Both the position numbers and the translations under genes were made by a program. The notes under the pieces were generated by a model, which did not search any database, had not been told where the DNA came from, and was given only the letters and a program-made list of their open reading frames with translations. Below are positions 1 to 64,000 of a stretch of 64,000 bases of DNA, piece by piece (position 1 is the stretch's first letter; every line of letters begins with the position of its first letter). This stretch comes from Candidatus Latescibacterota bacterium (GTDB lineage Bacteria; Latescibacterota; UBA2968; UBA8231), in the NCBI GenBank assembly GCA_965242865.1, contig CBDETK010000013.1, positions 1,952,001 through 2,016,000 on the forward strand. Direction: 5' to 3'.

Positions 1-409
1 CATCCACGGCACGGCCTCATCCATTGTCGATACCGTCTTTGTCTGCCGCTCAACGGGCACCATTCCGCGCCAATGGCTTTTTGAGACGCCGGAGGAGCTT
101 GGCACTATCGTCGCTGAAGACCGCGATCAACTGGGAGCCGCCGGATACAAGCCCACGCTCGGCGACATCCGTTGCATCGTCTTTGGGCATCTCACCCGAA
201 TGGCCATCTGGAATCTACGTCGAGAGTGGTGTGTCGAGCGTCCCATGTCGGAAAAGTTGCACCGCTTCGCCGAGGCAGTGGCCGACCTCGGCGACCCCGA
301 CCGCATAAGCGAAATCCTCGCTGCTAAAAAACCCACACAATCTGCTGCCGGGCCGCTGTTTGCGGGTGGCAACCTCGGAGAGAGCAAGCGCGATGCCGTT
401 TGCTTTTGA
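1..409 (+). CDS. C-terminal part of a probable adenine DNA methyltransferase (DUF1156-like); 5' end outside window
   Basis: Frame 2 is open from the edge (IHGTASSIVDTVFVCR...RMAIWNLR...DAVCF*). It resembles the C-termini of DUF1156-type methylases and overlaps the start of a PD-(D/E)xK nuclease gene. Catalytic motifs are not in the window. Confidence 0.5.
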   Translation, partial: IHGTASSIVDTVFVCRSTGTIPRQWLFETPEELGTIVAEDRDQLGAAGYKPTLGDIRCIVFGHLTRMAIWNLRREWCVERPMSEKLHRFAEAVADLGDPDRISEILAAKKPTQSAAGPLFAGGNLGESKRDAVCF

Positions 410-1424
410 GGATACTTTTGCAGGGGTGCAGGCGAACCTCAACGTGTATGTCGATGAAGTGTTCGCCTGTCTGAAGTCGGAGTTTCTGGTCATGCCCAGA
501 GGCCCCGGGTTCGTCGAATACTCCACCTTCGCGAGTGGATACGAGGCCCTGAAACGCGCTACCACTGGCTTTCGGGACGTAACTCCAGAAACCGTCGCGC
601 CAGTCGTATTCAGGCTGCCGATTGCGCTGATCGTTCTCCGCTGCATGTTGGGATTCACGCCGACGGAATGGGCTTATTATGCCACGCAAGAGACCAACGT
701 GGAAATCCCACAAGGGGCTGTGCGGACCCTCGATCGGCAAATCCGCATGGCTCCGAAAAAGCCGCTCAACCGGAAGGGCGGGACCACCGAGCAGCGCGTC
801 CATGCTCTGATTACCGCCGCCTGCCAAATCCTCAATGAAGGTGCCCCTACCGTTGCGCCCGACAAGCTCCACCGCCTCGATAAAGCCGACACTACTGAAG
901 GTCTCGTCGGTCTGCAGTTCCTAGCAGATCGGGGCGTTCCCTATGCCATGTTGCTCTATGAACGCTTCCTTGGGCGTCCTTTTGCCGGCCACCGGGATTC
1001 GGTCAGTGAGTTGATCGGCGATCTCGTCGAAAACGCAATTGAAGAAGTGCTCCATCGCGCCGGCATTAGTTTCCGCAAAACCGGACGCGCCGAGCGCATA
1101 CCCGGCTTCGACCAAGCCCCCGACTTTATTGTCCCCGACGAGTTCAATCCCCAGATCATTATCGAGGCCAAGCTCACCGAGGACGATGGCACAGCCCGCG
1201 ACAAGATAACGCGTATCCAACATCTCGCTGAACTCGCCGTGAAGGGCCAGCCAGCCGGTCAGCCCAAATTTGAGGTAGTTGCTTGTATTGCGGGGCGCGG
1301 CTTCAAGGTGCGCCGCGAGGATATGAAGAAGTTGCTAATAGCTACGTGCGGCAAAGTGTTCACCTTGCAAAATCTACAGCAACTCGTCGAAAGCACCCGC
1401 TTACAGGAGTTTCGCACCCAATAA
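393..1424 (+). CDS. Putative type II restriction endonuclease (PD-(D/E)xK)
   Basis: Motif APDFIVPDEFNPQIIIEAKLTEDDGTARDK; GGAG RBS before ATG at 393; lies directly after the putative methylase. Confidence 0.65.
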   Translation: MPFAFEDTFAGVQANLNVYVDEVFACLKSEFLVMPRGPGFVEYSTFASGYEALKRATTGFRDVTPETVAPVVFRLPIALIVLRCMLGFTPTEWAYYATQETNVEIPQGAVRTLDRQIRMAPKKPLNRKGGTTEQRVHALITAACQILNEGAPTVAPDKLHRLDKADTTEGLVGLQFLADRGVPYAMLLYERFLGRPFAGHRDSVSELIGDLVENAIEEVLHRAGISFRKTGRAERIPGFDQAPDFIVPDEFNPQIIIEAKLTEDDGTARDKITRIQHLAELAVKGQPAGQPKFEVVACIAGRGFKVRREDMKKLLIATCGKVFTLQNLQQLVESTRLQEFRTQ

Positions 1425-1441
1425 GCCGACGGTCTATTATG

Positions 1442-1534
1442 GGTCTTGCCAACCTGACGCGGCCCGATTAGGGCAACCGCGGCTTGTCGGCCCAAGGCGT
1501 TGGCAACGATGCTATAGGTCCGGCGCGGAATCAT
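1442..1534 (-). pseudogene. N-terminal fragment of an AAA_14/DUF4143-type ATP-binding protein
   Basis: MIPRR...VALIGPRQVGKT (Walker A). Similarity stops after 31 codons, where it abuts the nuclease stop. Confidence 0.7.
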
Positions 1535-1789
1535 AACCTTGCAAAATTAAAGCGAGGCTTTAGAAAAACAAGGATGCGTGAGAGGGTGTATTAGAAAAGG
1601 TTCGGTTTGGTGCTACATAAGGCGACTGTCCTGTGCGGATTCTGCTTTCTTGCGAAAGAAATCGCAATCCCACGCTATCGTACACTAAACGGGGCAGAAT
1701 TGGATAGGCTACGCAGGAGGAGATTGACGCTCTGATTTAGCGACCCGAATTGTGGCGATTGTGGCTTTTGTGTGTTCCAGCTTGGGCAC

Positions 1790-1833
1790 AAAAAAGCCCC
1801 GTCTATCTATGTTGCGCGAGATAGACGGAGCTT
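1790..1833 (-). terminator. Rho-independent terminator of the LRR gene
   Basis: Stem GCCCCGTCTATCT/AGATAGACGGAGC, followed on the minus strand by a T-run. Confidence 0.75.
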
Positions 1834-1919
1834 GATTAGCAGGACGCTCCTCCTCTTGGGCCGATACCGGCCAAACGCCCTGCTCCTCTTGGGTTAGTAA
1901 TCCCAATTTACCGTGACAC

Positions 1920-2813
1920 CTACGACCACTGTATCGTGACGCCTTCGGCTTTCAAGTATATGATATGATGGTCCGTTTCACCTATTAGACTGCCATCGGC
2001 GTTTCTGGCGTTTCTCAGCCTCAGTGTTTCCAACTCGGGCAGACAAGTCAACGGACTCAGATCTGAAATCCTGTTGGAGCTCAGGTTCAACGTTTTCAAC
2101 TTGGTCAGATTGGTCAGCGGACTCACATCCGTAACGCCAGCGTCGTTCACCTTCAACCATTCCAAGTTGGTCAGACTAGTCAAGGGACTCAAATCCCCAA
2201 ATTCGTTAGCACCTACCCCCAACCGTTTCAAGTTGGTCAGGCTGGACAGCGGACTCACATCCGTAATCTTGTTGATGTACAGATGCAGCCCTTTCAAGTT
2301 GGTCAGGTTGCCCAACGGACTCACATCCGTAATCTTGTTTCTGTCCAGGCTCAACATTTTCAAGTTGGTCAGGCTGGACAGCGGACTCACATCCGTAATC
2401 TTGTTGCTGAACAGATACAGAGTGTCCAAGGCCGTAGCATGTTGGAGGCCGTCCAAGCTCTGAATGCCTCTACCACTCGCGTCGAGCTTGGTCAGGGTAG
2501 CCAGATCAGTCGGTCTAAGGGGCGGCACGGTAGGGTCCGTCAAGCTGCTGGTGGGGTCCCCCCCCACCTGGGACCCCAGTGCTGTCCGCACCGCACGCTC
2601 CAGACTGGAGTCGGCGAACGTAACGTAGGTCGGTGTGCTATCGGCGTCGGGGATGCCGTCCCCGTCAGAGTCTGTCGGACTGGTCAGGGTCAGGTGGGTT
2701 TTGCCGGCAGCTTGGGGAGCTACTGGCGAGGTGTCGGACGAGCAGCCCATCCAAACACCGACGAAGCCCAACAGGCCGAACCCGAGCAGGGTTTTGAGGG
2801 ATTTCAACAACAT
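1920..2813 (-). CDS. Internalin-like leucine-rich-repeat lipoprotein
   Basis: AAGGAG RBS before ATG at 2813; signal peptide ending WMGC; FADSSLERAVR cap; 22-aa repeats LxxLTNLKxLxLxxNKITDVSP. Confidence 0.9.
   Translation of the reverse strand: MLLKSLKTLLGFGLLGFVGVWMGCSSDTSPVAPQAAGKTHLTLTSPTDSDGDGIPDADSTPTYVTFADSSLERAVRTALGSQVGGDPTSSLTDPTVPPLRPTDLATLTKLDASGRGIQSLDGLQHATALDTLYLFSNKITDVSPLSSLTNLKMLSLDRNKITDVSPLGNLTNLKGLHLYINKITDVSPLSSLTNLKRLGVGANEFGDLSPLTSLTNLEWLKVNDAGVTDVSPLTNLTKLKTLNLSSNRISDLSPLTCLPELETLRLRNARNADGSLIGETDHHIIYLKAEGVTIQWS
2040..2480. repeat. 66-bp coding tandem repeats (LRR units)
   Basis: Near-identical units TTCAAGTTGGTCAGG...CGGACTCACATCCGTAATCTTGTT start at 2227, 2293 and 2359. 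Confidence 0.9.
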
Positions 2814-2965
2814 TGTTTTCTCCTTGATATTGTTAGGAGGTAGTAGAAGGGAATGGCGCGACACTCGCTTTGAGTACGCCTTGCCATGGATATTCACGCG
2901 GGCCGCTCTTGTCAAGGATGAGTGAGCATTCAGAGTATTGTGTAAAAAAAGAGCAGAGCAACAAA

Positions 2966-3358
2966 TTAGGGCGCATCGCGGTCGTCAAAGTTTTCTGCGG
3001 ACACCTCTTCTTTGCTCAGCACTTCTACGAGGTGGTAGGCGTACCGGCCTACATCTTGGATTCCCTCCCCCCGGTCCACCAGCCGCACTTTCAGCGTATA
3101 GATAAACCCAGCGGCAAAGTCGAATCCTTCTATGCTCTCATAGAACAATTCCCACCGTTGCCGCTCGTCATTGTAGATGAGGAAACACTCCTGCTCGATA
3201 AGCCCCTGACAGGTTTCGGTATAAGGGCCTATGGTGATAACCGCGGTTCGCTCGGCCGGGCGCACGCTGTTATCGCAACCCACCAGCAAGACGAAGGCTA
3301 GGCAAACCACAAAAGCCCCTTGGCCGCGGGGCGTTCTGACAACAAAAGCTCTACTCAT
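2966..3358 (-). CDS. DUF4377-like lipoprotein
   Basis: Lipobox LLVGC; pattern TIGPYTETCQG..QECFL...WELFYESIEGFDFAAGFIYTLKV; AAGGAG RBS. Confidence 0.75.
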   Translation of the reverse strand: MSRAFVVRTPRGQGAFVVCLAFVLLVGCDNSVRPAERTAVITIGPYTETCQGLIEQECFLIYNDERQRWELFYESIEGFDFAAGFIYTLKVRLVDRGEGIQDVGRYAYHLVEVLSKEEVSAENFDDRDAP

Positions 3359-3378
3359 CGTCGTCTCCTTTGAAGCCA

Positions 3379-4290
3379 CTAAACCCGCAAGCTGCCCACC
3401 AGCGAGGCGAGGCGGTCAATGCCGCGCTCGTCGCAATAGGCGTGGAGGCCCTCGGCGATTTCGACGCCGGCGTTGGGGTTGGTGAAACTGGCCGTGCCGA
3501 CTTGGACAGCGCAAGCACCGGCAATCATAAATTCTAGGGCATCGCGCGCCGAGGTGATGCCGCCGAGGCCCATGACGGGCACGGGCACTGCTTGGGCCAC
3601 CTTCCACACCATGGCGAGGGCTACGGGCTTGATCGCCGGGCCGGACAAGCCACCGGTCGTGCCGCCCAAGACCGGCCGCCGCCGCTCCACGTCAATGGCC
3701 ATGCCAACGAGCGTATTGATCAGGGACACTGCATCCGCACCCGCATCCACTACGGCGCGGGCAATCTCGGCAATGTCCGCGACATTGGGCGTCAGCTTGG
3801 CGATGACCGGTCGCTGCGTGCGAGCGCGGACCGCGGCAATGGCGGCCGCGGCTGTCTGGGGCCGAGTGGCAAAATTGTCGCCCCCGGCCTCAACATTGGG
3901 ACAGGATATATTGACTTCGAGCGCGGCAATGCCGGCCAACGCTTCGAGACGCGCCGCCATCTGCCCGAACTCCTCGACCGAGAATCCGGCGATGTTCACC
4001 ACGACGGGCGCGTCCAAACCGGCCAACAAGGGCCATTGCTCCTCGGCAAAAGCCGCCAACCCGGGGTTTTGCAAGCCAATGGAATTGAGCAGCCCGGCCG
4101 GCGTCTCGACGATGCGCTGGGGCGGGTTGCCGCCGCGGGGCTGCGGAGTAATGGTTTTGGTGACCAGCCCACCCAAGCGGGCAAAATCGGTCAGCGGCAC
4201 CAGCTCCTGACCGTAGTTGCACGTGCCCGAAGCGAGCAGCACCGGGTTGCGCAGTCGCACCCCAGCAAAGTCTAGGCTCAGGTCGGCCAT
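3379..4290 (-). CDS. pyrD: Dihydroorotate dehydrogenase B, catalytic subunit
   Basis: NPVLLASGT, EVNISCPNV, KLTPNV, GGLSGPAIKP motifs; alternative start at 4302. Confidence 0.95.
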   Translation of the reverse strand: MADLSLDFAGVRLRNPVLLASGTCNYGQELVPLTDFARLGGLVTKTITPQPRGGNPPQRIVETPAGLLNSIGLQNPGLAAFAEEQWPLLAGLDAPVVVNIAGFSVEEFGQMAARLEALAGIAALEVNISCPNVEAGGDNFATRPQTAAAAIAAVRARTQRPVIAKLTPNVADIAEIARAVVDAGADAVSLINTLVGMAIDVERRRPVLGGTTGGLSGPAIKPVALAMVWKVAQAVPVPVMGLGGITSARDALEFMIAGACAVQVGTASFTNPNAGVEIAEGLHAYCDERGIDRLASLVGSLRV

Positions 4291-5090
4291 GCGCTGCTCC
4301 ATTGTATCTGCCGCGCATCAAACGCCGGCCCATCCACGCAGACGCGGCCATAGCGGCCGTAGTCCGGGGCGCCTTTTTCCGTCTTGAGCGCGACGGCGCA
4401 GCCCACGCAGATGCCAATGCCGCACGCCATGTACTCTTCGAGAGAAACCTGACACGGCACTTGGGCCGCTAGGCATAGAGCGGCCACGGCCTGCATCATC
4501 CCGTGCGGGCCACAGCAATAGACCGCGCCCGGCCCGTTTGCAGCGAGCTCGTGTTGCAACAGATCGGTGACCAAGCCGGCGTGGCCGAGGCTGCCGTCGT
4601 CCGTGGCGCAGCGCACTATGTCCGCGGCCGGCGCGAGCAACTCGTGGGGCAGGTGCTTGTCCGCTGTCCGCGCCCCGACCAACAGCACCGTCTGGTGTGC
4701 CCGCTGCCTCAGCTCCAACCCCCAGTACAGCAGCGGCGGCACGCCAATGCCACCGCCGACCAATACGACGCGCACCCCTTCGGGCGGCGGCGCGAAGCCC
4801 TTGCCCAGCGGGCCGAGGGTCGGCAGGGTGGCGTCCGGCCCGAGTTGACGCAGTGCGTGCGTCTTAGGCCCGACCTCCTCGAACAGTACCTCGATGCTAC
4901 CGGCCTTGCGATCTACGCCGCTCACGCTCAGGGGGAGGCGCAACAAGGGAGCGGTCCCCGCGCCGACTTGGATGTTGACAAACTGGCCCGGCTCAATGCG
5001 CGTGGCAATGCGAGGTGCGTTGAGACGCGCCCAATAGAAGTCGGCCGCGACTTCGCGCTGGCTCAACAGGCGCGCTGGCTCGTCAATCAC
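4278..5090 (-). CDS. pyrK: Dihydroorotate dehydrogenase electron-transfer subunit
   Basis: PGQFV, GGGIGVPP, CGPHGM, MACGIGICVGC...CVDGPAF [2Fe-2S] motif. Confidence 0.95.
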   Translation of the reverse strand: MIDEPARLLSQREVAADFYWARLNAPRIATRIEPGQFVNIQVGAGTAPLLRLPLSVSGVDRKAGSIEVLFEEVGPKTHALRQLGPDATLPTLGPLGKGFAPPPEGVRVVLVGGGIGVPPLLYWGLELRQRAHQTVLLVGARTADKHLPHELLAPAADIVRCATDDGSLGHAGLVTDLLQHELAANGPGAVYCCGPHGMMQAVAALCLAAQVPCQVSLEEYMACGIGICVGCAVALKTEKGAPDYGRYGRVCVDGPAFDARQIQWSSAWPT

Positions 5091-7696
5091 GGCTCGGCCC
5101 CTTCGGCTTGCGCAAACGGCACGGTCAACTCAACCCAAGACTTGATCGCCGCGCCGTTGCGGCGCACCGCCGGATAAAAGCGATAGCCATAAGCGGCTGC
5201 GACCGCGCGCTCCACAAACGGGGGGTCGCCGCGAAAGACTTCTACTTGCTCGGGCCGCCCCTCGCGGTCGATCAGCACGTCGAGCAATACCTCGGCCGAA
5301 TCCGCGACCGTGGCCGGATAAACGGGTCGCACCACTTGCCGGACCAGCGGCCAATCGCTCAGCGACAGGTCGCCCTCCTTCCACCCGAGCTCGTCGGCGG
5401 GGAGCGATAAATCGAGCGCGATCATCGCTTGGATGTCCAAGTCTTCGCTCGCCTGAAAATCCGGGTGCTCCTCCACCAAGAAGCGAATTTGCGGGCTGTT
5501 GCGGTCGCGCCGGGCGACCTCGCGCAGGTAGTGGTTGGCCGAGTCCGCTAGGCCCTGCTCGGTAAAGGAGTGCCAGAGCCGGTAGTAGAGGCTGAGGTTC
5601 CGCTGGTCAAAGGACAGGGCTTGGCGATAGAAATCAATGGCGTCGTTGAAATAGCCTTCCTCCGAGTTGATGGTGCCGAGTTGATACAGGGCGCGCGGGT
5701 TGGTGGCCTGCTGGTCGATGCTCCGCTCGTAAAAATCGCGGGCTAGCGCAATGTCCCCGCGCCGCTGGGCGCGCTCGGCAAAGCCGATGTACTTGCGCGC
5801 CAAGGACACGGAGTCGAGCGTGTCTGGCTCCAAGGCGAGCAGCTCAATGTGCTCCCCCGGGGCGAGCTGGCCGCCGACCGCCTTGAGGCTGCGCTCCAGC
5901 TTGTCGATGAGCTTTTCCTCGCGCACTTCCCACCGCTGCTGGGCCAGCTTGCCAAACCGCGTCTCAGCGAACTCGGCGCGCAACAATTGATAGCGCTCCT
6001 CGGCCGCGGCCGTATCCCCTACTACATTCTCGTAGGTATTGGCCGCCAAAAACGCCGCTTGCCCCCCGGTATGCGTACCGGCGAAGGCCCGGCTCAAACT
6101 GTCCAACAGGGGGATGTACGCCGCGGGGTTTGTCGGCTGCGCTAGGCGCAAGGTCTCGATCCGCGCAAACGCCCGGGCGGCCAGCTCTTCGGCGGTGGCC
6201 TCGGCTTCTCGCCCCAGCAGGCGGCGGGCCTCATTGGCGTGGGCCGAGGTGGGAAACTCCTCGATCAGCCGCAGCAAGTGGGGCCTAGCGCCCGCTTCGT
6301 CTCCGCGCTGGTGCAATTCGATCCAAGCGAGGCTGTACACCGCACGGGACAATTGGTCGCTGTCCGGGAAGCGGCGGATTACTTCCTCGTAGTACGCGCG
6401 GGCCGAATCGGCCTGCCCGATCTCGTCGCGGTACAGCTCGCACGCGCTGAACAGGTCGTCTAGCACCGCCAAACTCCGCGCCACGACCACGGTGTCGGCC
6501 GGAGGCGCTGCGGCCGGCCACAACAGCGGCCCCTGCACTGCGCCGAGCGAGTCCGCGTAGAGCGAATCCGCGCGGTGGATCTGGCGCTGGAACTGGTGCA
6601 GCCGCCGCAGATGCCCCAGCATCTCCTGCGCCAAGAGCACGCCCTGCGCCCCCGGGCTCTCGCGGCTGCTCTCTTCGAGATAATCGCGCGCCCGCTCGGT
6701 ATCCCCGTATTCCTGCAGATGCAGCAAGCCGCTGCGGTACAGGGCCATGGCCGCAGAGGGGGTCTGGGGAAAGTCGTTGCGGACCTGCTCGTACTCGGCG
6801 AGGGCTTGGTCGAGCAAGCGGCGGTCCTGATACCACTCGCCGATGAGGAGCCGGGTGCGGCCCTCAAAGCGGCGGAAGCGGCCCTCGTCGAGCAGGCTGA
6901 GATACGTGGCGAGGGCCTCGTCGGCCGCGCCCAGAGCGTAGAGGGTGCGGCCCCTGTTGAGCAGGGCGCGATACTTTTGGTCCGCGCTCGGACCGGCCTG
7001 CAGTACCTCGTCAAAGGCCGCGAGGGCCTCGTCGAAGCGGGCTGGCTCCGCTAAGGCCATCAACGCCTCGCCCAAGCGCAACCACAGCTCGGCGCGCACC
7101 GCGCTTTGGGGAAAGGCCGTTAGCACCGCCTGATATGCCCGCATGGCCGCGATGTAATCCCCGCGGTCGTGCGCCATCTCGGCCAAGTGCAGGCCGGCTT
7201 GGACGGCGACCTTTTCTTGGGCCTCGGCAAAAAGCACTCGATAGAGGGCCTGCGCTTGATCGTCGATCCGCTGCCCCGCTAGGCAGCGGGCGCGCCAGTA
7301 GCGGGCTCGGTCGAAGTACGGACTGGACGGGAAAAAGGTCTCCAAGTCGCGGAAGGACTCTTGGGCATTGAGGTATTCGCCGCGCCAGTAATAGGATTGG
7401 CCAATCAGAAACATGGCGTCGTCGACCAAGTCGCTCTCCTTGTACTCGTCGAGCACCTTGGACGCCTTGCGCACCACTTTGTCGTAGAGTTGGTCGGCCT
7501 GCGGCGAGCGCTGCCGCTGCAATTCGGGACCGGCCCGGTCAAAGGCCCAGTCGGCGTAGGTCTCTTCGTGCTTGCGCCGTTCCTTCTCGGCTTGGCGGAA
7601 GAATTTTTTGGCGTTGTAAAACGTGTTGAAATAGACGCAGGCCGAAATCGCCAGACAACAAGCCAGCAGCAAGCGGCCGGTGGGCGCGATCCGCAC
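5087..7696 (-). CDS. TPR-rich lipoprotein (BamD/YfiO-like repeats) with C-terminal TonB_C-like domain
   Basis: Lipobox ISAC followed by VYFNTFYNA; many TPR helices (FPxS repeats); C-terminus PVYP...VLIDREGRPEQVEV...YRFYPA. Confidence 0.75.
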   Translation of the reverse strand: MRIAPTGRLLLACCLAISACVYFNTFYNAKKFFRQAEKERRKHEETYADWAFDRAGPELQRQRSPQADQLYDKVVRKASKVLDEYKESDLVDDAMFLIGQSYYWRGEYLNAQESFRDLETFFPSSPYFDRARYWRARCLAGQRIDDQAQALYRVLFAEAQEKVAVQAGLHLAEMAHDRGDYIAAMRAYQAVLTAFPQSAVRAELWLRLGEALMALAEPARFDEALAAFDEVLQAGPSADQKYRALLNRGRTLYALGAADEALATYLSLLDEGRFRRFEGRTRLLIGEWYQDRRLLDQALAEYEQVRNDFPQTPSAAMALYRSGLLHLQEYGDTERARDYLEESSRESPGAQGVLLAQEMLGHLRRLHQFQRQIHRADSLYADSLGAVQGPLLWPAAAPPADTVVVARSLAVLDDLFSACELYRDEIGQADSARAYYEEVIRRFPDSDQLSRAVYSLAWIELHQRGDEAGARPHLLRLIEEFPTSAHANEARRLLGREAEATAEELAARAFARIETLRLAQPTNPAAYIPLLDSLSRAFAGTHTGGQAAFLAANTYENVVGDTAAAEERYQLLRAEFAETRFGKLAQQRWEVREEKLIDKLERSLKAVGGQLAPGEHIELLALEPDTLDSVSLARKYIGFAERAQRRGDIALARDFYERSIDQQATNPRALYQLGTINSEEGYFNDAIDFYRQALSFDQRNLSLYYRLWHSFTEQGLADSANHYLREVARRDRNSPQIRFLVEEHPDFQASEDLDIQAMIALDLSLPADELGWKEGDLSLSDWPLVRQVVRPVYPATVADSAEVLLDVLIDREGRPEQVEVFRGDPPFVERAVAAAYGYRFYPAVRRNGAAIKSWVELTVPFAQAEGAEP

Positions 7697-7706
7697 GAGC
7701 CGCCTC

Positions 7707-10700
7707 CTAGCCCCGATGGTAATCCTGCAGGGATCGCACCCCTAGTTCGGCGCGTTGCAGTGCTTCGATGCCCGCGGCCGCGGCGCGGGCCCCGGCCAAG
7801 GTCGTCGTGTAGGGCACGCCGGTTACGACCGCGGCTCGCCGCACCGCAAAGTCGTCGTAGTGCGAAGGCTCGTCGAGGGGGGTGTTGATAATCAGGTCGA
7901 TCTGGCGGCTGCGAATGGCGTCTTCGATGTGCGGACGCCCTTCGTGGATTTTGCGCACCCGCTCGGCCGCGATGCCGTGCTGGCCGAGAAAATGGCACGT
8001 GCCCTGCGTAGCCACCAACTCAAACCCGGCCGCGCACAGCCGGCGGGCCACCGGCAAGACCTCCTCTTTGTCGCAATCGGCTACGCTGATAAAGACCCGA
8101 CCGCGCGCTGGCAGCAGCGAACCCGCTCCCATCTGCGCCTTGAGGAAGGCCGTGCCAAAGTCGGGGCCGATGCCCATGACTTCGCCGGTGGATTTCATCT
8201 CCGGCCCCAGCAGGCTATCGGCCCCGGGGAATTTTATAAAGGGCAGCACGGCTTCTTTGACGGATATGTGCGCCGGCGCGACCTCCGCGGTAAAGCCCTG
8301 TTCGCGCAAGCTCATGCCCACCATGGCCCGGGCCGCGATCTGGGCCAGCGGGCGGCCAATGGCCTTGCTGACAAACGGCACGGTGCGCGAGGCCCGGGGA
8401 TTCACTTCAATGGCATAGACCTCGCCTTGATAGACCGCGTATTGCACGTTCATCAGGCCGACCACGCCGAGGGCGCGCGCCAGCGCGTGGGTGTGTTCGC
8501 GCATGGCCTCGATGTGCTCGGCCGGCGTGTCGTAGGGCGGCAAGGTACAGGCGCTGTCGCCCGAATGCACACCCGCGTGCTCGATGTGCTGCATGATCCC
8601 GCCGACGACCACGTCCGTCCCGTCGGCCACGGCATCCACGTCAAATTCCTCCGCACCTTGCAGGTAGCGGTCGATGAGCACGGGCCGCTCGGGCGCGACC
8701 TCAATGGCTTCGTTCATGTACGTTTCAAGGCCCCCGACATCGTAGGCGACGACCATGGCCCGCCCGCCGAGCACGTACGAGGGCCGCACCAAGACCGGGA
8801 AGCCGAGCTGCTCGGCGATTGCGCCGGCCTCGGCGCAACTGGCGGCCATGCCGTTGGCCGGCTGGCGGATGCCCAGTTCGTCGAGCAGTTGGCCAAAGCG
8901 CCGGCGGTCCTCGGCCCAGTCGATGCTGCGGGGCGAGGTGCCGATGATGGGCACGCCCTCGCGTGCGAGTTCGGCGGCCAAGTTCAGGGGCGTCTGGCCT
9001 CCGAACTGCACGATGACGCCGTCCGGGGCTTCGCGCTCGACGATGTGCAGCACGTCTTCGATCGTCAGCGGCTCAAAGTAGAGCTTGTCGGCCGTGTCGT
9101 AATCGGTGCTGACCGTCTCGGGATTGGAGTTGATCATGATGGTTTCGTAGCCGATTTCGCGCAGCGCGAAGCACGCGTGTACGCAACAATAATCGAACTC
9201 AATCCCTTGGCCGATGCGGTTTGGCCCCCCGCCGAGGATGGCGATTTTCTGGCGCGACGAGCGCACGACCTCGTCCTCGCGGTCGTACGTCGAGTAGTGG
9301 TAGGGCGTGTGGGCTTCAAACTCTGCGGCGCAGGTATCGACCGTTTTGTACACCGGGCGAATGGCCAACTCGCGGCGACGGCGGCGGACGCTCGCCTCGT
9401 CGCAGCCGCGGAGATGGGCTAGCTGGCGGTCGCTAAATCCCCACTCCTTGGCGCGGCGCAATAAGGCCGCATCGGCCAAGGCGTCTTCTCGCGCTAGCTG
9501 CTGCTCCAATTCAAAAAGCTGGTAGAGCTGGTCGAGAAACCACGGATCAATGCCCGTGAGGCCGTAGATCGCATCGTGGGTATAGCCTTTGGCAATGGCC
9601 AGCTTGAGGTACGCCATGCGCTGGGAGTTGGGACGCATCAATTTTTCGCGCAGTTCCTTGTCGGCCACCTTGGCCGCGCTGAGGTCCTTGCCGTCGGCGC
9701 CAAACCCGGCGCGGCCGACCTCCAGCGAGCGCAGGCCCTTTTGCAGGGACTCCTTAAAGGTCCGGCCAATGGCCATGGTTTCTCCCACCGAGCGCATCTG
9801 GGTGTCGAGGGCGTCGGGCGTGCTGGGAAACTTTTCAAAGGTAAAGCGCGGAATTTTGGTCACTACGTAGTCGATGGTCGGCTCAAAGGAGGCCGGGGTC
9901 TCGCGGGTGATGTCGTTGCGGATTTCGTCCAGCCCGTACCCCACGGCCAGTTTGGCGGCGATCTTGGCGATAGGAAAGCCCGTTGCTTTGGACGCCAGCG
10001 CCGAGGAGCGCGAGACCCGGGGGTTCATCTCGATGACGACCATGCGGCCGTTGGTGGGGTCGACCGCGAATTGGATGTTGGACCCGCCGGTATCCACCCC
10101 GATCTCGCGCATGATGCGGATGGCCGCGTCGCGCATCTGCTGGTATTCCTTGTCGGACAAGGTCTGCGCCGGCGCGACCGTGATGCTGTCGCCGGTGTGA
10201 ATCCCCATGGGGTCGAAGTTTTCAATTGAGCAGATAATGACCACGTTGTCGCGGTGATCGCGCATGACCTCCAGCTCAAACTCTTTCCACCCGAGCACTG
10301 ATTCCTCGATCAGCACCTCGTCAATCGGGCTTAGGTCGAGGCCGTGGCGGACGATCCGCTCAAATTCCTCGGCGTTGTACGCCACGCCGCCGCCCGAGCC
10401 GCCCAGCGTAAAGGAGGGGCGGATGATCGTGGGGTAGCCCAAGTCGGCTTGGTGGGTTTGGGCCTCTTCGAGGCTGTGGACGAAAGCCCCCCGGGGCATG
10501 TCCAACTCGGCCCGGTCCATGGCGGCTTTGAAGAGCTCGCGGTCTTCGGCCATCTTGATGGCGTCGAGCGGTGCGCCGATCATCTCGACGCCGTGCTCGG
10601 CGAGCGCGCCGCTTTCGGCCAAGGCCACCGCCGTGTTGAGCGCGGTCTGGCCGCCGAGCGTCGGCAGGAGGGCCTGCGGCTTTTCCTCGGCCATGATCCG

Positions 10701-10925
10701 CGCGCAAATCTCGGGCGTAATCGGCTCAATGTAAGTCCGGGCGGCCACTTCGGGATCGGTCATAATCGTGGCCGGATTGCTATTGACCAAGACGATGTCG
10801 TAGCCTTCTTCGGCCAGCGCCTTACAGGCTTGCGTCCCCGAATAGTCAAACTCGCAGGCTTGGCCAATGACGATGGGGCCGGAGCCGATGAGCATTATTT
10901 TTTGGATGTCAGTGCGTTTGGGCAT
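7707..10925 (-). CDS. carB: Carbamoyl-phosphate synthase large subunit
   Basis: [30 protein letters not shown]; duplicated ATP-grasp domains; MGS domain; 1072 aa. Confidence 0.99.
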
Positions 10926-11021
10926 GGAGTTTTAGTGGAGACGAAAGGAGAGGGCTATGCAGCTTTGCTCGGATGCCGCATCTGCACGGTCCAGACCCCA
11001 GAAAGCTGAAAATCCCAAGAT

Positions 11022-13946
11022 TTACATCCTTCGTAGCGCAGCTTGGTTTGACCCATGCACCGACGGCTCGCTGCACCACAGCCGCCGCAAGTCTTCGAGT
11101 GCCTTCATGGTGCTGTGCGGCAAGCCCAGCAGGCGGACAACGACCTCGTCGATGGCGATTCGCGTTGGATCGACATGCGCTTGGCAAGCCGGCAGCAGAT
11201 CGGTTTTGGACAGCTTGTCAAAGTCAGCTATCCCTTGATCCAGTGCCGGATCATCTAGGCAGTCTAAACGCGGACACGGGACCCGCTTCAACGCCCCAAT
11301 CTGCGTAGTAGAACGACCTGCGTGTGTGCGCTGTCCTTTTGTCCAATGCATCACCATGCCAAATGTCGAGTTCGCCCACAACGCAAACGCCTTGAGGACT
11401 CGTGCATCTTCGTGGCCAAGCGTTGTCCAAGCGCGACCGCCCAGTGCCGATCTCCTAGTCGTCGCGGCAAGGAGTGCTTGTGACGTCCACCGCATGTTAC
11501 GTGCGTAGAATAGAGTGCTCTGACACGCTCGCATGGCCTGCCGATCGCGATCCGATCCGACGTTAGCTGGGGCACTTCCTTTGTGTGTAGGCAATACCAC
11601 GAGCCTTCGCTGCTTCTCACCGTTTGCTTCCCACAGTGCCCGATCCTTGCCAATGGCATCCGTGGAGCTTATCACCGGGTGGAACTCGAAAGCACCTATC
11701 TCATCGCCGCCATGCAAATGGCCAATCAGATGATGCGTAGGCCCGACTTCAAACACTTCCCCGATGGTGGACATGTCCACGCCGAGGGGTATGAGTGCAT
11801 CCCCAAGGTGGGTAAGTTTCCCCGTCGTCAGTCCGTCCGCAGCAAAGGCAAGCCCCGCATGCTTAACCCCAAGCGGACTCCACGGCGCACCATTCCCACC
11901 AGCATCGAACACCGCCACCTGACCCAATTCGTCTTCACCAACCCTGATGGGCCGGCTTGTGCCTGCTCCGCCAATACCTTTGAGGGCTGCCCCAATAGCA
12001 CGGGCAATTTCTCCGGCCTCCCCGATCCGGATAGGCGGGCTATGGAGCGTCACGCAGTGAATGGGGGCCGCGTTGCCCTCATCTTTCATCGGACGCCGTG
12101 TTGCCACCAGCAACATTTCTTCCATATCAGTGTCCGCGGACAGTGCTTCTTGTCCCAATGCTTGGCCAGCGGCCACCGCGATAGCGGTAATATCCGTGAA
12201 TTCTCGTTCGATCATCTGCCGCGTAACCGCCCACGAATCGGCGAATGCGGCCGTCAGCGGCAGCACAAACCCGATGCGCCCATTGCGCCTAACTTTCCTT
12301 CTTGCCAGTGCCAGAAACGATGCTGCCATGCCGGCCTTATTATTAACAGGCTCGTTCTTCACCAAGCGGCCCCACCTCTTCTGACATGCCTTGCGTTCAC
12401 TTTCGGTCAACCCGGCAATGTCAAAAGCACTTTGCCCTCCTCTAGTCCGAGAATACGGCGGATTCATTAGAATCCAGTCAACGCTCTCTGCACCTATGAC
12501 GACAGAAAGAGCACCGCTTCCACCGCCCGTAGCTCGACCGGCAACATCTTCAAATAAGTCTCTCACCTCGTCGGTATGAAAGTACTCGAGTGCCCCGGTC
12601 AAGCCGACGCCCCCCACAGCTACCCACCCAATCTGCGTGTCGCCATACGGTTCGCCCGAACCGAGGGCTGCCAAGGAAGATGAAGTCAAATGTGCGGCAA
12701 TAGGGCTGACATCCGTTCCAATCAGGCCCGACTCCATAGCGGTACGATGAAGTTGACGGACGGTCTCCTCCGTGCCCCCGGCTTGTTCATGTAATTCGCT
12801 AATACGCCGGTATCCGGCCCGCAATAACGTCCCGGTTCCACACGCTAAATCCGCTAGCCTACAGCGTTCAAACAATCGACCCGATCGCCATTGGTTGCGC
12901 CGTAGTGAATCAGCCCGGATCGTCAAAGCAGCAAGCAATTCCGCGGTAGCGGGTTGCGTGTAGAAAGCGGCAGCCCGCTTTCTGTCTTCACTTAGCTTAG
13001 GAAACAACTCCGCCCCGACGTTGATATATAGCCCGAGGCGGGCCAGTTCGATTTTTTCTACCGCACGAATGAGTTGCTTGAGTGCTTGTCCGGTCGCACT
13101 GGGATGGATGTTCCCCAACTTGCTAAGGACGCGAATAGCCGGATCGAAAATCGAACGCCAGTTCTCTCCAAGAACGGCCTGCCACACCTCCACTTGCTTG
13201 GAAGGAACAGGCAACGGAGAGGCACTAAAATCTAAGGGGGGTATCTCCTCCACTCCCTGCATGGAAAGCCGCTGTTGGGTAAGTAGCGCATTGAGCCACA
13301 GTACCATCGTGGTCCGCAGACCCTTCAACGGCGTCCGCTGCTGTACGAGGGCCGCAACCTGTTGAAGTTGCTTTGGCGACAACGCCGTTTCGAGCAGGTC
13401 AGCCGACTGATTCACCCGCTCGGCGATATCTGACGCAACCTGTTCCACAGACTCTCTCGGCAATGCCGCTGCGGACAGGAGCCGCGCTATGTCATGGACG
13501 GTGCCTCTTATGAATCCCTTCGTAGGCCAGCGCCGAAATTCCTCATTGTCGATCCGTTGGTGGAGCGCATACTGCATCTTCTTACCGCTAACCAACGCCT
13601 CCTTGATTTCCGGCAGCGCAAGGGTTCGGTACTTCGGGTCAATATACAGTGCCAGCGTGGTGTCAACTTGGAGGCCGCGGTCCGCGGTCCGTGCTCCTAG
13701 GCGCGCCTTGGCATCCTTATCCGCATCGGCCTTGCCAAACGATGTCTCTATGATCACCGGCGGCGATAGGGCATCGACGATCAAAATGTCGGGCCGCTTG
13801 GCCCTGTTGCCCGCACCCGCCAGCGTCTGCGTTTGCTCCACTTGAACGATACTGGACTTCGCCCGCCAACGTGCAGTTGTCGCAACAAGAGCCGCCCCTA
13901 ATGCTTGGTTGAAGGTTCCTTCAACGCTTTTGCCAGTCTTTGCCAT
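11022..13946 (-). CDS. Type IIG-like fused restriction-modification enzyme / N6-adenine methyltransferase
   Basis: N-terminal RPDILIVD...IIETS; AFYTQP; motif I DLACGTG; motif IV MNPPY; C-terminal TRD-like region. Confidence 0.8.
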   Translation of the reverse strand: MAKTGKSVEGTFNQALGAALVATTARWRAKSSIVQVEQTQTLAGAGNRAKRPDILIVDALSPPVIIETSFGKADADKDAKARLGARTADRGLQVDTTLALYIDPKYRTLALPEIKEALVSGKKMQYALHQRIDNEEFRRWPTKGFIRGTVHDIARLLSAAALPRESVEQVASDIAERVNQSADLLETALSPKQLQQVAALVQQRTPLKGLRTTMVLWLNALLTQQRLSMQGVEEIPPLDFSASPLPVPSKQVEVWQAVLGENWRSIFDPAIRVLSKLGNIHPSATGQALKQLIRAVEKIELARLGLYINVGAELFPKLSEDRKRAAAFYTQPATAELLAALTIRADSLRRNQWRSGRLFERCRLADLACGTGTLLRAGYRRISELHEQAGGTEETVRQLHRTAMESGLIGTDVSPIAAHLTSSSLAALGSGEPYGDTQIGWVAVGGVGLTGALEYFHTDEVRDLFEDVAGRATGGGSGALSVVIGAESVDWILMNPPYSRTRGGQSAFDIAGLTESERKACQKRWGRLVKNEPVNNKAGMAASFLALARRKVRRNGRIGFVLPLTAAFADSWAVTRQMIEREFTDITAIAVAAGQALGQEALSADTDMEEMLLVATRRPMKDEGNAAPIHCVTLHSPPIRIGEAGEIARAIGAALKGIGGAGTSRPIRVGEDELGQVAVFDAGGNGAPWSPLGVKHAGLAFAADGLTTGKLTHLGDALIPLGVDMSTIGEVFEVGPTHHLIGHLHGGDEIGAFEFHPVISSTDAIGKDRALWEANGEKQRRLVVLPTHKGSAPANVGSDRDRQAMRACQSTLFYARNMRWTSQALLAATTRRSALGGRAWTTLGHEDARVLKAFALWANSTFGMVMHWTKGQRTHAGRSTTQIGALKRVPCPRLDCLDDPALDQGIADFDKLSKTDLLPACQAHVDPTRIAIDEVVVRLLGLPHSTMKALEDLRRLWCSEPSVHGSNQAALRRM

Positions 13947-14030
13947 GAGGTTTCCTTGGTGGATAATGTCCTATTCCTTTTCCCAAAAGGCTGGATTCAG
14001 CCCCATTTTGAGTTTTACACGGAATAATAA

Positions 14031-14162
14031 GAGGCTGTCTGAAAACTCTGGTTGTCCCTTGCGTCTAAACGATACCGGCTGGATTCCCGCTTTCGCGGGA
14101 AAGACGAAGACCGTCTGTATAGCTGGTTCAACATGTCCCAAGGTGGGTTTTCAGACAGCTTC
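14031..14162. mobile_element. 132-bp MITE-like element, IS5/PIF-type ends
   Basis: 15-bp terminal inverted repeats GAGGCTGTCTGAAAA / TTTTCAGACAGCTTC (1 mismatch), flanked by TAA on both sides; internal palindrome ATTCCCGCTTTCGCGGGAA. Confidence 0.75.
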
Positions 14163-14191
14163 TAAGTACCGTAAGTCTCTTTTTTCTCCGC

Positions 14192-14301
14192 TTATTTTTT
14201 ATTCTCTTGCTCATCAGGTACGTCATTGTGTATGCGGAACAAAGTTACGCCATAAGGTGCCGGCACGTTATGGCGGCAGATTAGTCGGCCAATATTCTCA
14301 T
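14192..14301 (-). pseudogene. DUF5615 PIN-like toxin, internally deleted
   Basis: ATGA overlap with the DUF433 stop; reads MRILAD*, then GRLICRHNVPAPYGVTLFRIH in another frame. Confidence 0.7.
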
Positions 14302-15422
14302 GCTCTTTCGCCGTCCATAATGGCGTCGAGGTCTTCCCAAGTGACATTGGACAACTTGGCCCCGGTGGCCTTGTACTGTCGGCAAGCCTCAATATCTGCT
14401 TCGGTTATGTGGGGATAGCTCTGCATAATGTCATCTACGGTGCTGCCGTTTTCCAACAGGTTGGTTATCAGTTCCACAGAGATGCGAGTGCCTTGCACCG
14501 TGGGCTTGCCCGCCAGTATCTGCGGGTTGCAGACGATGCGTTCCTTATAGAGTGTAGGCGAGATTTGCTCTTTGTCGGGCCTAGCGCGTCTTCGCACACG
14601 GACCTGCCGTGCCGCTTGTGCTTCCTCGCGCCTTCTCGCCAAGACCCTATCAATCGTCTCTTGGATGATGGCCTCGCGGTTCCGAGCGGTGATCTTTTCG
14701 ACGTACTCCTCGCGGACGCGCTGGCGGATGCGCTCGCGGACGCGCTCACGGATGCGCTCCATGCGCTGCTCGCGGATGCGCTCCACGCGCTGCTCGCGGA
14801 TTATCTGTACAAGTTGCTCGTATTGACCCTGCAAGTATTTCTCTTGTATTCGCTCGCCATCCCATATATTGAAATCAGCAATGCCCGAGGCGGCACGTAC
14901 TCTGTTAATTAAATCTTGATCGTCCTCATAATCGCCACAGTGGAATCGGCGGTAAAAGACAGAGTAGGCCAACGCAATGTCCGGGATCGTACCGTCGGCG
15001 AATGATCCCGCGATCCATTTATAAGGGAGCTTCTCTCGGCGAATGACCATTTGCACACCATGCGCTCCACCGCAGCACGACATACACACGCCCAGGCCGC
15101 CATTGAGGATTTCGTTAATGGGCCGAATATAGTCGGCGAGGTCGGACCAAAGGAGCTCTTCCTGATTGGTAAGCTGAATGCCCTGCTCGCTCCTGTGCGT
15201 GCTCAGATGCAGGATTGGCGGTTTGTGGAATTCGTCTATCGCCTCGTCCACCTCAGCGGTCATGGCGATGTGGAACTCATCCAAGTCAACGGCGAGGCTG
15301 TACCAGTATGGAATTCCGGCGATGTCGAGAACCGAGCAAAGCGCTTGGCCCTCGGTGCGGAGATCGCGCAGTTCTGCTGGCGCTGGCGATTCGACGATGT
15401 GGACGTAGAAATCGGCGGACAT
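14298..15422 (-). CDS. Fusion: CHAT/caspase-like domain + R/E coiled coil + C-terminal DUF433 antitoxin
   Basis: PILHLSTH...MSCCGG (weak CHAT-like match); RERI/RERV repeats; ERIVCNPQILAGKPTVQGTRISVELI...YPHITEADIEAC (clear DUF433); AAGGAG RBS. Confidence 0.65.
   Translation of the reverse strand: MSADFYVHIVESPAPAELRDLRTEGQALCSVLDIAGIPYWYSLAVDLDEFHIAMTAEVDEAIDEFHKPPILHLSTHRSEQGIQLTNQEELLWSDLADYIRPINEILNGGLGVCMSCCGGAHGVQMVIRREKLPYKWIAGSFADGTIPDIALAYSVFYRRFHCGDYEDDQDLINRVRAASGIADFNIWDGERIQEKYLQGQYEQLVQIIREQRVERIREQRMERIRERVRERIRQRVREEYVEKITARNREAIIQETIDRVLARRREEAQAARQVRVRRRARPDKEQISPTLYKERIVCNPQILAGKPTVQGTRISVELITNLLENGSTVDDIMQSYPHITEADIEACRQYKATGAKLSNVTWEDLDAIMDGERA
14709..14800. repeat. 12/24-bp coding tandem repeat
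   Basis: CTCGCGGATGCG-like units encoding RERI/RERV/REQR. Confidence 0.75.
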
Positions 15423-15493
15423 TTCAATCTCTCCTTGACATAATACCGCGACGGATCAACTAAAACCCATCCCTCGCGGCCCCATGCAGGCGG

Positions 15494-15979
15494 TTAAAGC
15501 CTTAGATAAATGAGGAGCAGGGTGAGCGCGATTACGGCGGTGATGCTGGCTTGGAGCGCGAGTTGGCCGCAGCGCTCCCAATCGAGGCTCGGACGGACGT
15601 TGCGCTTGTGGACTTCCCTGAGATCGACCTGAAAGCGCTGCTCGTTGATGAGGCGGACGAGGTGGGGGTCGTAGTCGGCAATGGCCTTTAGGACCATGCG
15701 CTTGCGGCGCGCCGCTTTTTCAGCGCAGACCCGCTGGGCGTCCTGGGCCGCGACCTGGGCCAGCGGGACAGCGAGGTCGGCGTCGCGCGTATTGGTTTTC
15801 TCGCGCGCCAAATTCTCGGCCAAGCGGCTGAGCGCTTCGCGGCTTTTTACGTTGTCTTCAATAACGGTGTAGCAGGTATCGATAAAGCGGCTGAAATCCG
15901 CGAGGATCTCCTCTTCCGAAAGCCCCAGCAGGTAGGACTCTTCGATCATTTCTTCAATGGCGTCTTTGACGTCGGCCAT
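15494..15979 (-). CDS. Hypothetical protein with C-terminal TM helix
   Basis: MADVKDAIEEMIEE...; hydrophobic tail ITAVIALTLLLIYLRL; co-oriented with neighbours. Confidence 0.6.
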   Translation of the reverse strand: MADVKDAIEEMIEESYLLGLSEEEILADFSRFIDTCYTVIEDNVKSREALSRLAENLAREKTNTRDADLAVPLAQVAAQDAQRVCAEKAARRKRMVLKAIADYDPHLVRLINEQRFQVDLREVHKRNVRPSLDWERCGQLALQASITAVIALTLLLIYLRL

Positions 15980-16080
15980 AGTGCAAGCCCTGTAAATTAA
16001 ATGTGCAAAAGCCAAGAAGCACCCACAGCGGCACCTCGGTTCCATTTCCGTTTTCAGAGTACAGCATCGCTCCAAACATG

Positions 16081-17643
16081 TCAAGCAGACCGCGCCGCAT
16101 CCACCAAAGCCAAGGCGATTTCGTCGGCTATATCGCCCGCCCGCATCCCCCATTCCCCCAGCCGCTCGGCCGCCCGATCCCCGGCCAGACCGTGGACATA
16201 GACTCCGAGACAAGCCGCCTCATCCGCGCCCAGCCCTTGGGCCATCAGCCCGGCGATGACCCCGGTCAGCACGTCGCCCGCGCCGGCCGTAGCCATGCCC
16301 GCATTGCCCGTAGGATTGACGGCCATGCGCCCATCGGCCAAGGCCACGACGGTCGGGGCGCCCTTCAACACGAGCGTCGCCCCAAATTCGCCGGCAAAGT
16401 CGCGGGCCACCGCCATGGGCGCGGCGGCAATCTGTTGTTTGTCCAACCCGCTCAAGCGGGCGAACTCACCCACGTGGGGCGTGAGAACCAGCCGGGCCGA
16501 GCGGGCCTTGAGCGCGTCGGCCCGCCCGGCAAAGGCACTCAGCCCGTCCGCATCCAAAACGAGGGGTTGCTCGGTGCGCAACACCAGCCGTCTCACCAGC
16601 TCTGCGGTCTCTCGATAGCGGCCCAAGCCCGGCCCCAAGGCCAAGACATCGGCCCGCGTCAACATAGCCTGCACTTCGCCCAAGGCCCGCAGCGACAAAC
16701 AGCGCCGCTTGCGTACTTCGGGCAATGGCCGGGTCATCACCTCAGAGAGCTTGACCTCGACGATGTCGTTGAGACTGGCCGGCACCCCTAAATGGACGCG
16801 CCCCGCCCCGCTTCTGAGTGCAGCATCTGCCGTCAGCGCGGCCGCCCCGGTCATGCCCACCGATCCCGCGATCACGACCGCTGTTCCACAACTTCCCTTG
16901 TGCTCGTCGCCGCGGCGGCGCGGCACGAGCGGCCCAAGCCCCTCGGCCGCAAGCAGCAGGGCTGGGGCGGTCGCGTCGCGCAGGATGGGTTCGGGGAAGC
17001 CGATATTGGCCAAGTGCAACGCCCCGCAATGCGCTCGGCCGGGATAAAAGAGGTGCCCGACTTTGACCAACCCAAAGGTGACCGTCAGCACGGCTTGCAC
17101 GGCCGCGCCGTCAACCCTTCCGCTGTCGGCTTCGACCCCCGAGGGAATATCCACCGCCACCACGGGTCGCGCACACTGGGCGAGGCACTCAATGACCCGG
17201 GCCATAGCGGGACGGGGTGCGCCGCGCAATCCGGTTCCCAACAGCGCGTCAATCGCCAAGTCGGCTTTGCGGAGGGCCGCGTCGAGCGGGGCCAAGTCTG
17301 CGCCGAGCACTTCGACCGCACAGCCGGCCTGTTCGCAGCGCTGCAAGTGCTCGGCCGCTGCTCCTCGCATGGCCGTGCGATCGGCCGCGAGGAAGACGCG
17401 CGCCGAGCCGCCGCCACCGTGCAAGAGCCGGGCCGCGGCCAAGCCATCGCCGCCATTGTGGCCCTTGCCGCACAGGACTACGGCCTGCAAACCGGCCAAG
17501 CCATCCCAGCGCGCCGCAATGGCCGCGACCACCTCGGCCCCCGCCCGCTCTATGAGTTCAGCACTGGAGATGCCGGCCTCGGCCAGGGTGCGCCGATCGA
17601 CCTCGGCCATTGCGCGGCCCGTTATCAGTTTGGGCAAGTCCAT
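16081..17643 (-). CDS. nnr: Bifunctional NAD(P)H-hydrate epimerase/dehydratase
   Basis: CGKGHNGGDG, DALLGTG, VDIPSG, HKGSCG, LDADGL, LTPHVGEF, ATAGAGDVLTG. Confidence 0.95.
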   Translation of the reverse strand: MDLPKLITGRAMAEVDRRTLAEAGISSAELIERAGAEVVAAIAARWDGLAGLQAVVLCGKGHNGGDGLAAARLLHGGGGSARVFLAADRTAMRGAAAEHLQRCEQAGCAVEVLGADLAPLDAALRKADLAIDALLGTGLRGAPRPAMARVIECLAQCARPVVAVDIPSGVEADSGRVDGAAVQAVLTVTFGLVKVGHLFYPGRAHCGALHLANIGFPEPILRDATAPALLLAAEGLGPLVPRRRGDEHKGSCGTAVVIAGSVGMTGAAALTADAALRSGAGRVHLGVPASLNDIVEVKLSEVMTRPLPEVRKRRCLSLRALGEVQAMLTRADVLALGPGLGRYRETAELVRRLVLRTEQPLVLDADGLSAFAGRADALKARSARLVLTPHVGEFARLSGLDKQQIAAAPMAVARDFAGEFGATLVLKGAPTVVALADGRMAVNPTGNAGMATAGAGDVLTGVIAGLMAQGLGADEAACLGVYVHGLAGDRAAERLGEWGMRAGDIADEIALALVDAARSA

Positions 17644-17645
17644 GC

Positions 17646-18386
17646 TCAAGCCTCCCAAGGGCGAACCAGTTCGCGCAGCCGGCGCGGGGCTTCGCGGGGC
17701 AGGGGTTGGCCGGTGTACTTGGGCAAGAGCGCGCGAAAGCCAACGCTGATCCACAAGGCCCACGCCGACAGACCGCCGCAGAACAAGCCCAAGCCCGAAG
17801 CCACGCTCAGGCCCAAGGCCAAGACAGCGGTCAGCAGAAAAACCAACGACAGCTTTACGTTATCAATCGACAGCAGAAAGCTGTAGCGCACCGTGCCCCA
17901 CACCGACCCCTCTTGGGTGACCAGCACCGGAAAAACGTACATCGCAACCATGCCCACCAGCAGCAGGAACCAAACCATCAGCCCGCCCAAAAACACCCCC
18001 AACCAACCGCCCAGCCGCTGGTAAAAGACCACGTTGACCAGCACCAGCGCGACTGCCGAGACCACCAGCAAGCCCAGCGCAAGGGCGCGCCAAAAGAGCG
18101 TGCGGCCAGCCGCCCAGCCGGCCCGCAGGCCAAAGTCCCGGCCCCGCGCCCAAGCCGCTCCCGCCGCGAAGAGCACGGCCGTGGCCGGCGCACCCAATAG
18201 CAAGGCACCGGCTAAGACAGCGGTCCCCACCAAGCCCAAGCCGCCCAGCCCAAACCCCAGTTGCAAAAGCAGGTAAGCCCCGCCGATCCAAGGCAAGCTC
18301 AACGCGCTCCATAACAAGTTGTAGCCCACCAACCCTCCCAAGCGGTCGTACGCCGTCCACAAAAAGCGTTGCAGGTTTTCGCTCAC
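17646..18386 (-). CDS. Integral membrane protein (DUF624/YesL-like)
   Basis: Multiple TM helices; NLLW...APATA...YVFPVL pattern. Confidence 0.6.
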   Translation of the reverse strand: MSENLQRFLWTAYDRLGGLVGYNLLWSALSLPWIGGAYLLLQLGFGLGGLGLVGTAVLAGALLLGAPATAVLFAAGAAWARGRDFGLRAGWAAGRTLFWRALALGLLVVSAVALVLVNVVFYQRLGGWLGVFLGGLMVWFLLLVGMVAMYVFPVLVTQEGSVWGTVRYSFLLSIDNVKLSLVFLLTAVLALGLSVASGLGLFCGGLSAWALWISVGFRALLPKYTGQPLPREAPRRLRELVRPWEA

Positions 18387-19615
18387 TGGGCCTCCAAGCC
18401 GCGCAGCATAAACTCGGCGTACGTGCGGGCCGTCAACACCAAATCGCGCACCCGCACGCGCTCATCTACTCCGTGAATGCGCTCGCCCTTTACGCCATAG
18501 CCAATGCCGGGCAAGCCCCCGGCGACCGCAAAGTAGTGCAGGTCCGTAAAGCCAGAACTGAGCCGGTAGCTGGCGGCGCGGCGACGCACGGCTTGCACGG
18601 CCCGCGCAAAGGCTTGGGGCAGCGCGTGATTGGCAGCGACGACGCACGGCTCAATCCGCAAGGGCGCGGTCACCCGGCAGGGCGACGGCGTGGCCACGGC
18701 GCGTCTCAGCCCGCGCTCAACAGCCGCGATTTGTTCGCCGGGCACTAAGCGGCGGTCCAGCGAAAAGCGGGCGCGGGCGGGCACGGTGTTGATTTTGTCG
18801 CCCGCCCCGCCCGAGAAGGTGCCGCCGATGTTGAGCGTTGGGTTGCGGGCCTCGCCATCGGAGTCCACATAGCGGTGTTCGGCCGCGTTGAGGCGCGCCT
18901 TGTAGGCTCGCAGCTTTTGCACCACATCCACCATGGCTTCAAAGGCATTGACCCCTTGTTCGGGCCGAGAAGCGTGTGCGGCCTTGCCCGTCAGCTCGAC
19001 CTCCAACCACAACACGCCGTTGTGACCGCAGCCGACCTGCGTCCCGGCCGCCCCCTCGCAGACGACCGCGAAATCGGCGTTCACCAGCCCCTTGTGTACG
19101 ATCCATCCCGCGCCCAATTGGCCGCCGGTCTCCTCGTCGGCCGTGAACGAACACTCGACGTTGAAAGCCGGCTGCACATCCTGCGCCTTGAGGGCCTCCA
19201 CCGCCATCAGCAACGCGGCAATTGAGCCTTTCATGTCGCCGGCACCGCGACCGTAGAGCGCACCGCCGGCCAGCCCCGGCTCAAAAGGGCTGCCGAACCG
19301 CCACTGCCCAGCGCAGGGCACCACATCGTAGTGGGCGTTGAAATGCACGGTCTGCGGCAGGCCGGCGTCCCAGCGAGCGATTAGGTTGTAGCGCGGGAAC
19401 TCGGCCGAGCCGAGCACGCGGCGCACCTCTGGGTCGGGGACGCGGTGGACTTTGGCCGACATGCCCAAGCCCTGACAGCGTTCCAAGAGCGCGTCGGTCA
19501 TCGCTTGGTAGTTGTGCCCCGGCGGATTGACCGTATCCACGCGCACGAGTGCCTGCGCGGTGCCGAGCAACTGCTCTTGGTGCTTTTCGATGTATTGATG
19601 GACCTCGGCCTTCAT
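18383..19615 (-). CDS. M20 family metallopeptidase/deacylase (ArgE/DapE-like)
   Basis: FNAHYDVVP, GRGAGDMKG, DEETGG, GKAAHAS, IHGVDE. Confidence 0.9.
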   Translation of the reverse strand: MKAEVHQYIEKHQEQLLGTAQALVRVDTVNPPGHNYQAMTDALLERCQGLGMSAKVHRVPDPEVRRVLGSAEFPRYNLIARWDAGLPQTVHFNAHYDVVPCAGQWRFGSPFEPGLAGGALYGRGAGDMKGSIAALLMAVEALKAQDVQPAFNVECSFTADEETGGQLGAGWIVHKGLVNADFAVVCEGAAGTQVGCGHNGVLWLEVELTGKAAHASRPEQGVNAFEAMVDVVQKLRAYKARLNAAEHRYVDSDGEARNPTLNIGGTFSGGAGDKINTVPARARFSLDRRLVPGEQIAAVERGLRRAVATPSPCRVTAPLRIEPCVVAANHALPQAFARAVQAVRRRAASYRLSSGFTDLHYFAVAGGLPGIGYGVKGERIHGVDERVRVRDLVLTARTYAEFMLRGLEAQ

Positions 19616-19626
19616 AGGTGATTCGC

Positions 19627-21108
19627 TCAGAACGTGGTCTCCTTGGTCGTCATGGGGCACCAGCGCGCCGTGGTCAGGTGGTGCAGCAAGACGCCTTGGG
19701 ATTGGGGCGTGCCAATCTGTTGCAGGGCGGCCGTGCTGTGCCCTTGGACGTAGCGATTTTCGTCGCTGAGAGCCTCGGCCAGCGCATCCGTGGCCGCGGC
19801 GGCCGCCGGGCCGAAGTGGGCCAGCGCGTACGCGGCATTGAAGCGCACCTGCTCGTCTTCGTCCGCGAGCAGGGCCGCCAACGCCGGCACGGCTCCTTCG
19901 GGATGCAGCTCAATGGTTCCGAGGGCCTCGGCCACGTTGCGCCGCACCCATTCGTCCGGGTCATCGCGCAACGCACACAGAGCGGCCGCGGCCTCAGCAC
20001 CCGCCCGCGCTCCCATGTCGCCCAGCGCATACGCGGCAAAACCCCGCACATGGGCGCGCTCGTCGCCGAGAGCCGCGATCAAGGCCGCCACTGCGTCCTC
20101 CCCCACGACCCCCAGCGCATACGCCGCGTGTTCGCGCACGGATTCGCGCTCGTCGTCGAGGGCCGCAAGCAACGGGCCTACGGCGGCCGCACCGATTGCA
20201 CCCAGCGCATACACGGCGTTGAGACGCACAGGTTCGGCCTCGTCGCCCAGCGCGTTGAGCAGCGCGTCGAGGGCTGGGGCGGCCTTTTCCCCGGATGCGC
20301 CGAGGGCATTGGTCGCGGCCAAGCGTTGTTCCAATGTCCCGTTAAGGGACTCGCGCAGTTGCTCGATTGGCCCGTTGGCCTCGGCGCGGCGCGGCCCACC
20401 CGCATGCCAGTCCCATATCCGCGACCACACGACTCGGTGCTTGGCAGAGGGCGCAGAGCCATTGGCCGGCCACCCCGGGGCTTGGGCGTTCCAACTGGGC
20501 CGGCTCGGCTCGCTGAGGCGGGTAAATTGGAACTTCATCATGTAGCGGTTGGCGGCCGAGTGATTGGGCATGGCCCGGTGCCACAAGTCAAAATGCACTA
20601 GGGTACAGGTGCCGGCTGCGCCGCAGACGGGCAAGTGGTGCTCGTCCTTCTCGTCGGCTGCGCGGTCGTTGTAGTAATGGGTGCCGGGCATGACCGCAGT
20701 GGGGCCGTTTTCCACGGTGACGTCTTGGGGATAGTAGAAGATCATCACCCAGCGATTGCGGTGATAGCGCACCTTGTGGTAGCCCCAATAGCTGTCCTTG
20801 TGCCAGCCGCCGCCTTGGCTGCCGGGCGGGTTGATGTGGCAGTGGCGGTGGGCGTGCATGATGTAATCCGGCCCGACCACGGACGCGAGAGCCCCGCGGA
20901 TGACGGGATCGTCAAAGACTTGTTGCAACGCCGGGATGCGGGGCAGGATGTTGTTGCCGGGATTGCCCTCCTTGGCAAAGACCGCTTCGGTGCGCTGGTA
21001 GATGGCTTGGTGGAGGGAGGCGGGCAGGGAGGATTTGAGCGTGAGACAACCCTCGGCTATGAACTGCTGCATCTCCTCGTCGCTGAGAAGGTACTGAGGG
21101 TCTAACAT
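19627..21108 (-). CDS. PhyH-family Fe/2OG dioxygenase fused to HEAT (PBS-lyase) repeats
   Basis: WHKD, ENGPTAVMPGTH, LWHR; C-terminal LxDxxxxVRxxAAYALG repeats; AGGAG RBS. Confidence 0.85.
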   Translation of the reverse strand: MLDPQYLLSDEEMQQFIAEGCLTLKSSLPASLHQAIYQRTEAVFAKEGNPGNNILPRIPALQQVFDDPVIRGALASVVGPDYIMHAHRHCHINPPGSQGGGWHKDSYWGYHKVRYHRNRWVMIFYYPQDVTVENGPTAVMPGTHYYNDRAADEKDEHHLPVCGAAGTCTLVHFDLWHRAMPNHSAANRYMMKFQFTRLSEPSRPSWNAQAPGWPANGSAPSAKHRVVWSRIWDWHAGGPRRAEANGPIEQLRESLNGTLEQRLAATNALGASGEKAAPALDALLNALGDEAEPVRLNAVYALGAIGAAAVGPLLAALDDERESVREHAAYALGVVGEDAVAALIAALGDERAHVRGFAAYALGDMGARAGAEAAAALCALRDDPDEWVRRNVAEALGTIELHPEGAVPALAALLADEDEQVRFNAAYALAHFGPAAAAATDALAEALSDENRYVQGHSTAALQQIGTPQSQGVLLHHLTTARWCPMTTKETTF

Positions 21109-21187
21109 GAGCGGTCTCCTGAGAGGATGGGAACAGAGGCGAGTTCGGCCAAAAGTATCGTTGGAGGCCGGATAGGGCAATCCTACG

Positions 21188-21748
21188 CTAAACCCACTGG
21201 GGCAGTTTATCCAACAGGTGGCGCAGGGCCGCCGCTGGCGTCATCTCGTCCATGTCCAGCGTCACGTGAGCTCGGTCAAAGCCGCCTTGGCGCTCGGCCA
21301 ACAACGGCCTGAGCTGGGCCGTACTTTCGGGCGGTTGCAGCAACAGCGGATGTGGCCCCAAGGCTTGGTGGCGCAGCTTCCAATAGATGCTGGCCAGCGA
21401 CAACTTGAGGTACACCAAGGTCGCTTTGGCCAGCACCTGCCGGAGATTGGCTTCTTTGAGCAGCACCCCATCGCCCAAGACGACGACTCCGGGCGGACGG
21501 GCGACCAAGGCTTGGGCGAGAAAGCGGTCCTCCAACTGGCGCAAAGCCGCTAGGCCCTGCGTCTGCACGAGCCCCACCAAGGACTGACCAGCCGCGTGTT
21601 CGACCCAGCGATCCACATCGATGAGGGGCAGGCCGCTCAAGGCGGCCAAGTCGCGGCCCAACCCGTGTTGATCAACGCCTGGGAAGCCGATGAGGACCAC
21701 CGGACGCCGCAACAGGACGAGCGGCCCCGGCTCGTAGTAATTGGACAA
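21188..21748 (-). CDS. Shikimate kinase-like protein with degenerate P-loop
   Basis: VVLIGFPGVDQHGLGRDLA..LIDVDRWVEHAAGQS..RQLE..LGDGV; GKS/T is absent; TTG start. Confidence 0.7.
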   Translation of the reverse strand: MSNYYEPGPLVLLRRPVVLIGFPGVDQHGLGRDLAALSGLPLIDVDRWVEHAAGQSLVGLVQTQGLAALRQLEDRFLAQALVARPPGVVVLGDGVLLKEANLRQVLAKATLVYLKLSLASIYWKLRHQALGPHPLLLQPPESTAQLRPLLAERQGGFDRAHVTLDMDEMTPAAALRHLLDKLPQWV

Positions 21749-22069
21749 GGCGTCAGCGGCTTTCTCGATTGCCGTCCGTGGCGATAGCGGAGATGAGCAC
21801 GGATTAGCTCCTCAGTATGCGCCCTAAGTACGCGACACCAGCCACCTGCCTTCCATCCCGGATGCAGCGGGAACCGCCGAAAACGCGTACGCAAAGTAGG
21901 GACACGGCATAAGTTCCTTGGACAATGACAATTTCCCCTAAGCCTGCATCAACGTCAAAAGCGAAGATTTGTACACCGGATCGCCGCCCAGAGAAGCCGG
22001 GGCGCGTTGTGATTGTTCATCCGCCCCTGTATTATTTAACAACTTTTCCAATAACAAAGGAACGCCTCC

Positions 22070-23077
22070 ATGCTGACCATCGGCCCCGGTCCCGATCCCT
22101 ACTTTGCCTACAAAATCCACCATGTTGAACGGGCCAAAACCGCTTGGGTCCTCTCCGAGGAGTTTGGCCTATACGAAGCACTGCGCGACGGACCGGCGAC
22201 CATCGCGCAAGTCAGCCGACGGATCGGCCTACAGGACCGGCCTACCGCTGTGCTCCTAGCGGCCAATGCCTGCCTCGGCGTTTTAGGCCTAGCGAACAGC
22301 CGGTACTATATCTACGACGTGATGCGCGAAATGGTCCTAGAAGGGGGCCGAGCTCGCACCGTGCCCCGTCCTCCCGACCCGGAAAAAGACTGGTGGTATC
22401 GGGTCATGAAGCAAGCCCTGCACACCAACGCCCCGGTGCCCGAAGCCCTGCCAGCGTGGCTGACCAATCCCCAAGGCAATGAGGACACCACGGCTTTCGC
22501 GCCGAGCCGCCACGGCTGGCGCATTCTGTGGGGGCAGGCCCTAGCCGAGGCCCTAGACTTCCGTCCATTTCGCACGGTGGCGGATCTGGGCGGAGCCACC
22601 GGCGGGGTGCTGGTCGGCCTGACTGAGCACTGTCCGCACCTGCAAGGCATTGTCGTGGACCTGCCCTATAGCCAAAAAACGGCCGAGGCGGCCATTCGGC
22701 AGAGCAACGCACAAGAGCGGGTGCGCTTTCACGCCGCCGACTTCTTCCGCGATCCCCTTCCGGCTGGAATCGATGTGTTTTTCATGTCCCACGTGATCCA
22801 CGATTGGGATCCCGAACACTGCATCGAGTTGCTGCGCCGCTGCTACCAAGCCTTGCCCGTAGGCTCGCCGGTACTCGTGCAGGAATACCTGCTCAATGAG
22901 GACAAAACCGCAGGTCTGATCGCGGTGTTTCAGTGGTTCGGGCTAATGTACGGAACGATTGGCGACCAGCGCACCGGGCCGGAAATCGAAACGCTGATGG
23001 CCCAAGCCGGCTTCCGCGAGACGGAGTGCCGCCCCCTCGACCACGAGCAGGGAATAGTGATCGGCTGGAAGCGCTAG
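22070..23077 (+). CDS. SAM-dependent O-methyltransferase (Methyltransf_2)
   Basis: VADLGGATG, ADFF, SHVIHDWD; N-terminal dimerisation region. Confidence 0.9.
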   Translation: MLTIGPGPDPYFAYKIHHVERAKTAWVLSEEFGLYEALRDGPATIAQVSRRIGLQDRPTAVLLAANACLGVLGLANSRYYIYDVMREMVLEGGRARTVPRPPDPEKDWWYRVMKQALHTNAPVPEALPAWLTNPQGNEDTTAFAPSRHGWRILWGQALAEALDFRPFRTVADLGGATGGVLVGLTEHCPHLQGIVVDLPYSQKTAEAAIRQSNAQERVRFHAADFFRDPLPAGIDVFFMSHVIHDWDPEHCIELLRRCYQALPVGSPVLVQEYLLNEDKTAGLIAVFQWFGLMYGTIGDQRTGPEIETLMAQAGFRETECRPLDHEQGIVIGWKR

Positions 23078-23318
23078 ACGTTAGCGGTCCGGCAACGACT
23101 TTCATGCGAGTAGCCTCCTTGTTATCCCCACTGGTAATGCGGGCCCCAAGCCCCTGTATCGGTTCGGAGCGACAACCGAGCGTGAGGGGGGCTTACTCCC
23201 GCCCGGTGCCGGCGGCATGCCCGTGCCCACTCATCCAATGACGCACGACGCGCCCCTCACGCATTCCTTTCAGATTGGCCAAGCTAACAAGGAATCGGCA
23301 ACATACAAATGACCCCTA

Positions 23319-23563
23319 GAGGCGTCAAGCAAGACGATCCAAAAGCAACATGAGTTTTCAGAACGCTTCTTAGGCTTACGCGACACGTACTTTGCGTCTG
23401 CATTTTCTGGTGCGTCCGGAATCGAGGGCAAGATGCCCTCGATCCTTGGAAAGCTAGAATTCCCGCCCCGTGTCAGGGCACGGGGTGACGTTCTTGCGGG
23501 AAGGACAGCGACCGGCTCTATCGCTTGTTCAACACGACCCAAGGTAGGTTTGCAGACCGCCTC
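23319..23563. mobile_element. Degenerate or composite MITE-like repeat related to 14031-14162
   Basis: Right end GTTCAACACGACCCAAGGTAGGTTTGCAGACCGCCTC-TAA parallels GTTCAACATGTCCCAAGGTGGGTTTTCAGACAGCTTC-TAA; internal palindrome GAGGGCAAGATGCCCTC. Confidence 0.55.
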
Positions 23564-23573
23564 TAAGAGGGGC

Positions 23574-24446
23574 CTATTCTGAGTAGTCGTATTTCCGGTT
23601 GCGGCTGATGTAGTCGATTGGGCCATCGACAAATTCCGCCACCGTCTCCAACGCACTATCCGCAAACAGGGCTTCTGTCCCTTTGGGAAACAAGAGCGGC
23701 TTTCTCGCATGCCACCAGCGCACCCAGTGGATCATGGCGATCATCGGGCGGGGCTGGTCTGTGCAGTTGGGCATGCCGCGATGCCAGAGACGTATGTCGC
23801 GGAGCAGCACGCTGCCAGCAGGTACGCTCGGCTGTAGAGGGTTGCACTCGGCGCGGCGTCTTTCGACTGCGGGCGGCAGCTTGATGTCGCTGTCGTTCAC
23901 GGCGCGGGTGTCGTCGTTGATGGCGCGGGTGGTGTCTAGGTGGGTTCCGGGCCACAGTTCGGTGCTGCCGTTTGCGGGTGTGGCATCGACGACCGGCACA
24001 TTGACGACAACGCCATAGGTCGGCGTCGCCACTTTGAGGTTGGGCCAGAGCTGACCCGCGTCCACGTGGAGGGGTTGCTGGGTGGTGTTGGGTAAGCAGG
24101 TGTTGCCGCTGTAGAAGGCGTTTTTGACGCCCGCGCCGAGTACGGCCTGCGTTACTTCGACGACGAGGTCGTTGACCAGCACGGCGCGGAAGAGGTACGG
24201 CGGGAAGGGCGGCGGGTCCTGCTGTAAGTGGCCGTTGTTGAACTGATAGGGGACATCTGCGAGGTCGAGGATCGGTTCGACATCGGCGAGCATGCGCTCG
24301 CGCAACACTTCGATATGCGCGGGATCAATGGCGCGGTGCAGGACGACAAAGCCATCGTCGCGCAGGGCGGCAACCGCCTGTTGCAGGTGCTCTGGTTTTA
24401 GCTTGCGGGCGCAGTGTTCGGCCGCGCTCAATTCCAACTCGATCAT
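23574..24446 (-). CDS. PhyH-family dioxygenase
   Basis: QPLHVD, NGSTELWPGTH, LWHRGMPN. Confidence 0.9.
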   Translation of the reverse strand: MIELELSAAEHCARKLKPEHLQQAVAALRDDGFVVLHRAIDPAHIEVLRERMLADVEPILDLADVPYQFNNGHLQQDPPPFPPYLFRAVLVNDLVVEVTQAVLGAGVKNAFYSGNTCLPNTTQQPLHVDAGQLWPNLKVATPTYGVVVNVPVVDATPANGSTELWPGTHLDTTRAINDDTRAVNDSDIKLPPAVERRRAECNPLQPSVPAGSVLLRDIRLWHRGMPNCTDQPRPMIAMIHWVRWWHARKPLLFPKGTEALFADSALETVAEFVDGPIDYISRNRKYDYSE

Positions 24447-24451
24447 AGCAT

Positions 24452-25441
24452 TCAGGCGCAGGTTGGGTCTTCCAGCGGCCAGCGATTGAAGGAAGGCAAG
24501 TTTTTGCCCGTCAGCTTTTCCCGGGCGTCATACCACGATTGCGCCCAAGCCACGGGGTCGCGCAGTTCGCTTGAAGGGTCTTTGCGGCTGCGGGCGACAA
24601 ACCCGGGAAAGAGCGGGCGGCCGCTGGGCTGGCCAGTGGGATTGTAGCGGAGATCAAAGCTGATTCGCACCTGCTCGCTGACGTTGGGCAACGACGAATG
24701 GCAAGTCCGCCGGTGCATGAAGAGCACATCGCCGCGCTTCAACTCGGCGGTGACGACGCGGTCGAGAGCGAGGTCTTGGTCGCGGATAAAGTGGCCGACG
24801 CCCCTGAGTGAGCAGTGGTGCAACAGCCCGTCGCGGTGGCTGCCGGCGACGACTTCGATGCAGCCGTGCTCGCGAAAGGCATGGGTCAGCGGCACCCACA
24901 CGGTGAGCATGTCGGTCGCGTCGGCTTCGGGCAGAACCACGCCGTTGTCTTGGTGCCAAGGCGTAGCGCCGACGGCAAAACCGGCGATGCGGCCATGGTG
25001 GTCTTTGGGGATGCCGGGCAAGTACTGCTCGGGCGGTTTGATGCGAATGTGCTGGACGGGGTTGGAGTAGATTTCCGGGCCGATGAGATTTTCGATGATG
25101 TCGAGGAGCTTTTCGTTGCGCAGCATCGCGAAGGTGGCCGGGCCTACCGCGATGGGCGAGTCCGCGCAGATGCCGCCTTGAGGCAGCGAAATGTCGAAGT
25201 GCTGGGCGTAAATTTGGCCGGTTTCGTTGTATATCTGGCAGAGCCGCTCGTCAAAGCCGAGGTCGGCGTAGGTGGAAGCGAGCTGACCTGCGGCGAAAAG
25301 CTCGTTGGCGAGGCTGTCGAGGACTTCATCGTATTCGGCCAACACGGGATCGATGTCGGCCGCGGGGTCGAGGAGGTCTTCGACGAGAACGAAGCCGCGC
25401 TCGCGGTAGTGGTTGAGTTGGAACGGGGTTAATTGGGGCAT
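24452..25441 (-). CDS. PhyH-family dioxygenase
   Basis: TPWHQD, TVWVPL, GCIEVVAGSH, HSSLPN, RISFDLRY. Confidence 0.9.
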   Translation of the reverse strand: MPQLTPFQLNHYRERGFVLVEDLLDPAADIDPVLAEYDEVLDSLANELFAAGQLASTYADLGFDERLCQIYNETGQIYAQHFDISLPQGGICADSPIAVGPATFAMLRNEKLLDIIENLIGPEIYSNPVQHIRIKPPEQYLPGIPKDHHGRIAGFAVGATPWHQDNGVVLPEADATDMLTVWVPLTHAFREHGCIEVVAGSHRDGLLHHCSLRGVGHFIRDQDLALDRVVTAELKRGDVLFMHRRTCHSSLPNVSEQVRISFDLRYNPTGQPSGRPLFPGFVARSRKDPSSELRDPVAWAQSWYDAREKLTGKNLPSFNRWPLEDPTCA

Positions 25442-25453
25442 GGCCGGACTCTC

Positions 25454-25675
25454 CTACAGGCCGAGATGCTTGATTTTCTGAAGTTCCTTTTGAATTTCAG
25501 GATCCGCGGCCATTTTACTCAATTGGGCATCGACATGAGTATCTATATCCGTTTTACCAGAAGAAATATCAGTTCGCATCCGGTGGCTCACTCGCTCAAT
25601 AAGCAGCAACCGCTCATCTAAAGACAAACGACAAATGTTTTCTTCTAATTCAGCAAGAAGAGATGGCTTAGACAT
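25454..25675 (-). CDS. Small hypothetical protein, antitoxin-like, no partner toxin
   Basis: AAGGAGG RBS; MSKPSLLAELEENICRLSLDERLLLIE...MAADPEIQKEL. Confidence 0.5.
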   Translation of the reverse strand: MSKPSLLAELEENICRLSLDERLLLIERVSHRMRTDISSGKTDIDTHVDAQLSKMAADPEIQKELQKIKHLGL

Positions 25676-25689
25676 CCCGTTCCTCCTTG

Positions 25690-26277
25690 ATATAGCATCG
25701 CCCCAGTGTAGATGCGACTCGTCGACAAAAAAGGCACTCAGACGCCCCGCTTGGAGATCTGGCATATACGCGGCTAGTTTTTTTTACTCTCGGCGCGCCG
25801 TGCGACCCCCTGGCGCGGGTCGGCTTGGGGCGAACGGGCGTGGGGCTTCTTCCGACGATAGCCCGCCTGCGAGAGCAGATCATAGTAACGCTGCGAGGAG
25901 CGATAGACCACGCCAAACTGCGTTTGGATATAGGAGGCCAACGACGCCACCGAGGGCTGTGATGGGGTGGCTAACCAGCGGGTGATTTGCGCTCGCTGAG
26001 CGGCCGACAAATAGGACGGCGAGCCTTTATAGCCTAAGCGCAAGCATTCGACCCCCTCAGATAGATACCGCTTCTTCCACGTACTGATGAACCCCGACGG
26101 AACGCCGAGCACCGCTTGAATCATACCTTGTTTGACCCCCAACAGAGTCATCTGAACCGCTACTGCACGTTTGAGTTCGCGGGCGTCGGGGTTGCTGGCG
26201 ATAAAATCGGATAAAGAACGATCAGAAACCAGCTGAAAACACTCCTGAAAAAGGGACGATAGAAAACGAAACGACAA
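25690..26277 (-). mobile_element. Truncated IS630-family element
   Basis: ORF A (RELKRAVAV..FISTWKKRY..GVECLRLGYKG..FGVVYRS) ends at an A8 run; the start of the DDE ORF (FFVDESHLHWGD) is cut off at ~25690. Confidence 0.8.
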
Positions 26278-26315
26278 TATAAAAAGAAAACCTTAACCTT
26301 TCAAGGCATTTCGGA

Positions 26316-26777
26316 TTGCTATATCTACGGATTATTAACCCCCGCGTGGCGGAAATCGCGGTAAGTGGCGACAAAGCCTACTTGGACATCGGATTGAAGA
26401 AAATGATGCCGCTGAATATGTTCGGCAGTGGCATGATCCGCGCCGCAACCATTCTCTCGCTATCCATTTTAAGGGCCGAACAAATTCTCCTCATCGATGA
26501 ACTCGAAAATGGCCTTCACTATCGAGCCATTCTGCCGCTCCTAAAGACACTTCTCGAATTTTCTCGCGAGCAGCACTTGCAGATTTTCGTCACCACGCAC
26601 AGCCGCGAAATCCTCAAAGCACTGAAAGATGTGCTGAACTCGCCCGAATTTTTCGGTTATCGGCAGACGACAAACTGCTACGTATTGCAGAGAGATAAGA
26701 GCGGATTGGTGCGTTCCTATAAGTACGAGTACCATCAATACGAGCACAACATTGAGCACGATATAGAGATCAGGTGA
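26316..26777 (+). pseudogene. C-terminal half of an AAA_21/AAA_15 ABC-type ATPase
   Basis: Signature FGSG, Walker B LLIDELENGLH, QIFVTTHS; no Walker A; 5' side abuts the IS630 remnant. Confidence 0.75.
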
Positions 26778-27077
26778 TGAGTAGCCAATGGCAGATATTC
26801 GTCGAAGGACCGGACGATCGAGCCTTCCTCAAGGGCCTGTTACAACACCTGAACATTTCCAACGTCAACACGTCTATCATCGGCGGCGGTGTGGCGGAGT
26901 TTGCGAAACCTCAACACGCCATATAAACTTCCCAATCAAAAGGCGCGAATTTATGCTTACTGCGAAGCACTCGGCATTGAGACCCGTGCAAGTACGCGGA
27001 AATACGTGAATTCACCATATTGGAACCTGAATGCGCCCGATCTGAAACCGCTGAAAGAGTTTCTTCGCGCCCTGTAA
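26777..27077 (+). pseudogene. DUF3226 (TOPRIM-like) protein, internally deleted and frameshifted
   Basis: TGATG coupling; MSSQWQIFVEGPDDRAFL..IIGGGV, then KARIYAYCEAL..YWNLNAPDLKPLKEFL in another frame. Confidence 0.7.
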
Positions 27078-27093
27078 ATCGCCCTTCCGAGTA

Positions 27094-27903
27094 TTAAATT
27101 AGTGCCCGCAACGCCGCGGCATATTGCCCCAACACCGCATCGGCCCGATCTCCACTCCCCCGCTTGTAAATCACTTCCACCGAGCAATACCCAGCAAACC
27201 CAGCGTCAGCAAGTAAGCGCAGCGGCTCGGCGTGATCAAAGACGCCCGCGCCCAGCACCTCGCTGACCTGCACCTTGCCAGCGACGATCAGCCCATCGTG
27301 GGCGTGGATGTGGCGCGTGTGTGTGCCCAACAGCCGGAAGCTCTCGGCGGGAGCTTCCAACATCCGCTGCGTGTGCATAAAATCCCACAGCACCTGCAAA
27401 TTTGGGTGCCCAGCCCGCTGAATGACCGTGCACACCGGGACCGAGCAGCACCAGTCGTCGTGCGTCTCCAGCAGCAAGGTCACGCCGCGTTCAGCCGCGG
27501 CCGGCAATACCTGTGCAAAGCCCTCGACCACGTAATCGACGACCGCTGTCCACTCGCGGCTCCGGTCGCGCGGGCCGCCGAAAACCCGCACCAAGCCACA
27601 GCCCAAATCAGCCGCCAAGTCAATGTACTTTTTCACGGCCTCCACGTGCCCAGCCCGCTCGGCCCCATCGGGCGCAGCCATCCGCGCCCCGGTCGCAATG
27701 CAGCAGATTTCTAGGCCCTCGTCCTCCATGCGCCGGCGAATGTCCCGCCGCTCTTTGGCCGCCAGCGCAGCCTCAATGCCGCAGGCGTGATCCCACTCGA
27801 CGCGCGGCTCAAACCCCTGATAGCCGTGCCGCTTCATGCCAGCGACGACCTCGGCCAAGGTCCAGTCTGGACACGCGCTGCTCATAGTCGCCAATTTGAT
27901 CAT
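27094..27903 (-). CDS. Sugar-phosphate isomerase/epimerase (AP endonuclease 2 TIM barrel)
   Basis: YIDLAADLGCGLVRVFGG, LLETHD, LWD..H, HIHAHD, SVE. Confidence 0.85.
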   Translation of the reverse strand: MIKLATMSSACPDWTLAEVVAGMKRHGYQGFEPRVEWDHACGIEAALAAKERRDIRRRMEDEGLEICCIATGARMAAPDGAERAGHVEAVKKYIDLAADLGCGLVRVFGGPRDRSREWTAVVDYVVEGFAQVLPAAAERGVTLLLETHDDWCCSVPVCTVIQRAGHPNLQVLWDFMHTQRMLEAPAESFRLLGTHTRHIHAHDGLIVAGKVQVSEVLGAGVFDHAEPLRLLADAGFAGYCSVEVIYKRGSGDRADAVLGQYAAALRALI

Positions 27904-28016
27904 GGTACTCGCTCTCCTTCGTAGCGTTGCGAATTTAACCAATGGACGGGATAGACGGGATTGTATTGTTTTATTCCATCCCCTGTCAAACACTCCCAAC
28001 GGATGCAAGGCCCCTC

Positions 28017-29006
28017 ATGCAAATCGGCACCACCCTCACTCGCTTCGTCATCGAACAAGAGCGGCAGCACCCCGAAGCCACCGGCGAATTCACCGGCCTA
28101 CTCACCGACCTGACTAGCGCGGCCAAAATCATCTCCCGCGACGTAAACAAAGCCGGCCTCGCCGAAGTAATGGGCCTGACCGGCCGCACCAACATTCACG
28201 GCGAAGCCGTGCAAAAGCTCGATGCGTTCGCCAACGCCACCGTCATCCGCACCACCGACCACACCGGGCGACTGGCCGGCATGGCTTCCGAAGAGATGGA
28301 CGACATGTACCCCATCCCGGCAAGGCATCCACGCGGTAACTACATCCTCGTCTTCGACCCGGTGGACGGATCGTCCAACATAGACGTGAACGTCTCCATC
28401 GGCACCATCTTCTCCATCTACCGCAAGAAAAGCACTGACGGCGTTACCCACGCAGACTTCCTCCGCCGCGGCCGCGAGCAAGTCTGCGCTGGCTACATTA
28501 TCTACGGCTCCAGCACCATGCTAGTCTATACCACCGGCAGCGGCAGCCACGGCTTTACCCTCGACCCAAGCCTCGGCGAATTCCTGCTCTCCCACGAGCA
28601 CATCCAGACCCCGGAACGCGGCCGGTACTACAGTGCAAACGAGGGCAACTATCTCAAGTGGGACCCGCCGGTGCGCCGCTTTGTCGATCAGCTAAAGGAA
28701 GGGCCGCACCCCTACTCGGCGCGCTACATCGGCTCGCTCGTGGCCGACTTCCACCGCAACCTGCTCAAAGGCGGCATCTTCCTCTACCCAGGCGACAGCA
28801 AGGCGCCCAGCGGCAAGCTGCGGCTCTTGTACGAAGCCGCGCCTCTCGCCTTTGTCGTCGAACAGGCCGGCGGTGCAGCCTCCAACGGAACCCAGCCCAT
28901 CCTAGACTTGCCGGCGACCGAGTTGCACCAGCGAACTCCCCTGTTCATCGGCAGCCGAGACGACGTAGCCACACTAGAGCAATTCATACGCGGCGAGCGG
29001 GCGTGA
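28017..29006 (+). CDS. fbp: Fructose-1,6-bisphosphatase class I
   Basis: QKLD, ASEE, FDPVDGSSNIDVNVSIGTIF, RYIGSLVADFHR, GKLRLLYE. Confidence 0.97.
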   Translation: MQIGTTLTRFVIEQERQHPEATGEFTGLLTDLTSAAKIISRDVNKAGLAEVMGLTGRTNIHGEAVQKLDAFANATVIRTTDHTGRLAGMASEEMDDMYPIPARHPRGNYILVFDPVDGSSNIDVNVSIGTIFSIYRKKSTDGVTHADFLRRGREQVCAGYIIYGSSTMLVYTTGSGSHGFTLDPSLGEFLLSHEHIQTPERGRYYSANEGNYLKWDPPVRRFVDQLKEGPHPYSARYIGSLVADFHRNLLKGGIFLYPGDSKAPSGKLRLLYEAAPLAFVVEQAGGAASNGTQPILDLPATELHQRTPLFIGSRDDVATLEQFIRGERA

Positions 29007-29088
29007 ACGGTATCGCTTCTGCATAAAATTTCAGTAGGTTGCGGACAGACCCTTGCCAAATGGTATCATATCCGTTACCTAATTGTCG

Positions 29089-29193
29089 ATGATCGAGATC
29101 AGGGAATACATCGATCCCAAAGGACGTAGTCCCATCGAGACTGCCCAGGAGTTCTGGCGAGAATACAAACGACGCAAGCGACAGGAGGTTTGA
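29089..29193 (+). pseudogene. Addiction-module killer (RelE/HigB-like) toxin with in-frame central deletion
   Basis: 34 aa: N-terminal MIEIREYIDPKGRSP joined directly to C-terminal IETAQEFWREYKRRKRQEV. Confidence 0.75.
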
Positions 29194-29198
29194 AAATC

Positions 29199-29516
29199 AT
29201 GGCTCTGACGCGAAATTTCAAGGAAACGATCCAAGCGCGCATGGAGCGCGATCCAACCTTCCGCGAGGAACTGCTCAAGGAAGGGGTCGAGTGCCTGCTT
29301 GCGGGCGATGTAGATACTGGCAAGGCGGTATTGCGCGACTACATCAACGCAACCATTGGTTTTCGGGAGCTGGGCGGGTTGACCGCGAAGTCGCCCAAGA
29401 GCTTGATGCGCATGTTCAGCCCCAACGGCAAGCCCCAAGCCCGGAACCTGTTTGAGGTCATCGGATGGCTGCAAAAACGCGAAGGGTTGCACTTCAAAGT
29501 CCAAGCCGTTCGCTAA
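29199..29516 (+). CDS. Addiction-module antidote (HigA-like HTH antitoxin)
   Basis: MALTRNFKETIQARMERDPTFREELL...LRDYINATIGF..KSLMRMFSPNGKP; GGAGG RBS. Confidence 0.85.
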   Translation: MALTRNFKETIQARMERDPTFREELLKEGVECLLAGDVDTGKAVLRDYINATIGFRELGGLTAKSPKSLMRMFSPNGKPQARNLFEVIGWLQKREGLHFKVQAVR

Positions 29517-29534
29517 GAACAGAACGGCTCGTTC

Positions 29535-29609
29535 CTACAAGCCGACGGAACCCAGCCTATCATGGGCTTCCTCCAAATCGCGGACGTTCAGGGCCAATTG
29601 CAAGCGCAT
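29535..29609 (-). pseudogene. Remnant of a VOC/glyoxalase gene (ArsI/CadI-like)
   Basis: AAAGGAG RBS, then MRLQLALNVRDLEEAHDRLGSVGL*. Confidence 0.5.
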
Positions 29610-29677
29610 AACTCGCTCCTTTCGTATTTTCTCTTTACTCAGTAAGACGCAAAAAATTCTGCCAAATTGCAATTATC

Positions 29678-30817
29678 GTGAAAATCGCGGCCATCAAACT
29701 CTCGGTTTTCGAGCTGCCAGCCACCACTTCCCCCTTCGATCTAGAGCGCGTCCCCTACGGGCACCGCACCCGCTGGCAGCCCTGCGGCCACCGCCGCGCC
29801 AACGCCCCCATCCACGTGCTCCACGTGCTGACCGACGAAGGGCTGGAGGGCATCTGCACCGTCGGCGACGCCCGCTACCAGACCATGCGCCGCGAGGAAT
29901 TGGAGGCTCTGCGAATCATGGCTGTCGGACGCGACCCCCTCGACCGCGAGCGGCTCGACGACAAGCTGCGCTGGGCCACCCGCTCGCTGTTTGCGCGCCC
30001 GGGCTGGCACGGGGCTTTTGACAATTGCCTCTGGGACATCGCCGGACAAGCCGCCAGTCTCCCCGTCTGCGCTCTAATTGGCCGGGCGCGAGCGCGTTGC
30101 CGGGCCTATTACAACGTCCCTTCCGGCGCTCTCGACGCGGCCATAGAAGGGGCCGACCAAGCACTCGCATCGGGCTTTGTGGCACTCAAAGACCACTGGT
30201 CCGGTCCCCCCGACACCAATATCGCGTGGTCGCGCACTATCCGCGAGCGCGTCGGCCCGGATGTCGATCTATTGCACGACGCGGCCGGCAGCCCCTACAA
30301 TCTGCGCGAAGCCCTGCGCGTTGGTCGCGCCCTAGAGGAACTCAACTACGGCTGGTTTGAGGAGGCGATTTCCGACCGCGACCTCCAGGGATTGCAAACG
30401 CTGTGTGCCCAACTCGACCTACCCGTCATGGCCCTTGAGACCCTGATGCACGACTATGAACTCTGCACCGCTTGGGTCCGCGCCAGTGCTACAGATCTCG
30501 TCCGCGCCAATGCCCGCCACGGCACCACGGTGACCCTCAAACTCGCCGCGCTGGCGGCCGCCCACCGCACCACCATCGAACTCAACGGCCCGGGCGGCCT
30601 TTTCGGCCTAGTCCACGCTCATCTAGTCTGCGCCCTGCAAAACACCACGTACTACGAGTATTTTCCCGGTGGCAGCCGCGACGAGATCGGCCGCGCGATC
30701 GGCCTGCTCAATCCCCCACTTCCCGTCAACGGCCACATCGCGCCGCCGACTGGTCCCGGCTGGGGAGCGGAGTGGGACCGGGCTTATTTTGCCAAAAAGC
30801 GCGTGGCCGAATGGTAA
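29678..30817 (+). CDS. Mandelate racemase/muconate lactonizing enzyme family (enolase superfamily)
   Basis: LTDEGLEG, DNCLWDIAGQ, LLHDA, WFEE, PTGPGWG. Confidence 0.9.
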   Translation: MKIAAIKLSVFELPATTSPFDLERVPYGHRTRWQPCGHRRANAPIHVLHVLTDEGLEGICTVGDARYQTMRREELEALRIMAVGRDPLDRERLDDKLRWATRSLFARPGWHGAFDNCLWDIAGQAASLPVCALIGRARARCRAYYNVPSGALDAAIEGADQALASGFVALKDHWSGPPDTNIAWSRTIRERVGPDVDLLHDAAGSPYNLREALRVGRALEELNYGWFEEAISDRDLQGLQTLCAQLDLPVMALETLMHDYELCTAWVRASATDLVRANARHGTTVTLKLAALAAAHRTTIELNGPGGLFGLVHAHLVCALQNTTYYEYFPGGSRDEIGRAIGLLNPPLPVNGHIAPPTGPGWGAEWDRAYFAKKRVAEW

Positions 30818-30834
30818 GCTGCCATTAGATCCCC

Positions 30835-32301
30835 GTGAAAATCCAGTCTAAATTCCAAAGATCGCTCGTCGCGCTGCTCCACCGGGCACCGATACTTCTG
30901 TTCGCGATTGCGCTGATGTTAGCGGCATTTTTAGGGGGCGTGTATGTCACCGTAAAAAGAGCGTTTCCGTACGATCTTTTAAGAGGTTCCTATAGGACGG
31001 GTAAAACGCTGTACGATTCGTATAAGGAGAAGGATAAGTCCCGGTTACTTAATTATAAATTAACCTCCGCGGATGTCAGCCTCGACAGTTTGGCTGCGCG
31101 TCGCTTTGAATTCATCGGCGCAGATGAACTCGCCGATCCGATCCTCGTTTCCGGCGGGCTGGATTATTTCGCCGAGTATTGTCCCAACGCCAGCGGGTGC
31201 CTCGCGATCGAATACGACGGCCGAGGAAACGTGCGGCACGCCTATCCATTCCACCCCGAGCAACTAAAGACCGCACCCCGCCTCAGCGACTTGCCGCACG
31301 AACACTTTGGGGACTCGTTTGTTCCTTATGTTCGCCTAGTAGGTATATCCACCTACTCAAACGGCGATCTGCTGACCGTTTTCCATCTCCGTCATAGTTT
31401 TCCATTTGCCGGCGGCGTGGCACGGGTCAATCGCCAGGGTCAAGTACGCTGGTTCCGCCGAGACTATAGCCATCATATACCTTATGTAACCGAGGGCGAT
31501 ATTGCGCTGGTTCCAAGTCTGAGGATTGGCCAAGGACCTATCGACATCAAGCTCATCAACAACCGAACCTTTGCCTATACTTCAACTTTCCCTTTTAGAA
31601 GAGCGAGAACCTTCTATACGGACTTTGTCCACATCATTGACGGAAATGGGCGGCGGCTCAAAGCGATTTCCGTGCTGGACGCGATCCTCGAATCCCCGTT
31701 TGTACCAGCCCTGCGTTTCGCCAACATCGACGACCCGACCCATCTCAACTTTGTCCACCAACTGCGGGACGATGCCGGCGGTGTGGCCGGTATTGCACCG
31801 GGCGACCTCGTGGTTTCGCTTCGGGACTTAGACGCCTTCGGCATTCTAGACGGCGAAAGCTATCGGTTGAAAAAGTTGGTGCGCGGCAGCTTCTTTCGCC
31901 AACACAGCGTCCTGCATCTCGAAGGGGCTACGTTCCTCCTGTTCGACAACTGGGGAGGCGATGGCATACACGGCCCCTCTCGACTGCTCATGGTCGATCT
32001 AGCCGCTGGCGAGGAAACCACCATTTTTCCGAATGATGCCACGCCCGAACCCCTGCGAGAGCTGTTTTCTGAAGCGAGCGGGTTTATCTCCATTTCCCCA
32101 GACCGCCGCCGGGTTATCGTCACCTACTCCGCCGAAGGCATCGCCGTTGAAGTTCGGCTCGCCGATGGGGCGGTGCTGGCCGTGTTCACCAATCTACACG
32201 ACATATCGCACTTGGATTCGGCCTCCCCCCCAAAAAAGGCTATCGTTGTAATACCGTTGAATTGCGTAAAATACATTAACCGCAAGGGAGTGAGCAGATG
32301 A
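30835..32301 (+). CDS. Arylsulfotransferase (ASST)-family beta-propeller, N-terminally anchored
   Basis: TM anchor; YSHH, DPTHLN, DLVVSLR, RQHS, LLFDN motifs. Confidence 0.7.
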   Translation: MKIQSKFQRSLVALLHRAPILLFAIALMLAAFLGGVYVTVKRAFPYDLLRGSYRTGKTLYDSYKEKDKSRLLNYKLTSADVSLDSLAARRFEFIGADELADPILVSGGLDYFAEYCPNASGCLAIEYDGRGNVRHAYPFHPEQLKTAPRLSDLPHEHFGDSFVPYVRLVGISTYSNGDLLTVFHLRHSFPFAGGVARVNRQGQVRWFRRDYSHHIPYVTEGDIALVPSLRIGQGPIDIKLINNRTFAYTSTFPFRRARTFYTDFVHIIDGNGRRLKAISVLDAILESPFVPALRFANIDDPTHLNFVHQLRDDAGGVAGIAPGDLVVSLRDLDAFGILDGESYRLKKLVRGSFFRQHSVLHLEGATFLLFDNWGGDGIHGPSRLLMVDLAAGEETTIFPNDATPEPLRELFSEASGFISISPDRRRVIVTYSAEGIAVEVRLADGAVLAVFTNLHDISHLDSASPPKKAIVVIPLNCVKYINRKGVSR

Positions 32302-32537
32302 TCGTTGAAACGACCACACAAATCATTAGCGGCGTCGTATCTTTGGGCCTCATCGCTGCATATATCGGCCTCGGTTCGGGGTTGGCATCTATCGGCGCCT
32401 TGCTGGCGGTCGGCGGAACCGCAATCGTCATGCTCGTCGGCCTCGTCTGGTATCCCATCAAGCAGGTCCTCCGCAAGTGGAGCGCGCGCCGCGCAAACGA
32501 GACCCCAGACGATGAGCCGCCAGCGCCGACTGGCTAA
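32298..32537 (+). CDS. Small two-helix membrane protein
   Basis: AYIGLGSGLASIGALLA...WYPIK; ATGA coupling to the upstream gene. Confidence 0.65.
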   Translation: MIVETTTQIISGVVSLGLIAAYIGLGSGLASIGALLAVGGTAIVMLVGLVWYPIKQVLRKWSARRANETPDDEPPAPTG

Positions 32538-32539
32538 TC

Positions 32540-33631
32540 GTGCCATTCCAAGATCGCTATTCCAAGCTGGACCGGCTCCTGCACCGCTGGGCCTTTTCCT
32601 CCGTTGAAATACAAAAGGCCCTGGCCGATGTTGAGGCCCGCCTCTACGCCCGGCACTTGGCTGGCATTGAAATTGACCGGCCGGTATTTATCACCGCGCT
32701 TCCGCGAGCGGGCACCACCCTCTTGCTTGAAACGCTGGGTTCGCTGGCTACATTCGCCACCCATACCTACCGGAACATGCCGTTTTTGCTCATTCCTCTC
32801 CTGTGGAACGCCCTTTCGCGCCGCTTTCGCGCACCCGCTGCGGTTGTCGAGCGCGCCCACGGCGACGGCATGACCATCGGCTTTGACAGCCCCGAGGCGT
32901 TTGAAGAAGTGGTGTGGCGGGCGTTTTGGCCCGAAAAATACCTCGACGATCGCATCGCTCCGTGGATGGCGACCGACGAGGATGTTCATCGAGAGTTCGG
33001 GCCGTTCATCAAATCCCACCTCGCTAAGATGATCGCCCTAAGAACGGAGAAAAAACCGACGGCGGTTCGCTATCTCTCAAAAAACAATGCCAATATATCC
33101 CGCATTCCCAAAATCATTCAGTTGTTTCCCAATGCCATCGTCCTCGTCCCGTTCCGCAATCCCCGCGACCACGCCGCCGCCCTGTTGCGGCAGCATCTCA
33201 ACTTCCTGAAAATCCACGCGGCCGAGCCTTTTACCCGGCGGTATATGGCGGACATCGGCCATTTCGACTTGGGCGCGAACCTCCGCCCGATTGATTTTGG
33301 GCACTGGTTGAGCCGGGAGGATGCAAAGCCCACCCATACCGCAGACTTTTGGCTCAACTATTGGTGCGCGGCCTACGCGCATATCCTCGCCCAGCCCCAC
33401 CCCAACCTCCTACTCGTCAGCTATGATGCGCTTTGCGCCAATCCCGGCCCAATCCTGCGGCGCGTCGGCGATGCGCTAGGCATGGATAAACCAACGGAGC
33501 TGGTCGCCCTCGGCGGCCGGTTTCGCCGGCCGACCCGCTACGATGCCGATACATTGAACATCGATCCACGCCTGCTCGGCACGGCCTCCGCACTGCACCG
33601 CGAATTACAAAACCGTTCTTATGAGATTTAG
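32540..33631 (+). CDS. PAPS-dependent sulfotransferase
   Basis: PVFITALPRAGTTLL (5'-PSB loop), YLSKNN, VPFRNP (3'-PB). Confidence 0.85.
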   Translation: MPFQDRYSKLDRLLHRWAFSSVEIQKALADVEARLYARHLAGIEIDRPVFITALPRAGTTLLLETLGSLATFATHTYRNMPFLLIPLLWNALSRRFRAPAAVVERAHGDGMTIGFDSPEAFEEVVWRAFWPEKYLDDRIAPWMATDEDVHREFGPFIKSHLAKMIALRTEKKPTAVRYLSKNNANISRIPKIIQLFPNAIVLVPFRNPRDHAAALLRQHLNFLKIHAAEPFTRRYMADIGHFDLGANLRPIDFGHWLSREDAKPTHTADFWLNYWCAAYAHILAQPHPNLLLVSYDALCANPGPILRRVGDALGMDKPTELVALGGRFRRPTRYDADTLNIDPRLLGTASALHRELQNRSYEI

Positions 33632-36000
33632 TAGGCCACGCTGATGATGCGGTGCCGGCTCGCGGCCCCGGCTTGGGCCTCCACCTCCACTCGGCACAGG
33701 TACGAACCGGGGGGCACTACGCGCTCGGCTTGGTCTTGGCCGCCCCACGTGTAGCGGTGGGATTGGTCGGGCTGGCGCTGGCCTTCGAGGGCGCGGACGA
33801 GCCGACCGTCGAGCGTGTAGATCTGCACTTGGACGGGCGCGTCCGTCTTTAGGATGTGGAAGCGGATTTCCGCTGCGTCGCCGATTCCGTCCCCATTGGG
33901 GCTGATGAACGCCTGCACCGAGAGGTTGGCGATTAGCTGATCGGTGTCCGGGACGCTGGGCAGATAGACGGTCGTGGCGGCGCGGCGCACCGGATCAACC
34001 GGCTGCCAGACCCCGAGCTGCCGCTCGTGGCCGACGAAGGCCCGGAAGAGGGCGGCGTTGCGCTCGACAACCGCGCTGAACGCCAGCGCGACTTCCTCGC
34101 GCCGCACCGTGCGATTGAGCTCCACGAGCAGGGAATCGCCGGCAACGCGCACTGCGGCCGGCTCGGCTGGGGCGTCCGCTATGGTCAGGACGAGGGCGGC
34201 GGGATCGACGGGCGAGGGCGTTTGCAGGAGGACGCGGTCAAACCCCGGGTTGAGCCGCTCTAAGGTCGGCGTGATGCGGAACGAGAACCGCTGCGCCACG
34301 CCCGCCTCGGCCGTGCGCGGCAACACCTCGCCGGTGACCTCGGCGAGGAAGGCGTCGGTAAATTCGATTTCCAAGGCGCGCACGGTCGGCGCCGTGGTCG
34401 GGCGGTCGGAGCTGAGGATGAGCTGAACTTGGACAAAGCGACGCGGGCTGGGGGACAGGAACTGCTCGCCGGAGTGCTGGTAAAAGTTGCTCCACTCGCT
34501 CCAGTCCGCGCCAATGCCGATGGTGCTCTGGGTTTCGCCCCGCAGTGCCTTGGGCATCTGGTCGTACTGCTCGGCCGTTACTTCGGTGCCATCCTTGCGG
34601 AAGTAGCGAAAATTTTCTTGCAGCGCGTCGCCCGAGCGCGTCCTCGCCTGAATGCGCGCGCCCGGGGGCAAATCGGCTTCCCAGCGCAGGGATTTGATCA
34701 CCTTGGCCCGGTTGTCGCCGGCGATTTTCCCCAAGTCGATGAAGTCCGAATTCATTTCCACTTGGGCCACGTGGCCCACCGCAAACACCAGCGTCTCGAT
34801 CAAAAAGCCGCTCTGGAACTCAAAGCTGGACTGCGCTCCGCCGCCGCCGACCCATTCGGCCGCGATAAAGCGGACGGGGCGCGGCGCAAAAAGATACGTC
34901 AGTTGGCCGGGGAACTCGGTCGAGGACGCGAGCAAGGCCGCTGCGTCGCCGATGAAGAGTTGGTCGAAATCGACTTCGCCGGTCAGGGTGCGACGCCCAT
35001 TGGAAACGCTCAAGCTATGGGTGCGAATTTGCGGCAGATTGGAGCCGTAGGTCAGGGTGCGGAGGAGAAAGTCCGAAGTGCGCATCACGATCCGGTCCAC
35101 CCAAAACAGCGCCCCCAAGTCCCAGTCCCAAGCGATGGGATCTTGACCGCGCTCCCGCCGTGCGCCCCAATCGGTATTGGCGTTGCCGTCGGCCATGTTG
35201 AAGGCAAATCCCCGGCCCGCGCGCTCCTGAATGGTGCCGCCGCGCGCCAAGGTCTGCAAGGCGACATTTTCGCCGATCGTATGCACTTCTACCTCGGCTA
35301 GGGCGGCGTCCGGCGTCTTGGCATCTACCAAAATCCTAATGTATTGCAGCAGATCATAGGTGGCGTCCGCAACGTCCTCCTCGCGGGTTTCCCACATCCG
35401 CTTGGCCTCCCGCACCAGCGGCTTGACATCGTAGGTCACCACGGTCTCGTCAATGGGCTTGGTCGTGCCGCCTATTAGGTGAAAAGAGAATATGTCTTGG
35501 CGCGTCACGCGGCGGCCCTCAGAGCCGAAAACGCGGAATTCGCGGAAGGGCCGCGCCCCCTCTTGATCCGGGAAGATGAGGCGAATCTCCGTCACCAGTA
35601 CGGCCCGGCCTAGGTTGATCTCGATCCACCAGTCGTCTAAGGGGGCGTCCGGGTCGGGTTGCCAGAAGGTGTGGGCGCGGCCGTCGATAGCCCGGCCGGC
35701 CGTTGCGAGGTTGGAGCCGGCCTTCCACGCGCCTCCGCGCCGCTCTTGGCCGCTCACCAGCTTGTGGGTGAACTCGCCGGCGTTGGCCGCGGCGTTGTGC
35801 CGGCCCTTGAACTCGACCGGGGTCACCGACCCGTCCGGGGAAAACGCGAGCGTGCCGGCCGGAAAGGTCCACTGCTGCCACTCGGCTTTGCGGTCCACTC
35901 GGTACACTGCTAGATCGGCCCGCTGGGTCTGGGCGTATGCCGCCAGCACCAAGGCCGCTAAACCCAAGGCCGCAAATAGGAGGAACGCACCGCGCTGCAT
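33628..36000 (-). CDS. Secreted protein with discoidin-like domains and C-terminal FlgD Ig-like domain
   Basis: Signal peptide; AIDG..TFW..WWIEINLG; ISPNGDGIGD..IYTLDGRLVR..WGGQD..PPGSY; ends SVAY. Confidence 0.75.
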   Translation of the reverse strand: MQRGAFLLFAALGLAALVLAAYAQTQRADLAVYRVDRKAEWQQWTFPAGTLAFSPDGSVTPVEFKGRHNAAANAGEFTHKLVSGQERRGGAWKAGSNLATAGRAIDGRAHTFWQPDPDAPLDDWWIEINLGRAVLVTEIRLIFPDQEGARPFREFRVFGSEGRRVTRQDIFSFHLIGGTTKPIDETVVTYDVKPLVREAKRMWETREEDVADATYDLLQYIRILVDAKTPDAALAEVEVHTIGENVALQTLARGGTIQERAGRGFAFNMADGNANTDWGARRERGQDPIAWDWDLGALFWVDRIVMRTSDFLLRTLTYGSNLPQIRTHSLSVSNGRRTLTGEVDFDQLFIGDAAALLASSTEFPGQLTYLFAPRPVRFIAAEWVGGGGAQSSFEFQSGFLIETLVFAVGHVAQVEMNSDFIDLGKIAGDNRAKVIKSLRWEADLPPGARIQARTRSGDALQENFRYFRKDGTEVTAEQYDQMPKALRGETQSTIGIGADWSEWSNFYQHSGEQFLSPSPRRFVQVQLILSSDRPTTAPTVRALEIEFTDAFLAEVTGEVLPRTAEAGVAQRFSFRITPTLERLNPGFDRVLLQTPSPVDPAALVLTIADAPAEPAAVRVAGDSLLVELNRTVRREEVALAFSAVVERNAALFRAFVGHERQLGVWQPVDPVRRAATTVYLPSVPDTDQLIANLSVQAFISPNGDGIGDAAEIRFHILKTDAPVQVQIYTLDGRLVRALEGQRQPDQSHRYTWGGQDQAERVVPPGSYLCRVEVEAQAGAASRHRIISVAY

Positions 36001-36014
36001 GATCTACTCCTTTT

Positions 36015-37964
36015 TTAGTACGCAACGGCCACCGCGCCGAGGCGCGTGAAACGCTCGCGCTCGGCGTCGGCCGTCACCTCGGCGAGGTACAGCCCCACGG
36101 GAACCGGGGTGCCGCGGTCGTCGCGGCCGTCCCAGTCCCAAACAAAAGAGCCGCTGCCCCGCGCACCGGCAAACAAGGTGCGCACCCGCTGGCCGCCGAT
36201 CGAGAAAATCCGCACGGTTAGCTGGACGGGCTGCTGGAGCTGGACCAAGGTGCAGGAAATGCGGACGCGCTCGTTGACCCCATCGCCATTGGGCGTCACC
36301 GTGGCCGGCTGCACCGCAAAAAACGGGAGCAGATTGCGCACCGAAGCGGCCGTGGTCAACACGCGTAGGTCGTTGGTCAGGACCGCGGGGTTGGCGTCCC
36401 CGGGCAGGACCTGCTGCGGGGCCTCGTCGCTTTGGGTGTCGAAGACTCGGGCGCGAAAGAACGTAGATTGGACGAAGACTTCGGCACTGAAAACCACGCG
36501 CAAGGCACTCGGGGATTGATGGGTCAGCCGTTGACTGGGGAAGAATAGCTTGAGGCTCCGCTCGCCCTCGACGACGCTGTCGGGCGCGGTCGCAACCGGC
36601 GGGTCGCCCGCGAACAGCTCCTCAAATCGCGGCCTAGCCGGCGTGAAAATCTCCAAGGCATCAAAGCCCACGTCCGTCTCGTTTATGTCGGCGCGGATGT
36701 CGTAGGCAAAGGTCGAGAGCGCGCCGGCCGGCACTCGGGGCTTATTGCCCGAAGGGCGGGGGGTTTCCAGCGCGGAGATTTCTCCGATTAGCTGCTGGGC
36801 CAACGGCGGGATGGAGTGCTCAACCGCCAGCGAGTTGACCCGGATGCCGTCGAGGATGGAGTGGCTGGTGAGGACGATTTCGAGCTGGAAGAAGCGACGC
36901 GGACTCGGCAGCTCAATCCGCTGGCCGGACTCCACGAAGGGGGGCGACCACTCGCTCCAGTTGACGGGGTCGTCTTCAACCGGGCCGCGCACGTTCAGGC
37001 CCAGCCGGCCGTAATCGCCTTCCGAGACTTCCCGCACATCGCCGGTGAAAACATTGACGATTTCGTAGAAGACCTGTGGGGTATCGTCGCGGCCCGTGCG
37101 CATGCGAATGGCGACCCGCGCATCGGCCAAGGGCTCGACGTCGATGCGGCCCTCTTCTTGGCGCAAGGGCTCGGCCTGCCACAACAGGCGGCTCAAGTTG
37201 GCCACTTCGCCCAAGTCAATGATCTTGGACCGATAGCGGCCCTCCGGGGGAAAGCCCGCTCCGTACACCTCAAACTCGGCGATCTCAAAGGGATTGGTCG
37301 AAGTGACGTTGAGCTGGATGTAGCGGACGAATTGCAAGGGGAAGGGGATTTGCGCCACGCTTTCCGTGGTGAAATCCACTTGGGTCAGCAGGTTGTACAC
37401 CGGCAGGTTTTCCGGCGTGAAGCGCACGCCGTCGCTGACCTGAATCTTGTAGCCGCGGATGAAGTCGTCGTCAAAGGGCCGCCCGCGGCTGTCAGCCCCG
37501 GCTGGGCGCGGGAAAAACGAGATGCGGTTGACCGGCAAGCGCGTGCCCAAGTCAAAGAAAAAGGCCCGGCCCGCTTGCAGCACCCCAAATTCCTTGAAGC
37601 GGTTTTCGCTGGAGGTCTGCACGTCGCCATCGACGAGCGGGGCATTGGTCTGCTTGAAGGGCACGTTGTCCCACACCCGCGCCTCGGCCGCCTCTTCGAC
37701 GAAATCCAAGGGAAAGCCCTCGGTCCATCTCAACTGCCGGACGATGTTGTCGTTGGGATTAAAACCCACCAATTGAATGGCCCCGGCCGCGTCGAAGCGG
37801 ATGGCCGTGGAGTTTAGCTCGTCGTCCTGCCAAGAGCGGCCCGCACCGCCCAATTCCCACAGCCGCACCTCGCCCGCCGCGACCATGGCCAACCACGCGA
37901 CTCCCACTAGCGCCTTAGCAGCACAAACCAGCAATTTGCACGCAGACAAAAGCAATTCCCTCAC
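36015..37964 (-). CDS. Secreted protein with C-terminal FlgD Ig-like domain
   Basis: Signal peptide; RTGRDDTP, NWSEWS; TPNGDGVN..WDGRDDRG..PVGLY; ends AVAY. Confidence 0.75.
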   Translation of the reverse strand: MRELLLSACKLLVCAAKALVGVAWLAMVAAGEVRLWELGGAGRSWQDDELNSTAIRFDAAGAIQLVGFNPNDNIVRQLRWTEGFPLDFVEEAAEARVWDNVPFKQTNAPLVDGDVQTSSENRFKEFGVLQAGRAFFFDLGTRLPVNRISFFPRPAGADSRGRPFDDDFIRGYKIQVSDGVRFTPENLPVYNLLTQVDFTTESVAQIPFPLQFVRYIQLNVTSTNPFEIAEFEVYGAGFPPEGRYRSKIIDLGEVANLSRLLWQAEPLRQEEGRIDVEPLADARVAIRMRTGRDDTPQVFYEIVNVFTGDVREVSEGDYGRLGLNVRGPVEDDPVNWSEWSPPFVESGQRIELPSPRRFFQLEIVLTSHSILDGIRVNSLAVEHSIPPLAQQLIGEISALETPRPSGNKPRVPAGALSTFAYDIRADINETDVGFDALEIFTPARPRFEELFAGDPPVATAPDSVVEGERSLKLFFPSQRLTHQSPSALRVVFSAEVFVQSTFFRARVFDTQSDEAPQQVLPGDANPAVLTNDLRVLTTAASVRNLLPFFAVQPATVTPNGDGVNERVRISCTLVQLQQPVQLTVRIFSIGGQRVRTLFAGARGSGSFVWDWDGRDDRGTPVPVGLYLAEVTADAERERFTRLGAVAVAY

Positions 37965-38000
37965 TTTGTGGCGAAATATAGCCCGTTCTCACCCACCCCT

Positions 38001-39941
38001 TCAACCCCAGAAAATCACGTTGCCGACCATGCCGGTAGCGTGATCGACGAATAGAAAAAGGCCCCCCGGCACGATGTGCCCGGCGATCATGCCCATGAAA
38101 AAGGGGCGCGTCCGGCGGTAGAGCGCCACCCCGCCGTAGCGCAGCACCGCCACCTTAATGAGCCAAGCCAAGAACATGTCAAACCAGAGGTGATCCATGA
38201 TCACGGTCGGGCCGATGGGGTAGCCGAGGGGATGGAGGGGCCACCAGACATAGTACCAGCGCGCCAGCATCAAGAGCAGCATCGCGCCCGCCCCAATCCC
38301 GGTGTTGATCCAACCCCCTAAATGCGGCTCGCTCGGCGTGCGAATCAAGCCGGCCGCGTACTCGTAAAACCCGTGCTGCCCCCCGGGTATTTTCAGGTTG
38401 AGCGCCCCGTAGGAATAGCCCAGTTCCATAACCACCCACATCGACGAAACCATGCCGATGGCCATGGCCAACAGCATCGTCCAGAACAGCGGGCGTTTGG
38501 ACCCGCCTAAGCCCTCGCCCAATTTGAGGCTGTTGGCGGCCGAAGTCATGGCGAAGCTGCGCCCGGTGGTCCAGAAATAGGTCGTCGCCAGCACGACCAA
38601 GCCCTGAGCACCAATGGCCGAAGAGCCAACGGCCGAGACGACGATGGCGGCCGAGCCCACTGGGACCGAACCGTCCGAAAGCCCCCCTTCGGCGATCAGG
38701 CGGGTAAACCCCACAAAGAGCGCGGCCACGGCAAAGAGAAAGGCGAGGGCAATCCAGACCGGCAGGCCGGCCAGCGCGAGCCACGCCACGACCACCGCGC
38801 TGCTGCCCAGCAGAACGAGCGCGGCTGTCCGGTAGGAGAGGATTTCGCCGGAGTCATCGACCTTGGGATCCCCCCACAGCGCCTTGCGCCAGACCGCCCG
38901 CAGGTGCTTGCGAGCCGCGAACAGGCCGAACAGAAACAGGACCAGCATGCCGCCCATCGACTGGTGAACGAGGATCGGGTCGATGATCGAGTGCCCGCCG
39001 CCCAGCATCTCCGAGCTGGTGACGCCGAGGACCGCAAAGGTGGTGCGCAAGGCGTTGGCGAAGAGGTTAAAAAACCACAGGCTGAAGGCGATTTCGGTCT
39101 TGAGAAAGTAGAAAAAGCCGAGGATGTTGAAGCGGAATTTGAATTGCAGTTCGGACAGATTGTCGAAGATGGGTAGGATGAAGTGGATTGGATCTACATT
39201 GGTGGCGATGGGCACGGTTTCTGGAAAGTAGTTGTGCAGCCCGTGCAGCGTGCCCCAGACGGCCGGCACGGCAAAGCCCACCCACATCACTGGGTTTTTG
39301 AAGAATGGGGCCATGCGTTCCCCCCTGGCATCCTGTTCGGCGAGGGCCATGGGCACTTGCACCAGCGGATAGGTCAGCCGCTCGTAGTCGTTCCACTGCT
39401 TGCGCAAGATCGCCATCGCGGCAATCATCGCCAAAAACAAGGCCCACACCAAAGGAGCCCAGCGCAGGAAGATCGGCAGCCAGTCTGCCCACGGAATGGA
39501 CCGGCCCTGCTCCAAGCCCTCGTAAAAAGGCCCCATGACCGCTAGGTCGCGCGGCTGCAACCAGTCTGCTAGATGGGGCTGGATCAGGGTGTGCCAGTCG
39601 TTTTCCGGCGTGGCAAAGTAAAAGGGCGTGAGGATCGTGCCGATGAACCGGCCGGCAAAAAACACCGGCAGGGGCGAGGCCATGACCATCATTATATAAA
39701 TGAGTAGGAGCTCGCCGCGGTTCAGCCCGGCGCGTGGATGGACCCACTTGAGCAGCGGGTTGATCAAGCCGGCGAGGAAGAAGAGCAAGAACAGGGCGCC
39801 GACCGTGCTGGTCCCGAGCGTCATGTACGAGCCGCGCAAATAGAAGACCCCGTAGGAGTCGCCCGCAGCCACGAAAAACGTACACAGGCAGCCGAGGAGC
39901 AGGGCCTTGGGCGTAAAGGCTCCGGCCGCTGGGGCTCGCAA
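38001..39941 (-). CDS. Polytopic membrane protein, DUF6785/DUF6784 (OPT-like putative transporter)
   Basis: Many TM helices; ELLLIY, LRKQW..ERLTYPL, WWPLHPLGY, AWLIK..LRYGG..YRR..PFF.G. Confidence 0.75.
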   Translation of the reverse strand: MRAPAAGAFTPKALLLGCLCTFFVAAGDSYGVFYLRGSYMTLGTSTVGALFLLFFLAGLINPLLKWVHPRAGLNRGELLLIYIMMVMASPLPVFFAGRFIGTILTPFYFATPENDWHTLIQPHLADWLQPRDLAVMGPFYEGLEQGRSIPWADWLPIFLRWAPLVWALFLAMIAAMAILRKQWNDYERLTYPLVQVPMALAEQDARGERMAPFFKNPVMWVGFAVPAVWGTLHGLHNYFPETVPIATNVDPIHFILPIFDNLSELQFKFRFNILGFFYFLKTEIAFSLWFFNLFANALRTTFAVLGVTSSEMLGGGHSIIDPILVHQSMGGMLVLFLFGLFAARKHLRAVWRKALWGDPKVDDSGEILSYRTAALVLLGSSAVVVAWLALAGLPVWIALAFLFAVAALFVGFTRLIAEGGLSDGSVPVGSAAIVVSAVGSSAIGAQGLVVLATTYFWTTGRSFAMTSAANSLKLGEGLGGSKRPLFWTMLLAMAIGMVSSMWVVMELGYSYGALNLKIPGGQHGFYEYAAGLIRTPSEPHLGGWINTGIGAGAMLLLMLARWYYVWWPLHPLGYPIGPTVIMDHLWFDMFLAWLIKVAVLRYGGVALYRRTRPFFMGMIAGHIVPGGLFLFVDHATGMVGNVIFWG

Positions 39942-39944
39942 GGA

Positions 39945-42584
39945 CTACACCCCGCCGGTCGCGGCGAAGATGCGGACGAAGACGATCGATTGCTTCTGGG
40001 TCTGCTCGGCGAAAAACTGGCGTTCTAGGAGGAAGCCAGCGTTCATGGTCAGCTCGTACCCTTGATAGGACGACACATTCGTCAGCAGGGCCGAAAAGAC
40101 GAGGCTGCGGAAGTCATCGACGTAGCTCGGCGACGCCTCGGCTGGACGCTCGATTAGGTTCTCAAAGAGGCTGAATTCAACGCCAAAGTCCAATTGCGTC
40201 CTCGGCAGGAGCAAGTACTGGCCGATAAAGAAGAAGCTCTCGGTCAGCTCGTTGGCGGCCAAATCGGCCAACGCGGTGGGCGTTTCTCGCAGGTACATGC
40301 TCTTCCACTTGGGGTGGAGCGCGAGTTGGTCGCTGGGGCGAATGGTGTAATCGGCCTTGTTGATCAGGCCCAAGAACGAGCGGTCGCGCTTTAGGCGGGC
40401 CTGCGCGCCGAGTTGGTTGAAGCGCTCGTACTTGAGCTTGCCCTCGACGTTCAGGTTGGGAATGCGAAAGTAGCGGGCCTGCGCGTACAGCGCGTTGACA
40501 AAGGTGTCTTGGTTGTCGAGCGGATCGTCAAAATCCGTCAGGCCGATGGGGTCGCGCCAGACGATGCGGTCTTCGGGTAGGGTGTCGGCCACGAGCTTGG
40601 CGTGTTCAAAAAGGGCTAGGTCCAGCCCGGGATACGATTTTTCCACGGTCAGCAGCCCGTAGAACGAGCGGCTCGCGCGGTCGCTACTCAGCTGGTGCTC
40701 GGCGAGCCGGCCGACGGTCAGCCGGGTGCTCTCGGTGATTTTTAAGCCGCCGTACGCGTTGTAGCCGCGGTGGTCGCGCTCGTAGGGGTAGTCGGGCAGG
40801 CGGTCGTCCTCAAAGCGGTCGATGATCGTGTTGTTGTTCATGTCCATGCCAAAGAGGAACTCCGGCGGATCGACCTGATAGCGGAGGAACGGCTCGACGT
40901 AATCCGGGCGGCTGTTCTGGTTTTGGTTGAAGTCGGAGATAAAATCGTTGTTCTCGTCCAGCCCGGGAAAAATCTCCGTGTCGCGGCCCAGCGAGCCGCC
41001 CTGCCCGCCAAACCCTTGGCTCTGGCGATAGCGTTGCCAGTCGGTGAAGCGGTCTTGGTCGTCGTTGTCATCGACAAACTCAAAGAGGTTTTGGGTCTCG
41101 CTGGCGTAGTCGATGACCCCGCCTGGGTCCGCGATAAAGGCCGTGGTGCTGTAATCGGGATCGATGGAGAACACCTCGCCGTAGGCAAAGAAGGGGTAGC
41201 GCTGGTACGAGGCCGTGACGTACCCGGCTTCGGCCGTTTCCTTGTACGCCGGCAGCTTGCGAAAGTTTTGGTTGGGGAAGCGGCGGAAGCGGCGATTGAC
41301 GGCCCATTCGGCCCGCAGGTCAAAGTGGGCGAGGTTGATCAGCTCCAGATCCATGCCCACCACCTCGTGCCCGGTCGGCAGGCCGTAGGCAAAGCGCACA
41401 AAGGTCTGATTGGAGCCGTCGGTGATCTCGTCGCGGGCTTGGGCCACCGGCAGGAAAACCTGCTCGCCCCGAGCATTGGTCTGGAGGTTAGAGGCGATCT
41501 CTATGCGGTAGTCGTTGGACACCACCAGCTCGAATTCGAGCTTCTTGGCCTCGCGGAAGGTGCCCACTTTTTCGGTCGGGCTAAAATCGTTGCGAATGTC
41601 GTAGATGAGCTCAATGGCGTCCGAGCCGCGCACCTCCAAAATGCCCTCGCGCCGCACGCCGCCGCGCACCAAGGGCACGATTTCCGGGTGCAGCTCGCCG
41701 TCGATGATCACCTGATCGACGAAAAACGAGGCCCCGGTTTGCTCGGATTCGGGCGAATCGTCCGCGATGCGGATGATGACCCGCTCGACATTGCCCGTGT
41801 TTTGCGGGCCGGTCAGCAGGCCCTTGAGCGAGTTGTCGCCGAGGCTCAGCTCGCTGCTGGTGTTGGACACATTGACCCACGTCAGGCCTAGCTTGGCAAA
41901 GTCGCCCACTTGGGCCACGCCCCGCGCCCCGAGGAGCCGGGTCGTGTTTTCGAGCGTCGAAGAGCCGCCCGCCTCGTTGAGCGCGGTAAATCCCGGCGCG
42001 TTGAGCCGCGAGCCGAGGAGGGTCAGGGCGTACTTGTCGGCGAGAAAATCCCACTGCAACCCGTTGAACGTGGGCTTGGAAAAGGTCAGGGGGGTGAGCG
42101 TCGTGCGGATGGCGTCGCCCACGGTCAGGGAGGTGTGGAACTGGCCGTGGCTGGCCGACGAGATGACGAGGCTGTCGAACCACCGCCCAAAGCGGGTTCC
42201 CTTGAGGAGGGCACTGCCTTGGCGCAGGGGGCTGGTTTCGGTCCAGTCGTAGATGACCCAGCCGCGGTTGATGTACTGGCCGAACAGGTTGTAGTTGCGG
42301 GTGCCTTCGAGCAGGATGTTGACGTAGCGCTCGTAGTTGTCGCGCGCGTAGTTGCTGTATTCCCAGCCGCGCCACTGGTATTCGTAGTACAGGTTCTGCG
42401 GCAAGTACCACTTGCGCCGGTTGGGGGCCAAGGCCCCGGGATGGATGCGCACCCCGCGAATCCCCGGTTGCTCAACCGGGCGAAAGCCGGTTGATAGCTG
42501 AGCAAAAGCCGTGGATTCTGAGAGTACAAACGCGCACCACAACAGCGCGATCGGCCCTCGGCGGTAAAGGGTTGTAAGCCTCAT
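39945..42584 (-). CDS. Large exported protein, probable outer-membrane beta-barrel with DxNxN Ca-binding loops
   Basis: AGGAG RBS; signal peptide; DDNDDQD, DENNDFISDFNQN, DMNNN; alternating beta-strand C-terminus. Confidence 0.55.
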   Translation of the reverse strand: MRLTTLYRRGPIALLWCAFVLSESTAFAQLSTGFRPVEQPGIRGVRIHPGALAPNRRKWYLPQNLYYEYQWRGWEYSNYARDNYERYVNILLEGTRNYNLFGQYINRGWVIYDWTETSPLRQGSALLKGTRFGRWFDSLVISSASHGQFHTSLTVGDAIRTTLTPLTFSKPTFNGLQWDFLADKYALTLLGSRLNAPGFTALNEAGGSSTLENTTRLLGARGVAQVGDFAKLGLTWVNVSNTSSELSLGDNSLKGLLTGPQNTGNVERVIIRIADDSPESEQTGASFFVDQVIIDGELHPEIVPLVRGGVRREGILEVRGSDAIELIYDIRNDFSPTEKVGTFREAKKLEFELVVSNDYRIEIASNLQTNARGEQVFLPVAQARDEITDGSNQTFVRFAYGLPTGHEVVGMDLELINLAHFDLRAEWAVNRRFRRFPNQNFRKLPAYKETAEAGYVTASYQRYPFFAYGEVFSIDPDYSTTAFIADPGGVIDYASETQNLFEFVDDNDDQDRFTDWQRYRQSQGFGGQGGSLGRDTEIFPGLDENNDFISDFNQNQNSRPDYVEPFLRYQVDPPEFLFGMDMNNNTIIDRFEDDRLPDYPYERDHRGYNAYGGLKITESTRLTVGRLAEHQLSSDRASRSFYGLLTVEKSYPGLDLALFEHAKLVADTLPEDRIVWRDPIGLTDFDDPLDNQDTFVNALYAQARYFRIPNLNVEGKLKYERFNQLGAQARLKRDRSFLGLINKADYTIRPSDQLALHPKWKSMYLRETPTALADLAANELTESFFFIGQYLLLPRTQLDFGVEFSLFENLIERPAEASPSYVDDFRSLVFSALLTNVSSYQGYELTMNAGFLLERQFFAEQTQKQSIVFVRIFAATGGV

Positions 42585-42832
42585 GATCCATCTCCTAACG
42601 AGGGAAAGCCCGCCTAGACCAGCGAGCGCAGACAATATACGCCCCGTTCCCACTGCCTACCAAGTCCGCACTTTCTGGCCGCAAACTTGTTTCGCCTATG
42701 TGGACTTTTTTATTATACTGTAAAATCACTTTAGCCGTATCCCCTATCCGAAAGGAGGTTGTGCAGCGTGCTGAACGACCATTCCCACATCCCTTTTTTT
42801 CTTCATCTCTTCCAATCAAGGAGCGTAGCACC

Positions 42833-43744
42833 ATGAGAAAGTTCGGCTTTTTCGCCTTGTCTTGCGGGCTGGCGTACCTGCTGAGCACGGCCGCTTTTGC
42901 CCACGTGGGCGTGACCGTGTTCTATCCCCAAGTGCCCGACCCGGCAGCCATCACCATCGACGGCAATGACGACGACTGGGGTTGGTACGACCCGGCCCTC
43001 GCCCTCAATCAGCCCGATTTCTTCGACCGGGCCAGCGATTTCGTCGAGTTGTCGGACTACGATTTCACCATCCTCAACGGCTGGTCTGCGCCGCCGGACA
43101 ACAAGTGGTACGGCTTTGCGCGCTTCGTCGATGACACCCTCAAGTACGATTCGCCCGTCAAGGAGTGGTGGAAAGACGATTGCTTGCAGATAACCGTGGA
43201 CGCCGATCACCTCGGCGGCAACATCCTCGGTTCCGACCTAGAGCAGATCGCCAATGGCCAGCGCTGGCACGTGCGCATTTTCCCGCCCGCCGGCGAGTCC
43301 CTGCTGCCCAATCAAACCCCCTTCTTCTACAGCCAGCTAGAGTTCATCGACTCCGAAGAGCTGCTCTGGGGAGTCCAGCCGGAGTTTTTTGAGGCAGCGT
43401 GGACCGTCCTGCCAGCCGGCGCCGAAAACCTGACGGTTGGCCCGGTCACGTACACCTACGAGTGGCGGGGTGCTTTGTGGGATATCTGGGGCCTGAGCGA
43501 GAGCGAGAGCGTGCGGCACGTGTTCGCCGAGGACGACGTGATCCACCTCGGCTATCGCCCGCTCGACGCCGACCGCCCCGGCGGTGGGCGCAAGCATTCC
43601 ATGTACATCAACGACGGCAGCCAGTCGCAGGACGTCGACGCTTCGCAGATGCCCGACTTCTGGGCGCTGGCGGCCCCGGAGACCAACGTGGAAAACGAGA
43701 CTTGGGGCCACATCAAAAACAGCATGTCCCAACGCCTCAAGTAG
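42833..43744 (+). CDS. Secreted CBM9/DOMON-like putative sugar-binding protein
   Basis: AAGGAG RBS; signal ending AFA; ITIDGNDDDW, DDCLQITVDAD, YTYEW; C-terminal TWGHIK. Confidence 0.6.
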   Translation: MRKFGFFALSCGLAYLLSTAAFAHVGVTVFYPQVPDPAAITIDGNDDDWGWYDPALALNQPDFFDRASDFVELSDYDFTILNGWSAPPDNKWYGFARFVDDTLKYDSPVKEWWKDDCLQITVDADHLGGNILGSDLEQIANGQRWHVRIFPPAGESLLPNQTPFFYSQLEFIDSEELLWGVQPEFFEAAWTVLPAGAENLTVGPVTYTYEWRGALWDIWGLSESESVRHVFAEDDVIHLGYRPLDADRPGGGRKHSMYINDGSQSQDVDASQMPDFWALAAPETNVENETWGHIKNSMSQRLK

Positions 43745-43761
43745 GAGTTCGCAGCGCAATC

Positions 43762-43795
43762 ACGAGGGAGGGGGGCCGCGGCCCTTCTCCCTCGT
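43762..43795 (+). terminator. GC-rich hairpin, probable terminator
   Basis: ACGAGGGAGGGGGGCC-GC-GGCCCTTCTCCCTCGT followed by a T-rich tract. Confidence 0.6.
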
Positions 43796-43805
43796 TTCAT
43801 TTTCT

Positions 43806-45893
43806 ATGAAAAAACGCGATAAAACCCTAGCTGGCGCAGAAAGGGAGAACCGCTTCTACCCACTTTTTTCGCCTCCCCGGCGGTGGATGCGGTGGGCGAT
43901 GTTGGCTTATGTCGCGCTGATGTGCAGCCCTGGGGCGGCGCAAGAGTGGTGGCAGCTCGGTGGGCAGGGCGGCGTCTCGCCGCTGGACGTGGCGGATTTC
44001 AGCCTGATGATAGACGATGCAGCTGCTTCCCAAGCACTCCAGCCCTTTGAGCTCGACCCGCACGAAAACATCTTGCCGCAACTCGGCCCTTGGCAGCGCT
44101 GGCGCTTTCCCACGGACCCGCAATTCCGCCCCGGCCATCCGCGCTTCTGGACGGACATCAACCACAACACCCTATACAAGGCCACGGAAATTTTTCTCTT
44201 CGTCGATGGAGACTCGACCACGTACGTGGAGCGGCGAGATGGGGAGCAGATTTTCTATACCATAGACTTGGGCATCCCAGTGCCGGTAGAGCGCTTTGTC
44301 TTTTTCCCGCCCGAAGGCGTCAGCCCCGAAAGCGACGAGCCTTTCAGGCCCAATTACATCCTCAAGTCCTATAGTCTGACGGCCGACAAAGCCGAGACCG
44401 GCATTCTGCAAGAGGAGATAGAGCGCGGGTTCGTCTGGCGGGGCGACGGGCCGTGCTGTCCGCTGGCCATCCCCCTCGCCTACGAGGAGCGCAACACCGA
44501 CGCGGTGACCGAAATCGCGTTTTCCACCCAATACCTCCGCTTCTTCCGCCTCATCGCCATCCCCGACGGCTTTACCCTGTACGGCGACCCCATCGTCACG
44601 CGCTCGGCCTTTGCCGAGATGGAAATCTACGGCCGGGGTTTTGCTCCGCAGGCCATCTACGAGTCGCAGATCATAGATTTGGGGCGAGAGGTCAATTTTG
44701 GGCAGGTGCGCTTGGGAGTGAGCCAATGGCGCAAGGACGGAGAGCACCTGCTGCCATCCGACGGTCCAACCCGCGCCCAAGTGGAAATCCGCACCGGGCG
44801 CGACGACACCCCAACGGCTTATTTCGGCTTTGACGATCTGGGCGCCCATGTAGAGGTGACCAAGAAGCAGTGGGATCGGCTGATCCCCCTAGAGACGCGC
44901 GGCGCGACCGTAGCGGTCGGCTATCGCGGGCCGGTGGCCGAAGACCTGCAAAACTGGAGCTTCTGGTCCCTGCCGTTGGAGGGCTCGGGCCAGCACCCGC
45001 GCCTGCCGTGGGGTCGGTATTTCCAATTGCGCGTCCAGCTAGCAACGGACGCCCTGTGGGAATTTGCCCGCCTCGATTCCCTGCAAATCGAGATCGCACC
45101 CCTGCTGGCCGACCGGGTCGTCGGCGAGATCGTCCGCGCGGACCAACCCCATCCCCAAGGCGGGCAAGTGCGCGTCCCAGCGGGCGAGAAAACCCCGTTC
45201 ACGTACGACCTAGGCGTGGAATTTGCCCGTGCGGACCGCGTCGGCTGCGACGCCGTGCGCGTCTCGGCACCGGCGGAAGCCACGTTTCGCTATTTGGCGA
45301 TGGGCGACCCGCTCAGCGCGGTAGAGCCAGACAGCCTGCTGCGCGAAGCAAGCGGCTTTGTCGTATTCTTGCCCCGCCCCTTGCACCCAAGCGGCGATCA
45401 GCGGCTGCGCCTCGGCCTCGAAGCCGTGCTGTACGGCGAGGCCGGCGAATTTGGCGGCGAAGTCTTTAACCGCCGCGAGCCGAGCTTGTTGCAGCGCGTC
45501 GAGGGGGGCGACGTCAGCGCGGAGCTAGGCTCCAACCAGTTGCTCGTCGTGGCGTCTGCCGCTTCCAAGAGCGGGGTACTGGGCGATGTCGAGGCGGGTA
45601 GCGGCGCGTTTACCCCCCAAGGCGACGGCGTAAACGACCTGTTACCCATACGATACACCCTCTTCCGGGTGAGGCAGTCGTCCCAAGTGCAAGTCCGAGT
45701 GTACGCCCTCGACGGTCGGCCGGTGTGGCAGACGCAACCGAGTGTGCAGGGCGCGGGACGCCATGCGGTCTATTGGGATGGGCGCGATAGCACCGGCCAA
45801 AGAGTCCCTCCCGGCACCTATTTGGCGCGGGTGGAGGTGGAAACGGATAAGGGACGAGAGGTGCGGATGCGGCCGGTGGCCGTGGCGTACTAA
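43806..45893 (+). CDS. Secreted protein with C-terminal FlgD Ig-like domain (paralogue of 36015-37964)
   Basis: RTGRDDTP, NWSFWS, TPQGDGVND..WDGRDSTG..PPGTY; ends AVAY; alternative start at 43887. Confidence 0.75.
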   Translation: MKKRDKTLAGAERENRFYPLFSPPRRWMRWAMLAYVALMCSPGAAQEWWQLGGQGGVSPLDVADFSLMIDDAAASQALQPFELDPHENILPQLGPWQRWRFPTDPQFRPGHPRFWTDINHNTLYKATEIFLFVDGDSTTYVERRDGEQIFYTIDLGIPVPVERFVFFPPEGVSPESDEPFRPNYILKSYSLTADKAETGILQEEIERGFVWRGDGPCCPLAIPLAYEERNTDAVTEIAFSTQYLRFFRLIAIPDGFTLYGDPIVTRSAFAEMEIYGRGFAPQAIYESQIIDLGREVNFGQVRLGVSQWRKDGEHLLPSDGPTRAQVEIRTGRDDTPTAYFGFDDLGAHVEVTKKQWDRLIPLETRGATVAVGYRGPVAEDLQNWSFWSLPLEGSGQHPRLPWGRYFQLRVQLATDALWEFARLDSLQIEIAPLLADRVVGEIVRADQPHPQGGQVRVPAGEKTPFTYDLGVEFARADRVGCDAVRVSAPAEATFRYLAMGDPLSAVEPDSLLREASGFVVFLPRPLHPSGDQRLRLGLEAVLYGEAGEFGGEVFNRREPSLLQRVEGGDVSAELGSNQLLVVASAASKSGVLGDVEAGSGAFTPQGDGVNDLLPIRYTLFRVRQSSQVQVRVYALDGRPVWQTQPSVQGAGRHAVYWDGRDSTGQRVPPGTYLARVEVETDKGREVRMRPVAVAY

Positions 45894-45945
45894 CTAGAAG
45901 AGGTCAAAGATTGAGGGAATTATATGCGGCGAGGGCTTGGACCCT

Positions 45946-46290
45946 ATGAATGCCATTGAAGCCCATATCGACAACGCGACCATTGAGGCCATAGCCCAAC
46001 TGATCGTCGAACGCTTTGAGCCGGAACGAGTCATTCTCTTCGGCAGTCATGCCCGCGGAGAGGGGGGATCGCATAGCGATGTGGACCTGCTAGTCGTGCT
46101 CCGCACCGGCACAGAAAAGCTACCGCCCGGCAATCCAATCCGTCGAGCGATTGCCGAGTGTTTCGTCCTGCCCGTTGATGTACTGATCCGCTCGCCGGAA
46201 GTTCTCGCCGAACAGCGCAATGACCCATATTCCTTGATGCACCAAGTCTTGGAAGAAGGGAAGGTATTGTATGAGCGGCACGTTGCCTGA
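45946..46290 (+). CDS. Minimal nucleotidyltransferase (MNT) antitoxin
   Basis: ILFGSHARGE...SDVDLLVV...PVDVL...EGKVLYE. Confidence 0.9.
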   Translation: MNAIEAHIDNATIEAIAQLIVERFEPERVILFGSHARGEGGSHSDVDLLVVLRTGTEKLPPGNPIRRAIAECFVLPVDVLIRSPEVLAEQRNDPYSLMHQVLEEGKVLYERHVA

Positions 46291-46372
46291 ACGGGACTGG
46301 TTCGATAAGGCAAATCAAGATTTGGAGATGGCGCGTCGGGCGTTGGGTCCGAAAACACCTTCTCATTTATGA
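46271..46372 (+). pseudogene. Truncated HEPN toxin
   Basis: Overlaps the MNT end; MSGTLPERDWFDKANQDLEMARRAL stops after 33 aa. Confidence 0.75.
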
Positions 46373-46398
46373 CCTAATGAAAATGAAGAGAGGCTGTT

Positions 46399-47319
46399 TT
46401 GCGTAGAATCATACAGATCATCTCGGCAGGCGTCCACAAGGTGGGCGTCTTCCTTGTAGAAGAAGTCCGTACGATCTGGTATATTTTGTTTTTCGCCGCA
46501 GTAATCATAGTTTTCGGGTTTCTTTATACCTATCTGACTCCAATAGGGCACGGTATCGGGCAAAATCTCAAGCCGCTTTCTGACATTACACTTTGCACAG
46601 GCATATACTTCAGTATTGTCACGATCTCCTCGTTAGGGTACGGGGATATGCACCCGATGGGGTTCTCAAAAGCTCTCGCCTGTATAGAAGTCCTCTTAGG
46701 ACTCGTAGTCATAGGTATTATGATAGCTAAAGTTACTTCGCGACGTCCGTCATACCACGTTGAGCGTCTTTTCAGTTCTAATGCTCAAAAGCGACTTGAA
46801 AATTTTGCGACAGAATTTGCGGTATTTCACGGCGATTTTGAAACAATTATTCCGGATCTTCGGGACGCCTATCAGAGAATTCCTGGCCAAAGACCCTCCG
46901 AGGACAAGAGCGAATTGGTCGAACGTTTCCAAGAAATTATCACTGCATTCCAATCACAATGTACTGCGTTGCATACCTACTTTTCGGATGAGACTAGTCG
47001 GGGAAATTACTTCGAGATCGTCCCAGCTACTGCAACGGTGCAGGTAGGTAATGCCGTTTGCAACGCCTTCTTTATCCTTAGTCAACTTCTTGTAATCCTG
47101 CCGCCTCAAGCGGAAACTGAAGCTGAAGTTCTTGATAGACGCAGCAGACAGGGTATTTCAAGGGCAATTAACGCCCAGATAAAGGCATGTGATTTAGTTG
47201 ATCAATATGCGACTGATCAGGGTACACTTGATGTATTCCAGCGCATTCAAGATACTTGTAGGCAGTTGCCAGAAAGTTATTTCGCAGAAGTATCGCAACC
47301 CGACCAACTCCTACAATGA
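46399..47319 (+). CDS. Potassium-channel (Ion_trans_2) domain protein with helical C-terminal domain
   Basis: IYFSIVTISSLGYGDMHP filter motif between two TM helices; start uncertain (TTG). Confidence 0.8.
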   Translation: MRRIIQIISAGVHKVGVFLVEEVRTIWYILFFAAVIIVFGFLYTYLTPIGHGIGQNLKPLSDITLCTGIYFSIVTISSLGYGDMHPMGFSKALACIEVLLGLVVIGIMIAKVTSRRPSYHVERLFSSNAQKRLENFATEFAVFHGDFETIIPDLRDAYQRIPGQRPSEDKSELVERFQEIITAFQSQCTALHTYFSDETSRGNYFEIVPATATVQVGNAVCNAFFILSQLLVILPPQAETEAEVLDRRSRQGISRAINAQIKACDLVDQYATDQGTLDVFQRIQDTCRQLPESYFAEVSQPDQLLQ

Positions 47320-47355
47320 TCCTGACGAGGCACAATAACTTTAAGGGGGTGTAAG

Positions 47356-47745
47356 ATGAGCGAACAGCTTCTTCACGGGCACGAATTATCGCTAGAGCTG
47401 GAATGGATGAGGTGCTGGGGCGATGTCTGGTGCAAGCTCAACCTTGTAAACCTAAACCACGAGTATTTCGACAAGGATGTCTCTGGCGTCTATATAATTT
47501 GGCACGGAGGGCCAACCCCCAAGGTGGTGTACGTCGGTCAGGGAAATATCAAGGATCGCATAGCCAAACACCGGGAAGATCCAGAGATACAGCGGTATGA
47601 ACATCTGGAGCTTTATGTCACCTGGGCACCAGTACCTGAGGAATCCCAAGACGGTGCAGAAGCGTATTTGGCTGAGCAATGGTCCCCAAAAGTCGGCGAA
47701 CGCAATCCAGACGCCCTGCCCATAAAGGTAAACTCTCCGTGGTAG
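47356..47745 (+). CDS. Small GIY-YIG nuclease-like protein
   Basis: SGVYIIW...VVYVGQGNIKDRIAKH...AEAYL. Confidence 0.65.
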   Translation: MSEQLLHGHELSLELEWMRCWGDVWCKLNLVNLNHEYFDKDVSGVYIIWHGGPTPKVVYVGQGNIKDRIAKHREDPEIQRYEHLELYVTWAPVPEESQDGAEAYLAEQWSPKVGERNPDALPIKVNSPW

Positions 47746-47795
47746 CCATTGCGACCCATCCCCCCAGAACAGCACCTCCTAACGAAAGCCTAGCT

Positions 47796-48569
47796 ATGCC
47801 TGCATCGTCTCATCGCCTATTCGCCTTACTATGCGCCGCGCTGCTCGCCGGAGGCTGCGGCCACAAGTTAGGCTATCGCCACTTTGCCGGTCCCATCTTG
47901 CCGGCCGCGAATTTGGCGGCCACGGATTTCGTCGTCCGCGACGACCACAGCATCACCTTCGTCAAAAACCGCTTGGAGGTGAGCTTGTTGCCGCTGACTG
48001 TGGCCATGCTCAATCGGCAGCTCAGCAGCCACTCGCAGCGGCCCGAGGGCTTTCACGACCCCAACCCCTATCTCGCGCCGGTCAATCCCTACACGTACGG
48101 CGACTGGAAACCGGGCTGGGAAGAAGAGCAGCCCACCCGCTTTACGGTCTTTCTGCTCAAGGTCAAAAACTACGCGTACCCCAAGGTGTGGCTCAATCCC
48201 TACGCCATAGAGATCGCCAGCACCAATGGCCGGCGCTACCAAGCCTTCACCCGGCTGGCGTTAGACGAGTACTTCGCCCCGTATGCCATCGGCTATGCCG
48301 GCAACACCTTTCTCCCGTTCCGCGAGCGGCGCGACCTATTGCTCCGCACCTTGTACCCCGAAGACGAAATGATCTTCAGCGGCCAAGAGCGCGAAGGCTT
48401 TGTTGCCTTTGCCCCGCTGGCGCACGATGTCGAATCGTTTGAGGTGCGGGTCGCGGAGCTGGTGCTGCGCTTTGACTACCGAGATCAGCCGATGGAGACC
48501 ATAGACATCGCCTACCCTTTTACGCGCGAAGTGTACTTGGCCAAGCACCGCCGCGCCGAGGAACTCTAA
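47796..48569 (+). CDS. Hypothetical lipoprotein
   Basis: Lipobox AGGC; NPYTYGDW..RFTVFLLKVKNYAYPKV. Confidence 0.65.
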   Translation: MPASSHRLFALLCAALLAGGCGHKLGYRHFAGPILPAANLAATDFVVRDDHSITFVKNRLEVSLLPLTVAMLNRQLSSHSQRPEGFHDPNPYLAPVNPYTYGDWKPGWEEEQPTRFTVFLLKVKNYAYPKVWLNPYAIEIASTNGRRYQAFTRLALDEYFAPYAIGYAGNTFLPFRERRDLLLRTLYPEDEMIFSGQEREGFVAFAPLAHDVESFEVRVAELVLRFDYRDQPMETIDIAYPFTREVYLAKHRRAEEL

Positions 48570-48571
48570 CG

Positions 48572-50224
48572 ATGCTCGCTCTGGTCATTGTGGGAGTCTT
48601 CCTCGCGTCGCTGTGGTGGAGCGGCTGCGAGCCGAAAGTCAATAGCGACGTGGTCGCTAGGGTCGGCGACGAGGCGATCATGCTCGCAGACCTGCGCCAG
48701 TTCCGCGAAGAGTCCACCGCCAACTACCGCGACCCCGAACAGGGCCTTGAGGCGTGGCGCTTTTACTTGCAGACGATGATCGACATGAAGCTGATGCTTC
48801 TTGAGGCGCGGGAGCGGCGGCTGGGCCAGACTGTGGAGTTCGTCCGCCAATGGGAGCGAGAACGGCGCAAAAAACTGGTTGACGAGTACGCCGTGCGGAC
48901 CATCCTCGCGGATGTCGATCTCGCCGTAGAAGGGATGCGGCAGGATTTTGCGACGAGTAAGTGGAACCGGATGTTGCGCTTGGCCCACATCCGCACCGCG
49001 AGCGAGGCCGAAGCCCAAAAGGCCATGCGCGACTTGGAGCAAGGGGCAGATTTTGCCGAGGTGGCCCGAGCGCGTTCTATCGCGCCGACCGCCGCCCACG
49101 GCGGGGTGCTCGACCCTTGGTACGGGCGCGGCAACTTGGAGGAGATGGGCCTGCCCCTAGCAGTGGGCGAGCAGGTATTCGACCTACAGGTTGGGGGCTT
49201 GAGCCAGCCCGTAGTCGTGGGGGAACACTACGAGATCTTCAAGGTGCTGTCCCAAGGCCCAGCGCCTACGCACTACCGAGCGTCCTTCTTGCGAGAACAC
49301 TATTGGAAGGAGTTTCGCGCCCGCTGGGATGGGCTGATCGCCCAGCTCAAGGACCGCCTCAACGCCCAGCTCGATGGCGAGGCGATCCGGTTGCTGGTCG
49401 ATAGAATGGCCGATTCCGATGGCCAAGGGATGCTGCTGGGTCCCGAAGAGCAGGACGTGATCCTCTGCCGCTTTGAGGGCGGGCAGGTAACGCTGCTCGA
49501 TTTCGCCGAAACCTATAACGCCTATTGGTTCATCCGCTCGGTCTCCTTCGACAGCAGCGGGATTGCCGAGTTCATCCACCGGGATCTCTTGCCGCGCACC
49601 CTCGTCTATCAAGCGGCATTACAGGAAGGGCTGGACCAGGATTCGACCATAGCTGCTTGGTTGCAGGACAAGAAAAAGTCCCTGCTGCTCGAAGCCCTCC
49701 GCCGGGAAGATGTCGTGCAGCGGGCCGAGGTGGATAGCGCCATGGCCCGCCAGTACTACGACGACCATCCGCAAATGTTCATGGAATTGGAAGAGATTCG
49801 GGTGGCCGAGGTACTGGTGGCGACCCGCGCCGAGGCGGAATCGCTCTTGCGGCGGGTCCGGGCGGGCGAACCCCTAGCAACGCTGGCTGGCCGCCACACG
49901 CTCCGCCCGGATGGAGGGCAATACCACATCCACAACCATCCCTCCGAGCGGCGGGTTTTCGGCGCGCTCTACGACTCCGTGGCGACCGCGCCCGTGGGGG
50001 TGCTGACCGGCCCGGTGGCTCTCGACGAAGGCTACTCGATCTTTGAGGTGCAAGAGCGCGTTCCGCCGCGTCCTACGCCCTTTGCCCAAGCGGTTTCGCG
50101 AGCGCGGTGGTGGGTGCAGAAAGAGCAAGAAAAGGCCCTCTTCGCCGCCTTGTTCACCCGGCTCCGAGCTCAGTACGCCGATAGGGTTGTGGTGTTTGAA
50201 GAGCAGTTGGGCACACTTCACTAG
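48572..50224 (+). CDS. Parvulin-type peptidyl-prolyl isomerase lipoprotein (SurA/PrsA-like)
   Basis: WSGC lipobox; VVARVGDEAI; LAHI..GADFAEVARARS..GG; second rotamase domain. Confidence 0.85.
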   Translation: MLALVIVGVFLASLWWSGCEPKVNSDVVARVGDEAIMLADLRQFREESTANYRDPEQGLEAWRFYLQTMIDMKLMLLEARERRLGQTVEFVRQWERERRKKLVDEYAVRTILADVDLAVEGMRQDFATSKWNRMLRLAHIRTASEAEAQKAMRDLEQGADFAEVARARSIAPTAAHGGVLDPWYGRGNLEEMGLPLAVGEQVFDLQVGGLSQPVVVGEHYEIFKVLSQGPAPTHYRASFLREHYWKEFRARWDGLIAQLKDRLNAQLDGEAIRLLVDRMADSDGQGMLLGPEEQDVILCRFEGGQVTLLDFAETYNAYWFIRSVSFDSSGIAEFIHRDLLPRTLVYQAALQEGLDQDSTIAAWLQDKKKSLLLEALRREDVVQRAEVDSAMARQYYDDHPQMFMELEEIRVAEVLVATRAEAESLLRRVRAGEPLATLAGRHTLRPDGGQYHIHNHPSERRVFGALYDSVATAPVGVLTGPVALDEGYSIFEVQERVPPRPTPFAQAVSRARWWVQKEQEKALFAALFTRLRAQYADRVVVFEEQLGTLH

Positions 50225-50274
50225 CCCATGACGACACCCTTCACTCACCCCAGCTCCTCGGCCTCCTCCTAGTC

Positions 50275-51927
50275 GTGGCCGCAGCGTGGTTTTTGTGGGT
50301 GCTGCTCGTCGCGGGCGGCGCGGGATGCGGGCCAGCAGACCCGGACCCGGCGATCGAACCGGCGTTTGTGGAAGTAGCGCAGGAGGCGGGCATTGCATTC
50401 CACCATCAGAACGGGGCGAGCGGGCGCTACTACTACGTGGAAACGTACGGGTCGGGAGCGGCCTTCCTTGACTACGACAACGACGGCGACCCAGACCTCT
50501 ATGCGGTCAACAGCGCACCGCTGCCGGGGTTTGCCGCCGAGGGCATCCCCACCAACGCGCTCTATCACAACCGGGGCGACGGCACTTTCGCGGATGCGAC
50601 CGCGCAAACGGGAACGGGCCATCCGGGCTATGGCCTGGGAAGCTGCGTCGGGGACATCGACAACGACGGGCACGTGGATCTATACGTGACCAACTTCGGC
50701 CCCAACGTCCTGTATCGCAATCAAGGCGACGGCACCTTTGCCGATCAGACCGCTGACGCCGGGGTCGGCGACCCCCGCCTGAGCACCAGCGCGGCGTTTG
50801 CCGACATCGACAACGACGGCGACCTCGATCTCTATGTGGCCAACAACGTCTCCGTTGACCTAGCCCACGACGAGGGGTGTCGCCAAGGGGCGATCCCGGT
50901 CTATTGCGCCCCCACTGAGTACCAAGGAGAATCCGGTGCCCTCTTCCGCAACGATCGCGGCGGGAAGTTCGCCGACATTACCCGGCCGGCCGGCGTGCAT
51001 AGCCAAGCCGGTCGCCAGTTGGGCGTAGTCTTTGGCGACTACGACCGCGACGGCGACCCAGACCTATATGTAGCCAACGACATGAAGGCCAATTTCCTCT
51101 TCCGCAACGACGGCGCGGCGCGGTTTGCCGAAGTGGGATTGAGCGCGGGGGTGGCACTCAGCGAGAGCGCTCGCCCCGAGGCCGGCATGGGCACGGACTT
51201 TGGCGACTGCGACCGCGACGGCGACTTGGATATCGTGGTCTGCAACTTCCAATGGGAAAGCTGCCGCCTCTATCGCAACGAGGGCGACGGCACCTTTGCC
51301 GACCTGAGCTTTCCGGCGGGACTGGGCGAGCCTACGCTTTCGACCTTGACTTTTGGCACGGATTTTTTCGACTACGACAACGACGGCGACCTAGACCTCT
51401 ACCTGGCCAATGGCCACGTCCATCCCGAGGTGCAGGCGTTCGACCAAGCCGCGTCCTATCCGCAGGCGGACCAGCTCTTTGCCAACGACGGGGCCGGGCG
51501 GTTCGCGCTGGTGCTGGGTACGACCCTGCGCGGAGTGGGCCGGGGCGCGGCCTTTGCCGACTACGACAACGATGGCGACCTAGACGCCTTTGTCTCCAAC
51601 AACAACCAACGAGCGTTTTTGTTGCGCAACGACCGCGGCCAGCGCAACCACTGGGTCGCCTTTAAGACCGTGGGCCGGGTCAGCAACCGAGACGGGATCG
51701 GGGCGGTCATCGAGGTGGTAAGCGGCGACTTGGTGCAGGTCGCGGAGGTGCGCAGCGGCAGCAGCTATCTTTCGCAAAACGACCTGCGGGTGCATTTCGG
51801 CTTGGGCCAGCGGGAACAGGTGGATCGCGTCCAGATCCGCTGGCCCAGCGGAATAGTGCAGACGCTCGTACAAGTGCCCATCAACCAGCTCCACCAAGTG
51901 GAAGAACCGCCTTCCGGCGGCGCATGA
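50275..51927 (+). CDS. CRTAC1-like FG-GAP/VCBS repeat protein with ASPIC/UnbV domain
   Basis: Repeated DYDNDGDxDLY; SNRDGIGA..SGSSYLSQNDLRVHFGLG..IRWPSG. Confidence 0.9.
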   Translation: MAAAWFLWVLLVAGGAGCGPADPDPAIEPAFVEVAQEAGIAFHHQNGASGRYYYVETYGSGAAFLDYDNDGDPDLYAVNSAPLPGFAAEGIPTNALYHNRGDGTFADATAQTGTGHPGYGLGSCVGDIDNDGHVDLYVTNFGPNVLYRNQGDGTFADQTADAGVGDPRLSTSAAFADIDNDGDLDLYVANNVSVDLAHDEGCRQGAIPVYCAPTEYQGESGALFRNDRGGKFADITRPAGVHSQAGRQLGVVFGDYDRDGDPDLYVANDMKANFLFRNDGAARFAEVGLSAGVALSESARPEAGMGTDFGDCDRDGDLDIVVCNFQWESCRLYRNEGDGTFADLSFPAGLGEPTLSTLTFGTDFFDYDNDGDLDLYLANGHVHPEVQAFDQAASYPQADQLFANDGAGRFALVLGTTLRGVGRGAAFADYDNDGDLDAFVSNNNQRAFLLRNDRGQRNHWVAFKTVGRVSNRDGIGAVIEVVSGDLVQVAEVRSGSSYLSQNDLRVHFGLGQREQVDRVQIRWPSGIVQTLVQVPINQLHQVEEPPSGGA

Positions 51928-53435
51928 GCAACCCGTGGCAAAGAGCGGTCGCCTGCTTGCTCGCCCTGCTCTGCGGCTGCGCGCCCCCCGAAGAGAGCCT
52001 AGACGAGCGCGAGAGCCGCTATCAGCACCGAATCGCGGAAGACCCGACAGACGCCGAGGGCCAGTACGCACTCGGCCAAGTGTTCCGCGAACAGGCGCGT
52101 TACCCCGAGGCCCTGCAATCCTTTCGCCAAGCACTGGTGCTGGATTCCACCCATACCGGAGCGCAGGTGGGGGTCGGCAACATGCTGTTTCGGAGCGGCG
52201 AATTCGATCGAGCGGCCAACGCATACCAACGGGTCGCGCAGGGATGTGCCGATTGTGCGGACGCGCACCGGGGGCTGGGAGCGGTTTATCTGCGGCAGCG
52301 GCACTTTGCAAAGGCCCGTCGAGCCTACCAGCAAGCCCTTTTAAGCGAGCCAAATCACGCCCCTTCGCACTACAATATCGGCGCGGCCTTTGCCCAAGAA
52401 GGCGCGTATCAAGAGGCCGCGGCCGCGCTGGAACGGGCCATTGCCAGTGATTCTAAATACATCTTGGCGCACACCGCGCTGGGCGATGTGTACTGCCTCA
52501 AGCTGGGGCAGTGCGAAAAGGCCGCCGCGCTCCTCGCGCAGGCCGCGACCTTGCAACCAACGGCGGTCGGCCCCCGGATCGGCTTGGGGCGGGCGTACCT
52601 CCGTCTAGGGCGGTACGAGGAGGCCGCGGCTAGCTTTGAGGCGGCCATTGCAGCGGATTCGACAGCCGCGGCCGCATTTAACTGGTTTGGGGTCGCCCGC
52701 ACCAAGTTGGGGCAGTACGAGCCGGCCGCCCAGGCCCTGCGCCGCGCCATCCATCTCGACATGCTCTACCCACAAGCCTATTACAACCTATCCCAAGCCT
52801 ACCAAAAACAGGGTAAGACCCAGGCGAGTGAACAGGCCCTCCGCGCCTTCAACCGCATCGACCCGTACGCTGGCGACATTCTCCGGTGGAAGACAATACT
52901 GGACGGCAATCCGCACGATGCTATGGCACTCTTTGAACGGGGCCGGATCTATGCGCGATTGGGCGCGGCCAGCCAAGCGGCTGCAGCCTTTGAGCGCGCG
53001 TTGACGATCAATCCCGCTCATGCGCCGGCTTGGCACAATCTGGGCAATGCGTACGCTCGTCTCGACCGCTTGGACGAGGCCATCGCCGCTTTCCACAGGG
53101 CACTGGCGCTGGACGAAGGGTATGCCCTCGCTTGGTATAACCTCGGCAACGCCCATTTTGCAAAGGGGGAACTGGCTCAAGCCCGCAAGGCATTTACTGC
53201 GGCACTCAACCACCGGGCCGGGTACGCGGACGCTTACCACGGACTCGGAGGGGTGGCACTGCGCGAAAGGGAGGCCGAGGAAGCCATTGGCCACTTTCGC
53301 GCGGTTCTAGCGGCTGACTCGAGCTATGCCCGCGCCCATTACGGCTTGGCCTTGGCCTACCGGGCGCTGGGCGACTCCCTGCGTGCGGTGCAGGCACTGG
53401 CGCGTTTTAAGCGGCTGGGCGATCCGCACCATTGA
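51924..53435 (+). CDS. TPR-repeat lipoprotein
   Basis: LCGC lipobox; more than ten TPR units (AYYNLS, AWHNLG, AWYNLG). Confidence 0.85.
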   Translation: MSNPWQRAVACLLALLCGCAPPEESLDERESRYQHRIAEDPTDAEGQYALGQVFREQARYPEALQSFRQALVLDSTHTGAQVGVGNMLFRSGEFDRAANAYQRVAQGCADCADAHRGLGAVYLRQRHFAKARRAYQQALLSEPNHAPSHYNIGAAFAQEGAYQEAAAALERAIASDSKYILAHTALGDVYCLKLGQCEKAAALLAQAATLQPTAVGPRIGLGRAYLRLGRYEEAAASFEAAIAADSTAAAAFNWFGVARTKLGQYEPAAQALRRAIHLDMLYPQAYYNLSQAYQKQGKTQASEQALRAFNRIDPYAGDILRWKTILDGNPHDAMALFERGRIYARLGAASQAAAAFERALTINPAHAPAWHNLGNAYARLDRLDEAIAAFHRALALDEGYALAWYNLGNAHFAKGELAQARKAFTAALNHRAGYADAYHGLGGVALREREAEEAIGHFRAVLAADSSYARAHYGLALAYRALGDSLRAVQALARFKRLGDPHH

Positions 53436-53447
53436 GCGGCTCCACCT

Positions 53448-54923
53448 TTACCGTGGCCAATCCTTCTCCAGCCGACTCGCCTGTTTTTTGGACAGCCCGC
53501 CCAACGCCTTCATGGCGTCCAACAGCCGCATCCGCGTCAATTCGGACCCCAAGAGCGCGGCGGATTCAAACAGCGGCGGCCCCACCCGCTCGCCAGTCAG
53601 CGCAACAATGAGCGGTACGGTCACGTCGCGGACCGGCCACCCCCAATGCGCGGCCACCCGGCGCACGGCCTTTTCTACGCCATCTTTGTTCCACTCCACC
53701 ACCTCGTCCAAGGCCCACACGGCTGTTTGCAACATCCGCGTCACCTCGGCGGCCTCCCGCTTTTTCGGGATCAGCTCCTCGGGCGTTGGTGCCACCTGCC
53801 GGGCGAAGAAAAACGCCACGCGCGGCACAAAATCCCCCAGCGTCTCTAGCCGCGGCTGCATAAACGGCAGCATCTGCCCGACGTATTCGTCGTTGAGCAG
53901 CCAGCCCTTTAGCTCGGTCAACAGGGCGTCCGGCGTCCAATCCTCGCGCATATAGCGGCCATTGAGCCAGCCCAGCTTGTCTAGGTCAAAAATGGAGCCG
54001 CTCAAGTTGAGCTTGGCCGGGTCAAAGTGCTCTGTTAATTGCTCCACGGTGAACTTTTCTTCCCCGATCGGCGGATGGACCATGAGCGCCAAGTAGTTGA
54101 GCAGGGCTGGCGGCAGGTAGCCGGCGCGGCGATAGTACTCCACCGAGGTCGGGTTCCGCCGCTTCGACATCTTGGAGCCGTCGGGGTTGAGCAACAACGG
54201 CAGGTGCATGTACGTCGGCGGCGTCCAGCCAAAAGCCTCGTAGAGCATGAGGTGCTTCGGCGTGGAGGTGATCCACTCCTCGCCCCGAATCACGTGGCTG
54301 ATCTGCATCAAGTGATCATCTACCACCACGGCTAGGTGGTAGGTCGGAAAGCCATCGGACTTTATCAGCACTTGATCGTCTAGCTGCTCCCACTGCAGGG
54401 CAATTGGCTCGCGGAGCATGTCCTTGACTATACACGCTCCCTCCTGCGGCATCTTCAGCCGGATTACGTGCTCGCATCCCGCCCGCATCTTGGCTGCAAC
54501 CTCGCTGGCAGTTAGCGCTCGGCAATGTCCATCGTAGCCGAGCGGCGCCCGGCGCTGCTGCTGCTCGGCTCGCAACGCAGCCAGCCGCTCGCTCGTGCAA
54601 AAGCAGGGATAGGCATGCCCGCTGGCCACCAACTGCGCGGCGTACTCTGCGTAGATGGACACGCGCTCGCTCTGCCGGTACGGGCCGTAGGGACCGCCCA
54701 CATCCGGGCCTTCGTCCCACGCCAGCCCCAGCCACCGCAGCGACTGCATGAGCTGCTCTTCGTACTTTTTGTGCGACCGCGCTTGGTCGGTATCCTCAAT
54801 CCGCAGCACAAACTGCCCTCTGTTTTTTCGCGCCCACACCCAGTCAAACAGGGCTTGATACGCAGTCCCTACGTGCATGGGGCCGGTCGGCGAAGGGGCG
54901 ATCCGCACTCGCACGTCTGCCAT
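53448..54923 (-). CDS. gltX: Glutamate--tRNA ligase
   Basis: RIAPSPTGPMHVG, LRIEDTD, PTYH, KMSKR; GAGGAGG RBS. Confidence 0.97.
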   Translation of the reverse strand: MADVRVRIAPSPTGPMHVGTAYQALFDWVWARKNRGQFVLRIEDTDQARSHKKYEEQLMQSLRWLGLAWDEGPDVGGPYGPYRQSERVSIYAEYAAQLVASGHAYPCFCTSERLAALRAEQQQRRAPLGYDGHCRALTASEVAAKMRAGCEHVIRLKMPQEGACIVKDMLREPIALQWEQLDDQVLIKSDGFPTYHLAVVVDDHLMQISHVIRGEEWITSTPKHLMLYEAFGWTPPTYMHLPLLLNPDGSKMSKRRNPTSVEYYRRAGYLPPALLNYLALMVHPPIGEEKFTVEQLTEHFDPAKLNLSGSIFDLDKLGWLNGRYMREDWTPDALLTELKGWLLNDEYVGQMLPFMQPRLETLGDFVPRVAFFFARQVAPTPEELIPKKREAAEVTRMLQTAVWALDEVVEWNKDGVEKAVRRVAAHWGWPVRDVTVPLIVALTGERVGPPLFESAALLGSELTRMRLLDAMKALGGLSKKQASRLEKDWPR

Positions 54924-55095
54924 CTTTACCTCCTCGTCTTTTGGATTGCAAGTTAAGCCCCGTCGCTCTTGCACAACGCGGCCTATTGCACATTTAGCTT
55001 TTTTGCCTAAGTTTATAACTTATAACAACTAACGCGCATTCGCTCGCGTCTCGCCGCCCCTAGCTCCCGCCCTTTCAACCCAATAGACAGGATTT

Positions 55096-56283
55096 ATGCA
55101 GTTTACCGAGCTCGACCTAGCCCCCCACATCCTCAGAGCACTCGACGAGATGGGCTACGAGGACATGACGCCCATCCAAGAACAAACCGTTCCCCACATC
55201 ATCGCCGGCAAAGACGTCATGGGCCTAGCCGAAACCGGCTCGGGCAAGACCGGCGCCTGTGCCATTCCCCTAATCCAAGCCACTGACGTCTCGCTCAACG
55301 CCATCCAAGCCCTCATCTTGGTCCCCACCCGCGAGTTGGCACTCCAGTACGTCCAAGAGGTAGATGAAATCGCCCAGTACTCAGGGGCCGTGCCGTTTGC
55401 CATCTACGGCGGCTTTGACATGGACATCCAAAAGGCCAAGCTCAACCACGGCGTCCACGTCCTCGTGGCTACGCCCGGCCGCCTCATCGACTTTATATGG
55501 AACCACAGCCTCGACCTGACCCGCGTCAGAACCGTGGTCCTCGACGAGGCGGACGAAATGCTCAAGATGGGATTTATCGAAGATGTAGATTTTATCATGT
55601 CCTGCATCATGCAGGACTACCAAACCCTGCTTTTTTCCGCTACCATGCCCTCAGAAATAGAGCGACTGACCCAACAATACCTCAAGTCGCCCGAGCGCGT
55701 TCACCTCAACCGCCACCAGCGGGCACCCCAATCGCTGGCCCATCACTTCCTCCACGTCTCCCGCCGGCGCTGTGACGCCCTCATCCATTACATCGAGGGC
55801 CAAGAGATCCAACAGGGCATCATATTCTGCAACTCGCGCGACAAAGCATCCGTCTTGTTCCGCGACCTACAACGGCGCATCCACTCGGTCGATATCATCC
55901 ACGGCGGGCTAGACCAAGAGCGGCGCACCTCCATCTTCCGCCGCTTCCGCCAGCGGAAAATTCGCTTTATGGTCGCCACGGATGTGGCCGGGCGCGGCCT
56001 CGATTTTTCGCACGTCACCCATGTCATCAACTACGACTTTCCCTTTAACGCCGAAATCTACACTCACCGCACCGGCCGGGCCGGGCGCATGGGGCGAGCC
56101 GGCAAGGCCCTGACCTTGGTCGGCGACCGCGACCTCCGCGACCTCAAGCGCCTGCTCAACGCCAACCGCATCCACGCGCATTGGGAAGGCACTGCGCCCA
56201 ACTTGGACGATGTGCGCGCCAAACGCACCGGCCGAGGACGCCGGCGCAGACCGCGCGGCAAAAAGCCCGCTGCTAAGGGCTAA
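55096..56283 (+). CDS. DEAD-box RNA helicase
   Basis: AETGSGKT, PTRELA, TPGR, DEAD, SAT, HRTGRAGR. Confidence 0.97.
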   Translation: MQFTELDLAPHILRALDEMGYEDMTPIQEQTVPHIIAGKDVMGLAETGSGKTGACAIPLIQATDVSLNAIQALILVPTRELALQYVQEVDEIAQYSGAVPFAIYGGFDMDIQKAKLNHGVHVLVATPGRLIDFIWNHSLDLTRVRTVVLDEADEMLKMGFIEDVDFIMSCIMQDYQTLLFSATMPSEIERLTQQYLKSPERVHLNRHQRAPQSLAHHFLHVSRRRCDALIHYIEGQEIQQGIIFCNSRDKASVLFRDLQRRIHSVDIIHGGLDQERRTSIFRRFRQRKIRFMVATDVAGRGLDFSHVTHVINYDFPFNAEIYTHRTGRAGRMGRAGKALTLVGDRDLRDLKRLLNANRIHAHWEGTAPNLDDVRAKRTGRGRRRRPRGKKPAAKG

Positions 56284-56338
56284 GTAGTTCGAGGCGAAGC
56301 TGGCCCCGAAGTATATAGAAAGGGCTTGATCCGAAAGG

Positions 56339-57040
56339 CTAGCTGATACTGCTCAGGGCGGCGGCGAAGGAAAGCCAAATAATCATTATGAGACCAATCC
56401 CAACGTAGGCTTTGCTGCGATCAAACTGCCCCACAATAGACAGACCGAGACCAGTGACCACAATGCTCCAAACGACAAAGGGATCAATGAGGGACAATAA
56501 GTGCCCACTGAAGCTTCGGAGAGCCTCTTCGGAGAGGAACACCCCCAAGCCTATTTGCACTAGCGGTGTCTCTGTGGCCAATATTAGCAATGTCTTGATA
56601 ATCTGTTGGGGAATAGCGATCAACCCCGCATAGACTACTATGGTTAGGACTTGGCCGTAGGAGAGCAGGCCGCCTAGTAATTTGCCCACCAGTAGGCAAA
56701 GCGCAGAAAAAATAAAAACAAAAGTGAAAAGCACGATAGGTGTAACGATCAGAGTACTAACCCGCATGATGCCTTGGGTTTGGTATTGCTCCACGATCTT
56801 GCGCTCTTCGGCGGACATACCCTGCATCCGTTGCTGCATCCGTTCTTGGTTGAATTCAGTCGTAAAGGGCAGGATAAGTACCGCGGCAATCGTGGCAACT
56901 GCGACGTTCAGAATGGCAGGTACAAGCCAGTCGGCAGCACTGCGCTCGCGGGCGAGATCTTCAAAGGTCTCTCTCGGCGCGTAGAAGAGGCGAATCATGC
57001 GGTTGATAAGGCCGATTTCAGCCTGAGATGTGGGTTCCAT
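56339..57040 (-). CDS. Yip1 domain membrane protein
   Basis: LFYAPRETFE.L; five TM helices; LIDPFVVWS; GGAGG RBS. Confidence 0.75.
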   Translation of the reverse strand: MEPTSQAEIGLINRMIRLFYAPRETFEDLARERSAADWLVPAILNVAVATIAAVLILPFTTEFNQERMQQRMQGMSAEERKIVEQYQTQGIMRVSTLIVTPIVLFTFVFIFSALCLLVGKLLGGLLSYGQVLTIVVYAGLIAIPQQIIKTLLILATETPLVQIGLGVFLSEEALRSFSGHLLSLIDPFVVWSIVVTGLGLSIVGQFDRSKAYVGIGLIMIIWLSFAAALSSIS

Positions 57041-57132
57041 GAAACCTCCTTCTTATGAAAAGAGATGGATTTATATCTATAACATCGTGTTTACTAAGAA
57101 CGTGTTTGATATATAGCTAGCAGATGAACCGA

Positions 57133-57933
57133 TTAGAGCGGCGTTGGAATAAAGGCCGATAGTTCCAGAGCCAAAACCGACATATTGCGTAGAGCATGAT
57201 ACATAATAGAAGGGTAAAGAGAGCGCGTTCCCTGATACAAAAAAAACGAAAGACTCTGTGACATAAACGTAATGATAAATTCCCTTAGATGTTCTCCTGA
57301 AAACGGAGAGTAATGGTGATAGCTGAAGATAAAAGCGGTAATAGTGAAGCCGAGAACGAATCCCAATCGATTCCTTAAAGCAGGGAAAATCAGACCGGTA
57401 AAATATGCCTCCTCTATAATAGGGGCAATCAGTAAAGCACGAACTGAATGTGGAATGATAAGGAGAAATATAGTACGAAATTCGTCCCAGCCGGCTTCCT
57501 CAACCCAAGGTATTAGAATAGGGTTGGGGCTTATTAAGTGGATATCAATTCCCCGGAGCTTCATGTAAAGGAAAAAGACCAATATACTTACTCCGGATAT
57601 TAACAATAAAAAAATAAACGTTAAAACTAATTTTTTTGATTCCCTGGGAATTTGGAGGGACAATCCCAATGTTTGGGTGTTTAGAGCCTGTTTTTCTATC
57701 TTGGAAAATGCCACGACAATTAAAATAAGTAAGGCATAAGGAATAGTACATAATGATATGAAAAGGTAGTCGCTCAAAGCGAATAGATTAAGTATAGTAT
57801 CGACAGTATAGCGAAAGAAAAAGAACATAAAAATGGCGAGTAGAAAGGTAGAAAATATTCTACATCGTATATTTTCAAACTTTCTGGTAAATACGGGATG
57901 AATGTATTGGTCCATTGTGTGGATCTTTTTCAC
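57133..57933 (-). CDS. CPBP-family (Abi/CAAX) intramembrane metalloprotease
   Basis: APIIEEAYF, FSYHH, SLYPSIMYHALRN motifs; multiple TM helices. Confidence 0.85.
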   Translation of the reverse strand: MKKIHTMDQYIHPVFTRKFENIRCRIFSTFLLAIFMFFFFRYTVDTILNLFALSDYLFISLCTIPYALLILIVVAFSKIEKQALNTQTLGLSLQIPRESKKLVLTFIFLLLISGVSILVFFLYMKLRGIDIHLISPNPILIPWVEEAGWDEFRTIFLLIIPHSVRALLIAPIIEEAYFTGLIFPALRNRLGFVLGFTITAFIFSYHHYSPFSGEHLREFIITFMSQSLSFFLYQGTRSLYPSIMYHALRNMSVLALELSAFIPTPL

Positions 57934-57961
57934 GAGTACCCCTGCTTATTCCATTAGTTGT

Positions 57962-58020
57962 TGGTGAATCTTTTGAGCTACCAGCCTCGACAAGACGACT
58001 GGTAGCTCATCAATTCACCA
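57962..58020 (-). terminator. Long stem-loop downstream of the precursor gene (attenuator or mRNA stabiliser)
   Basis: TGGTGAAT..TGAGCTACCAG pairs with CTGGTAGCTCA..ATTCACCA; no clear U-tract. Confidence 0.6.
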
Positions 58021-58086
58021 TGTAGAGGTTGTGGGTTTCATCTAGGTTGGCTTCTTACAAACTTTGCTCGTTGTTTTTCCGTCTTC

Positions 58087-58359
58087 TTACGGATTGCGAG
58101 CGTACGATGCTTCTCGGTTTTGTCTTGAGGATTCTAGGTTCCCGTAAAGGGCCATCGCAGCAGCAGTGATGGCGGCGTCAGCCGCTAACGCAATGCCTAT
58201 CAGTGCCCAAGGAAGTGCTCCGCCCTTGATATCCTGAGCCTCAGAAGGCGTAATAGGCTTTGAAACGATCTCACTGTTGCTGGGTGCGATACTATAGGCG
58301 CACAAGCCCAAGGCTGTCGCCAGAGCTGTTACACCTTTAGTTTTGATAAGTTTAGTCAT
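58087..58359 (-). CDS. Putative bacteriocin/RiPP precursor with double-glycine leader
   Basis: AAAGGAG RBS; ITPSEAQDIKGG matches the LSxxELxxIxGG consensus; 43-aa core ALPWALIGIALAADAAITAAAMALYGNLESSRQNREASYARNP; adjacent to a C39 peptidase. Confidence 0.75.
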   Translation of the reverse strand: MTKLIKTKGVTALATALGLCAYSIAPSNSEIVSKPITPSEAQDIKGGALPWALIGIALAADAAITAAAMALYGNLESSRQNREASYARNP

Positions 58360-58417
58360 GATGTTCTCCTTTCTTTAGGAAGAAGATGACAACCCTTACC
58401 TCCACATGGTGAATATT

Positions 58418-58963
58418 TTATTTTTTTGTCAATATCAAAGTCTCTCCTTTCCATATACGATTGAATGCCCCTTTTCCAATTCTGAGCCTGCCGATGGCTG
58501 GATCCCGCAAGATGACCTCACCGTGTTCGTTGATCTGGTCTAATACCGCAAAGTGGCCATCCTCAACAAAGACTACCGCAGGAAGCGGTTTGCTCTGTAG
58601 GTCATCTATATTTAGCCTCCAAGTTTCAGCATGTACTCCTTGACTTTCAGCGTATTCCATCAACTCGAATAGGGAAGAACCTGTCTCGTCTAATTTAATC
58701 ATGTCTTCAATATCTGTAAGCTCGCGGTTTATACCTAGGCTATCCAAGACCATTTTAAGAGCTACAGGACCACAATTCATCTTACGTGTTTGTAGAATGA
58801 CTCCTTCTGTTCCCTTGTATTCTGCACCTTTCAACCATGCCGCCAAGTTACGGTATATGATTTCACTCGTAATGGATCCGGCGACTAATTGCAAGGTAGC
58901 AGCAAAAAAAATGACTAATACTATTGCTGCTCCAATCGTTAATTTACTTTTCCAAGATGTCAT
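58418..58963 (-). CDS. Stand-alone C39 cysteine peptidase with N-terminal signal/anchor
   Basis: QTRKMNCGPVALKMV (Q, C), GHFAVL (H), RDPAIG (D); hydrophobic N-terminus; no ABC domains. Confidence 0.9.
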   Translation of the reverse strand: MTSWKSKLTIGAAIVLVIFFAATLQLVAGSITSEIIYRNLAAWLKGAEYKGTEGVILQTRKMNCGPVALKMVLDSLGINRELTDIEDMIKLDETGSSLFELMEYAESQGVHAETWRLNIDDLQSKPLPAVVFVEDGHFAVLDQINEHGEVILRDPAIGRLRIGKGAFNRIWKGETLILTKK

Positions 58964-58991
58964 AATTGAAGGTATCTTTTGTGATAGTACA

Positions 58992-61505
58992 CTATAGGGC
59001 TGGTTCTTGAACAGCCTTTATTTTTTTTTCGACTCGGTCAGCGTAGCTATACATATCTATTTCGACGAAAATTTTTGCCGCCATCGTCCACAAGGCGACA
59101 GCTTTTGCTTTTGACTCTTTTTCGGCAGCCACATCTCCCATACCTGTATAGGCAAGTCCCCGTCCCAGTTCGTCTCCGATCCTTTTGCATATAGACAAGG
59201 CTCTACTGTAACAAGATTCGGCTTCACTCCACTGTCCTCTAAGCTGATGTATCTCGCCCAGACTGGAAAGCCCGTAGGCGGTGCCCTTTTCGTCATTCTC
59301 GGCTTCGTATATCCCCAGTGCAGTCTTCTGCTCTTGGTGCGCGTCTTCATATTGTCCGCATTGGATATATACGAGACTTAAAGTAGTTCGGGCTGCTGCA
59401 ATAGTTTGCTGATTAGGCGAGTCTTGAGTGAGACGTAGGTAATTGCATAAGAATTCCTTGGCTTTATCAAATTTTTTACTATGAGCGTACAATTTTCCAA
59501 GCGATAAATAGCACTCAGTCACATCGGACGACATACCTATACGTTCAAATAGACTTATAGAGTGATGCAGGTAGGATTCTGCCAGAGGAAAATCTCCACG
59601 ATAGAAATGTACATTCGCCAGTACCTTATATGAGTACGCTTTTCCCTTTTCATCCGCCAAATTTTGATTAGCCTCTAAGGCAGCTTTGCCGTATTCTAGT
59701 GCTTTTTCCATATTTCCCATTAGAAGGTGTATAGAAGAAGACAATCCATAATGCAATGCCAATCCCCCTTTTCTATCCATCTTTTTATCTATGTCAATAG
59801 CCTGTTCCAGTAAAGTATGTGCTTCGTGGATACGGCCTTGAATTTTTCTTAAATTTGCAAGTGAATTGTACTGGTTAGCAATTCCCTCGGAGTCTCCGAT
59901 TTCTTTGTAAATAGCTAAAGATTCCTCGTAAAGTTTCTCTGCTGAATCCAAGTCGTCTTTTAGAAGATGCACAGTACCCAAGTTGCTGGTAACCAAGGCA
60001 TAATCTTCTCGACAATTTACTTTTTTGTGAAGACTCTGTCCTTTAATATAAAAATCCGCAGCTTCGGCGAGATTTCCTTGTAGCTGCGCGATAAATCCTT
60101 TGCAGGTATATCCTACGGCTAGCTTCCTTGTACTTTCATCATCCTCAGCTTGTGAAAAAATTGATATGGCCTCATCATAACATTGATCTGCCCTGTCTAA
60201 TTCGCCTTTCAGCTCATAAACTTTGCCTTCGGAGATCAGTATGTTAGCCAATCCTGTAGCTGTACTACCCCGAAGACGATTCGCTTCTTTTGCCAATTCG
60301 ATTTGAGATAAGGCGGATTCTAGACGACCGTTCTGCCAGTGCTCGTCAGCAGAGGCTAAAATGATTTCCCATTCTTCGGGATCACCTTGCTGGTCAACTC
60401 GTTCAAATACCTCGCTTTCAGCAGGGCTAAATTTGCAATGAGTAGGAAGCTCGGTATCTAGGTTGAGCTGTGGGAGCACATCCAAGATCTCTTGATACTC
60501 TTTTCTGTCTGCTGCAGAGATGGTTCGGTAGATATGGTCAAATTCAATCAGACTGTCTATAACTGACTCCTCTGGAAGAAAAGGATTAGGCCACAGATGC
60601 GCCCACCAGAAGTGGATCAGACGCACCAAGGGATCGCTATGTTTGCGGGCTATGTACTCAACCGCGGCGTACCGCTTTGTGCTCTCGGCTTTTGCCTTCT
60701 CAGGATCGGAGAAATTATGATGATGGTACAGGTGATAAGAAGAGGCCTGGACACTGATAAATTGTCCACCCGCCGCCCCTAGGCGGTAGCCAAGTTCCCA
60801 CCCTTCACAGAAAGGTATGGCATCATCGAATCCCCCTACTTTTTCTAGCAGCTTTAACGGTATGGCCATATTGTGAGGGTATAATCCAATCCAGCCTAGG
60901 GCCGGTTCTGCGATGGTTTCGTAAAGATCGTGAAATTCCCTCTGCATAGTACGGACTTCTTCAAACGGATAGCCTCCTTCCACTGCTTTTTCGGTAATAC
61001 TCTCGAACTCATTGCACACCATACTCTCTGTGACAATCATCTTATCTCGGTGTAGCTCTAAGCACCGACGCAGTGAATAAGGCAGTGAGGTATCGGCGAG
61101 TGAACCTGTCTGAGGATTTTGGAAATACTCTAGGTCGGGAAGGACATATTGATAGCCACATAATACTGACTTCTGACCATTCTCTTTATAGGCTTCTAAG
61201 TAGCACTGGAGTAGTTCCGGGGCTGGTAATGCATCTCCATCCAAGAAAACGACCAACGAGCCTAGTGCCCGTTCAACCCCTCTATTCCGTGCTCGGCATC
61301 GGCCCTGATTCACTGCAAAACACTCAACTTTGAGGTTATGCATCCTTCGCGATTCGAGCATTGCTCCGGTCCCGTCTGTAGAACCGTCATCAACTACTAC
61401 TATTTCAAAACGATCGCTTGGAATATTCTGATTTTCTAAGCCACTTAACACGAGACGGAGACGGTCTTTCTGGTTATACGTGGCTATGATTACACTTATA
61501 TCCAT
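58992..61505 (-). CDS. Family 2 glycosyltransferase with long C-terminal TPR array
   Basis: MDISVIIATYNQ, VVDDGSTDGT, ARNRG, FLDGD; about ten TPR-like units; ATG at 61505 overlaps the upstream TAA (TAATG). Confidence 0.9.
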   Translation of the reverse strand: MDISVIIATYNQKDRLRLVLSGLENQNIPSDRFEIVVVDDGSTDGTGAMLESRRMHNLKVECFAVNQGRCRARNRGVERALGSLVVFLDGDALPAPELLQCYLEAYKENGQKSVLCGYQYVLPDLEYFQNPQTGSLADTSLPYSLRRCLELHRDKMIVTESMVCNEFESITEKAVEGGYPFEEVRTMQREFHDLYETIAEPALGWIGLYPHNMAIPLKLLEKVGGFDDAIPFCEGWELGYRLGAAGGQFISVQASSYHLYHHHNFSDPEKAKAESTKRYAAVEYIARKHSDPLVRLIHFWWAHLWPNPFLPEESVIDSLIEFDHIYRTISAADRKEYQEILDVLPQLNLDTELPTHCKFSPAESEVFERVDQQGDPEEWEIILASADEHWQNGRLESALSQIELAKEANRLRGSTATGLANILISEGKVYELKGELDRADQCYDEAISIFSQAEDDESTRKLAVGYTCKGFIAQLQGNLAEAADFYIKGQSLHKKVNCREDYALVTSNLGTVHLLKDDLDSAEKLYEESLAIYKEIGDSEGIANQYNSLANLRKIQGRIHEAHTLLEQAIDIDKKMDRKGGLALHYGLSSSIHLLMGNMEKALEYGKAALEANQNLADEKGKAYSYKVLANVHFYRGDFPLAESYLHHSISLFERIGMSSDVTECYLSLGKLYAHSKKFDKAKEFLCNYLRLTQDSPNQQTIAAARTTLSLVYIQCGQYEDAHQEQKTALGIYEAENDEKGTAYGLSSLGEIHQLRGQWSEAESCYSRALSICKRIGDELGRGLAYTGMGDVAAEKESKAKAVALWTMAAKIFVEIDMYSYADRVEKKIKAVQEPAL

Positions 61506-63973
61506 TATAGAAACTCCACTCTCAGGTGATATTGGCACTTCAAATTTGAGATATGCTCCCATCCATCCTTACCTTCTATTAGGAAATAAGGTAGCGTCTT
61601 AGCAGAGTTGGAAAACATGAGTCGTTGGTTATCTAAGTGGCCAAAATAGTAGGAATCAAAAGATCGAGTATTTCGCTTTATGTATGTTTTTAGCTTAGGA
61701 TCTTCGACATTGTATTCGGTTATAGAAACTTCGCCGATAGCCATACTGAGGAATTCGACGGGTATCCAGCCCGCTTCTTCTAGATAAATTTCGGCCCACG
61801 TGTGGCCTACTATAGGCTCGTCTATACTTCTGTATTCGTACACCTGTTCAGAAATTGGGAATCCCAACAAGGTTCCACATCTCTCGCGAGCAGGAATACC
61901 GACCATTCTACATAGAGCTATAAAGGTTCTGGCAAAGTGAATACAATTGCCACCGATGTTATTCAGCAAAACAGCCGAACTATCAGCTAGACCCATCGCA
62001 GGTATCTTAGTCTTTCTGAATTTTTTAGTTCTGATTAACTTGCTGTAGAAGGCCCAGGCCAGTTCTTTTTTGTCGCAGGGCGCGGATGCTTCGAGTATCT
62101 CGGAAAGCACTTGCTCCAGTTCTGGCAGTTTGCCTAAAATTTCGTCGGTATATAAATATTTCGATCTCTCCCAGTCCGAAAGGATGTACTCGCCTCTACC
62201 TTTAGCATTATACTCACTGACCTCAAGTTCACAAGTATATGAAAAATTTGCCGAATTTGAGTTTACAGTGAAAGGATATGCATAGAAGAAGCCAAACTTG
62301 CTGCGTAAACAGTGTCTCATATTCTCTGGAAAACAGTCGATTAGACTAACTGCCTTTTGTTCTTTTGTCTCCAAAGGGTATGGCATAAAAACCCTTAACT
62401 GTTGATCTGGTTTTTCAGTAAAATCTATGTCGTAAGAGTAGGTTATTCTGTAACGTTGGGTATGATATTTTGAACGTACGTTGCCTATTTCGTCTATATC
62501 GAAAAAGACACGTCGTCTTTGATCACAGGCCTTGTACTCAGCCTCAAAAAATCGAGCTTCTCTTTCGTAGAGCCAATTCCAAGAGTCTATTTTGTCGAAG
62601 AAGTACTGATTGCCCTGTCGCCAGTGAGGTATCCCTTTTTTAATACCTTGCCGTAGCATTTTATGTAGTGATTCCATTGATAGAGTGGAAGGAGTAGTGC
62701 CATCGAGTTGCTGTAAGAATTCGTTTTCACTTACTAGAAATTTAGGATCGAAACTGAGTGCCGTGTACCGGTTCGTAAAATAATCATCTACCCAGTCTGC
62801 AACGACATCTCTTGCACACCATCGATTCAATAAATTGGCAAGAGCTTCCAATTGAATCTCCATCTTATCCCAGACACCGAGAGTTTTCCTTAGTATTTGT
62901 GTAATATTGTGATAACTAAATCTATCTGGATCTATTTTTAGGCCCAAATTAACCTCTTCGAGTCTATCGAGATGAAGCTCCTGATCTAAAGTGGTTGCTA
63001 TACCGATAGGCAAAACTCCATGAAGCAAAGCACTATATAGGGTCTCTATATCTAAATCTCCAACTATTACATGTATCCTTTCCCATGGCGGCTCTCTATA
63101 GATTCCATTCTCTACATGGCTGTCAGGCCGCTTTACTCCTCTGGTAGATTCTACTAGTAAACGATAAGGGAGTTCCACTCCAGATGCATCCTGTCTCAGT
63201 ATATCTTCTTTTAGGAGATTTTGGGGATCTTTTATATAGATGACAGGGAATGATCCATCCCGTTTGCGAAGCACCTTTCGTTTGCCTCTCTTTTTATCGG
63301 TAGTCGGCAAGAGGGGCCCTATGTAGTGGAACCCGTCAGCACCGAAATCTAGCGTGGGATATAGTTCGGGTATATCGGCGATTAGATAGTACTTATTCTT
63401 CTTCTTGATTTCGCCAGCTTTGTTTTTTAAGTACTCTGCAAACGTGTCTCTTGATGATAGAACAGATAGAGTCTGAAGAGGGATACGATAGCCTAGGCGA
63501 TCGTATCCTTGAATTACTTCAGCTTCGTCAATACCTTCCAAGTGTGCTGCAATTGAAGCAGTTGGTTTCAAGGAATGTATAATTAGATCAGGCTTATACT
63601 CCTCAATCAAAGACCGTTCGGATTCTACGCAAGAGTCGATCCATTCCGTATCACATGCTCTATAGTCCAATAGCTCAATCTGGTCTCTGTGAATCTCTAG
63701 CGGCAGCGTTTTAACACTGCATATTTCTTCTCCTTTTTGGAAACATTGCTCCGCCCAAGGTCCATCTCCTGCCAGCCGAACCTCATAGCCTCGGCGACGT
63801 AATTGTCGGGCAATCTCACAAGCTCGCCTAGTATGAACAGCACTACAACCATGGAACAGGACCATAATAGACAATGCGCTACGGTCTAATATACTGGTTT
63901 CCGATGCTCTTCTGAGGCTACTGCTCCACCACAATAACCTTGACACTAATTTTTCTCTGATAGATGTACGCAA
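61505..63973 (-). CDS. Fusion of a GT-B (GT1/GT28-like) glycosyltransferase domain and a transglutaminase-like domain
   Basis: HTRRACEIARQLRRRGYEVRLAG, HYIGPL, HGVLPIGI...DQ; GNCIHFARTFIALCRMVGIPAR, HTWAEIY...GWIPVE. The frame is open to the window edge, so the start (TTG with GAGG upstream) is uncertain. Confidence 0.8.
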   Translation of the reverse strand: MRTSIREKLVSRLLWWSSSLRRASETSILDRSALSIMVLFHGCSAVHTRRACEIARQLRRRGYEVRLAGDGPWAEQCFQKGEEICSVKTLPLEIHRDQIELLDYRACDTEWIDSCVESERSLIEEYKPDLIIHSLKPTASIAAHLEGIDEAEVIQGYDRLGYRIPLQTLSVLSSRDTFAEYLKNKAGEIKKKNKYYLIADIPELYPTLDFGADGFHYIGPLLPTTDKKRGKRKVLRKRDGSFPVIYIKDPQNLLKEDILRQDASGVELPYRLLVESTRGVKRPDSHVENGIYREPPWERIHVIVGDLDIETLYSALLHGVLPIGIATTLDQELHLDRLEEVNLGLKIDPDRFSYHNITQILRKTLGVWDKMEIQLEALANLLNRWCARDVVADWVDDYFTNRYTALSFDPKFLVSENEFLQQLDGTTPSTLSMESLHKMLRQGIKKGIPHWRQGNQYFFDKIDSWNWLYEREARFFEAEYKACDQRRRVFFDIDEIGNVRSKYHTQRYRITYSYDIDFTEKPDQQLRVFMPYPLETKEQKAVSLIDCFPENMRHCLRSKFGFFYAYPFTVNSNSANFSYTCELEVSEYNAKGRGEYILSDWERSKYLYTDEILGKLPELEQVLSEILEASAPCDKKELAWAFYSKLIRTKKFRKTKIPAMGLADSSAVLLNNIGGNCIHFARTFIALCRMVGIPARERCGTLLGFPISEQVYEYRSIDEPIVGHTWAEIYLEEAGWIPVEFLSMAIGEVSITEYNVEDPKLKTYIKRNTRSFDSYYFGHLDNQRLMFSNSAKTLPYFLIEGKDGWEHISNLKCQYHLRVEFL

Positions 63974-64000
63974 TTGAAATATACCTCTGGTTGAATGATC

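Follow-up and report, generated by a model that had tools for sequence, protein, structure and literature searches.

Organisation of the locus

On the minus strand of the window (the whole stretch of 64,000 nucleotides that was analysed), positions 56339-63973 hold six intact, co-oriented genes. From 63973 downward, these encode a GT-B-like/transglutaminase protein, a GT2-TPR protein, a C39 peptidase, a 90-aa peptide, a CPBP protein and a Yip1/YknW protein (Table 1). An initial sequence-only reading had claimed six co-oriented genes with this set of domains; all six open reading frames lie where it had placed them, and Pfam upheld the transglutaminase (TGase), GT2, TPR, C39, CPBP and Yip1 assignments. 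The translational coupling claimed for the first two genes is also borne out, either as a TAATG stop/start overlap (GT2-TPR start at ATG 61505) or as a 58-nt gene overlap (start at ATG 61562). The former start is more likely, as the resulting N-terminus (MDISVII) is that of the homologues. The peptide is the only product of the island that is neither an enzyme nor a membrane protein.

Table 1. Features of the island, in gene order from 63973 downward.
Feature	Position	Strand	Details
GT-B-like/transglutaminase protein	61505..63973	-	822 aa from TTG 63973; GT-B-like (GT1/EryCIII-like) N-terminal half and ~390-aa transglutaminase-fold module
GT2-TPR protein	58992..61562	-	GT2 (GT-A) glycosyltransferase with ~420-aa TPR array; ATG 61562, or ATG 61505
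C39 peptidase	58418..58963	-	Stand-alone double-glycine peptidase, 181 aa; one N-terminal TM helix (residues 10-28); Pfam and hydropathy
Precursor leader	58219..58359	-	Residues 1-47; basic at the N-terminus, hydrophobic and signal-like at 10-24, followed by GG motif
Precursor core	58087..58218	-	43 aa and stop; Ala-rich hydrophobic helix, PW, Asp61, polar tail ...LYGNLESSRQNREASYARNP
RNA hairpin	57963..58020	-	Strong hairpin between peptide gene and CPBP gene; RNA folding
CPBP protein	57133..57933	-	CPBP/Rce1-like intramembrane protease homologue, 266 aa; Rce1-like match 6.2e-13, above the Pfam cut-off
Yip1/YknW protein	56339..57040	-	Membrane protein of the Yip1/YknW family, 233 aa; own ribosome-binding site AAGGAGG; Yip1 match 1.4e-17

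The description of the block as an AT-richer island holds for most of its genes. The 1-kb windows from 57000-57999 through 63000-63999 have GC contents of 0.385-0.478; the flanks are at ~0.58-0.65 and the contig as a whole at 0.606. The 1-kb window with most of the Yip1 gene is intermediate (0.554), so that this gene belongs only loosely to the low-GC block. Both flanks consist of housekeeping genes: a DEAD-box helicase and GluRS on one side, and gyrB/gyrA-type topoisomerase genes on the other. There is no ABC transporter nearby, neither redoxin nor ABC genes occur within the island or its flanks, and the island has no gene for an outer-membrane export route. Found in 8 of 76 genomes, it has a patchy, island-like distribution. 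DNA of this uncultured lineage has been found in runs labelled sponge metagenome.

The hairpin between the peptide and CPBP genes is highly stable (folding of 57940-58095: MFE -46.5 kcal/mol, z = -5.52; 0 of 200 shuffles as stable). It was missed by a simple terminator scan because it has no T run.

The precursor peptide and its peptidase

The 90-aa precursor has no family match in Pfam. As claimed at the outset, it has a double-glycine leader and a strong ribosome-binding site (AAAGGAG). The leader ends in IKGG at residue 47 and reads I(-12) TPS E(-8) A(-7) QD I(-4) K G G. This agrees with the double-glycine motif as defined in excerpts of PMC10885120 (GG, GA or GS; hydrophobic residues at -4, -7 and -12; an acidic residue at -8). 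With its 47 residues and signal-like beginning, the leader departs from the short (about 15-30 aa), signal-free type. The hydrophobic start had gone unmentioned in the sequence-only reading.

The core is indeed free of cysteine (none in 43 aa), while the leader has Cys20. The precursor has two hydrophobic segments, joined by a loop of net negative charge and followed by a tail of net positive charge; Asp61 is nearly invariant inside the core helix. The mature peptide resembles a membrane helix that contains a conserved Asp; an antimicrobial role for it is only a candidate, and it may simply remain in the membrane. Among relatives linked to glycosyltransferases (GTs), leaders are 77-96% identical and cores 26-81%; all 14 comparisons made show the leader as the better conserved part (pairwise means 0.66 vs 0.40), a pattern typical of precursor peptides. 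Three GT-less relatives have GA or GS in place of GG. A Tyr and an NP C-terminus are found in the peptides of six distinct GT-linked loci and in P0009, and are absent from the three GT-less relatives, although these 7 vs 3 peptides come down to about a single evolutionary contrast, and P0009 has no visible context.

The C39 gene is, as had been noted, immediately upstream of the peptide gene, and its product appears active. It matches Peptidase_C39 (Pfam, 1.8e-27), and its catalytic Gln-Cys-His-Asp set (Q58, C64, H137 and D154) is invariant in six orthologues. The nearest solved sequences, LahT150 (6mpz), PCAT1 and the ComA peptidase domain, are double-glycine proteases. NCBIfam gives weak matches to C39_FapD (1.4e-08) and pilus_FilB (1.5e-07), whose scores fall well short of what these families require (34 vs 330 and 31 vs 475 bits, respectively). 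No second C39 match occurs in the 6.0-Mb assembly, and neither a PCAT nor an accessory protein in the genome; the absence of a PCAT, noted earlier for the stretch in view, therefore stands. Judged by hydropathy and charge only, the catalytic domain is predicted to face outward. Since the leader is signal-like and the peptidase membrane-anchored, processing is probably extracytoplasmic.

The glycosyltransferase pair

Neither the GT-B-like/TGase protein nor the GT2-TPR protein has a hydrophobic segment by hydropathy. The start of the former at 63973 is supported by the conservation of its N-terminal 35 aa (M..SIREKL..) among homologues. Of the GT/TGase fusion originally proposed, the TGase part is found directly (Transglut_core, Pfam, 4.4e-13), whereas the GT-B part lies below the Pfam cut-off in the window protein (Glyco_trans_4_4, E=0.005) and rests on homologues. 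Five of 8 representative fusions exceed the cut-off for EryCIII-like_C, and through these relatives the GT1-type kinship of the N-terminal half is clear. In the window protein and its close orthologues the donor loop has the sequence VGDLDIET, in relatives GGxGT or HGGNGT; the Gly-rich diphosphate loop of GT1-type enzymes (HxGxGT) is thus missing here, while the DQ of the D/E-Q motif is kept. With its degenerate donor loop, the GT-B half may be inactive in this subfamily.

The predicted structure of the TGase module (pLDDT 95.2) is most similar in the PDB to 3isr, a putative cysteine protease (Z 15.0 over 242 aa; Foldseek 1.4e-11), followed by TgpA (Z 10.6) and Streptococcus pyogenes TglA (Z 9.7). 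Among 62 sequences, His290 is invariant and Cys243 nearly so, and an acidic residue lies within GWIPVEF. Sequence and predicted fold agree with the Cys-His-Asp/Glu triad of the transglutaminase-like superfamily on its core fold. The fold can be called transglutaminase-like confidently; protease, transamidase and acyltransferase are all conceivable roles. In other proteins, such modules are joined to GT2, GT4 or GT2+GT-B; the architecture is recurrent. The literature searches made returned no paper on a transglutaminase-fold/glycosyltransferase fusion.

The second enzyme matches Glycos_transf_2 (1.1e-24) and TPR_12 (7.4e-52) in Pfam, and DDGS.DGT and LDGDA (DxD) are invariant across six GT2 orthologues. 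At distant loci, GT2 and TPR are separate, adjoining open reading frames. The suggested kinship to the SunS-type glycocin enzyme found no backing: no chain among 57 PDB sequence matches is named SunS or sublancin glycosyltransferase (the searched copy may lack one), and the island has no NCBIfam match to a glycocin model. The PDB matches of the TPR part include OGT TPR chains.

The CPBP and Yip1 proteins

The CPBP protein has four hydrophobic segments at the KD threshold. E174, E175, H246 and N250 are invariant among nine homologues. The Arg of motif 1 (EExxxR) is Thr in all peptide-adjacent copies; the His of motif 2 is present in the window copy and missing from one relative (L016). A CPBP gene adjoins the peptide gene at every related locus with sequence, and in all four clusters of the host genus it is followed by the Yip1 gene. 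The Yip1 protein exceeds the cut-off of the general Pfam domain (64.5 vs 28.6 bits) and stays below that of the YknW family (NCBIfam NF052650, YknW_fam; 71.8 vs 110 bits). By analogy, both are candidate immunity genes: Abi(CPBP)-type proteins are known as bacteriocin immunity factors. Another CPBP protein, MroQ, acts in the maturation of AgrD.

Distribution of the two modules

Four genomes of the genus, with proteins 70-96% identical, share the gene order. At all 9 distinct related loci for which there is sequence (the window, G047, G049, L022, G022, L052, G019, G020 and G023), C39, peptide and CPBP genes adjoin one another. Three of these (G019, G020 and G023) have no GTs, and the GTs are therefore dispensable for this core system. 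In the GT-less loci, two CPBP genes flank the C39-peptide pair, one of them with fully canonical motifs, and XRE-type HTH genes adjoin. All that a further genome of the genus (G052) retains is a CPBP gene, a Yip1-like gene and the remnant of a peptide gene interrupted by a stop; its Yip1-like gene lies beside HlyD-like and MacB-like genes and the island-type CPBP gene.

Outside the host family, an anchored C39 (37-49% identity) is followed by a peptide with signal and double-glycine motif in 12 of 12 loci, all from MAGs labelled Bacteroidota/Bacteroidetes, Ignavibacteria or uncultured bacterium. Their leaders follow the pattern L(-12)/E(-8)/[LM](-7)/[VI](-4)/G[GA] after the signal peptide, with one register offset by one residue, and their cores are Gly/Cys-rich, as in bacteriocins or microcins of class II. 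The loci that were scanned have a TlpA-like redoxin with a TM anchor immediately upstream of C39, and Yip1 with MauE/DoxX downstream. The union of a signal peptide with a canonical leader suggests that these precursors are Sec-routed and cleaved outside the cytoplasm.

The GT-B/TGase and GT2 (+TPR) pair is a lineage-expanded family, present in 33 of 76 family genomes. Within its own subfamily (>50% identity), the pair is found directly before C39-peptide-CPBP, and co-oriented with it, in 6 of 6 loci; these span two genera (about 56% protein identity) and differing chromosomal sites. At distant pairs (31-39% identity), GT2 is adjacent in all 15 loci with downstream sequence, and C39, CPBP or an island-type peptide in 0 of 19. 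A small signal- or leader-bearing open reading frame lies just upstream in 10 of the 12 loci whose sequence extends 400 bp or more in that direction. Other neighbours are regulators (including sigma-54 activators and a histidine kinase), ABC-2 permeases or T9SS cargo genes; paralogous GT loci in the window's own genome hold FG-GAP/T9SS-CTD proteins. In that genome, 13 open reading frames match an HMM of the leader at E<=4.3e-5 (3 of the 13 being training sequences). Measured from two paralogous GT-B/TGase genes, 9 of these are no farther than 20 kb away and 12 no farther than 30 kb. Five further genomes of the genus give 31 matches, of which 21 have such a gene at 20 kb or less. Small leader-bearing peptides are common to all three types of GT-pair context.

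Two expectations of the sequence-only reading are affected. The six genes are not one indivisible system, as C39-peptide-CPBP exists without the GTs and the GT pair without C39. It had also been feared that GT homologues would turn up mostly away from C39 and precursor genes, as in polysaccharide loci; the distant pairs do lack C39, yet they have small leader peptides upstream and are not sited in polysaccharide loci.

Proposed mode of action and alternatives

Given the contexts of both modules, and the GT pair beside leader-bearing peptides, a tailored ribosomal peptide is the best reading. The island would serve the maturation of one small ribosomal peptide by two joined modules, with a membrane-active, bacteriocin-like product; this is put forward tentatively, at somewhat short of even confidence. 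The 90-aa precursor would enter or cross the inner membrane via its signal-like N-terminus. The anchored C39 would then cleave after Gly47 of the double-glycine motif, as motif and family suggest, and so free a 43-aa hydrophobic peptide with a polar tail. The two GT proteins, presumably cytoplasmic, would modify the peptide, with the C-terminal tail and its Tyr, Ser and Asn residues as the most likely site, either before export or on a tail left in the cytoplasm. The TPR array would hold the peptide, GT2 would be the likely active sugar transferase, and the Cys-His module of transglutaminase fold could provide a second step, by acyl transfer or proteolysis. CPBP and Yip1 may, by analogy, protect the producer or take part in further processing. 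The order of events is an assumption, because the GTs are placed in the cytoplasm and both the cleavage site and the C39 domain are predicted outside. Glycosylation and isopeptide formation are putative; the product would be glycocin-like in logic, not a glycocin.

The two modules may instead be unrelated neighbours that travel together, an unmodified peptide system and a GT pair acting on another acceptor (a secreted or T9SS protein, a lipid, or a peptide encoded elsewhere). We consider this unlikely. The GT-less C39-peptide-CPBP loci, the distant GT pairs devoid of C39 and CPBP, and the degenerate GT-B donor loop all fit such a separation, and the FG-GAP/T9SS-CTD proteins could be real GT substrates at the paralogous loci; however, the invariable linkage in the subfamily across two genera and differing chromosomal sites, the lack of any other non-enzyme, non-membrane product in the island, and the leader-bearing peptides in all GT-pair contexts argue for a joint role. 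Marginally less likely again, in our estimate, is a non-antimicrobial peptide, membrane-resident or signalling, with CPBP as its maturation protease (cf. MroQ/AgrD). Inserted as a hairpin of two helices, the precursor would have its outward loop cut by C39; the 43-aa helix would stay behind in the membrane, its cytoplasmic tail within reach of the GTs. Such a peptide would suit the two hydrophobic segments with their loop and tail charges, Asp61 in the helix, the missing exporter and outer-membrane route, the regulatory genes beside GT-less loci and distant GT pairs, and the paired CPBPs, one canonical. Against it, the rapid divergence of the core relative to the leader and the patchy distribution are more typical of conflict systems, the Gly/Cys-rich cores at distant anchored-C39 loci resemble class II bacteriocins or microcins, and relatives have Yip1/YknW, ABC-2 and MacB-like genes nearby, reminiscent of the peptide-toxin resistance covered in excerpts of PMC4887032. 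A horizontally acquired island in decay or without function, its genes having no joint role, is very improbable: low GC, patchiness and the G052 remnants would agree with decay, whereas six intact open reading frames with ribosome-binding sites, conserved catalytic residues and a gene order shared by four genomes of the genus speak against it.

The tailored-peptide reading can be carried further. Sec-routed double-glycine peptides, matured outside the cytoplasm by an anchored stand-alone C39, could be an undescribed family, and the lineage-expanded set of a transglutaminase-fold module on a (pseudo-)GT-B, with GT2 and TPR, could define a new RiPP-like class. The island's own product would then be a Cys-free, membrane-active peptide, glycosylated and/or transamidated. 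The peptide family would span MAGs labelled Latescibacterota, Poribacteria, Bacteroidota and Ignavibacteria, and the enzyme set would act on numerous precursors that have a leader in common and hypervariable cores. Taken jointly, these propositions are doubtful and lean towards unlikely. If true, a Sec signal with an outward anchored C39 would constitute a second, ABC-independent maturation route for double-glycine peptides, and genome mining keyed on PCATs or short leaders would miss such peptides. Peptide tailoring would also be the first functional context for the recurrent transglutaminase-fold/glycosyltransferase fusion, of which this uncultured lineage has several copies per genome.

Comparison with known systems

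The combination of peptide, C39 and two sugar-transferase-like enzymes was found undescribed, and may make a new modified peptide. Closest in logic are the glycocins (sublancin SunA/SunS/SunT/BdbA-B, glycocin F and enterocin F4-9), which share a double-glycine precursor beside a GT2. In glycocins, according to excerpts of PMC10885120, PMC12457901 and PMC8620827, a C39 activity cuts off the leader and a GT2-family enzyme is encoded beside the precursor. Unlike their nested-disulfide cores, that of the island has no Cys; their thiol-disulfide oxidoreductases have no counterpart in it, and their C39-ABC exporter (PCAT, SunT-type) contrasts with a stand-alone, membrane-anchored C39. The 47-aa signal-like leader, the long TPR array on GT2 and the extra GT-B-like/transglutaminase enzyme are further differences.

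Class II bacteriocins and microcins share the GG/GA/GS leader (hydrophobic at -4, -7 and -12, Glu at -8), a C39 like that of LahT150, PCAT1 or ComA, a hydrophobic Ala/Gly-rich core and a CPBP directly downstream. The island differs from them in its lack of a PCAT, the signal-like segment before the leader, the predicted outward C39 and the tailoring enzymes. FapD (of the Fap amyloid), FilB and the PA2778 family are likewise small non-ABC C39 proteins with an N-terminal targeting or anchor segment; here there are no amyloid or pilus genes, and the probable C39 substrate is the adjoining GG-leader peptide. In YknWXYZ of Bacillus, which excerpts of PMC4887032 describe as conferring resistance to the SDP peptide toxin, a Yip1-family membrane protein also belongs with a peptide system; the island has no ABC or MFP partners within the window, and its protective role is putative.

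OGT shares a TPR array fused to a sugar transferase. Its catalytic domain is GT-B, whereas the TPR array of the island is on a GT-A (GT2) enzyme, and homology is seen in the TPR repeats only. The Gtf enzymes of serine-rich-repeat adhesins and HMW1C glycosylate Sec substrates in the cytoplasm before export. Substrates of OGT, Gtf and HMW1C are large proteins, unlike the small peptide of the island. Finally, 3isr, TgpA and TglA share the transglutaminase fold, and the island module differs from them by its fusion to glycosyltransferase domains; RiPP pathways include transglutaminase-like leader proteases, such as the lasso-peptide B proteases (excerpts of PMC10885120).

Organisation and setting of the island

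Six ORFs, all on the minus strand, lie between 56339 and 63973 in a 6.0-Mb source assembly of 13 contigs. The first five have GC contents of 0.385-0.478 as against ~0.61 contig-wide; at 0.554, the GC window that covers the bulk of the Yip1 gene falls between the two. The island is flanked by topoisomerase genes of the gyrB/gyrA type at one end and by DEAD-box helicase and GluRS genes at the other. The sequence-only reading had described co-oriented genes in an AT-richer island, with the first two genes coupled and a C39 peptidase upstream of a 90-aa double-glycine-leader peptide with a strong ribosome-binding site. All of this holds: the stop of gene 1 overlaps the start of gene 2 (TAATG, at MDISVII), the leader ends in KGG, and AAAGGAG precedes the peptide gene.

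Genes of the island, in order of transcription
Feature	Position	Strand	Length	Family match
GT-B-like/transglutaminase fusion	61505-63973	-	822 aa	Transglut_core 4.4e-13
GT2-TPR	58992-61562	-	856 aa	Glycos_transf_2 1.1e-24; TPR array, TPR_12 7.4e-52
C39 peptidase	58418-58963	-	181 aa	1.8e-27
Precursor peptide	58087-58359	-	90 aa	no family
CPBP/Rce1-like protein	57133-57933	-		6.2e-13
Yip1 protein	56339-57040	-		Yip1 1.4e-17; YknW_fam 71.8 bits, under 110-bit cut-off

ATG 63868 was rejected as the start of gene 1, since the 35 aa upstream of it are conserved in homologues; some homologue searches were queried with this shorter form, which left the results unaffected. A hairpin 3' of the peptide gene (z = -5.5) lacks a T run and was rejected as an intrinsic terminator. 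No RNA run is among the sequencing runs listed for the island.

No ABC transporter is found near the island (its genes and flanks, including sequence retrieved past 64000), and the genome has no C39 match besides the island's stand-alone one, in agreement with the earlier observation that no fused PCAT transporter is in view. Further out, ~4-10 kb past the window end (L001:5316-11071), lies a restriction-modification cluster, in which an N6_N4 methylase joined to a BanI-like fragment accompanies a Type ISP-like enzyme (N6_Mtase + Type_ISP_C); the cluster coincides in part with another low-GC patch (0.39-0.45, 1-kb windows at ~70 and 72-73 kb in window numbering). A low-GC patch within the window (45937-47745; 0.455-0.489) encodes a Polbeta-type nucleotidyltransferase, an Ion_trans_2 channel and a family-less 129-aa ORF. 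A 769-aa protein encoded at 43584-45893 has type IX secretion domains (FlgD_ig/CHU_C) at its C-terminus. It follows that the host possesses T9SS cargo, which fits an FCB-group diderm.

The precursor peptide

The precursor begins with MTKLIKTK, followed by a moderately hydrophobic segment (residues 10-24) and a linker ending I(-12)TPSE(-8)A(-7)QDI(-4)KGG. Its 43-aa core comprises an Ala-rich helix (48-66) with PW and Asp61, and a polar tail, LYGNLESSRQNREASYARNP; as noted earlier, the core is free of Cys, unlike those of glycocins. A lipobox at Cys20, which would make the peptide a lipoprotein, was rejected because this Cys is not conserved in relatives lacking the glycosyltransferases (GTs).

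Matches are rare, with only 10 protein clusters in 5.8 billion (35 candidates), and neither Pfam nor NCBIfam has a model for any of the peptides. In the ESM Atlas the top score is 0.87; a 'putative bacteriocin' cluster appears only at 0.77 and counts at best as a lead. Across 15 aligned relatives, conservation is stronger in the leader than in the core in 14/14 comparisons with the window peptide; mean pairwise identities are 0.66 and 0.40, respectively. GA or GS replaces GG in three relatives; both are given as accepted variants of the double-glycine motif in PMC10885120.

A Tyr after the helix and an NP end are shared by the peptides of the window, L014, L015, L022, L020 and L052 (six distinct GT-linked loci), and by P0009, a database protein whose genomic context is not visible. 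The three GT-less relatives have Phe at the Tyr position and other C-terminal ends. That the Tyr/NP tail tracks GT presence is suggestive, but represents only about one evolutionary contrast.

The C39 peptidase and its distribution

The C39 protein has a single N-terminal TM helix, and Gln58, Cys64, His137 and Asp154 are kept throughout an alignment of six orthologues. Among solved sequences, it is closest to the double-glycine proteases LahT150, PCAT1 and ComA.

The peptide occurs in 8 of the 76 genomes of the host's GTDB family, the window's included: 3 of the 30 others of the genus and 4 of 8 from a second genus. Within the genus, G047, G049 and the MAG of L022 carry all six genes in the same order, in G047 and G049 with gyrB on one side and the helicase gene on the other; on the short contig of L022 the gyrB side alone is visible. 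Two genus relatives have TonB-dependent-receptor-like and TPR genes between Yip1 and the helicase (L014:12413-15454, L015:4919-7976), which the window lacks at the corresponding position.

In the second genus, G022 and the metagenome contig L052 encode GT-B/transglutaminase, GT2-TPR, C39, peptide and CPBP (~56% identity). Three other genomes of that genus (G019, G020, G023) have a CPBP-C39-peptide-CPBP arrangement of normal GC beside XRE-type HTH genes, so that the GTs are demonstrably optional for the system. In G052, what is left is a low-GC CPBP gene and a peptide remnant interrupted by a stop, along with genes resembling Yip1, HlyD and MacB. At this locus (L019; G052:C1:2992000-3011900), which lacks GTs and C39, the island-type CPBP (71% identity) adjoins the peptide remnant; a 174-aa membrane ORF, the HlyD-like gene and the Yip1-like ORF lie upstream, and the MacB-like permease gene a few kb downstream of CPBP. 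It may be a resistance-only remnant. Assignment of CPBP as a CTERM-sorting protease (MrtS/MrtJ-like) was rejected, given weak sub-cut-off matches and a peptide without a passenger domain.

A scan with the C39 alignment, one genome per species, gave 31 loci, of which the six from the host family are titled Latescibacterota, Poribacteria, Planctomycetota, Gemmatimonadota or uncultured bacterium; partial or weak matches in archaeal, CPR and other MAGs (L039-L051) were left out of the comparison. For the anchored clade, Pfam and NCBIfam give general Peptidase_C39 or far-below-cut-off family matches only.

Twelve more distant loci (L025, L027, L028, L030-L038), from MAGs labelled Bacteroidota/Bacteroidetes, Ignavibacteria/Ignavibacterium or uncultured bacterium, encode TM-anchored C39 proteins of 37-49% identity. 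In all twelve, a downstream small ORF has a textbook signal peptide and then a double-glycine leader, L(-12)..E(-8)[LM](-7)..[VI](-4).G[GA], with a hydrophobic, Cys- and/or Gly-rich core; in L034 (7549-8030) the peptide is apparently split across two reading frames, which may reflect a frameshift or an assembly error. In the loci scanned, a gene for a TM-anchored TlpA-like redoxin overlaps the C39 start. Yip1 and MauE/DoxX follow in L032 and L036, with an ABC ATPase also in L032; the recurrent cassette is redoxin, C39, peptide, Yip1 and MauE/DoxX, to which ABC-2 transporter genes are added in some cases. In these loci tblastn detects neither GT nor CPBP nor a window-type peptide. From the extracytoplasmic redoxins, the Cys-rich cores and the N-in anchors we infer that this C39 clade, with its predicted topology, would work outside the cytoplasm on Sec-routed substrates.

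The GT-B/transglutaminase fusion and GT2

The fusion proposed by the sequence-only reading stands for its transglutaminase part, by family match and by model. Its GT-B part is not recognised on the window protein, where Glyco_trans_4_4 is the sole, sub-threshold glycosyltransferase match, and becomes apparent through homologues. The GT-B half is homologous to ~400-aa GT1 enzymes, and EryCIII-like_C scores over its cut-off in 5/8 representative fusions. A fusion-alignment profile against PDB sequences matched TgpA only and did not confirm GT-B; for the fusion as such, Pfam and NCBIfam give general Transglut_core or far-below-cut-off family matches only.

Ten sequences did not give a usable full-length model (pLDDT 41.7), so the C-terminal module was modelled with 62 sequences, with confidence (pLDDT 95.2). 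It resembles 3isr (Foldseek 1.4e-11; VIA Z 15.0 over 242 aa), TgpA (Z 10.6), S. pyogenes TglA (Z 9.7) and eukaryotic transglutaminases (Z 7-8). Across the 62 sequences the His is invariant and the Cys nearly so. The GT-B half keeps the DQ motif and an N-terminal His; the Gly-rich diphosphate loop reads VGDLDIET in the window's subfamily, GGxGT in distant fusions and HGGNGT in stand-alone GT1s. On account of this loop, the GT-B half may work with an unusual donor or have become a pseudo-enzyme. The DxD motif of GT2 is retained.

Among 8000 scored candidates of a 90%-identity collection, the fusion gave 13 clusters at E<=1e-5. An exhaustive HMMER search of 1.84 billion representatives returned 2334 matches at E<=0.001, 45 of them at E<=1e-30; ~10 of the 150 listed are full-length fusions, and in other listed proteins, of ~730-750 aa, similarity is confined to the C-terminal ~400 aa. 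A domain scan of 13 proteins matching there found GT2 with the transglutaminase module in five (P0049, P0055, P0058, P0070, P0095) and GT2, transglutaminase and GT-B in P0056. In P0064 the module, detected only by the analysis's own profile, accompanies GT4; P0029 is an EryCIII-like/transglutaminase fusion with a longer N-terminus, and P0042-P0046 have transglutaminase only. Given the GT2, GT4 and GT-B fusions, the transglutaminase module is a habitual glycosyltransferase partner.

Genomic contexts of the GT pair

A metagenome scan yielded 19 loci with full-length fusions (31-39% identity); L072-L074, transglutaminase-only matches of 26% identity, were left out of the comparison. GT2 directly follows the fusion in all 15 loci with downstream sequence, with the TPR array as a separate ORF after it. 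C39, CPBP and the window-type peptide are found in 0/19 loci by tblastn. GT homologues thus do occur apart from C39 and precursor, as the earlier reading had considered; its example, polysaccharide loci, does not apply. Reg_prop/Y_Y_Y sigma-54 activators and a histidine kinase are encoded nearby, and small peptides adjoin. An upstream ORF of 70-116 aa (hand-called, like the other small ORFs), basic and hydrophobic at its N-terminus and acidic or Cys-containing towards its C-terminus, ends <=400 bp from the fusion gene in 10 of the 12 loci with >=400 bp upstream. The exceptions, L066 and L070, have the GT pair among ABC-2 permeases and redoxins, L066 also with a Cys-rich secreted peptide. L053-L065 and L071 share the order Reg_prop/Y_Y_Y sigma-54 activator, ~80-aa peptide, GT-B/transglutaminase, GT2, TPR protein, histidine kinase; their peptide has an AxA-type signal end and an acidic Pro-rich C-terminus (..PP.PE).

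The fusion occurs in 33/76 host-family genomes, with <=7 matches per genome. Three further fusion loci (L075-L077) lie in the window's genome. GT2 adjoins the fusion gene in each, accompanied by FG-GAP/T9SS-CTD proteins, ABC-2 permeases or small Cys-rich peptides; L077 further includes a sigma-54 activator and a stand-alone TPR ORF. The small peptides of host-genome and metagenomic loci share a leader-like region, ..GLALGW..S....G....LG+.E, with unrelated cores. At E<=4.3e-5, an HMM of this leader matches 13 ORFs of the window's genome (three of them training sequences; next match 0.025), 9 of which lie <=20 kb and 12 <=30 kb from two fusion genes. By coordinate comparison, 21/31 matches in five other genus genomes lie <=20 kb from a fusion gene, where chance would give a few per cent (3-6 fusion loci in 5-6.6 Mb). 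The island's own precursor does not match this leader.

Two regions of this genome outside the window (G000:C13:371000-411000, partly covered by L077; 3155000-3195000, partly covered by L076) are large loci centred on paralogous GT-B/transglutaminase and GT2 genes. Each has 5-7 small ORFs, with the shared ..GLALGW.. leader and hypervariable Cys-rich cores, alternating with ~710-770-aa FG-GAP proteins bearing T9SS C-terminal domains; this looks like a multi-precursor peptide system.

Proposed mode of action

Gene content, motifs and associations are established for the island, and the evidence for the system is purely genomic. The sequence-only reading proposed a glycosylated, possibly isopeptide-modified peptide. 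In the mechanism favoured here, GT2-TPR and the transglutaminase-fold enzyme would tailor the peptide's C-terminal tail in the cytoplasm; the peptide would be inserted or exported in a Sec-dependent manner; the outward-facing C39 would cut after Gly47; and CPBP and Yip1 would protect the producer or process the product further. We infer every biochemical step, and put the whole sequence at slightly under an even chance.

The GT pair might instead act on something other than the island peptide, and its metagenomic relatives do lie apart from C39, CPBP and the window-type peptide. A small peptide with a hydrophobic leader is nevertheless the common denominator of all three GT-pair contexts. In 6/6 loci of the window's GT subfamily, the pair lies directly upstream of C39-peptide-CPBP, and every island product other than the 90-aa peptide is an enzyme or a polytopic membrane protein. 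Together with the Tyr/NP tails, these points favour tailoring of the peptide and make another substrate unlikely. A complex prediction for GT2-TPR and the precursor (score 0.01) speaks neither for nor against. The peptide itself could be membrane-resident or signalling rather than antimicrobial, as a conserved intramembrane Asp, a charge pattern that fits a hairpin and the lack of an outer-membrane export route would suggest; we consider this role rather improbable.

Comparison with known systems

Searches of the main texts of open-licence PMC papers and bioRxiv yielded no description of the gene combination, as the earlier reading had supposed, although prior mention elsewhere is possible; nor did they find a leader that joins a Sec signal to GG and is paired with an anchored C39, or a peptide-directed fusion of GT and transglutaminase. 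That the island holds two new things, an ABC-independent maturation route through Sec and an anchored C39 and a new set of peptide-tailoring enzymes, is a doubtful proposition.

The island is not a glycocin: its core is Cys-free, PCAT and oxidoreductase are absent, and kinship of its GT to SunS is undetected among PDB sequence matches. With class II bacteriocins and microcins it shares the double-glycine logic; the ABC-coupled maturation of those systems is missing from the island, and its leader has an additional signal-like start.

Follow-up and report, generated by a model that had tools for sequence, protein, structure and literature searches.

Double-glycine leaders are textbook markers of export by a PCAT with cleavage in the cytoplasm. 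The question raised by the present locus is how such a leader could be removed when the C39 peptidase encoded beside the precursor carries no transporter domains and both proteins begin with a hydrophobic segment. The pair lies in a stretch of 64,000 nucleotides, hereafter the window, from contig CBDETK010000013.1 of a Candidatus Latescibacterota bacterium, for which a first-pass annotation had proposed Sec export of the precursor followed by activation outside the cytoplasm by C39. Every element of that proposal gained comparative support at the level of sequence. We consider fairly probable a PCAT-independent pre-pro-peptide maturation, in which Sec export would be followed by C39 cleavage at the GG outside the cytoplasm, yielding a bacteriocin-like membrane-active peptide against which CPBP and Yip1 proteins would afford self-protection.

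The precursor peptide gene (58087..58359, minus strand) encodes 90 aa and is preceded by an AGGAG ribosome-binding site (58366..58370, minus strand) located 6 nt upstream of its ATG and invariant in the window and in the related loci L001 and L002, the former being a Latescibacterota chromosome whose C39 is 90% and whose gltX is 91% identical to those of the window. Residues 1-25 (58285-58359, minus strand) had been described as Sec-like and indeed contain 3 Lys among residues 1-8 followed by 19 uncharged residues (9-27), that is the basic n-region and the uncharged h-region of a Sec (SPase I) signal, with a 15-residue Kyte-Doolittle hydropathy (KD15) of 1.73. This N-terminal segment must be translated because the next Met after the start is found only at residue 69. 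Whether signal peptidase cleaves the precursor is uncertain, the candidate sites being SIA|P, with a near-invariant Pro at +1, and AYS|I as an alternative. A Pro at +1 blocks signal peptidase I, and other precursors of the family show VSA|G, VNA|M and VSA|Q at the candidate site. A lipoprotein signal was considered and rejected, the 'LGLC' of the precursor having a Leu at -1, unlike the lipobox.

The GG leader, which we delimit as residues 26-47 (58219-58284, minus strand), displays I(-12), E(-8), A(-7), I(-4), G(-2) and G(-1), all invariant or near-invariant, a pattern that we take to fit the double-glycine consensus. The G46 and G47 codons are found at 58219..58224 (minus strand), exactly where they had been annotated; both Gly are invariant in 11/11 sequences and form the predicted C39 cleavage site. 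Unlike a double-glycine leader as usually defined, the leader is not N-terminal, since the 25-residue signal-like segment stands ahead of it. After the GG, the 43-aa core (residues 48-90, 58090-58218, minus strand) comprises a 25-residue hydrophobic helix (KD19 ~ 2.0) and a polar tail ending in ..SYARNP, and is Cys-free in the window. The 10 homologues of the precursor, 51-99% identical to it, all keep this design including the Sec-like N-terminus. Among the window precursor and these homologues, 20 of the 21 invariant columns fall within residues 1-47 and the sole one past the GG is Y72. The precursor matches no Pfam or NCBIfam family and is absent from the protein Atlas.

The neighbouring gene (58418..58963, minus strand) encodes a stand-alone C39 double-glycine peptidase of 181 aa, matching PF03412 at 96.2 bits (Pfam cut-off 22) over residues 55-181 (58421-58801, minus strand). 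Alignment places the catalytic Cys64 at 58772-58774 (minus strand), and Q58, C64, H137 and D154 are invariant in 20/20 stand-alone C39 members; by reference to known C39s we presume these to be the catalytic Cys and His with their Gln and Asp helpers. The nearest solved relative, in terms of sequence-profile similarity in a profile search against the PDB, is LahT150 (6mpz, E 6e-27). The protein contains neither ABC membrane nor ATPase domains and is thus no PCAT/AMS fusion. The hydrophobic membrane segment with which it had been said to begin corresponds to a single helix at residues ~ 8-29 (58877-58942, minus strand; KD19 = 2.5 by hydropathy). Such a segment precedes the C39 domain in 104/117 assessable relatives. 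The charges flanking the anchor are more positive on the N-side in 17/20 family members, favouring an N-in orientation, while 3/20 show the opposite; in the window's own C39 the charge bias is merely +2. Judging from these features, the window C39 probably faces outside the cytoplasm.

The precursor-C39 pair sits in a low-GC island composed of a GT + transglutaminase-like gene, a GT2 + TPR gene, C39, the precursor and CPBP, with the Yip1/YknW gene next. The first gene of the island (61505..63973, minus strand) encodes an 822-aa protein combining a weakly GT-B-like N-terminus, for which the GT4 matches fall under the Pfam cut-off, with a C-terminal transglutaminase-like cysteine-protease core (PF01841, 49.9 bits) that bears a GNC..F motif; it has no membrane segment and is kept in L001 and L002. 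The second gene (58992..61562, minus strand) encodes an 856-aa protein, also without membrane segment, in which a GT2 glycosyltransferase is joined to a long TPR array. As this gene occurs in L001 and L002 and in 0/14 other loci, its product is a putative clade-specific accessory. The PDB similarity of the GT2 protein is generic, and PDB matches gave no functional lead for either GT protein. These two cytoplasmic proteins have no role in an all-periplasmic scheme, which counts against the reading preferred here.

On the other side of the precursor lies a gene (57133..57933, minus strand) for a CPBP/Rce1-like intramembrane protease of 266 aa (PF02517, 49.3 bits, cut-off 22.4). CPBP/Rce1-like (Abi) proteins carry the motifs EExxxR, FxxxH and HxxxN, which in this protein read EEAYFT, with Thr replacing Arg, FSYHH and HALRN. 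The gene is conserved in L001 and L002, and the L003 locus has two CPBP genes flanking the pair; by analogy, CPBP is a probable self-protection or tail-processing protein. Next to it, a 233-aa membrane protein (56339..57040, minus strand) is Yip1/YknW-like, matching PF04893 at 64.5 bits (cut-off 28.6) and the NCBIfam YknW_fam at 71.8 bits, under the cut-off of 110. Pfam Yip1 is found at 13/17 loci, and the Yip1/YknW-like protein is a conserved companion of the system. According to the excerpted text of PMC8277102, YknW guards Bacillus against the SDP toxin, and excerpts of PMC11580447 report Yip1 proteins in clusters for leaderless and circular bacteriocins.

The search for ABC and HlyD domains gave no match in the cluster or in 33 further large window ORFs. 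Because the first gene of the island begins only 27 nt from the edge of the window, relatives were used to inspect what lies upstream. In both L001 and L002 the gene next upstream of the island is gyrB-like and on the opposite strand, and on the L001 chromosome gyrase-like genes bound the island. A PCAT/HlyD pair just upstream had been named by the first-pass annotation as the arrangement telling against its proposal; looked for in the window and upstream in L001 and L002, no such pair was found. The genome may still encode a PCAT elsewhere, a point that weighs against the preferred reading. A PADLOC search returned generic TPR matches only.

At the RNA level, two 32-nt inverted repeats flank the precursor gene and could form a long-range stem enclosing the whole ORF, its 5' arm at 58384..58415 (minus strand) pairing with a 3' arm at 58012..58043 (minus strand). 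An invertible DNA segment was rejected as an explanation of these repeats, as no invertase is encoded nearby and three genomes show one and the same orientation; an RNA stem fits them better. The stem is no family-wide feature: 11 other loci lack it (z -0.9 to +1.4). After the precursor gene, a hairpin of 15 pairs with no U-run is present at 57974..58009 (minus strand), with one compensatory pair among three loci, and the surrounding 157-nt intergenic segment has a z of -3.9. Rfam gave no match on 57800-58500. Promoter-like sites (10 observed, 14.3 expected) and terminator-like sites (9 observed, 6.6 expected) were not above shuffles.

In order to place the pair in a wider family, 16 stand-alone C39 loci were fetched, giving 17 sites and 18 precursors with the window included. 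The sites span five phylum-level groups, namely Latescibacterota, 'Poribacteria', Gemmatimonadota, Bacteroidota/Ignavibacteria and Thermoanaerobaculia. All of the 150 top-ranking matches, out of 21,622, are 110-345 aa long and none is of PCAT length; at 50% identity, the family amounts to at least 150 clusters among the matches listed, and to 209 at E<=1e-30. An adjacent precursor is present at 16/16 fetched loci, hence at 17/17 sites with the window, and 18/18 precursors share a common architecture of signal, spacer, GG-type site and core. In all 18, the GG-type motif stands at a constant position past the polar spacer, with a leader pattern that allows a one-residue shift. At PCAT loci, by comparison, the 45-aa precursors retrieved by pattern search at 4/8 loci begin directly with the leader, without a hydrophobic N-terminus. 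The 13 distant precursors and the recurrent unknown proteins in their neighbourhood belong to no NCBIfam or Pfam family.

The number of Cys in the cores of these precursors is always even (0, 2, 4 or 6). A membrane-anchored CxxC thioredoxin is encoded upstream at 10 of the 11 Cys-containing loci with upstream sequence, compared with 0/4 Cys-free loci, and MauE/DoxX genes at 3 loci likewise accompany Cys-containing cores. Moreover, membrane anchor, CxxC thioredoxin and C39 are found as natural fusions (P0054, P0078, P0138, P0147 and P0132); in six sequences inspected by eye, no second helix was seen. These fusions, together with the thioredoxin and MauE/DoxX genes beside the Cys-containing cores, further support an outward-facing C39. 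Small ABC ATPases do occur at 4/14 distant loci, as ~ 260-aa subunits beside Yip1. By analogy, these resemble YknWXYZ-type protection pumps and not PCATs.

From gene content, sequence features, conservation and co-occurrence we infer an export route, a topology, a cleavage and a biological activity as follows. The N-terminal signal (residues 1 to about 23-25) would bring the 90-aa precursor to SecYEG, after which signal peptidase I would remove the signal, or the latter would remain as a transient anchor. The C39 domain would bind the leader (~ 26-47), by then outside the cytoplasm; a single N-in helix would tether the 181-aa peptidase to the inner membrane and leave its catalytic domain on the periplasmic side. 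A cut after G47 would then release the 43-aa core with its 25-residue hydrophobic helix and polar tail. The producer may be protected, by analogy, by the CPBP protease-like and Yip1/YknW-like proteins. The two cytoplasmic glycosyltransferase-containing proteins would represent a clade-specific addition, and the long RNA stem bracketing the precursor ORF would probably set the transcript level.

The product may however never leave the inner membrane, because the post-GG segment (KD19 about 2.0) could be a stop-transfer helix. It is possible, though rather unlikely, that the peptide is a resident small inner-membrane peptide and not a secreted toxin; the precursor would then be inserted as a hairpin and C39 would trim its periplasmic N-terminus, leaving a 43-aa product oriented N-out/C-in. 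Its tail ..SYARNP would be cytoplasmic, a possible target of the TPR-glycosyltransferase or of the transglutaminase-like protein, and in the membrane the peptide would act jointly with Yip1 and CPBP. Indeed, the core helix is of membrane-spanning grade, its mid-helix Asp61 is near-invariant (at least 90%), the polar C-tail is conserved, neither GT protein has membrane segments, and the GT genes and a Cys-free core are found together only in this clade. However, the net charge of the tail is just 0 to +1, which makes for a weak stop-transfer signal. In the wider family the core Cys found at both ends must meet on one side, and the thioredoxins point to full export. Furthermore, a conserved leader followed by a variable core is the pattern of bacteriocins.

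Processing by the usual cytoplasmic route, in which the hydrophobic stretch would belong to a long leader or serve as a membrane tether, C39 would be cytoplasmic and an unlinked ABC transporter would export the product, appears very doubtful. The thioredoxin-C39 fusions behind one anchor, with the DsbA-type motif CPHC, argue against it, as does the association of thioredoxin genes with Cys in the core. In NCBIfam, the C39 protein best matches the N-terminal domain of an NHLP-type PCAT, which favours the cytoplasmic route, and small ABC ATPases at 4/14 distant loci could be taken in the same sense, but no ABC gene was found among the window ORFs nor upstream in L001 and L002, and the subunits encoded elsewhere beside Yip1 are YknWXYZ-like. 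Also in favour of this route, the characterised bacteriocin C39 domains, as generally understood and as presented in the excerpted text of PMC5557850, are all cytoplasmic.

The succession of GG, hydrophobic helix and charged tail in the window peptide has the shape of a sorting signal of GlyGly-CTERM, exosortase or MrtS type, in which C39 or CPBP would act as the sorting enzyme and a 20-residue N-terminal cargo would be released or attached. The conserved portion of the window peptide does precede the GG, and CPBP weakly matches MrtS (31.6 bits) and MrtJ (22.2 bits) in NCBIfam; these scores are nevertheless far under the cut-offs of 130 and 75, and no rhombosortase or exosortase was found in the cluster or in the other large ORFs of the window. 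At 13 other loci, moreover, the post-GG part is conserved, Cys-rich and functional-looking while CPBP is absent, and a cargo of ~ 20 residues is implausible, so that we give this explanation very little credence. Finally, although GG cleavage of the precursor is a prediction and the substrate of FapD likewise has no canonical GG leader in the excerpts of PMC5557850, it is most improbable that the 90-aa product is simply a membrane protein of two helices with an incidental GG and that C39 acts on another substrate, given that the genes are adjacent at 17/17 sites, that the GG-type motif keeps its place after the polar spacer in 18/18 precursors and that G46 and G47 are invariant.

The preferred reading, Sec export with extracytoplasmic C39 cleavage, was compared with known systems. 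PCAT/AMS proteins (PCAT1, ComA, LahT) share with the window the C39 family and its catalytic residues, as well as the leader type, which closes with GG, GA or GS and has acidic and hydrophobic positions before it. The window C39 differs in having no fused or adjacent transmembrane/ATPase domains and in having its own N-terminal anchor, which is probably outward-facing, and its substrate bears a further, Sec-type signal that precedes the leader. As in the glycocins (sublancin/SunS), a GT2 glycosyltransferase adjoins the gene of a GG-leader peptide. A glycocin cluster was nonetheless rejected, the window clade being devoid of a PCAT, of thiol-disulfide genes and of a Cys-stapled core, and the PDB matches of the GT2 being generic. 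Sec-dependent class II bacteriocins such as enterocin P and the B. subtilis SDP/YknWXYZ system offer Sec-exported peptide toxins with a signal peptide, SDP being further processed after export, but their peptides have neither a double-glycine propeptide nor a C39 protease. The SDP system also has a Yip1/YknW-type membrane protein tied to self-protection in the excerpted text of PMC8277102. Sec signals on RiPP precursors are called rare, and the bufferins use one, as the window precursor appears to do; unlike it, they are MNIO-modified in the cytoplasm, lose only the signal peptide and have no GG leader or C39 (PMC12452194). In the excerpts of PMC5557850, FapD, of the Pseudomonas Fap amyloid system, is a C39 that stands alone and bears an N-terminal signal for export, and its site of action is the periplasm, where its targets are proteins delivered by Sec. 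The window C39, in contrast, reaches only 34.3 bits against NF058616 (cut-off 330), and no fap genes were found in the cluster or window; the FapD substrate, within those same excerpts, has no canonical GG leader, whereas the window encodes a GG-leader peptide next door. An exported C39 is thus not unprecedented, FapD and the Sec-dependent bacteriocins being the nearest precedents.

In searches of full-text papers, no description was found of precursors with Sec signal and GG leader accompanied by a stand-alone exported C39. We lean slightly towards regarding the window as a member of a widespread class of peptide systems, as yet undescribed, in diderm FCB-group bacteria and neighbours. This class would be characterised by Sec-exported GG-leader pre-pro-peptides, an all-periplasmic C39 maturation, a DsbA-like thioredoxin, sometimes fused to C39, for the cores that contain Cys, and Yip1/YknW protection, to which the Latescibacterota would add the GTs and the RNA stem. 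No evident path leads through the outer membrane, a point that also speaks against the preferred reading, and the finding raises the question of how such peptides cross it. If the reading is true, the two jobs of the PCAT would be divided, export falling to Sec and leader removal to a free peptidase, and C39 proteases could act on their own in the periplasm as maturases of defined substrates, a possibility that bears on FapD too. The signal, the GG leader and the small protease would then constitute a compact transporter-free cassette that could be tried out for peptide production. Bacteriocin and RiPP genome-mining tools rely on the link between double-glycine leader and PCAT; if the reading is true, a whole class of peptides is being missed or mis-annotated in Gram-negative lineages.

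Reading of the open reading frames together with Pfam and NCBIfam profiles places six genes head to tail on the minus strand between 56339 and 63973. By profile matches these encode an 822-aa protein whose N-terminus weakly resembles glycosyltransferases and whose core is transglutaminase-like (61505-63973), an 856-aa protein in which a GT2 glycosyltransferase is followed by a long TPR array (58992-61562), the 181-aa peptidase C39 (58418-58963), a CPBP/Rce1-like protein of 266 aa (57133-57933) and a 233-aa Yip1 domain protein (56339-57040), which also matches NCBIfam YknW_fam below that model's cut-off. The 90-aa precursor peptide (58087-58359), encoded between C39 and the CPBP gene, has no family match.

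The precursor ATG lies six bases 3' of a perfect AGGAG, and no second Met is present before residue 69. Residues 1-8 contain three Lys, residues 9-27 are uncharged with a hydrophobicity of signal-peptide grade, and a polar spacer leads to I36-x-x-x-E40-A41-x-x-I44-K-G46-G47. The GG codons fall at 58224-58219, exactly where the first-pass annotation had put them. After the GG, a 25-residue hydrophobic stretch (KD19, the 19-residue Kyte-Doolittle hydropathy, ~ 2.0) is followed by a polar tail ending SYARNP. The precursor behaves by sequence as a double-glycine leader peptide, but without the leader standing at the N-terminus. Homology search returned ten homologues with 51-99% identity; 20 of the 21 invariant columns of the alignment lie before or at the GG, the sole one after it being Y72. 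Such conservation of the leader, with variation left to the core, is the pattern typical of bacteriocins. Cys20 (58300-58302) falls within the hydrophobic, signal-like region; all 11 of 11 sequences have it, and it is not part of a lipobox.

Profile score (PF03412, 96.2 bits; cut-off 22) and catalytic residues assign the peptidase to family C39, its domain covering residues 55-181. A single strongly hydrophobic helix (residues ~ 8-29, KD19 2.5) precedes the domain and is itself preceded by two Lys. The close homologues (n = 14) are all of 181-194 aa, and among solved structures the closest match is to the double-glycine protease LahT150 (profile against PDB, E 6e-27). A peptidase-containing ABC transporter (PCAT) was rejected, the protein having 181 aa and no ABC part; FapD was rejected at 34 bits against an NCBIfam cut-off of 330, as were the FilB and PA2778 families on NCBIfam profiles. 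Searched against 1.84 billion representative proteins, the family profile gave 21,622 matches, 209 of them at E <= 1e-30, and the best 150 are all of 110-345 aa.

Neighbourhoods were surveyed at 25 loci from one scan of representative genomes. Sixteen carry a stand-alone C39 (ORFs of 166-251 aa as listed; the 110-aa ORF of locus L011 is interrupted by a contig end), eight carry proteins of PCAT length (682-742 aa) and the remaining one a 295-aa protein of another kind. Directly downstream of C39, all 16 stand-alone loci have one small precursor-like gene (two in L015), whose products share a design of 1-3 basic residues, an uncharged stretch of 13-26 residues, a polar spacer, a GG/GA/GS/AG site with the customary acidic and hydrophobic positions ahead of it, and a core of 26-72 residues. 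Several of these precursors display textbook signal-peptidase sites (VSA|G, VNA|M, VSA|Q). At PCAT loci, pattern search found 45-aa precursors in four of eight, with the leader first and no hydrophobic N-terminus. No Pfam or NCBIfam (June 2026) model exists for the precursors or for the recurrent unlabelled partner proteins.

Profiles detected no ABC- or HlyD-like gene in the cluster or in the 33 other large ORFs of the 64-kb window. Given that the first gene of the cluster starts 27 nt from the window end, the upstream side was read in relatives. L001, a complete Candidatus Latescibacterota chromosome (C39 90% and gltX 91% identical to the window), and L002 reproduce the window's six genes and their order, and the gene immediately upstream of these is in each case gyrB-like and on the opposite strand; beyond it, L001 shows a gyrA-like gene and then a BanI-type restriction enzyme. 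A PCAT/HlyD pair just upstream, which the first-pass annotation had named as the case against its proposal, is hence not seen in these closest relatives; the window's genome may carry a PCAT at another site. L002 (JAAXHD010000248.1) is labelled Candidatus Poribacteria, yet its gene order, including the gyrB-like neighbour, is that of the Latescibacterota chromosome, so that it is either mis-binned or the whole region is common to both lineages. Between Yip1 and the DEAD-box helicase, L001 also carries an Oar-like TonB-dependent receptor (CarboxypepD_reg and barrel) and a TPR protein (12884-15941), both absent from the window.

Third-position GC (GC3) is 0.39-0.48 in the five genes of 57133-63973 and 0.59 in the Yip1 gene, between these and the flanking gltX and DEAD-box helicase genes (0.78-0.79). 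Because the five genes lie so far below their flanks, 57133-63973 is, on compositional grounds, a horizontally acquired island. Since L001 and L002 show the same contrast and insertion site, and the island proteins have diverged about as much as gltX (~ 90%), its acquisition probably predates the split between the window's genome and L001; despite this, its composition shows no drift toward host GC content. A second low-GC patch (GC 0.46-0.49) occupies 46000-47500, with an Ion_trans_2 channel-like gene at 46399-47316. Several large proteins in 33631-45890 have C-terminal domains of type IX secretion (FlgD_ig or CHU_C), which fits an FCB-group diderm host.

Four lines of support point to an outward-facing C39 domain. 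Hydropathy and charge were counted with simple scripts of our own. The flank before the C39 helix is more positive than the one after it in 17 of 20 family members, the charges of the other three being one apart, and a membrane-grade hydrophobic segment precedes the domain in 104 of the 117 proteins with enough N-terminal sequence among the best 150 matches. In five of these representatives (P0054, P0078, P0138, P0147, P0132) an N-terminal anchor, a CxxC thioredoxin with AhpC-TSA/Redoxin profiles and C39 are naturally fused; P0156 resembles them without a profile match, and no second helix between the thioredoxin and C39 domains was seen by eye in the six sequences. Membrane-anchored thioredoxins of the ResA/TlpA/DsbE type lie outside the cytoplasm, and CPHC is the motif of DsbA. 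The Cys count is even in every core (0, 2, 4 or 6). As the fourth line, a separate thioredoxin gene of this type lies just upstream of C39 in 10 of 11 Cys-containing loci with upstream sequence (the exception is L004) and in none of the four with Cys-free cores (window, L001, L002, L003). MauE/DoxX membrane proteins occur at three loci. In L014 (148-657) the thioredoxin-like gene upstream of C39 is split into neighbouring ORFs of 106 and 62 aa that differ in frame, the second beginning one base past the first's stop codon, which points to a frameshift, real or a sequencing error.

CPBP/Abi proteins confer immunity in loci for class II bacteriocins; here CPBP genes are confined to the Cys-free clade (window, L001, L002 and two copies in L003). 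A Pfam Yip1 protein is present at 13 of 17 loci, window counted; L008 has a weak YknW match only, L003 has no Yip1, and the L012 and L013 contigs end too early to judge. In the accessible text, YknW is a four-helix protein by which the YknXYZ pump protects Bacillus from the SDP peptide toxin (PMC8277102), and Yip1 proteins are described from clusters for leaderless and for circular bacteriocins (PMC11580447). A ~ 260-aa ABC ATPase at four loci and an HlyD-like protein beside Yip1 at one look more like a protection pump than like a PCAT. In loci of Bacteroidota and Ignavibacteria (L006 3494-4045, L008 1279-1809, L009 11082-11597, L010 1659-2189, L011 850-1413, L013 4237-4767, L016 11197-11706), the precursor gene is repeatedly followed by one for a protein of ~ 170-190 aa whose N-terminus is signal-like and which matches neither Pfam nor NCBIfam; it may have an immunity or accessory function in the periplasm.

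At the RNA level, two 32-nt arms on the minus strand (58415-58384 and 58043-58012) can form a long-range stem of ~ 29 pairs enclosing the whole precursor ORF. The 466-nt region including it folds at -167.9 kcal/mol (z -7.3; 0 of 100 shuffles as good). The window, L001 and L002 do not differ in either arm, even though their peptides share only 74-89% identity, and in each the duplex is better than 30 of 30 shuffles; in 11 other loci tested it was not better than all shuffles, and the stem is absent there. A 15-pair hairpin 3' of the stem (58009-57974, minus strand) shows one compensatory change. This RNA structure could plausibly serve to process or stabilise the precursor message.

Taken on sequence evidence, Sec export followed by outside cleavage by C39, yielding a bacteriocin-like peptide, is the reading we favour with reasonable though not high confidence. 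No outer-membrane route is evident for the peptide, and it is possible, if rather unlikely, that after the same export and cleavage steps the product remains an inner-membrane peptide of N-out/C-in orientation; the conserved tail of its core would then face the cytoplasm, site of the two glycosyltransferase-containing proteins, which have no membrane segment, are confined to the window, L001 and L002 and yielded no specific clue by PDB similarity. A sorting signal, cytoplasmic processing or coincidence takes up whatever likelihood is left.

Full-text literature search did not find the combination of a Sec-signal and GG-leader precursor with a stand-alone exported C39 described. Sec signals on ribosomal peptide precursors are termed rare in the parts of the bufferin literature consulted (PMC12452194). 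FapD of Pseudomonas appears in the accessible text as a Sec-exported, periplasmic and Cys-dependent C39 whose substrate is unknown and whose class the authors call uncharacterised (PMC5557850), and it is a precedent for a C39 acting in the periplasm. Under the favoured route of export and outside cleavage, the precursor would first be targeted to Sec, and its signal would then be removed or kept as a transient anchor; cleavage at SIA is disfavoured because the near-invariant Pro26 follows directly, AYS|I being an alternative signal-peptidase site. The exposed GG leader would be bound by the tethered C39 and cleaved after G47, releasing a 43-aa hydrophobic peptide, and the producer would be protected by the CPBP and Yip1 proteins.

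Follow-up and report, generated by a model that had tools for sequence, protein, structure and literature searches.

A degenerate GT1-like glycosyltransferase joined to a transglutaminase-fold unit, with a GT2 partner, in a peptide-encoding island of Latescibacterota

What is the role of a protein that joins a GT-B glycosyltransferase fold to a transglutaminase-like domain and is encoded at the head of an operon that also specifies a small peptide with a double-glycine motif? We address this question for a locus of a Candidatus Latescibacterota bacterium that lies within a 64,000-nucleotide stretch of contig CBDETK010000013.1, which is called the window below. The original prediction for this DNA held that the transglutaminase (TG) domain may attach an amine to a Gln of the peptide or act as a protease, and that the glycosyltransferase half may only bind.

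Architecture of the fusion protein

The fusion is encoded on the minus strand by a reading frame of 822 aa (61505..63973), which starts with TTG, ends with a stop codon at 61505-61507 and is open up to the window end. The first ATG, at 63865, was rejected as the start because homologs also conserve the 36 aa that precede it. Together with a database protein (P0003) of the same 822 aa and 100% identity, this TTG-started frame and its conserved upstream residues show that the gene had been delimited correctly. The 36 N-terminal residues (63866..63973, minus strand) make up a conserved helix, which AF2 places at residues 2-26 with low confidence (pLDDT 44-56) and which contains no transmembrane (TM) segment. 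It is followed on the same strand by a GT-B fold of the GT1/YjiC-like kind with degenerate catalytic and donor motifs (residues 37-405; 62759..63865), a helical/hairpin linker domain visible in the AF2 secondary structure (406-490; 62504..62758), a beta-sandwich domain identified by AF2 strands and spanned by the Foldseek matches to 3isr and TgpA (491-590; 62204..62503) and a papain-like TG core recognised by Pfam PF01841, AF2 and Foldseek (591-822; 61508..62203). The proposed architecture was thus recovered as a single 822-aa frame with fold matches for both halves: Foldseek searches with each half, suggested as a check in the original prediction, led to GT1 enzymes for the GT half and to 3isr and TgpA for the TG half. 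NCBIfam contained nothing above cut-off for the fusion protein, and the full-length AF2 model reached a pTM of only 0.57. All domains evolve under purifying selection as judged by dN/dS. The linker is the best conserved part inside the subclade of relatives to which the window protein belongs (the window subclade; identity 0.64, dN/dS 0.10-0.14) and is common to proteins that fuse the TG unit to a GT2 domain instead, as phmmer matches to such GT2-TG proteins begin at about query residues 380-400. Neither the fusion protein nor the neighbouring GT2-TPR protein has a TM segment in hydropathy analysis, and the fusion protein is, by its sequence, predicted to be soluble, TM-free and cytoplasmic.

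In sequence and model, linker, beta-sandwich and papain-like core together give the C-terminal half all parts of a bacterial transglutaminase-fold unit. Pfam Transglut_core (PF01841) matched it with 49.9 bits (cut-off 23; E=4.5e-13), the AF2 model of residues 405-822 had a pLDDT of 95.2 and a pTM of 0.94, and Foldseek retrieved 3isr (E=1.2e-11), TgpA (1.6e-6) and, at 1e-4 to 1e-2, TG2, TG3 and FXIII. A codon-by-codon check located the triad on the minus strand at Cys677 (61943-61945), His724 (61802-61804) and Glu740 (61754-61756). Of 71 relatives, 70 have the Cys, and all have the His and an acidic residue (Glu in 55, Asp in 16), so that the complete triad is kept in 70/71. Since the acid is always Glu or Asp, Glu represents a conservative variant found family-wide, and the predicted Cys-His-Glu triad is well founded. 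Profile, triad as read from the sequence and the fold of beta-sandwich plus alpha/beta core all place this half in the transglutaminase-like superfamily. The COG1305-type “putative cysteine proteases” 3isr of Cytophaga hutchinsonii and TgpA (periplasmic domain, 6g49) show the same beta-sandwich and papain-like core, match PF01841 and have their Cys and His in motifs shared with the window protein. In contrast to them, the acid of the window family is mostly Glu (55/71), an extra conserved linker domain is present, and the window protein is predicted to be cytoplasmic with glycosyltransferases fused or adjoining. To our knowledge, neither 3isr nor TgpA has a defined substrate.

As a single sequence, the GT half had its best Pfam match in Glyco_trans_4_4 at 17.6 bits, below the cut-off of 29.7, scored 18.3 in NCBIfam against a cut-off of 440 and had no pairwise similarity to a canonical GT1 (E=0.5). 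A profile built from 30 homologs matched Bs-YjiC (6kqx) with E=2.2e-24 over profile positions 47-407. The AF2 model with the GT half had a pLDDT of 82.2, and the top Foldseek matches of this half belonged without exception to GT1 (E 1e-14 to 1e-11, target TM 0.55-0.71) and included natural-product glycosyltransferases such as SpnP (4ldp; E=1.4e-14). The half thus has the GT-B fold of GT1, although the single sequence falls short of the curated thresholds. With the YjiC/OleD/MGT type of GT1 (Bs-YjiC 6kqx, OleD 2iya, SpnP 4ldp) it shares the two-Rossmann GT-B fold, the His (His47, aligned with YjiC His16) and D-Q in the C-terminal motif; it differs in its fused TG unit and in the loss of three further elements. 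Ser134 occupies the position of the Asp in the YjiC motif IIYD, which we take to be the dyad partner of the catalytic His, KDPQN is found instead of the G-S loop, and GDLDIET (residues 305-311) replaces the Gly-rich H-G-G...S/T loop, where YjiC has h-g-G-m-n-S and a solo GT1 at another locus (L037) carries HHGGAGT. The HGG donor loop had been noted as missing, and this alignment agrees.

These losses characterise the whole window subclade. The aligned acidic position holds Ser in ten, Thr in one and Cys in one of its 12 members, as compared to Asp in 16, Glu in one and Ser in one of 18 other family members; the G-S loop is missing in 12/12 and found in 15/18, respectively. Overall, acidic position, G-S loop and Gly-rich loop are absent from all 12 subclade sequences and kept by 15-16 of the 18 others, which leaves the subclade with neither the pair of catalytic His and acidic partner nor the full set of NDP-sugar binding loops of GT1. 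A tree built from the TG half places the subclade in a single group (10 rows, support 100) that is nested within the remaining GT1-TG proteins; under midpoint rooting, the motif loss is therefore derived. Moreover, a dN/dS of 0.19-0.27 indicates that the GT half is maintained and not decaying. Because three motifs are lost while purifying selection continues, the apparently inactive GT half of the window subclade probably serves for binding or as a scaffold, which fits the original suggestion that it only binds.

The surrounding island and its peptide

The island around the fusion looks foreign and horizontally acquired: its GC content is 0.39-0.46, compared to 0.60-0.65 in the flanks, and the same holds for locus L001. 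The operon consists of six genes on one strand, of which the fusion gene is the first, with a 58-nt overlap and then gaps of 28 and 58 nt. Overlapping the fusion gene by these 58 nt, the GT2-TPR gene (58992..61562, minus strand) encodes 856 aa with the motifs DDGSTD and DGD; it did not feature in the original account of the locus. A stand-alone C39 cysteine peptidase (58418..58963, minus strand; Pfam Peptidase_C39 1.8e-27 and NCBIfam matches) has an N-terminal TM segment at residues 10-28 according to hydropathy and contains the Cys and His motifs. The peptide of 90 aa with its GG motif (58087..58359, minus strand) is supported by a Shine-Dalgarno-like site and an alignment of homologs. Between the peptide gene and the next gene lies a conserved RNA hairpin (57962..58020, minus strand), which is kept in L001-L003 with two pairs changed on both sides; the 151-nt gap that contains it has a minimum free energy of -41.8 kcal/mol (z=-3.88). 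The operon continues with a bacteriocin-immunity-like protein of the CPBP/Rce1-like intramembrane protease family (57133..57933, minus strand; Pfam 6.2e-13, TM segments), whose NCBIfam matches of MrtS/MrtJ type stay below cut-off, and ends with a Yip1/YknW-like membrane protein (56339..57040, minus strand; Pfam Yip1 1.4e-17, NCBIfam YknW_fam 5.6e-20 and below cut-off). Apart from generic TPR models, PADLOC returned no defence-system match.

The peptide has a conserved N-terminal part of 47 aa ending in IKGG, followed by a hydrophobic stretch and a polar tail that contains Gln. Without exception, the 23 peptides of the family share the IKGG motif together with E at -8 and I at -4. All invariant residues precede the GG, and no Gln column is invariant. 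After the GG, the window peptide has one Gln and no Lys, exactly as originally described. As a trait of the family the lack of Lys does not stand, since ten of the 23 members have Lys in this region; Gln occurs there in 22 and Cys in none.

The genes for C39 peptidase, peptide and CPBP protein occur together at all three loci of the window subclade and only there, and in a further genome the locus tags of a peptide (P0182) and a fusion (P0009) are three genes apart. At 30 of the 33 fusion loci that we compared, these genes are missing among the matches listed, and the peptide is therefore not a general substrate of the fusion family. The concern that the fusion might be widespread without peptides was thus justified for the family as a whole, while the link within the window subclade is strict (3/3).

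Distribution of the fusion and its GT2 partner

Our locus set comprises 33 full-length genomic loci with the fusion, taken from the best 80 of 375 confirmed genome matches. The fusion is found at these at least 33 loci, mostly in Latescibacterota MAGs and in some genomes as several paralogs. An assembly artefact, which had been considered at the outset, is ruled out by this number of loci, some of them in records titled whole chromosomes. A search for longer relatives, albeit a weak one, revealed no homologs of 1440-4110 aa.

The constant partner of the fusion is a GT2 gene, usually with TPR, and not a peptide. Among the matches listed, a GT2 homolog is present at 32 of the 33 loci, adjacent in 30 and 4-5 kb away in two, while the contig ends in the remaining one; TPR were found at 25/33 of the loci. 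The GT2 domain of the window partner has an intact DxD motif, matches only generic GT2 structures (chondroitin synthase and other generic entries) and shows no similarity specific to known peptide glycosyltransferases. Other common neighbours among the matches listed for the 33 loci are a secreted protein of about 310 aa (19), ABC-2 permeases (18), DUF1573 (15) and sigma-54 regulators (13).

The same domains also occur in other arrangements. Five of 20 sampled relatives have the alternative order GT2-TG, and one combines GT2-TG-GT1 in a single chain. In other phyla, GT2, TG and GT1 are encoded beside FAAL or NRPS genes, either as a GT2-TG fusion with a separate GT1 or in one chain; these versions belong to Acidobacteriota and Myxococcota, and the NRPS/FAAL association comprises three loci only. 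At L034 and L037, a solo GT1 comes after GT2-TG. An NRPS that ends in a carrier domain and has no release domain precedes both in L037, and in L034 and L035 an AMP-binding/FAAL gene adjoins GT2-TG/GT1. The papers returned by a full-text literature search did not describe a GT-TG fusion or an obligatory GT/TG pairing; PMC8195603 mentions both domains, but in unrelated conflict systems. GT1 and TG are textbook folds, yet their pairing, as GT1-TG with GT2, GT2-TG with GT1 or a single chain, is conserved and, in the papers found, unstudied.

Candidate functions of the cassette

Among known systems, glycocin-type RiPP clusters (SunS/ThuS/GccA) resemble the window in combining a GG-leader-like peptide, C39, GT2 and immunity-like membrane proteins in one operon, and the double-glycine leader with C39 is indeed found here. 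They differ in that the window C39 is stand-alone and TM-anchored and not part of an ABC exporter, and in that the window operon has an extra GT1-TG protein and no thiol-disulfide oxidoreductase. The window GT2-TPR, with its DxD motif, has only generic GT2 similarity. Furthermore, none of the 23 peptides of the family has Cys after the GG. A glycocin core contains Cys, with disulfides or S-glycosylation. The B protease of lasso peptides is a papain/TG-fold Cys enzyme that acts on a ribosomal precursor; the window TG, however, is PF01841 and not Transglut_core3, and a separate C39 is present. A lasso-type system was ruled out, as the six operon proteins include neither an Asn-synthetase-like cyclase nor an RRE.

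Two further precedents concern the TG unit itself. AdmF (andrimid), CtaJ (closthioamide) and the papain-like BtrH (butirosin) use a Cys-His-Asp type triad for acyl transfer to an amine and not for hydrolysis, and amide-bond formation via the Cys triad by the transglutaminase homologs CtaJ and AdmF is reported in PMC7898593 and PMC7183216. The NRPS/FAAL neighbours of window TG relatives in L034, L035 and L037 are reminiscent of these settings. The three enzymes take carrier-protein thioesters, whereas the window island contains no carrier protein, FAAL or NRPS. In yeast, the TG-like domain of Cyk3 binds and activates the GT2 chitin synthase Chs2 and is thus coupled to it functionally and physically (PMC4758748). 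Cyk3 is evolutionarily remote and has no catalytic Cys, which the window family keeps in 70/71.

We give roughly even chances to a cytoplasmic, GT2-partnered tailoring cassette that acts on the GG-motif peptide, with the TG domain carrying out Cys-dependent amide chemistry. The fusion and GT2-TPR proteins would form a cytoplasmic tailoring complex for the bacteriocin-like peptide, in which the substrate would be held by the TPR repeats and by the inactive GT-B shell, the GT2 domain would transfer a sugar and the Cys677 domain would attack an amide of this substrate to give a thioester acyl-enzyme. Resolution of the acyl-enzyme by water or an amine could result in trimming, deamidation or transamidation; C39 would then cleave after IKGG, and CPBP and Yip1 may protect the producer. 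Several observations count against peptide tailoring: C39, peptide and CPBP are missing at 30/33 loci (matches listed), the similarity of the GT2 domain is only generic, Pfam detected no sugar-nucleotide genes or exporter in the island, and the peptide N-terminus is Sec-signal-like with the C39 domain predicted outside the membrane, whereas the fusion and GT2-TPR are predicted to be cytoplasmic.

A somewhat doubtful alternative is that the cassette serves the synthesis or the control of a non-peptide glycoconjugate, such as an envelope glycan, a glycolipid or glycosylated secreted proteins, and that peptide, C39 and immunity genes are merely co-located, with the TG domain as a regulator or acyl-transferase for GT2 in the manner of Cyk3-Chs2, HvyA or AdmF/BtrH. 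Such a role would suit the matches listed at most family loci, which comprise ABC-2 transporters, OEP and secreted proteins and no peptide, as well as the NRPS of L037 and the FAAL genes of L034 and L035 beside GT2-TG/GT1. Cyk3 offers a precedent, as does HvyA, a TG homolog that is reported to prevent capsulation. It fits poorly with the tight packing of the cassette and the peptide genes in one operon at 3/3 window-subclade loci, with a TPR-GT2 fusion seen only in this subclade, with the catalytic Cys that Cyk3 lacks, and with a FAAL protein of our panel that had no tblastn match among those listed for any of the 33 loci. The TG domain could also be a plain cysteine protease or amidase for trimming of the peptide or of a different protein, similar to lasso B proteins or COG1305; a Cys acyl-enzyme is by default hydrolysed. 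Despite the conserved triad and the closest structures, which are TgpA and 3isr (annotated as a putative protease; E=1.2e-11), we find this trimming role unlikely: the operon already has a dedicated C39 peptidase and contains no lasso cyclase or RRE gene, and the constant fusion or adjacency to two glycosyltransferases would be left unexplained.

Least probable of all appears the original idea that the Gln in the polar tail of the peptide donates the acyl group and that the TG domain links it to an amine from outside (amino sugar, polyamine) or to the N-terminus of the peptide itself, which would give an isopeptide- or amide-linked product. The intact triad, the Gln after GG in 22/23 peptides, the amide-forming homologs cited above and the constant tie of the TG unit to glycosyltransferases, which might supply sugar amines, speak for it. 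However, no Gln column is invariant and all invariant residues lie before the GG, the Lys in 10/23 tails means that its absence is not a design feature, C39 cleavage, probably outside the cytoplasm, would have to come first to expose a free N-terminus, amino-sugar genes are absent from the island, and the peptide is lacking at most loci (30/33, matches listed). On a broader scale, GT2, the transglutaminase-fold unit and GT1 might constitute an undescribed cross-phylum glyco-conjugation machine, in which the Cys-His-Glu domain would pick up an acyl group, here from an amide in the Gln-bearing tail of the peptide and in the NRPS/FAAL-linked versions from a carrier-protein thioester, and hand it to a sugar-borne amine; this, too, is improbable.

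The GT half would be a clean case, found in nature, in which a glycosyltransferase has become a pseudo-enzyme module that selection maintains. Moreover, a conserved TG-fold enzyme with an intact triad, whose likely substrate is a glycosylated peptide or an acyl chain, points to a tailoring step that may be new to both RiPPs and NRPS lipopeptides. Finally, the window reveals a small peptide island, apparently acquired horizontally, in the little-known phylum Latescibacterota, and if the glyco-conjugation machine were real, the bacteriocin encoded here would represent a novel class, that of amide-linked glycopeptides.

The fusion protein and its two halves

The fusion is encoded by a single uninterrupted open reading frame of 822 codons on the minus strand (61505-63973), which begins at a TTG codon, from which we number its residues, and remains open up to the window end. 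Since the frame is intact from this TTG, fusion homologs keep the 36 residues that precede the first ATG and a database protein of 822 aa (P0003) is 100% identical, the coordinates of the original prediction are correct. A word-indexed search returned 22 clusters, all with PF01841 and the distant ones also with UDPGT and EryCIII-like_C, and an exhaustive protein search retrieved 1034 proteins at E<=0.001, 28 of them at E<=1e-30. A genome scan confirmed 375 relatives, and among the 80 matches listed both halves were covered in 33 loci (L001-L033), most of them from Latescibacterota MAGs and a few under the labels Poribacteria, Planctomycetota or Gemmatimonadota. An assembly artefact, which the original prediction had allowed for, was rejected because at least 33 loci carry both halves, two or three paralogs occur in several genomes and the titles of some records name whole chromosomes. 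In one chromosome (L022 9914-12399) the gene is split over two frames (ORFs 10025-11092 and 11032-12411; tblastn pieces covering query residues 8-366 and 385-822), representing a frameshifted copy or a sequencing error. The automatic JGI name of relatives strings together the two terms 'YjiC family glycosyltransferase' and 'transglutaminase-like putative cysteine protease', and a full-text literature search found no paper describing a GT-TG fusion.

The C-terminal half matches Pfam Transglut_core (49.9 bits versus a cut-off of 23), and a model of residues 405-822 based on 71 sequences reached a pLDDT of 95.2 and a pTM of 0.94. Its best structural match is 3isr, a 'putative cysteine protease' of Cytophaga hutchinsonii (E=1.2e-11), followed by the periplasmic domain of Pseudomonas aeruginosa TgpA (1.6e-6), then mammalian TG2, TG3, factor XIII and Streptococcus pyogenes TglA and, more distantly, PeiP and an arylamine N-acetyltransferase. 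A codon-by-codon check of the minus strand verified the predicted triad as Cys677 (GGNC), His724 (GHTWAE) and Glu740 (GWIPVE). The triad is conserved among 71 aligned relatives, with Cys in 70, His in all 71 and either Glu (55) or Asp (16) as the acid. Glu is thus the usual acid of the family and exchanges with Asp, a pattern in favour of a working triad. As profile, predicted fold and triad agree, the fusion can be placed in the transglutaminase-like superfamily. According to two articles (PMC7898593, PMC7183216), the transglutaminase homologs CtaJ and AdmF form amide bonds by the same triad and the papain-like BtrH works on an aminoglycoside.

Taken as a single sequence, the N-terminal half can hardly be recognised: it scored 17.6 bits with the best Pfam glycosyltransferase model, versus a cut-off of 29.7, and an NCBIfam scan of it gave nothing usable. 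A profile of 30 full-length homologs matched Bacillus subtilis YjiC (6kqx; E=2.2e-24, profile positions 47-407), and the top PDB matches of the AlphaFold2 model of the fusion (pLDDT 82.2, pTM 0.57) were all GT1 natural-product glycosyltransferases (SpnP, EspG2, OleD, CalG1-4 and YjiC; E 1e-14 to 1e-11). Both results assign to this half a predicted GT-B fold of the GT1/YjiC-MGT type. As anticipated, the HGG donor loop is missing: GDLDIET (residues 305-311) occupies the place of the YjiC h-g-G-m-n-S stretch, where a canonical solo GT1 has HHGGAGT. Ser134 aligns with the Asp of the YjiC IIYD strand, which we take to be the partner of the catalytic His, and KDPQN stands in place of the G-S loop. 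All 12 proteins of the window's subclade (P0003-P0014) lack an acidic residue at the IIYD Asp, the G-S loop and the Gly-rich loop. Among 18 other family members, 16 keep the Asp and 15 the G-S and Gly-rich loops, and these 18 carry V, I, T or G at the canonical GT1 HGG His position. BLASTP of the fusion versus a canonical GT1 left no alignment (E=0.5); the loop-retaining relative P0016 gave E=7e-9.

In a maximum likelihood tree built by a quick search from 71 rows of the TG half, with a midpoint root for drawing only, the subclade forms a single 10-row group (support 100) on a long stem (0.75), nested among other GT1-TG proteins, so that under the midpoint root, and with only 83% support for the enclosing fork, its motif losses appear to be derived. 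Comparison of the fusion gene with those of L001 and L002 gave dN/dS ratios of 0.19-0.27 in both GT-B subdomains and of 0.10-0.19 across the linker, the sandwich and the TG core. The GT-B half is thus degenerate and evidently maintained rather than decaying, which supports the earlier suggestion that it may be a binding module only. Because it falls short of the curated thresholds and lacks the acidic dyad position and two donor loops, the fusion would be a GT1 member by structure and not by catalysis.

A GT2 partner and permuted domain orders

The fusion has an obligate GT2(-TPR) partner; a stricter panel search found GT2 in 32 of the 33 loci and TPR repeats in 25. The GT2 gene begins directly 3' of the fusion gene in 30 loci, lies 4-5 kb away in L009 and L010, and in L023 the contig ends. 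In the window, GT2 and TPR form a single 856-aa protein (58992-61562, minus strand) with intact DDGSTD and DGD motifs, the gene overlapping that of the fusion by 58 nt.

Beyond Latescibacterota, the TG unit including its linker (from about residue 380) sits in other domain orders. Twenty sampled relatives included five GT2-TG fusions (P0048, P0051, P0055, P0063 and P0080), one GT2-TG-GT1 chain of 1204 aa (P0054) and one protein with GT4-type domains (P0058). In Angelobacter (L034 1363-6877) and Blastocatellia (L037 64-8454) a GT2-TG gene is followed by a solo GT1 gene; a third cassette of the GT2-TG type lies at L035 3634-9907. By Rosetta-stone logic, the permuted fusions and strict adjacency mark the GT2, TG and GT1 domains as apparent parts of one machine. 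A precedent comes from yeast, where Chs2, a GT2 chitin synthase, is a binding partner of the TG-like domain of Cyk3 and is activated by it; unlike the fusion family, Cyk3 lacks the catalytic Cys (PMC4758748). Ahead of the L037 cassette lies an NRPS (FAAL-ACP-C-A-PCP) whose last domain is a carrier domain, after which no release domain was detected, and an AMP-binding/FAAL gene adjoins the cassette in L034 and L035. These neighbours, in three loci, hint at a possible role of the TG unit in off-loading acyl chains; the panel FAAL protein matched in none of the 33 full-length loci.

A low-GC operon with a GG-motif peptide

In the window, the fusion gene is the first of a six-gene operon on the minus strand. 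After GT2-TPR follow a C39 peptidase that stands alone and has a single TM segment at its N-terminus (58418-58963), a peptide of 90 aa with a Shine-Dalgarno-like site ahead of its gene (58087-58359), a CPBP/Rce1-like membrane protein (57133-57933) and a Yip1/YknW-like membrane protein (56339-57040). GC is 0.39-0.46 at 57-64 kb versus 0.60-0.65 in the surrounding housekeeping genes, the upstream border lying past the window end. The same step recurs in the 88%-identical locus L001 (10000-17000), and this compositional island suggests horizontal acquisition. About 4 kb upstream of the L001 island, a BanI-type restriction enzyme and a DNA methylase (L001 2835-5625) form another low-GC patch (0.39). 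Elsewhere in the window, a second lower-GC patch (46000-48000, 0.49-0.52) holds a nucleotidyltransferase (NTP_transf_2/Polbeta), an ion channel and two ORFs without family, and 33628-45893 encodes a run of large secreted-type proteins with FlgD_ig or CHU_C (type IX secretion signal), alongside a membrane protein with DUF6785/DUF6784 and an ORF of 902 aa without family.

The peptide gene is followed by a gap of 153 nt, of which 151 nt fold strongly (-41.8 kcal/mol, z=-3.88). The hairpin (57962-58020, minus strand), between the peptide and CPBP genes, is conserved in sequence and stem in L001-L003, with two pairs changed on both sides, and may be an attenuator or stabiliser setting the peptide-to-enzyme ratio.

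The peptide family comprises 23 clusters of 84-99 aa. All invariant residues precede GG (S33, P35, T37, E40, A41, I44, G46 and G47) and apparently form a double-glycine-leader-like motif. GG is followed by a hydrophobic stretch of about 26 residues with a conserved Asp, and a short polar tail. The operon with this peptide is specific to the window's subclade: the C39, peptide and CPBP genes stand beside the fusion in only three of the 33 loci (L001-L003), exactly this subclade, and in one further subclade genome the fusion and peptide locus tags are three genes apart. When 103 neighbouring ORFs from 11 loci were scanned with Pfam, the nine loci outside the subclade yielded no Peptidase_C39.

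After GT2 and TPR, the most frequent neighbour is a secreted protein of about 310 aa without Pfam match (19 of 33 loci), followed by ABC-2 permeases (18), histidine kinases (16), DUF1573 (15) and sigma-54 activators (13). The secreted protein (L020 4524-5456, L018 13578-14558 and 17 further loci) is frequently present in multiple copies and co-occurs with DUF3526-bearing ABC-2 permeases, DUF1573 and NPCBM_assoc proteins. Beside a paralogous cassette (L026 13836-19452), three near-identical small secreted proteins carry about nine Cys in their last 48 or so residues; two of them each follow an FG-GAP/FlgD_ig protein of about 694 aa, with a prepilin-peptidase-like gene upstream. Here, in a second and unrelated instance, small exported peptides neighbour the cassette.

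Possible function of the cassette

In the reading that we favour, at about even odds, the cassette tailors the GG-motif peptide. Several points stand in its way: the peptide is absent from 30 of the 33 family loci, its first 23 or so residues resemble a Sec signal, and the C39 domain is predicted by its TM anchor to lie outside the cytoplasm, with the enzymes inside; no TM segment was found in the fusion or GT2-TPR. Alternatively, the cassette may serve a non-peptide glycoconjugate and only happen to lie beside the peptide genes. Such a role would agree with the 30 peptide-free loci and sits less easily with the shared operon of the subclade; we regard it as possible but doubtful. The stretch after GG also resembles a TM helix whose tail is basic or polar, and it may instead be a membrane anchor, with the conserved Ser/Thr/Pro-rich segment before GG as the product. 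The island has a parts list similar to that of a glycocin cluster but no Cys-rich core and no ABC exporter; a lasso system was rejected, as no lasso cyclase was found among the six operon proteins.

As for the reaction, that the Cys677 domain is a plain protease or amidase seems unlikely. Joining of an amine to the peptide Gln, as first proposed, is quite improbable. A single Gln and no Lys does describe the window peptide, and Gln follows GG in 22 of 23 peptides, but the pattern is no family rule, as Lys is present there in 10 of 23; no peptide has Cys after GG.

Should the cassette tailor the peptide, the fusion and GT2-TPR, both cytoplasmic, would form a tailoring complex in which the TPR repeats and the dead GT-B shell hold the substrate, GT2 acts as the active glycosyltransferase and an amide of that substrate is processed by the Cys677 domain through a thioester. 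The amide-forming CtaJ and AdmF, like the Cyk3-Chs2 pair, are precedents that bear on this model. C39 would cut after IKGG of the peptide, and the CPBP and Yip1 proteins would provide producer protection.
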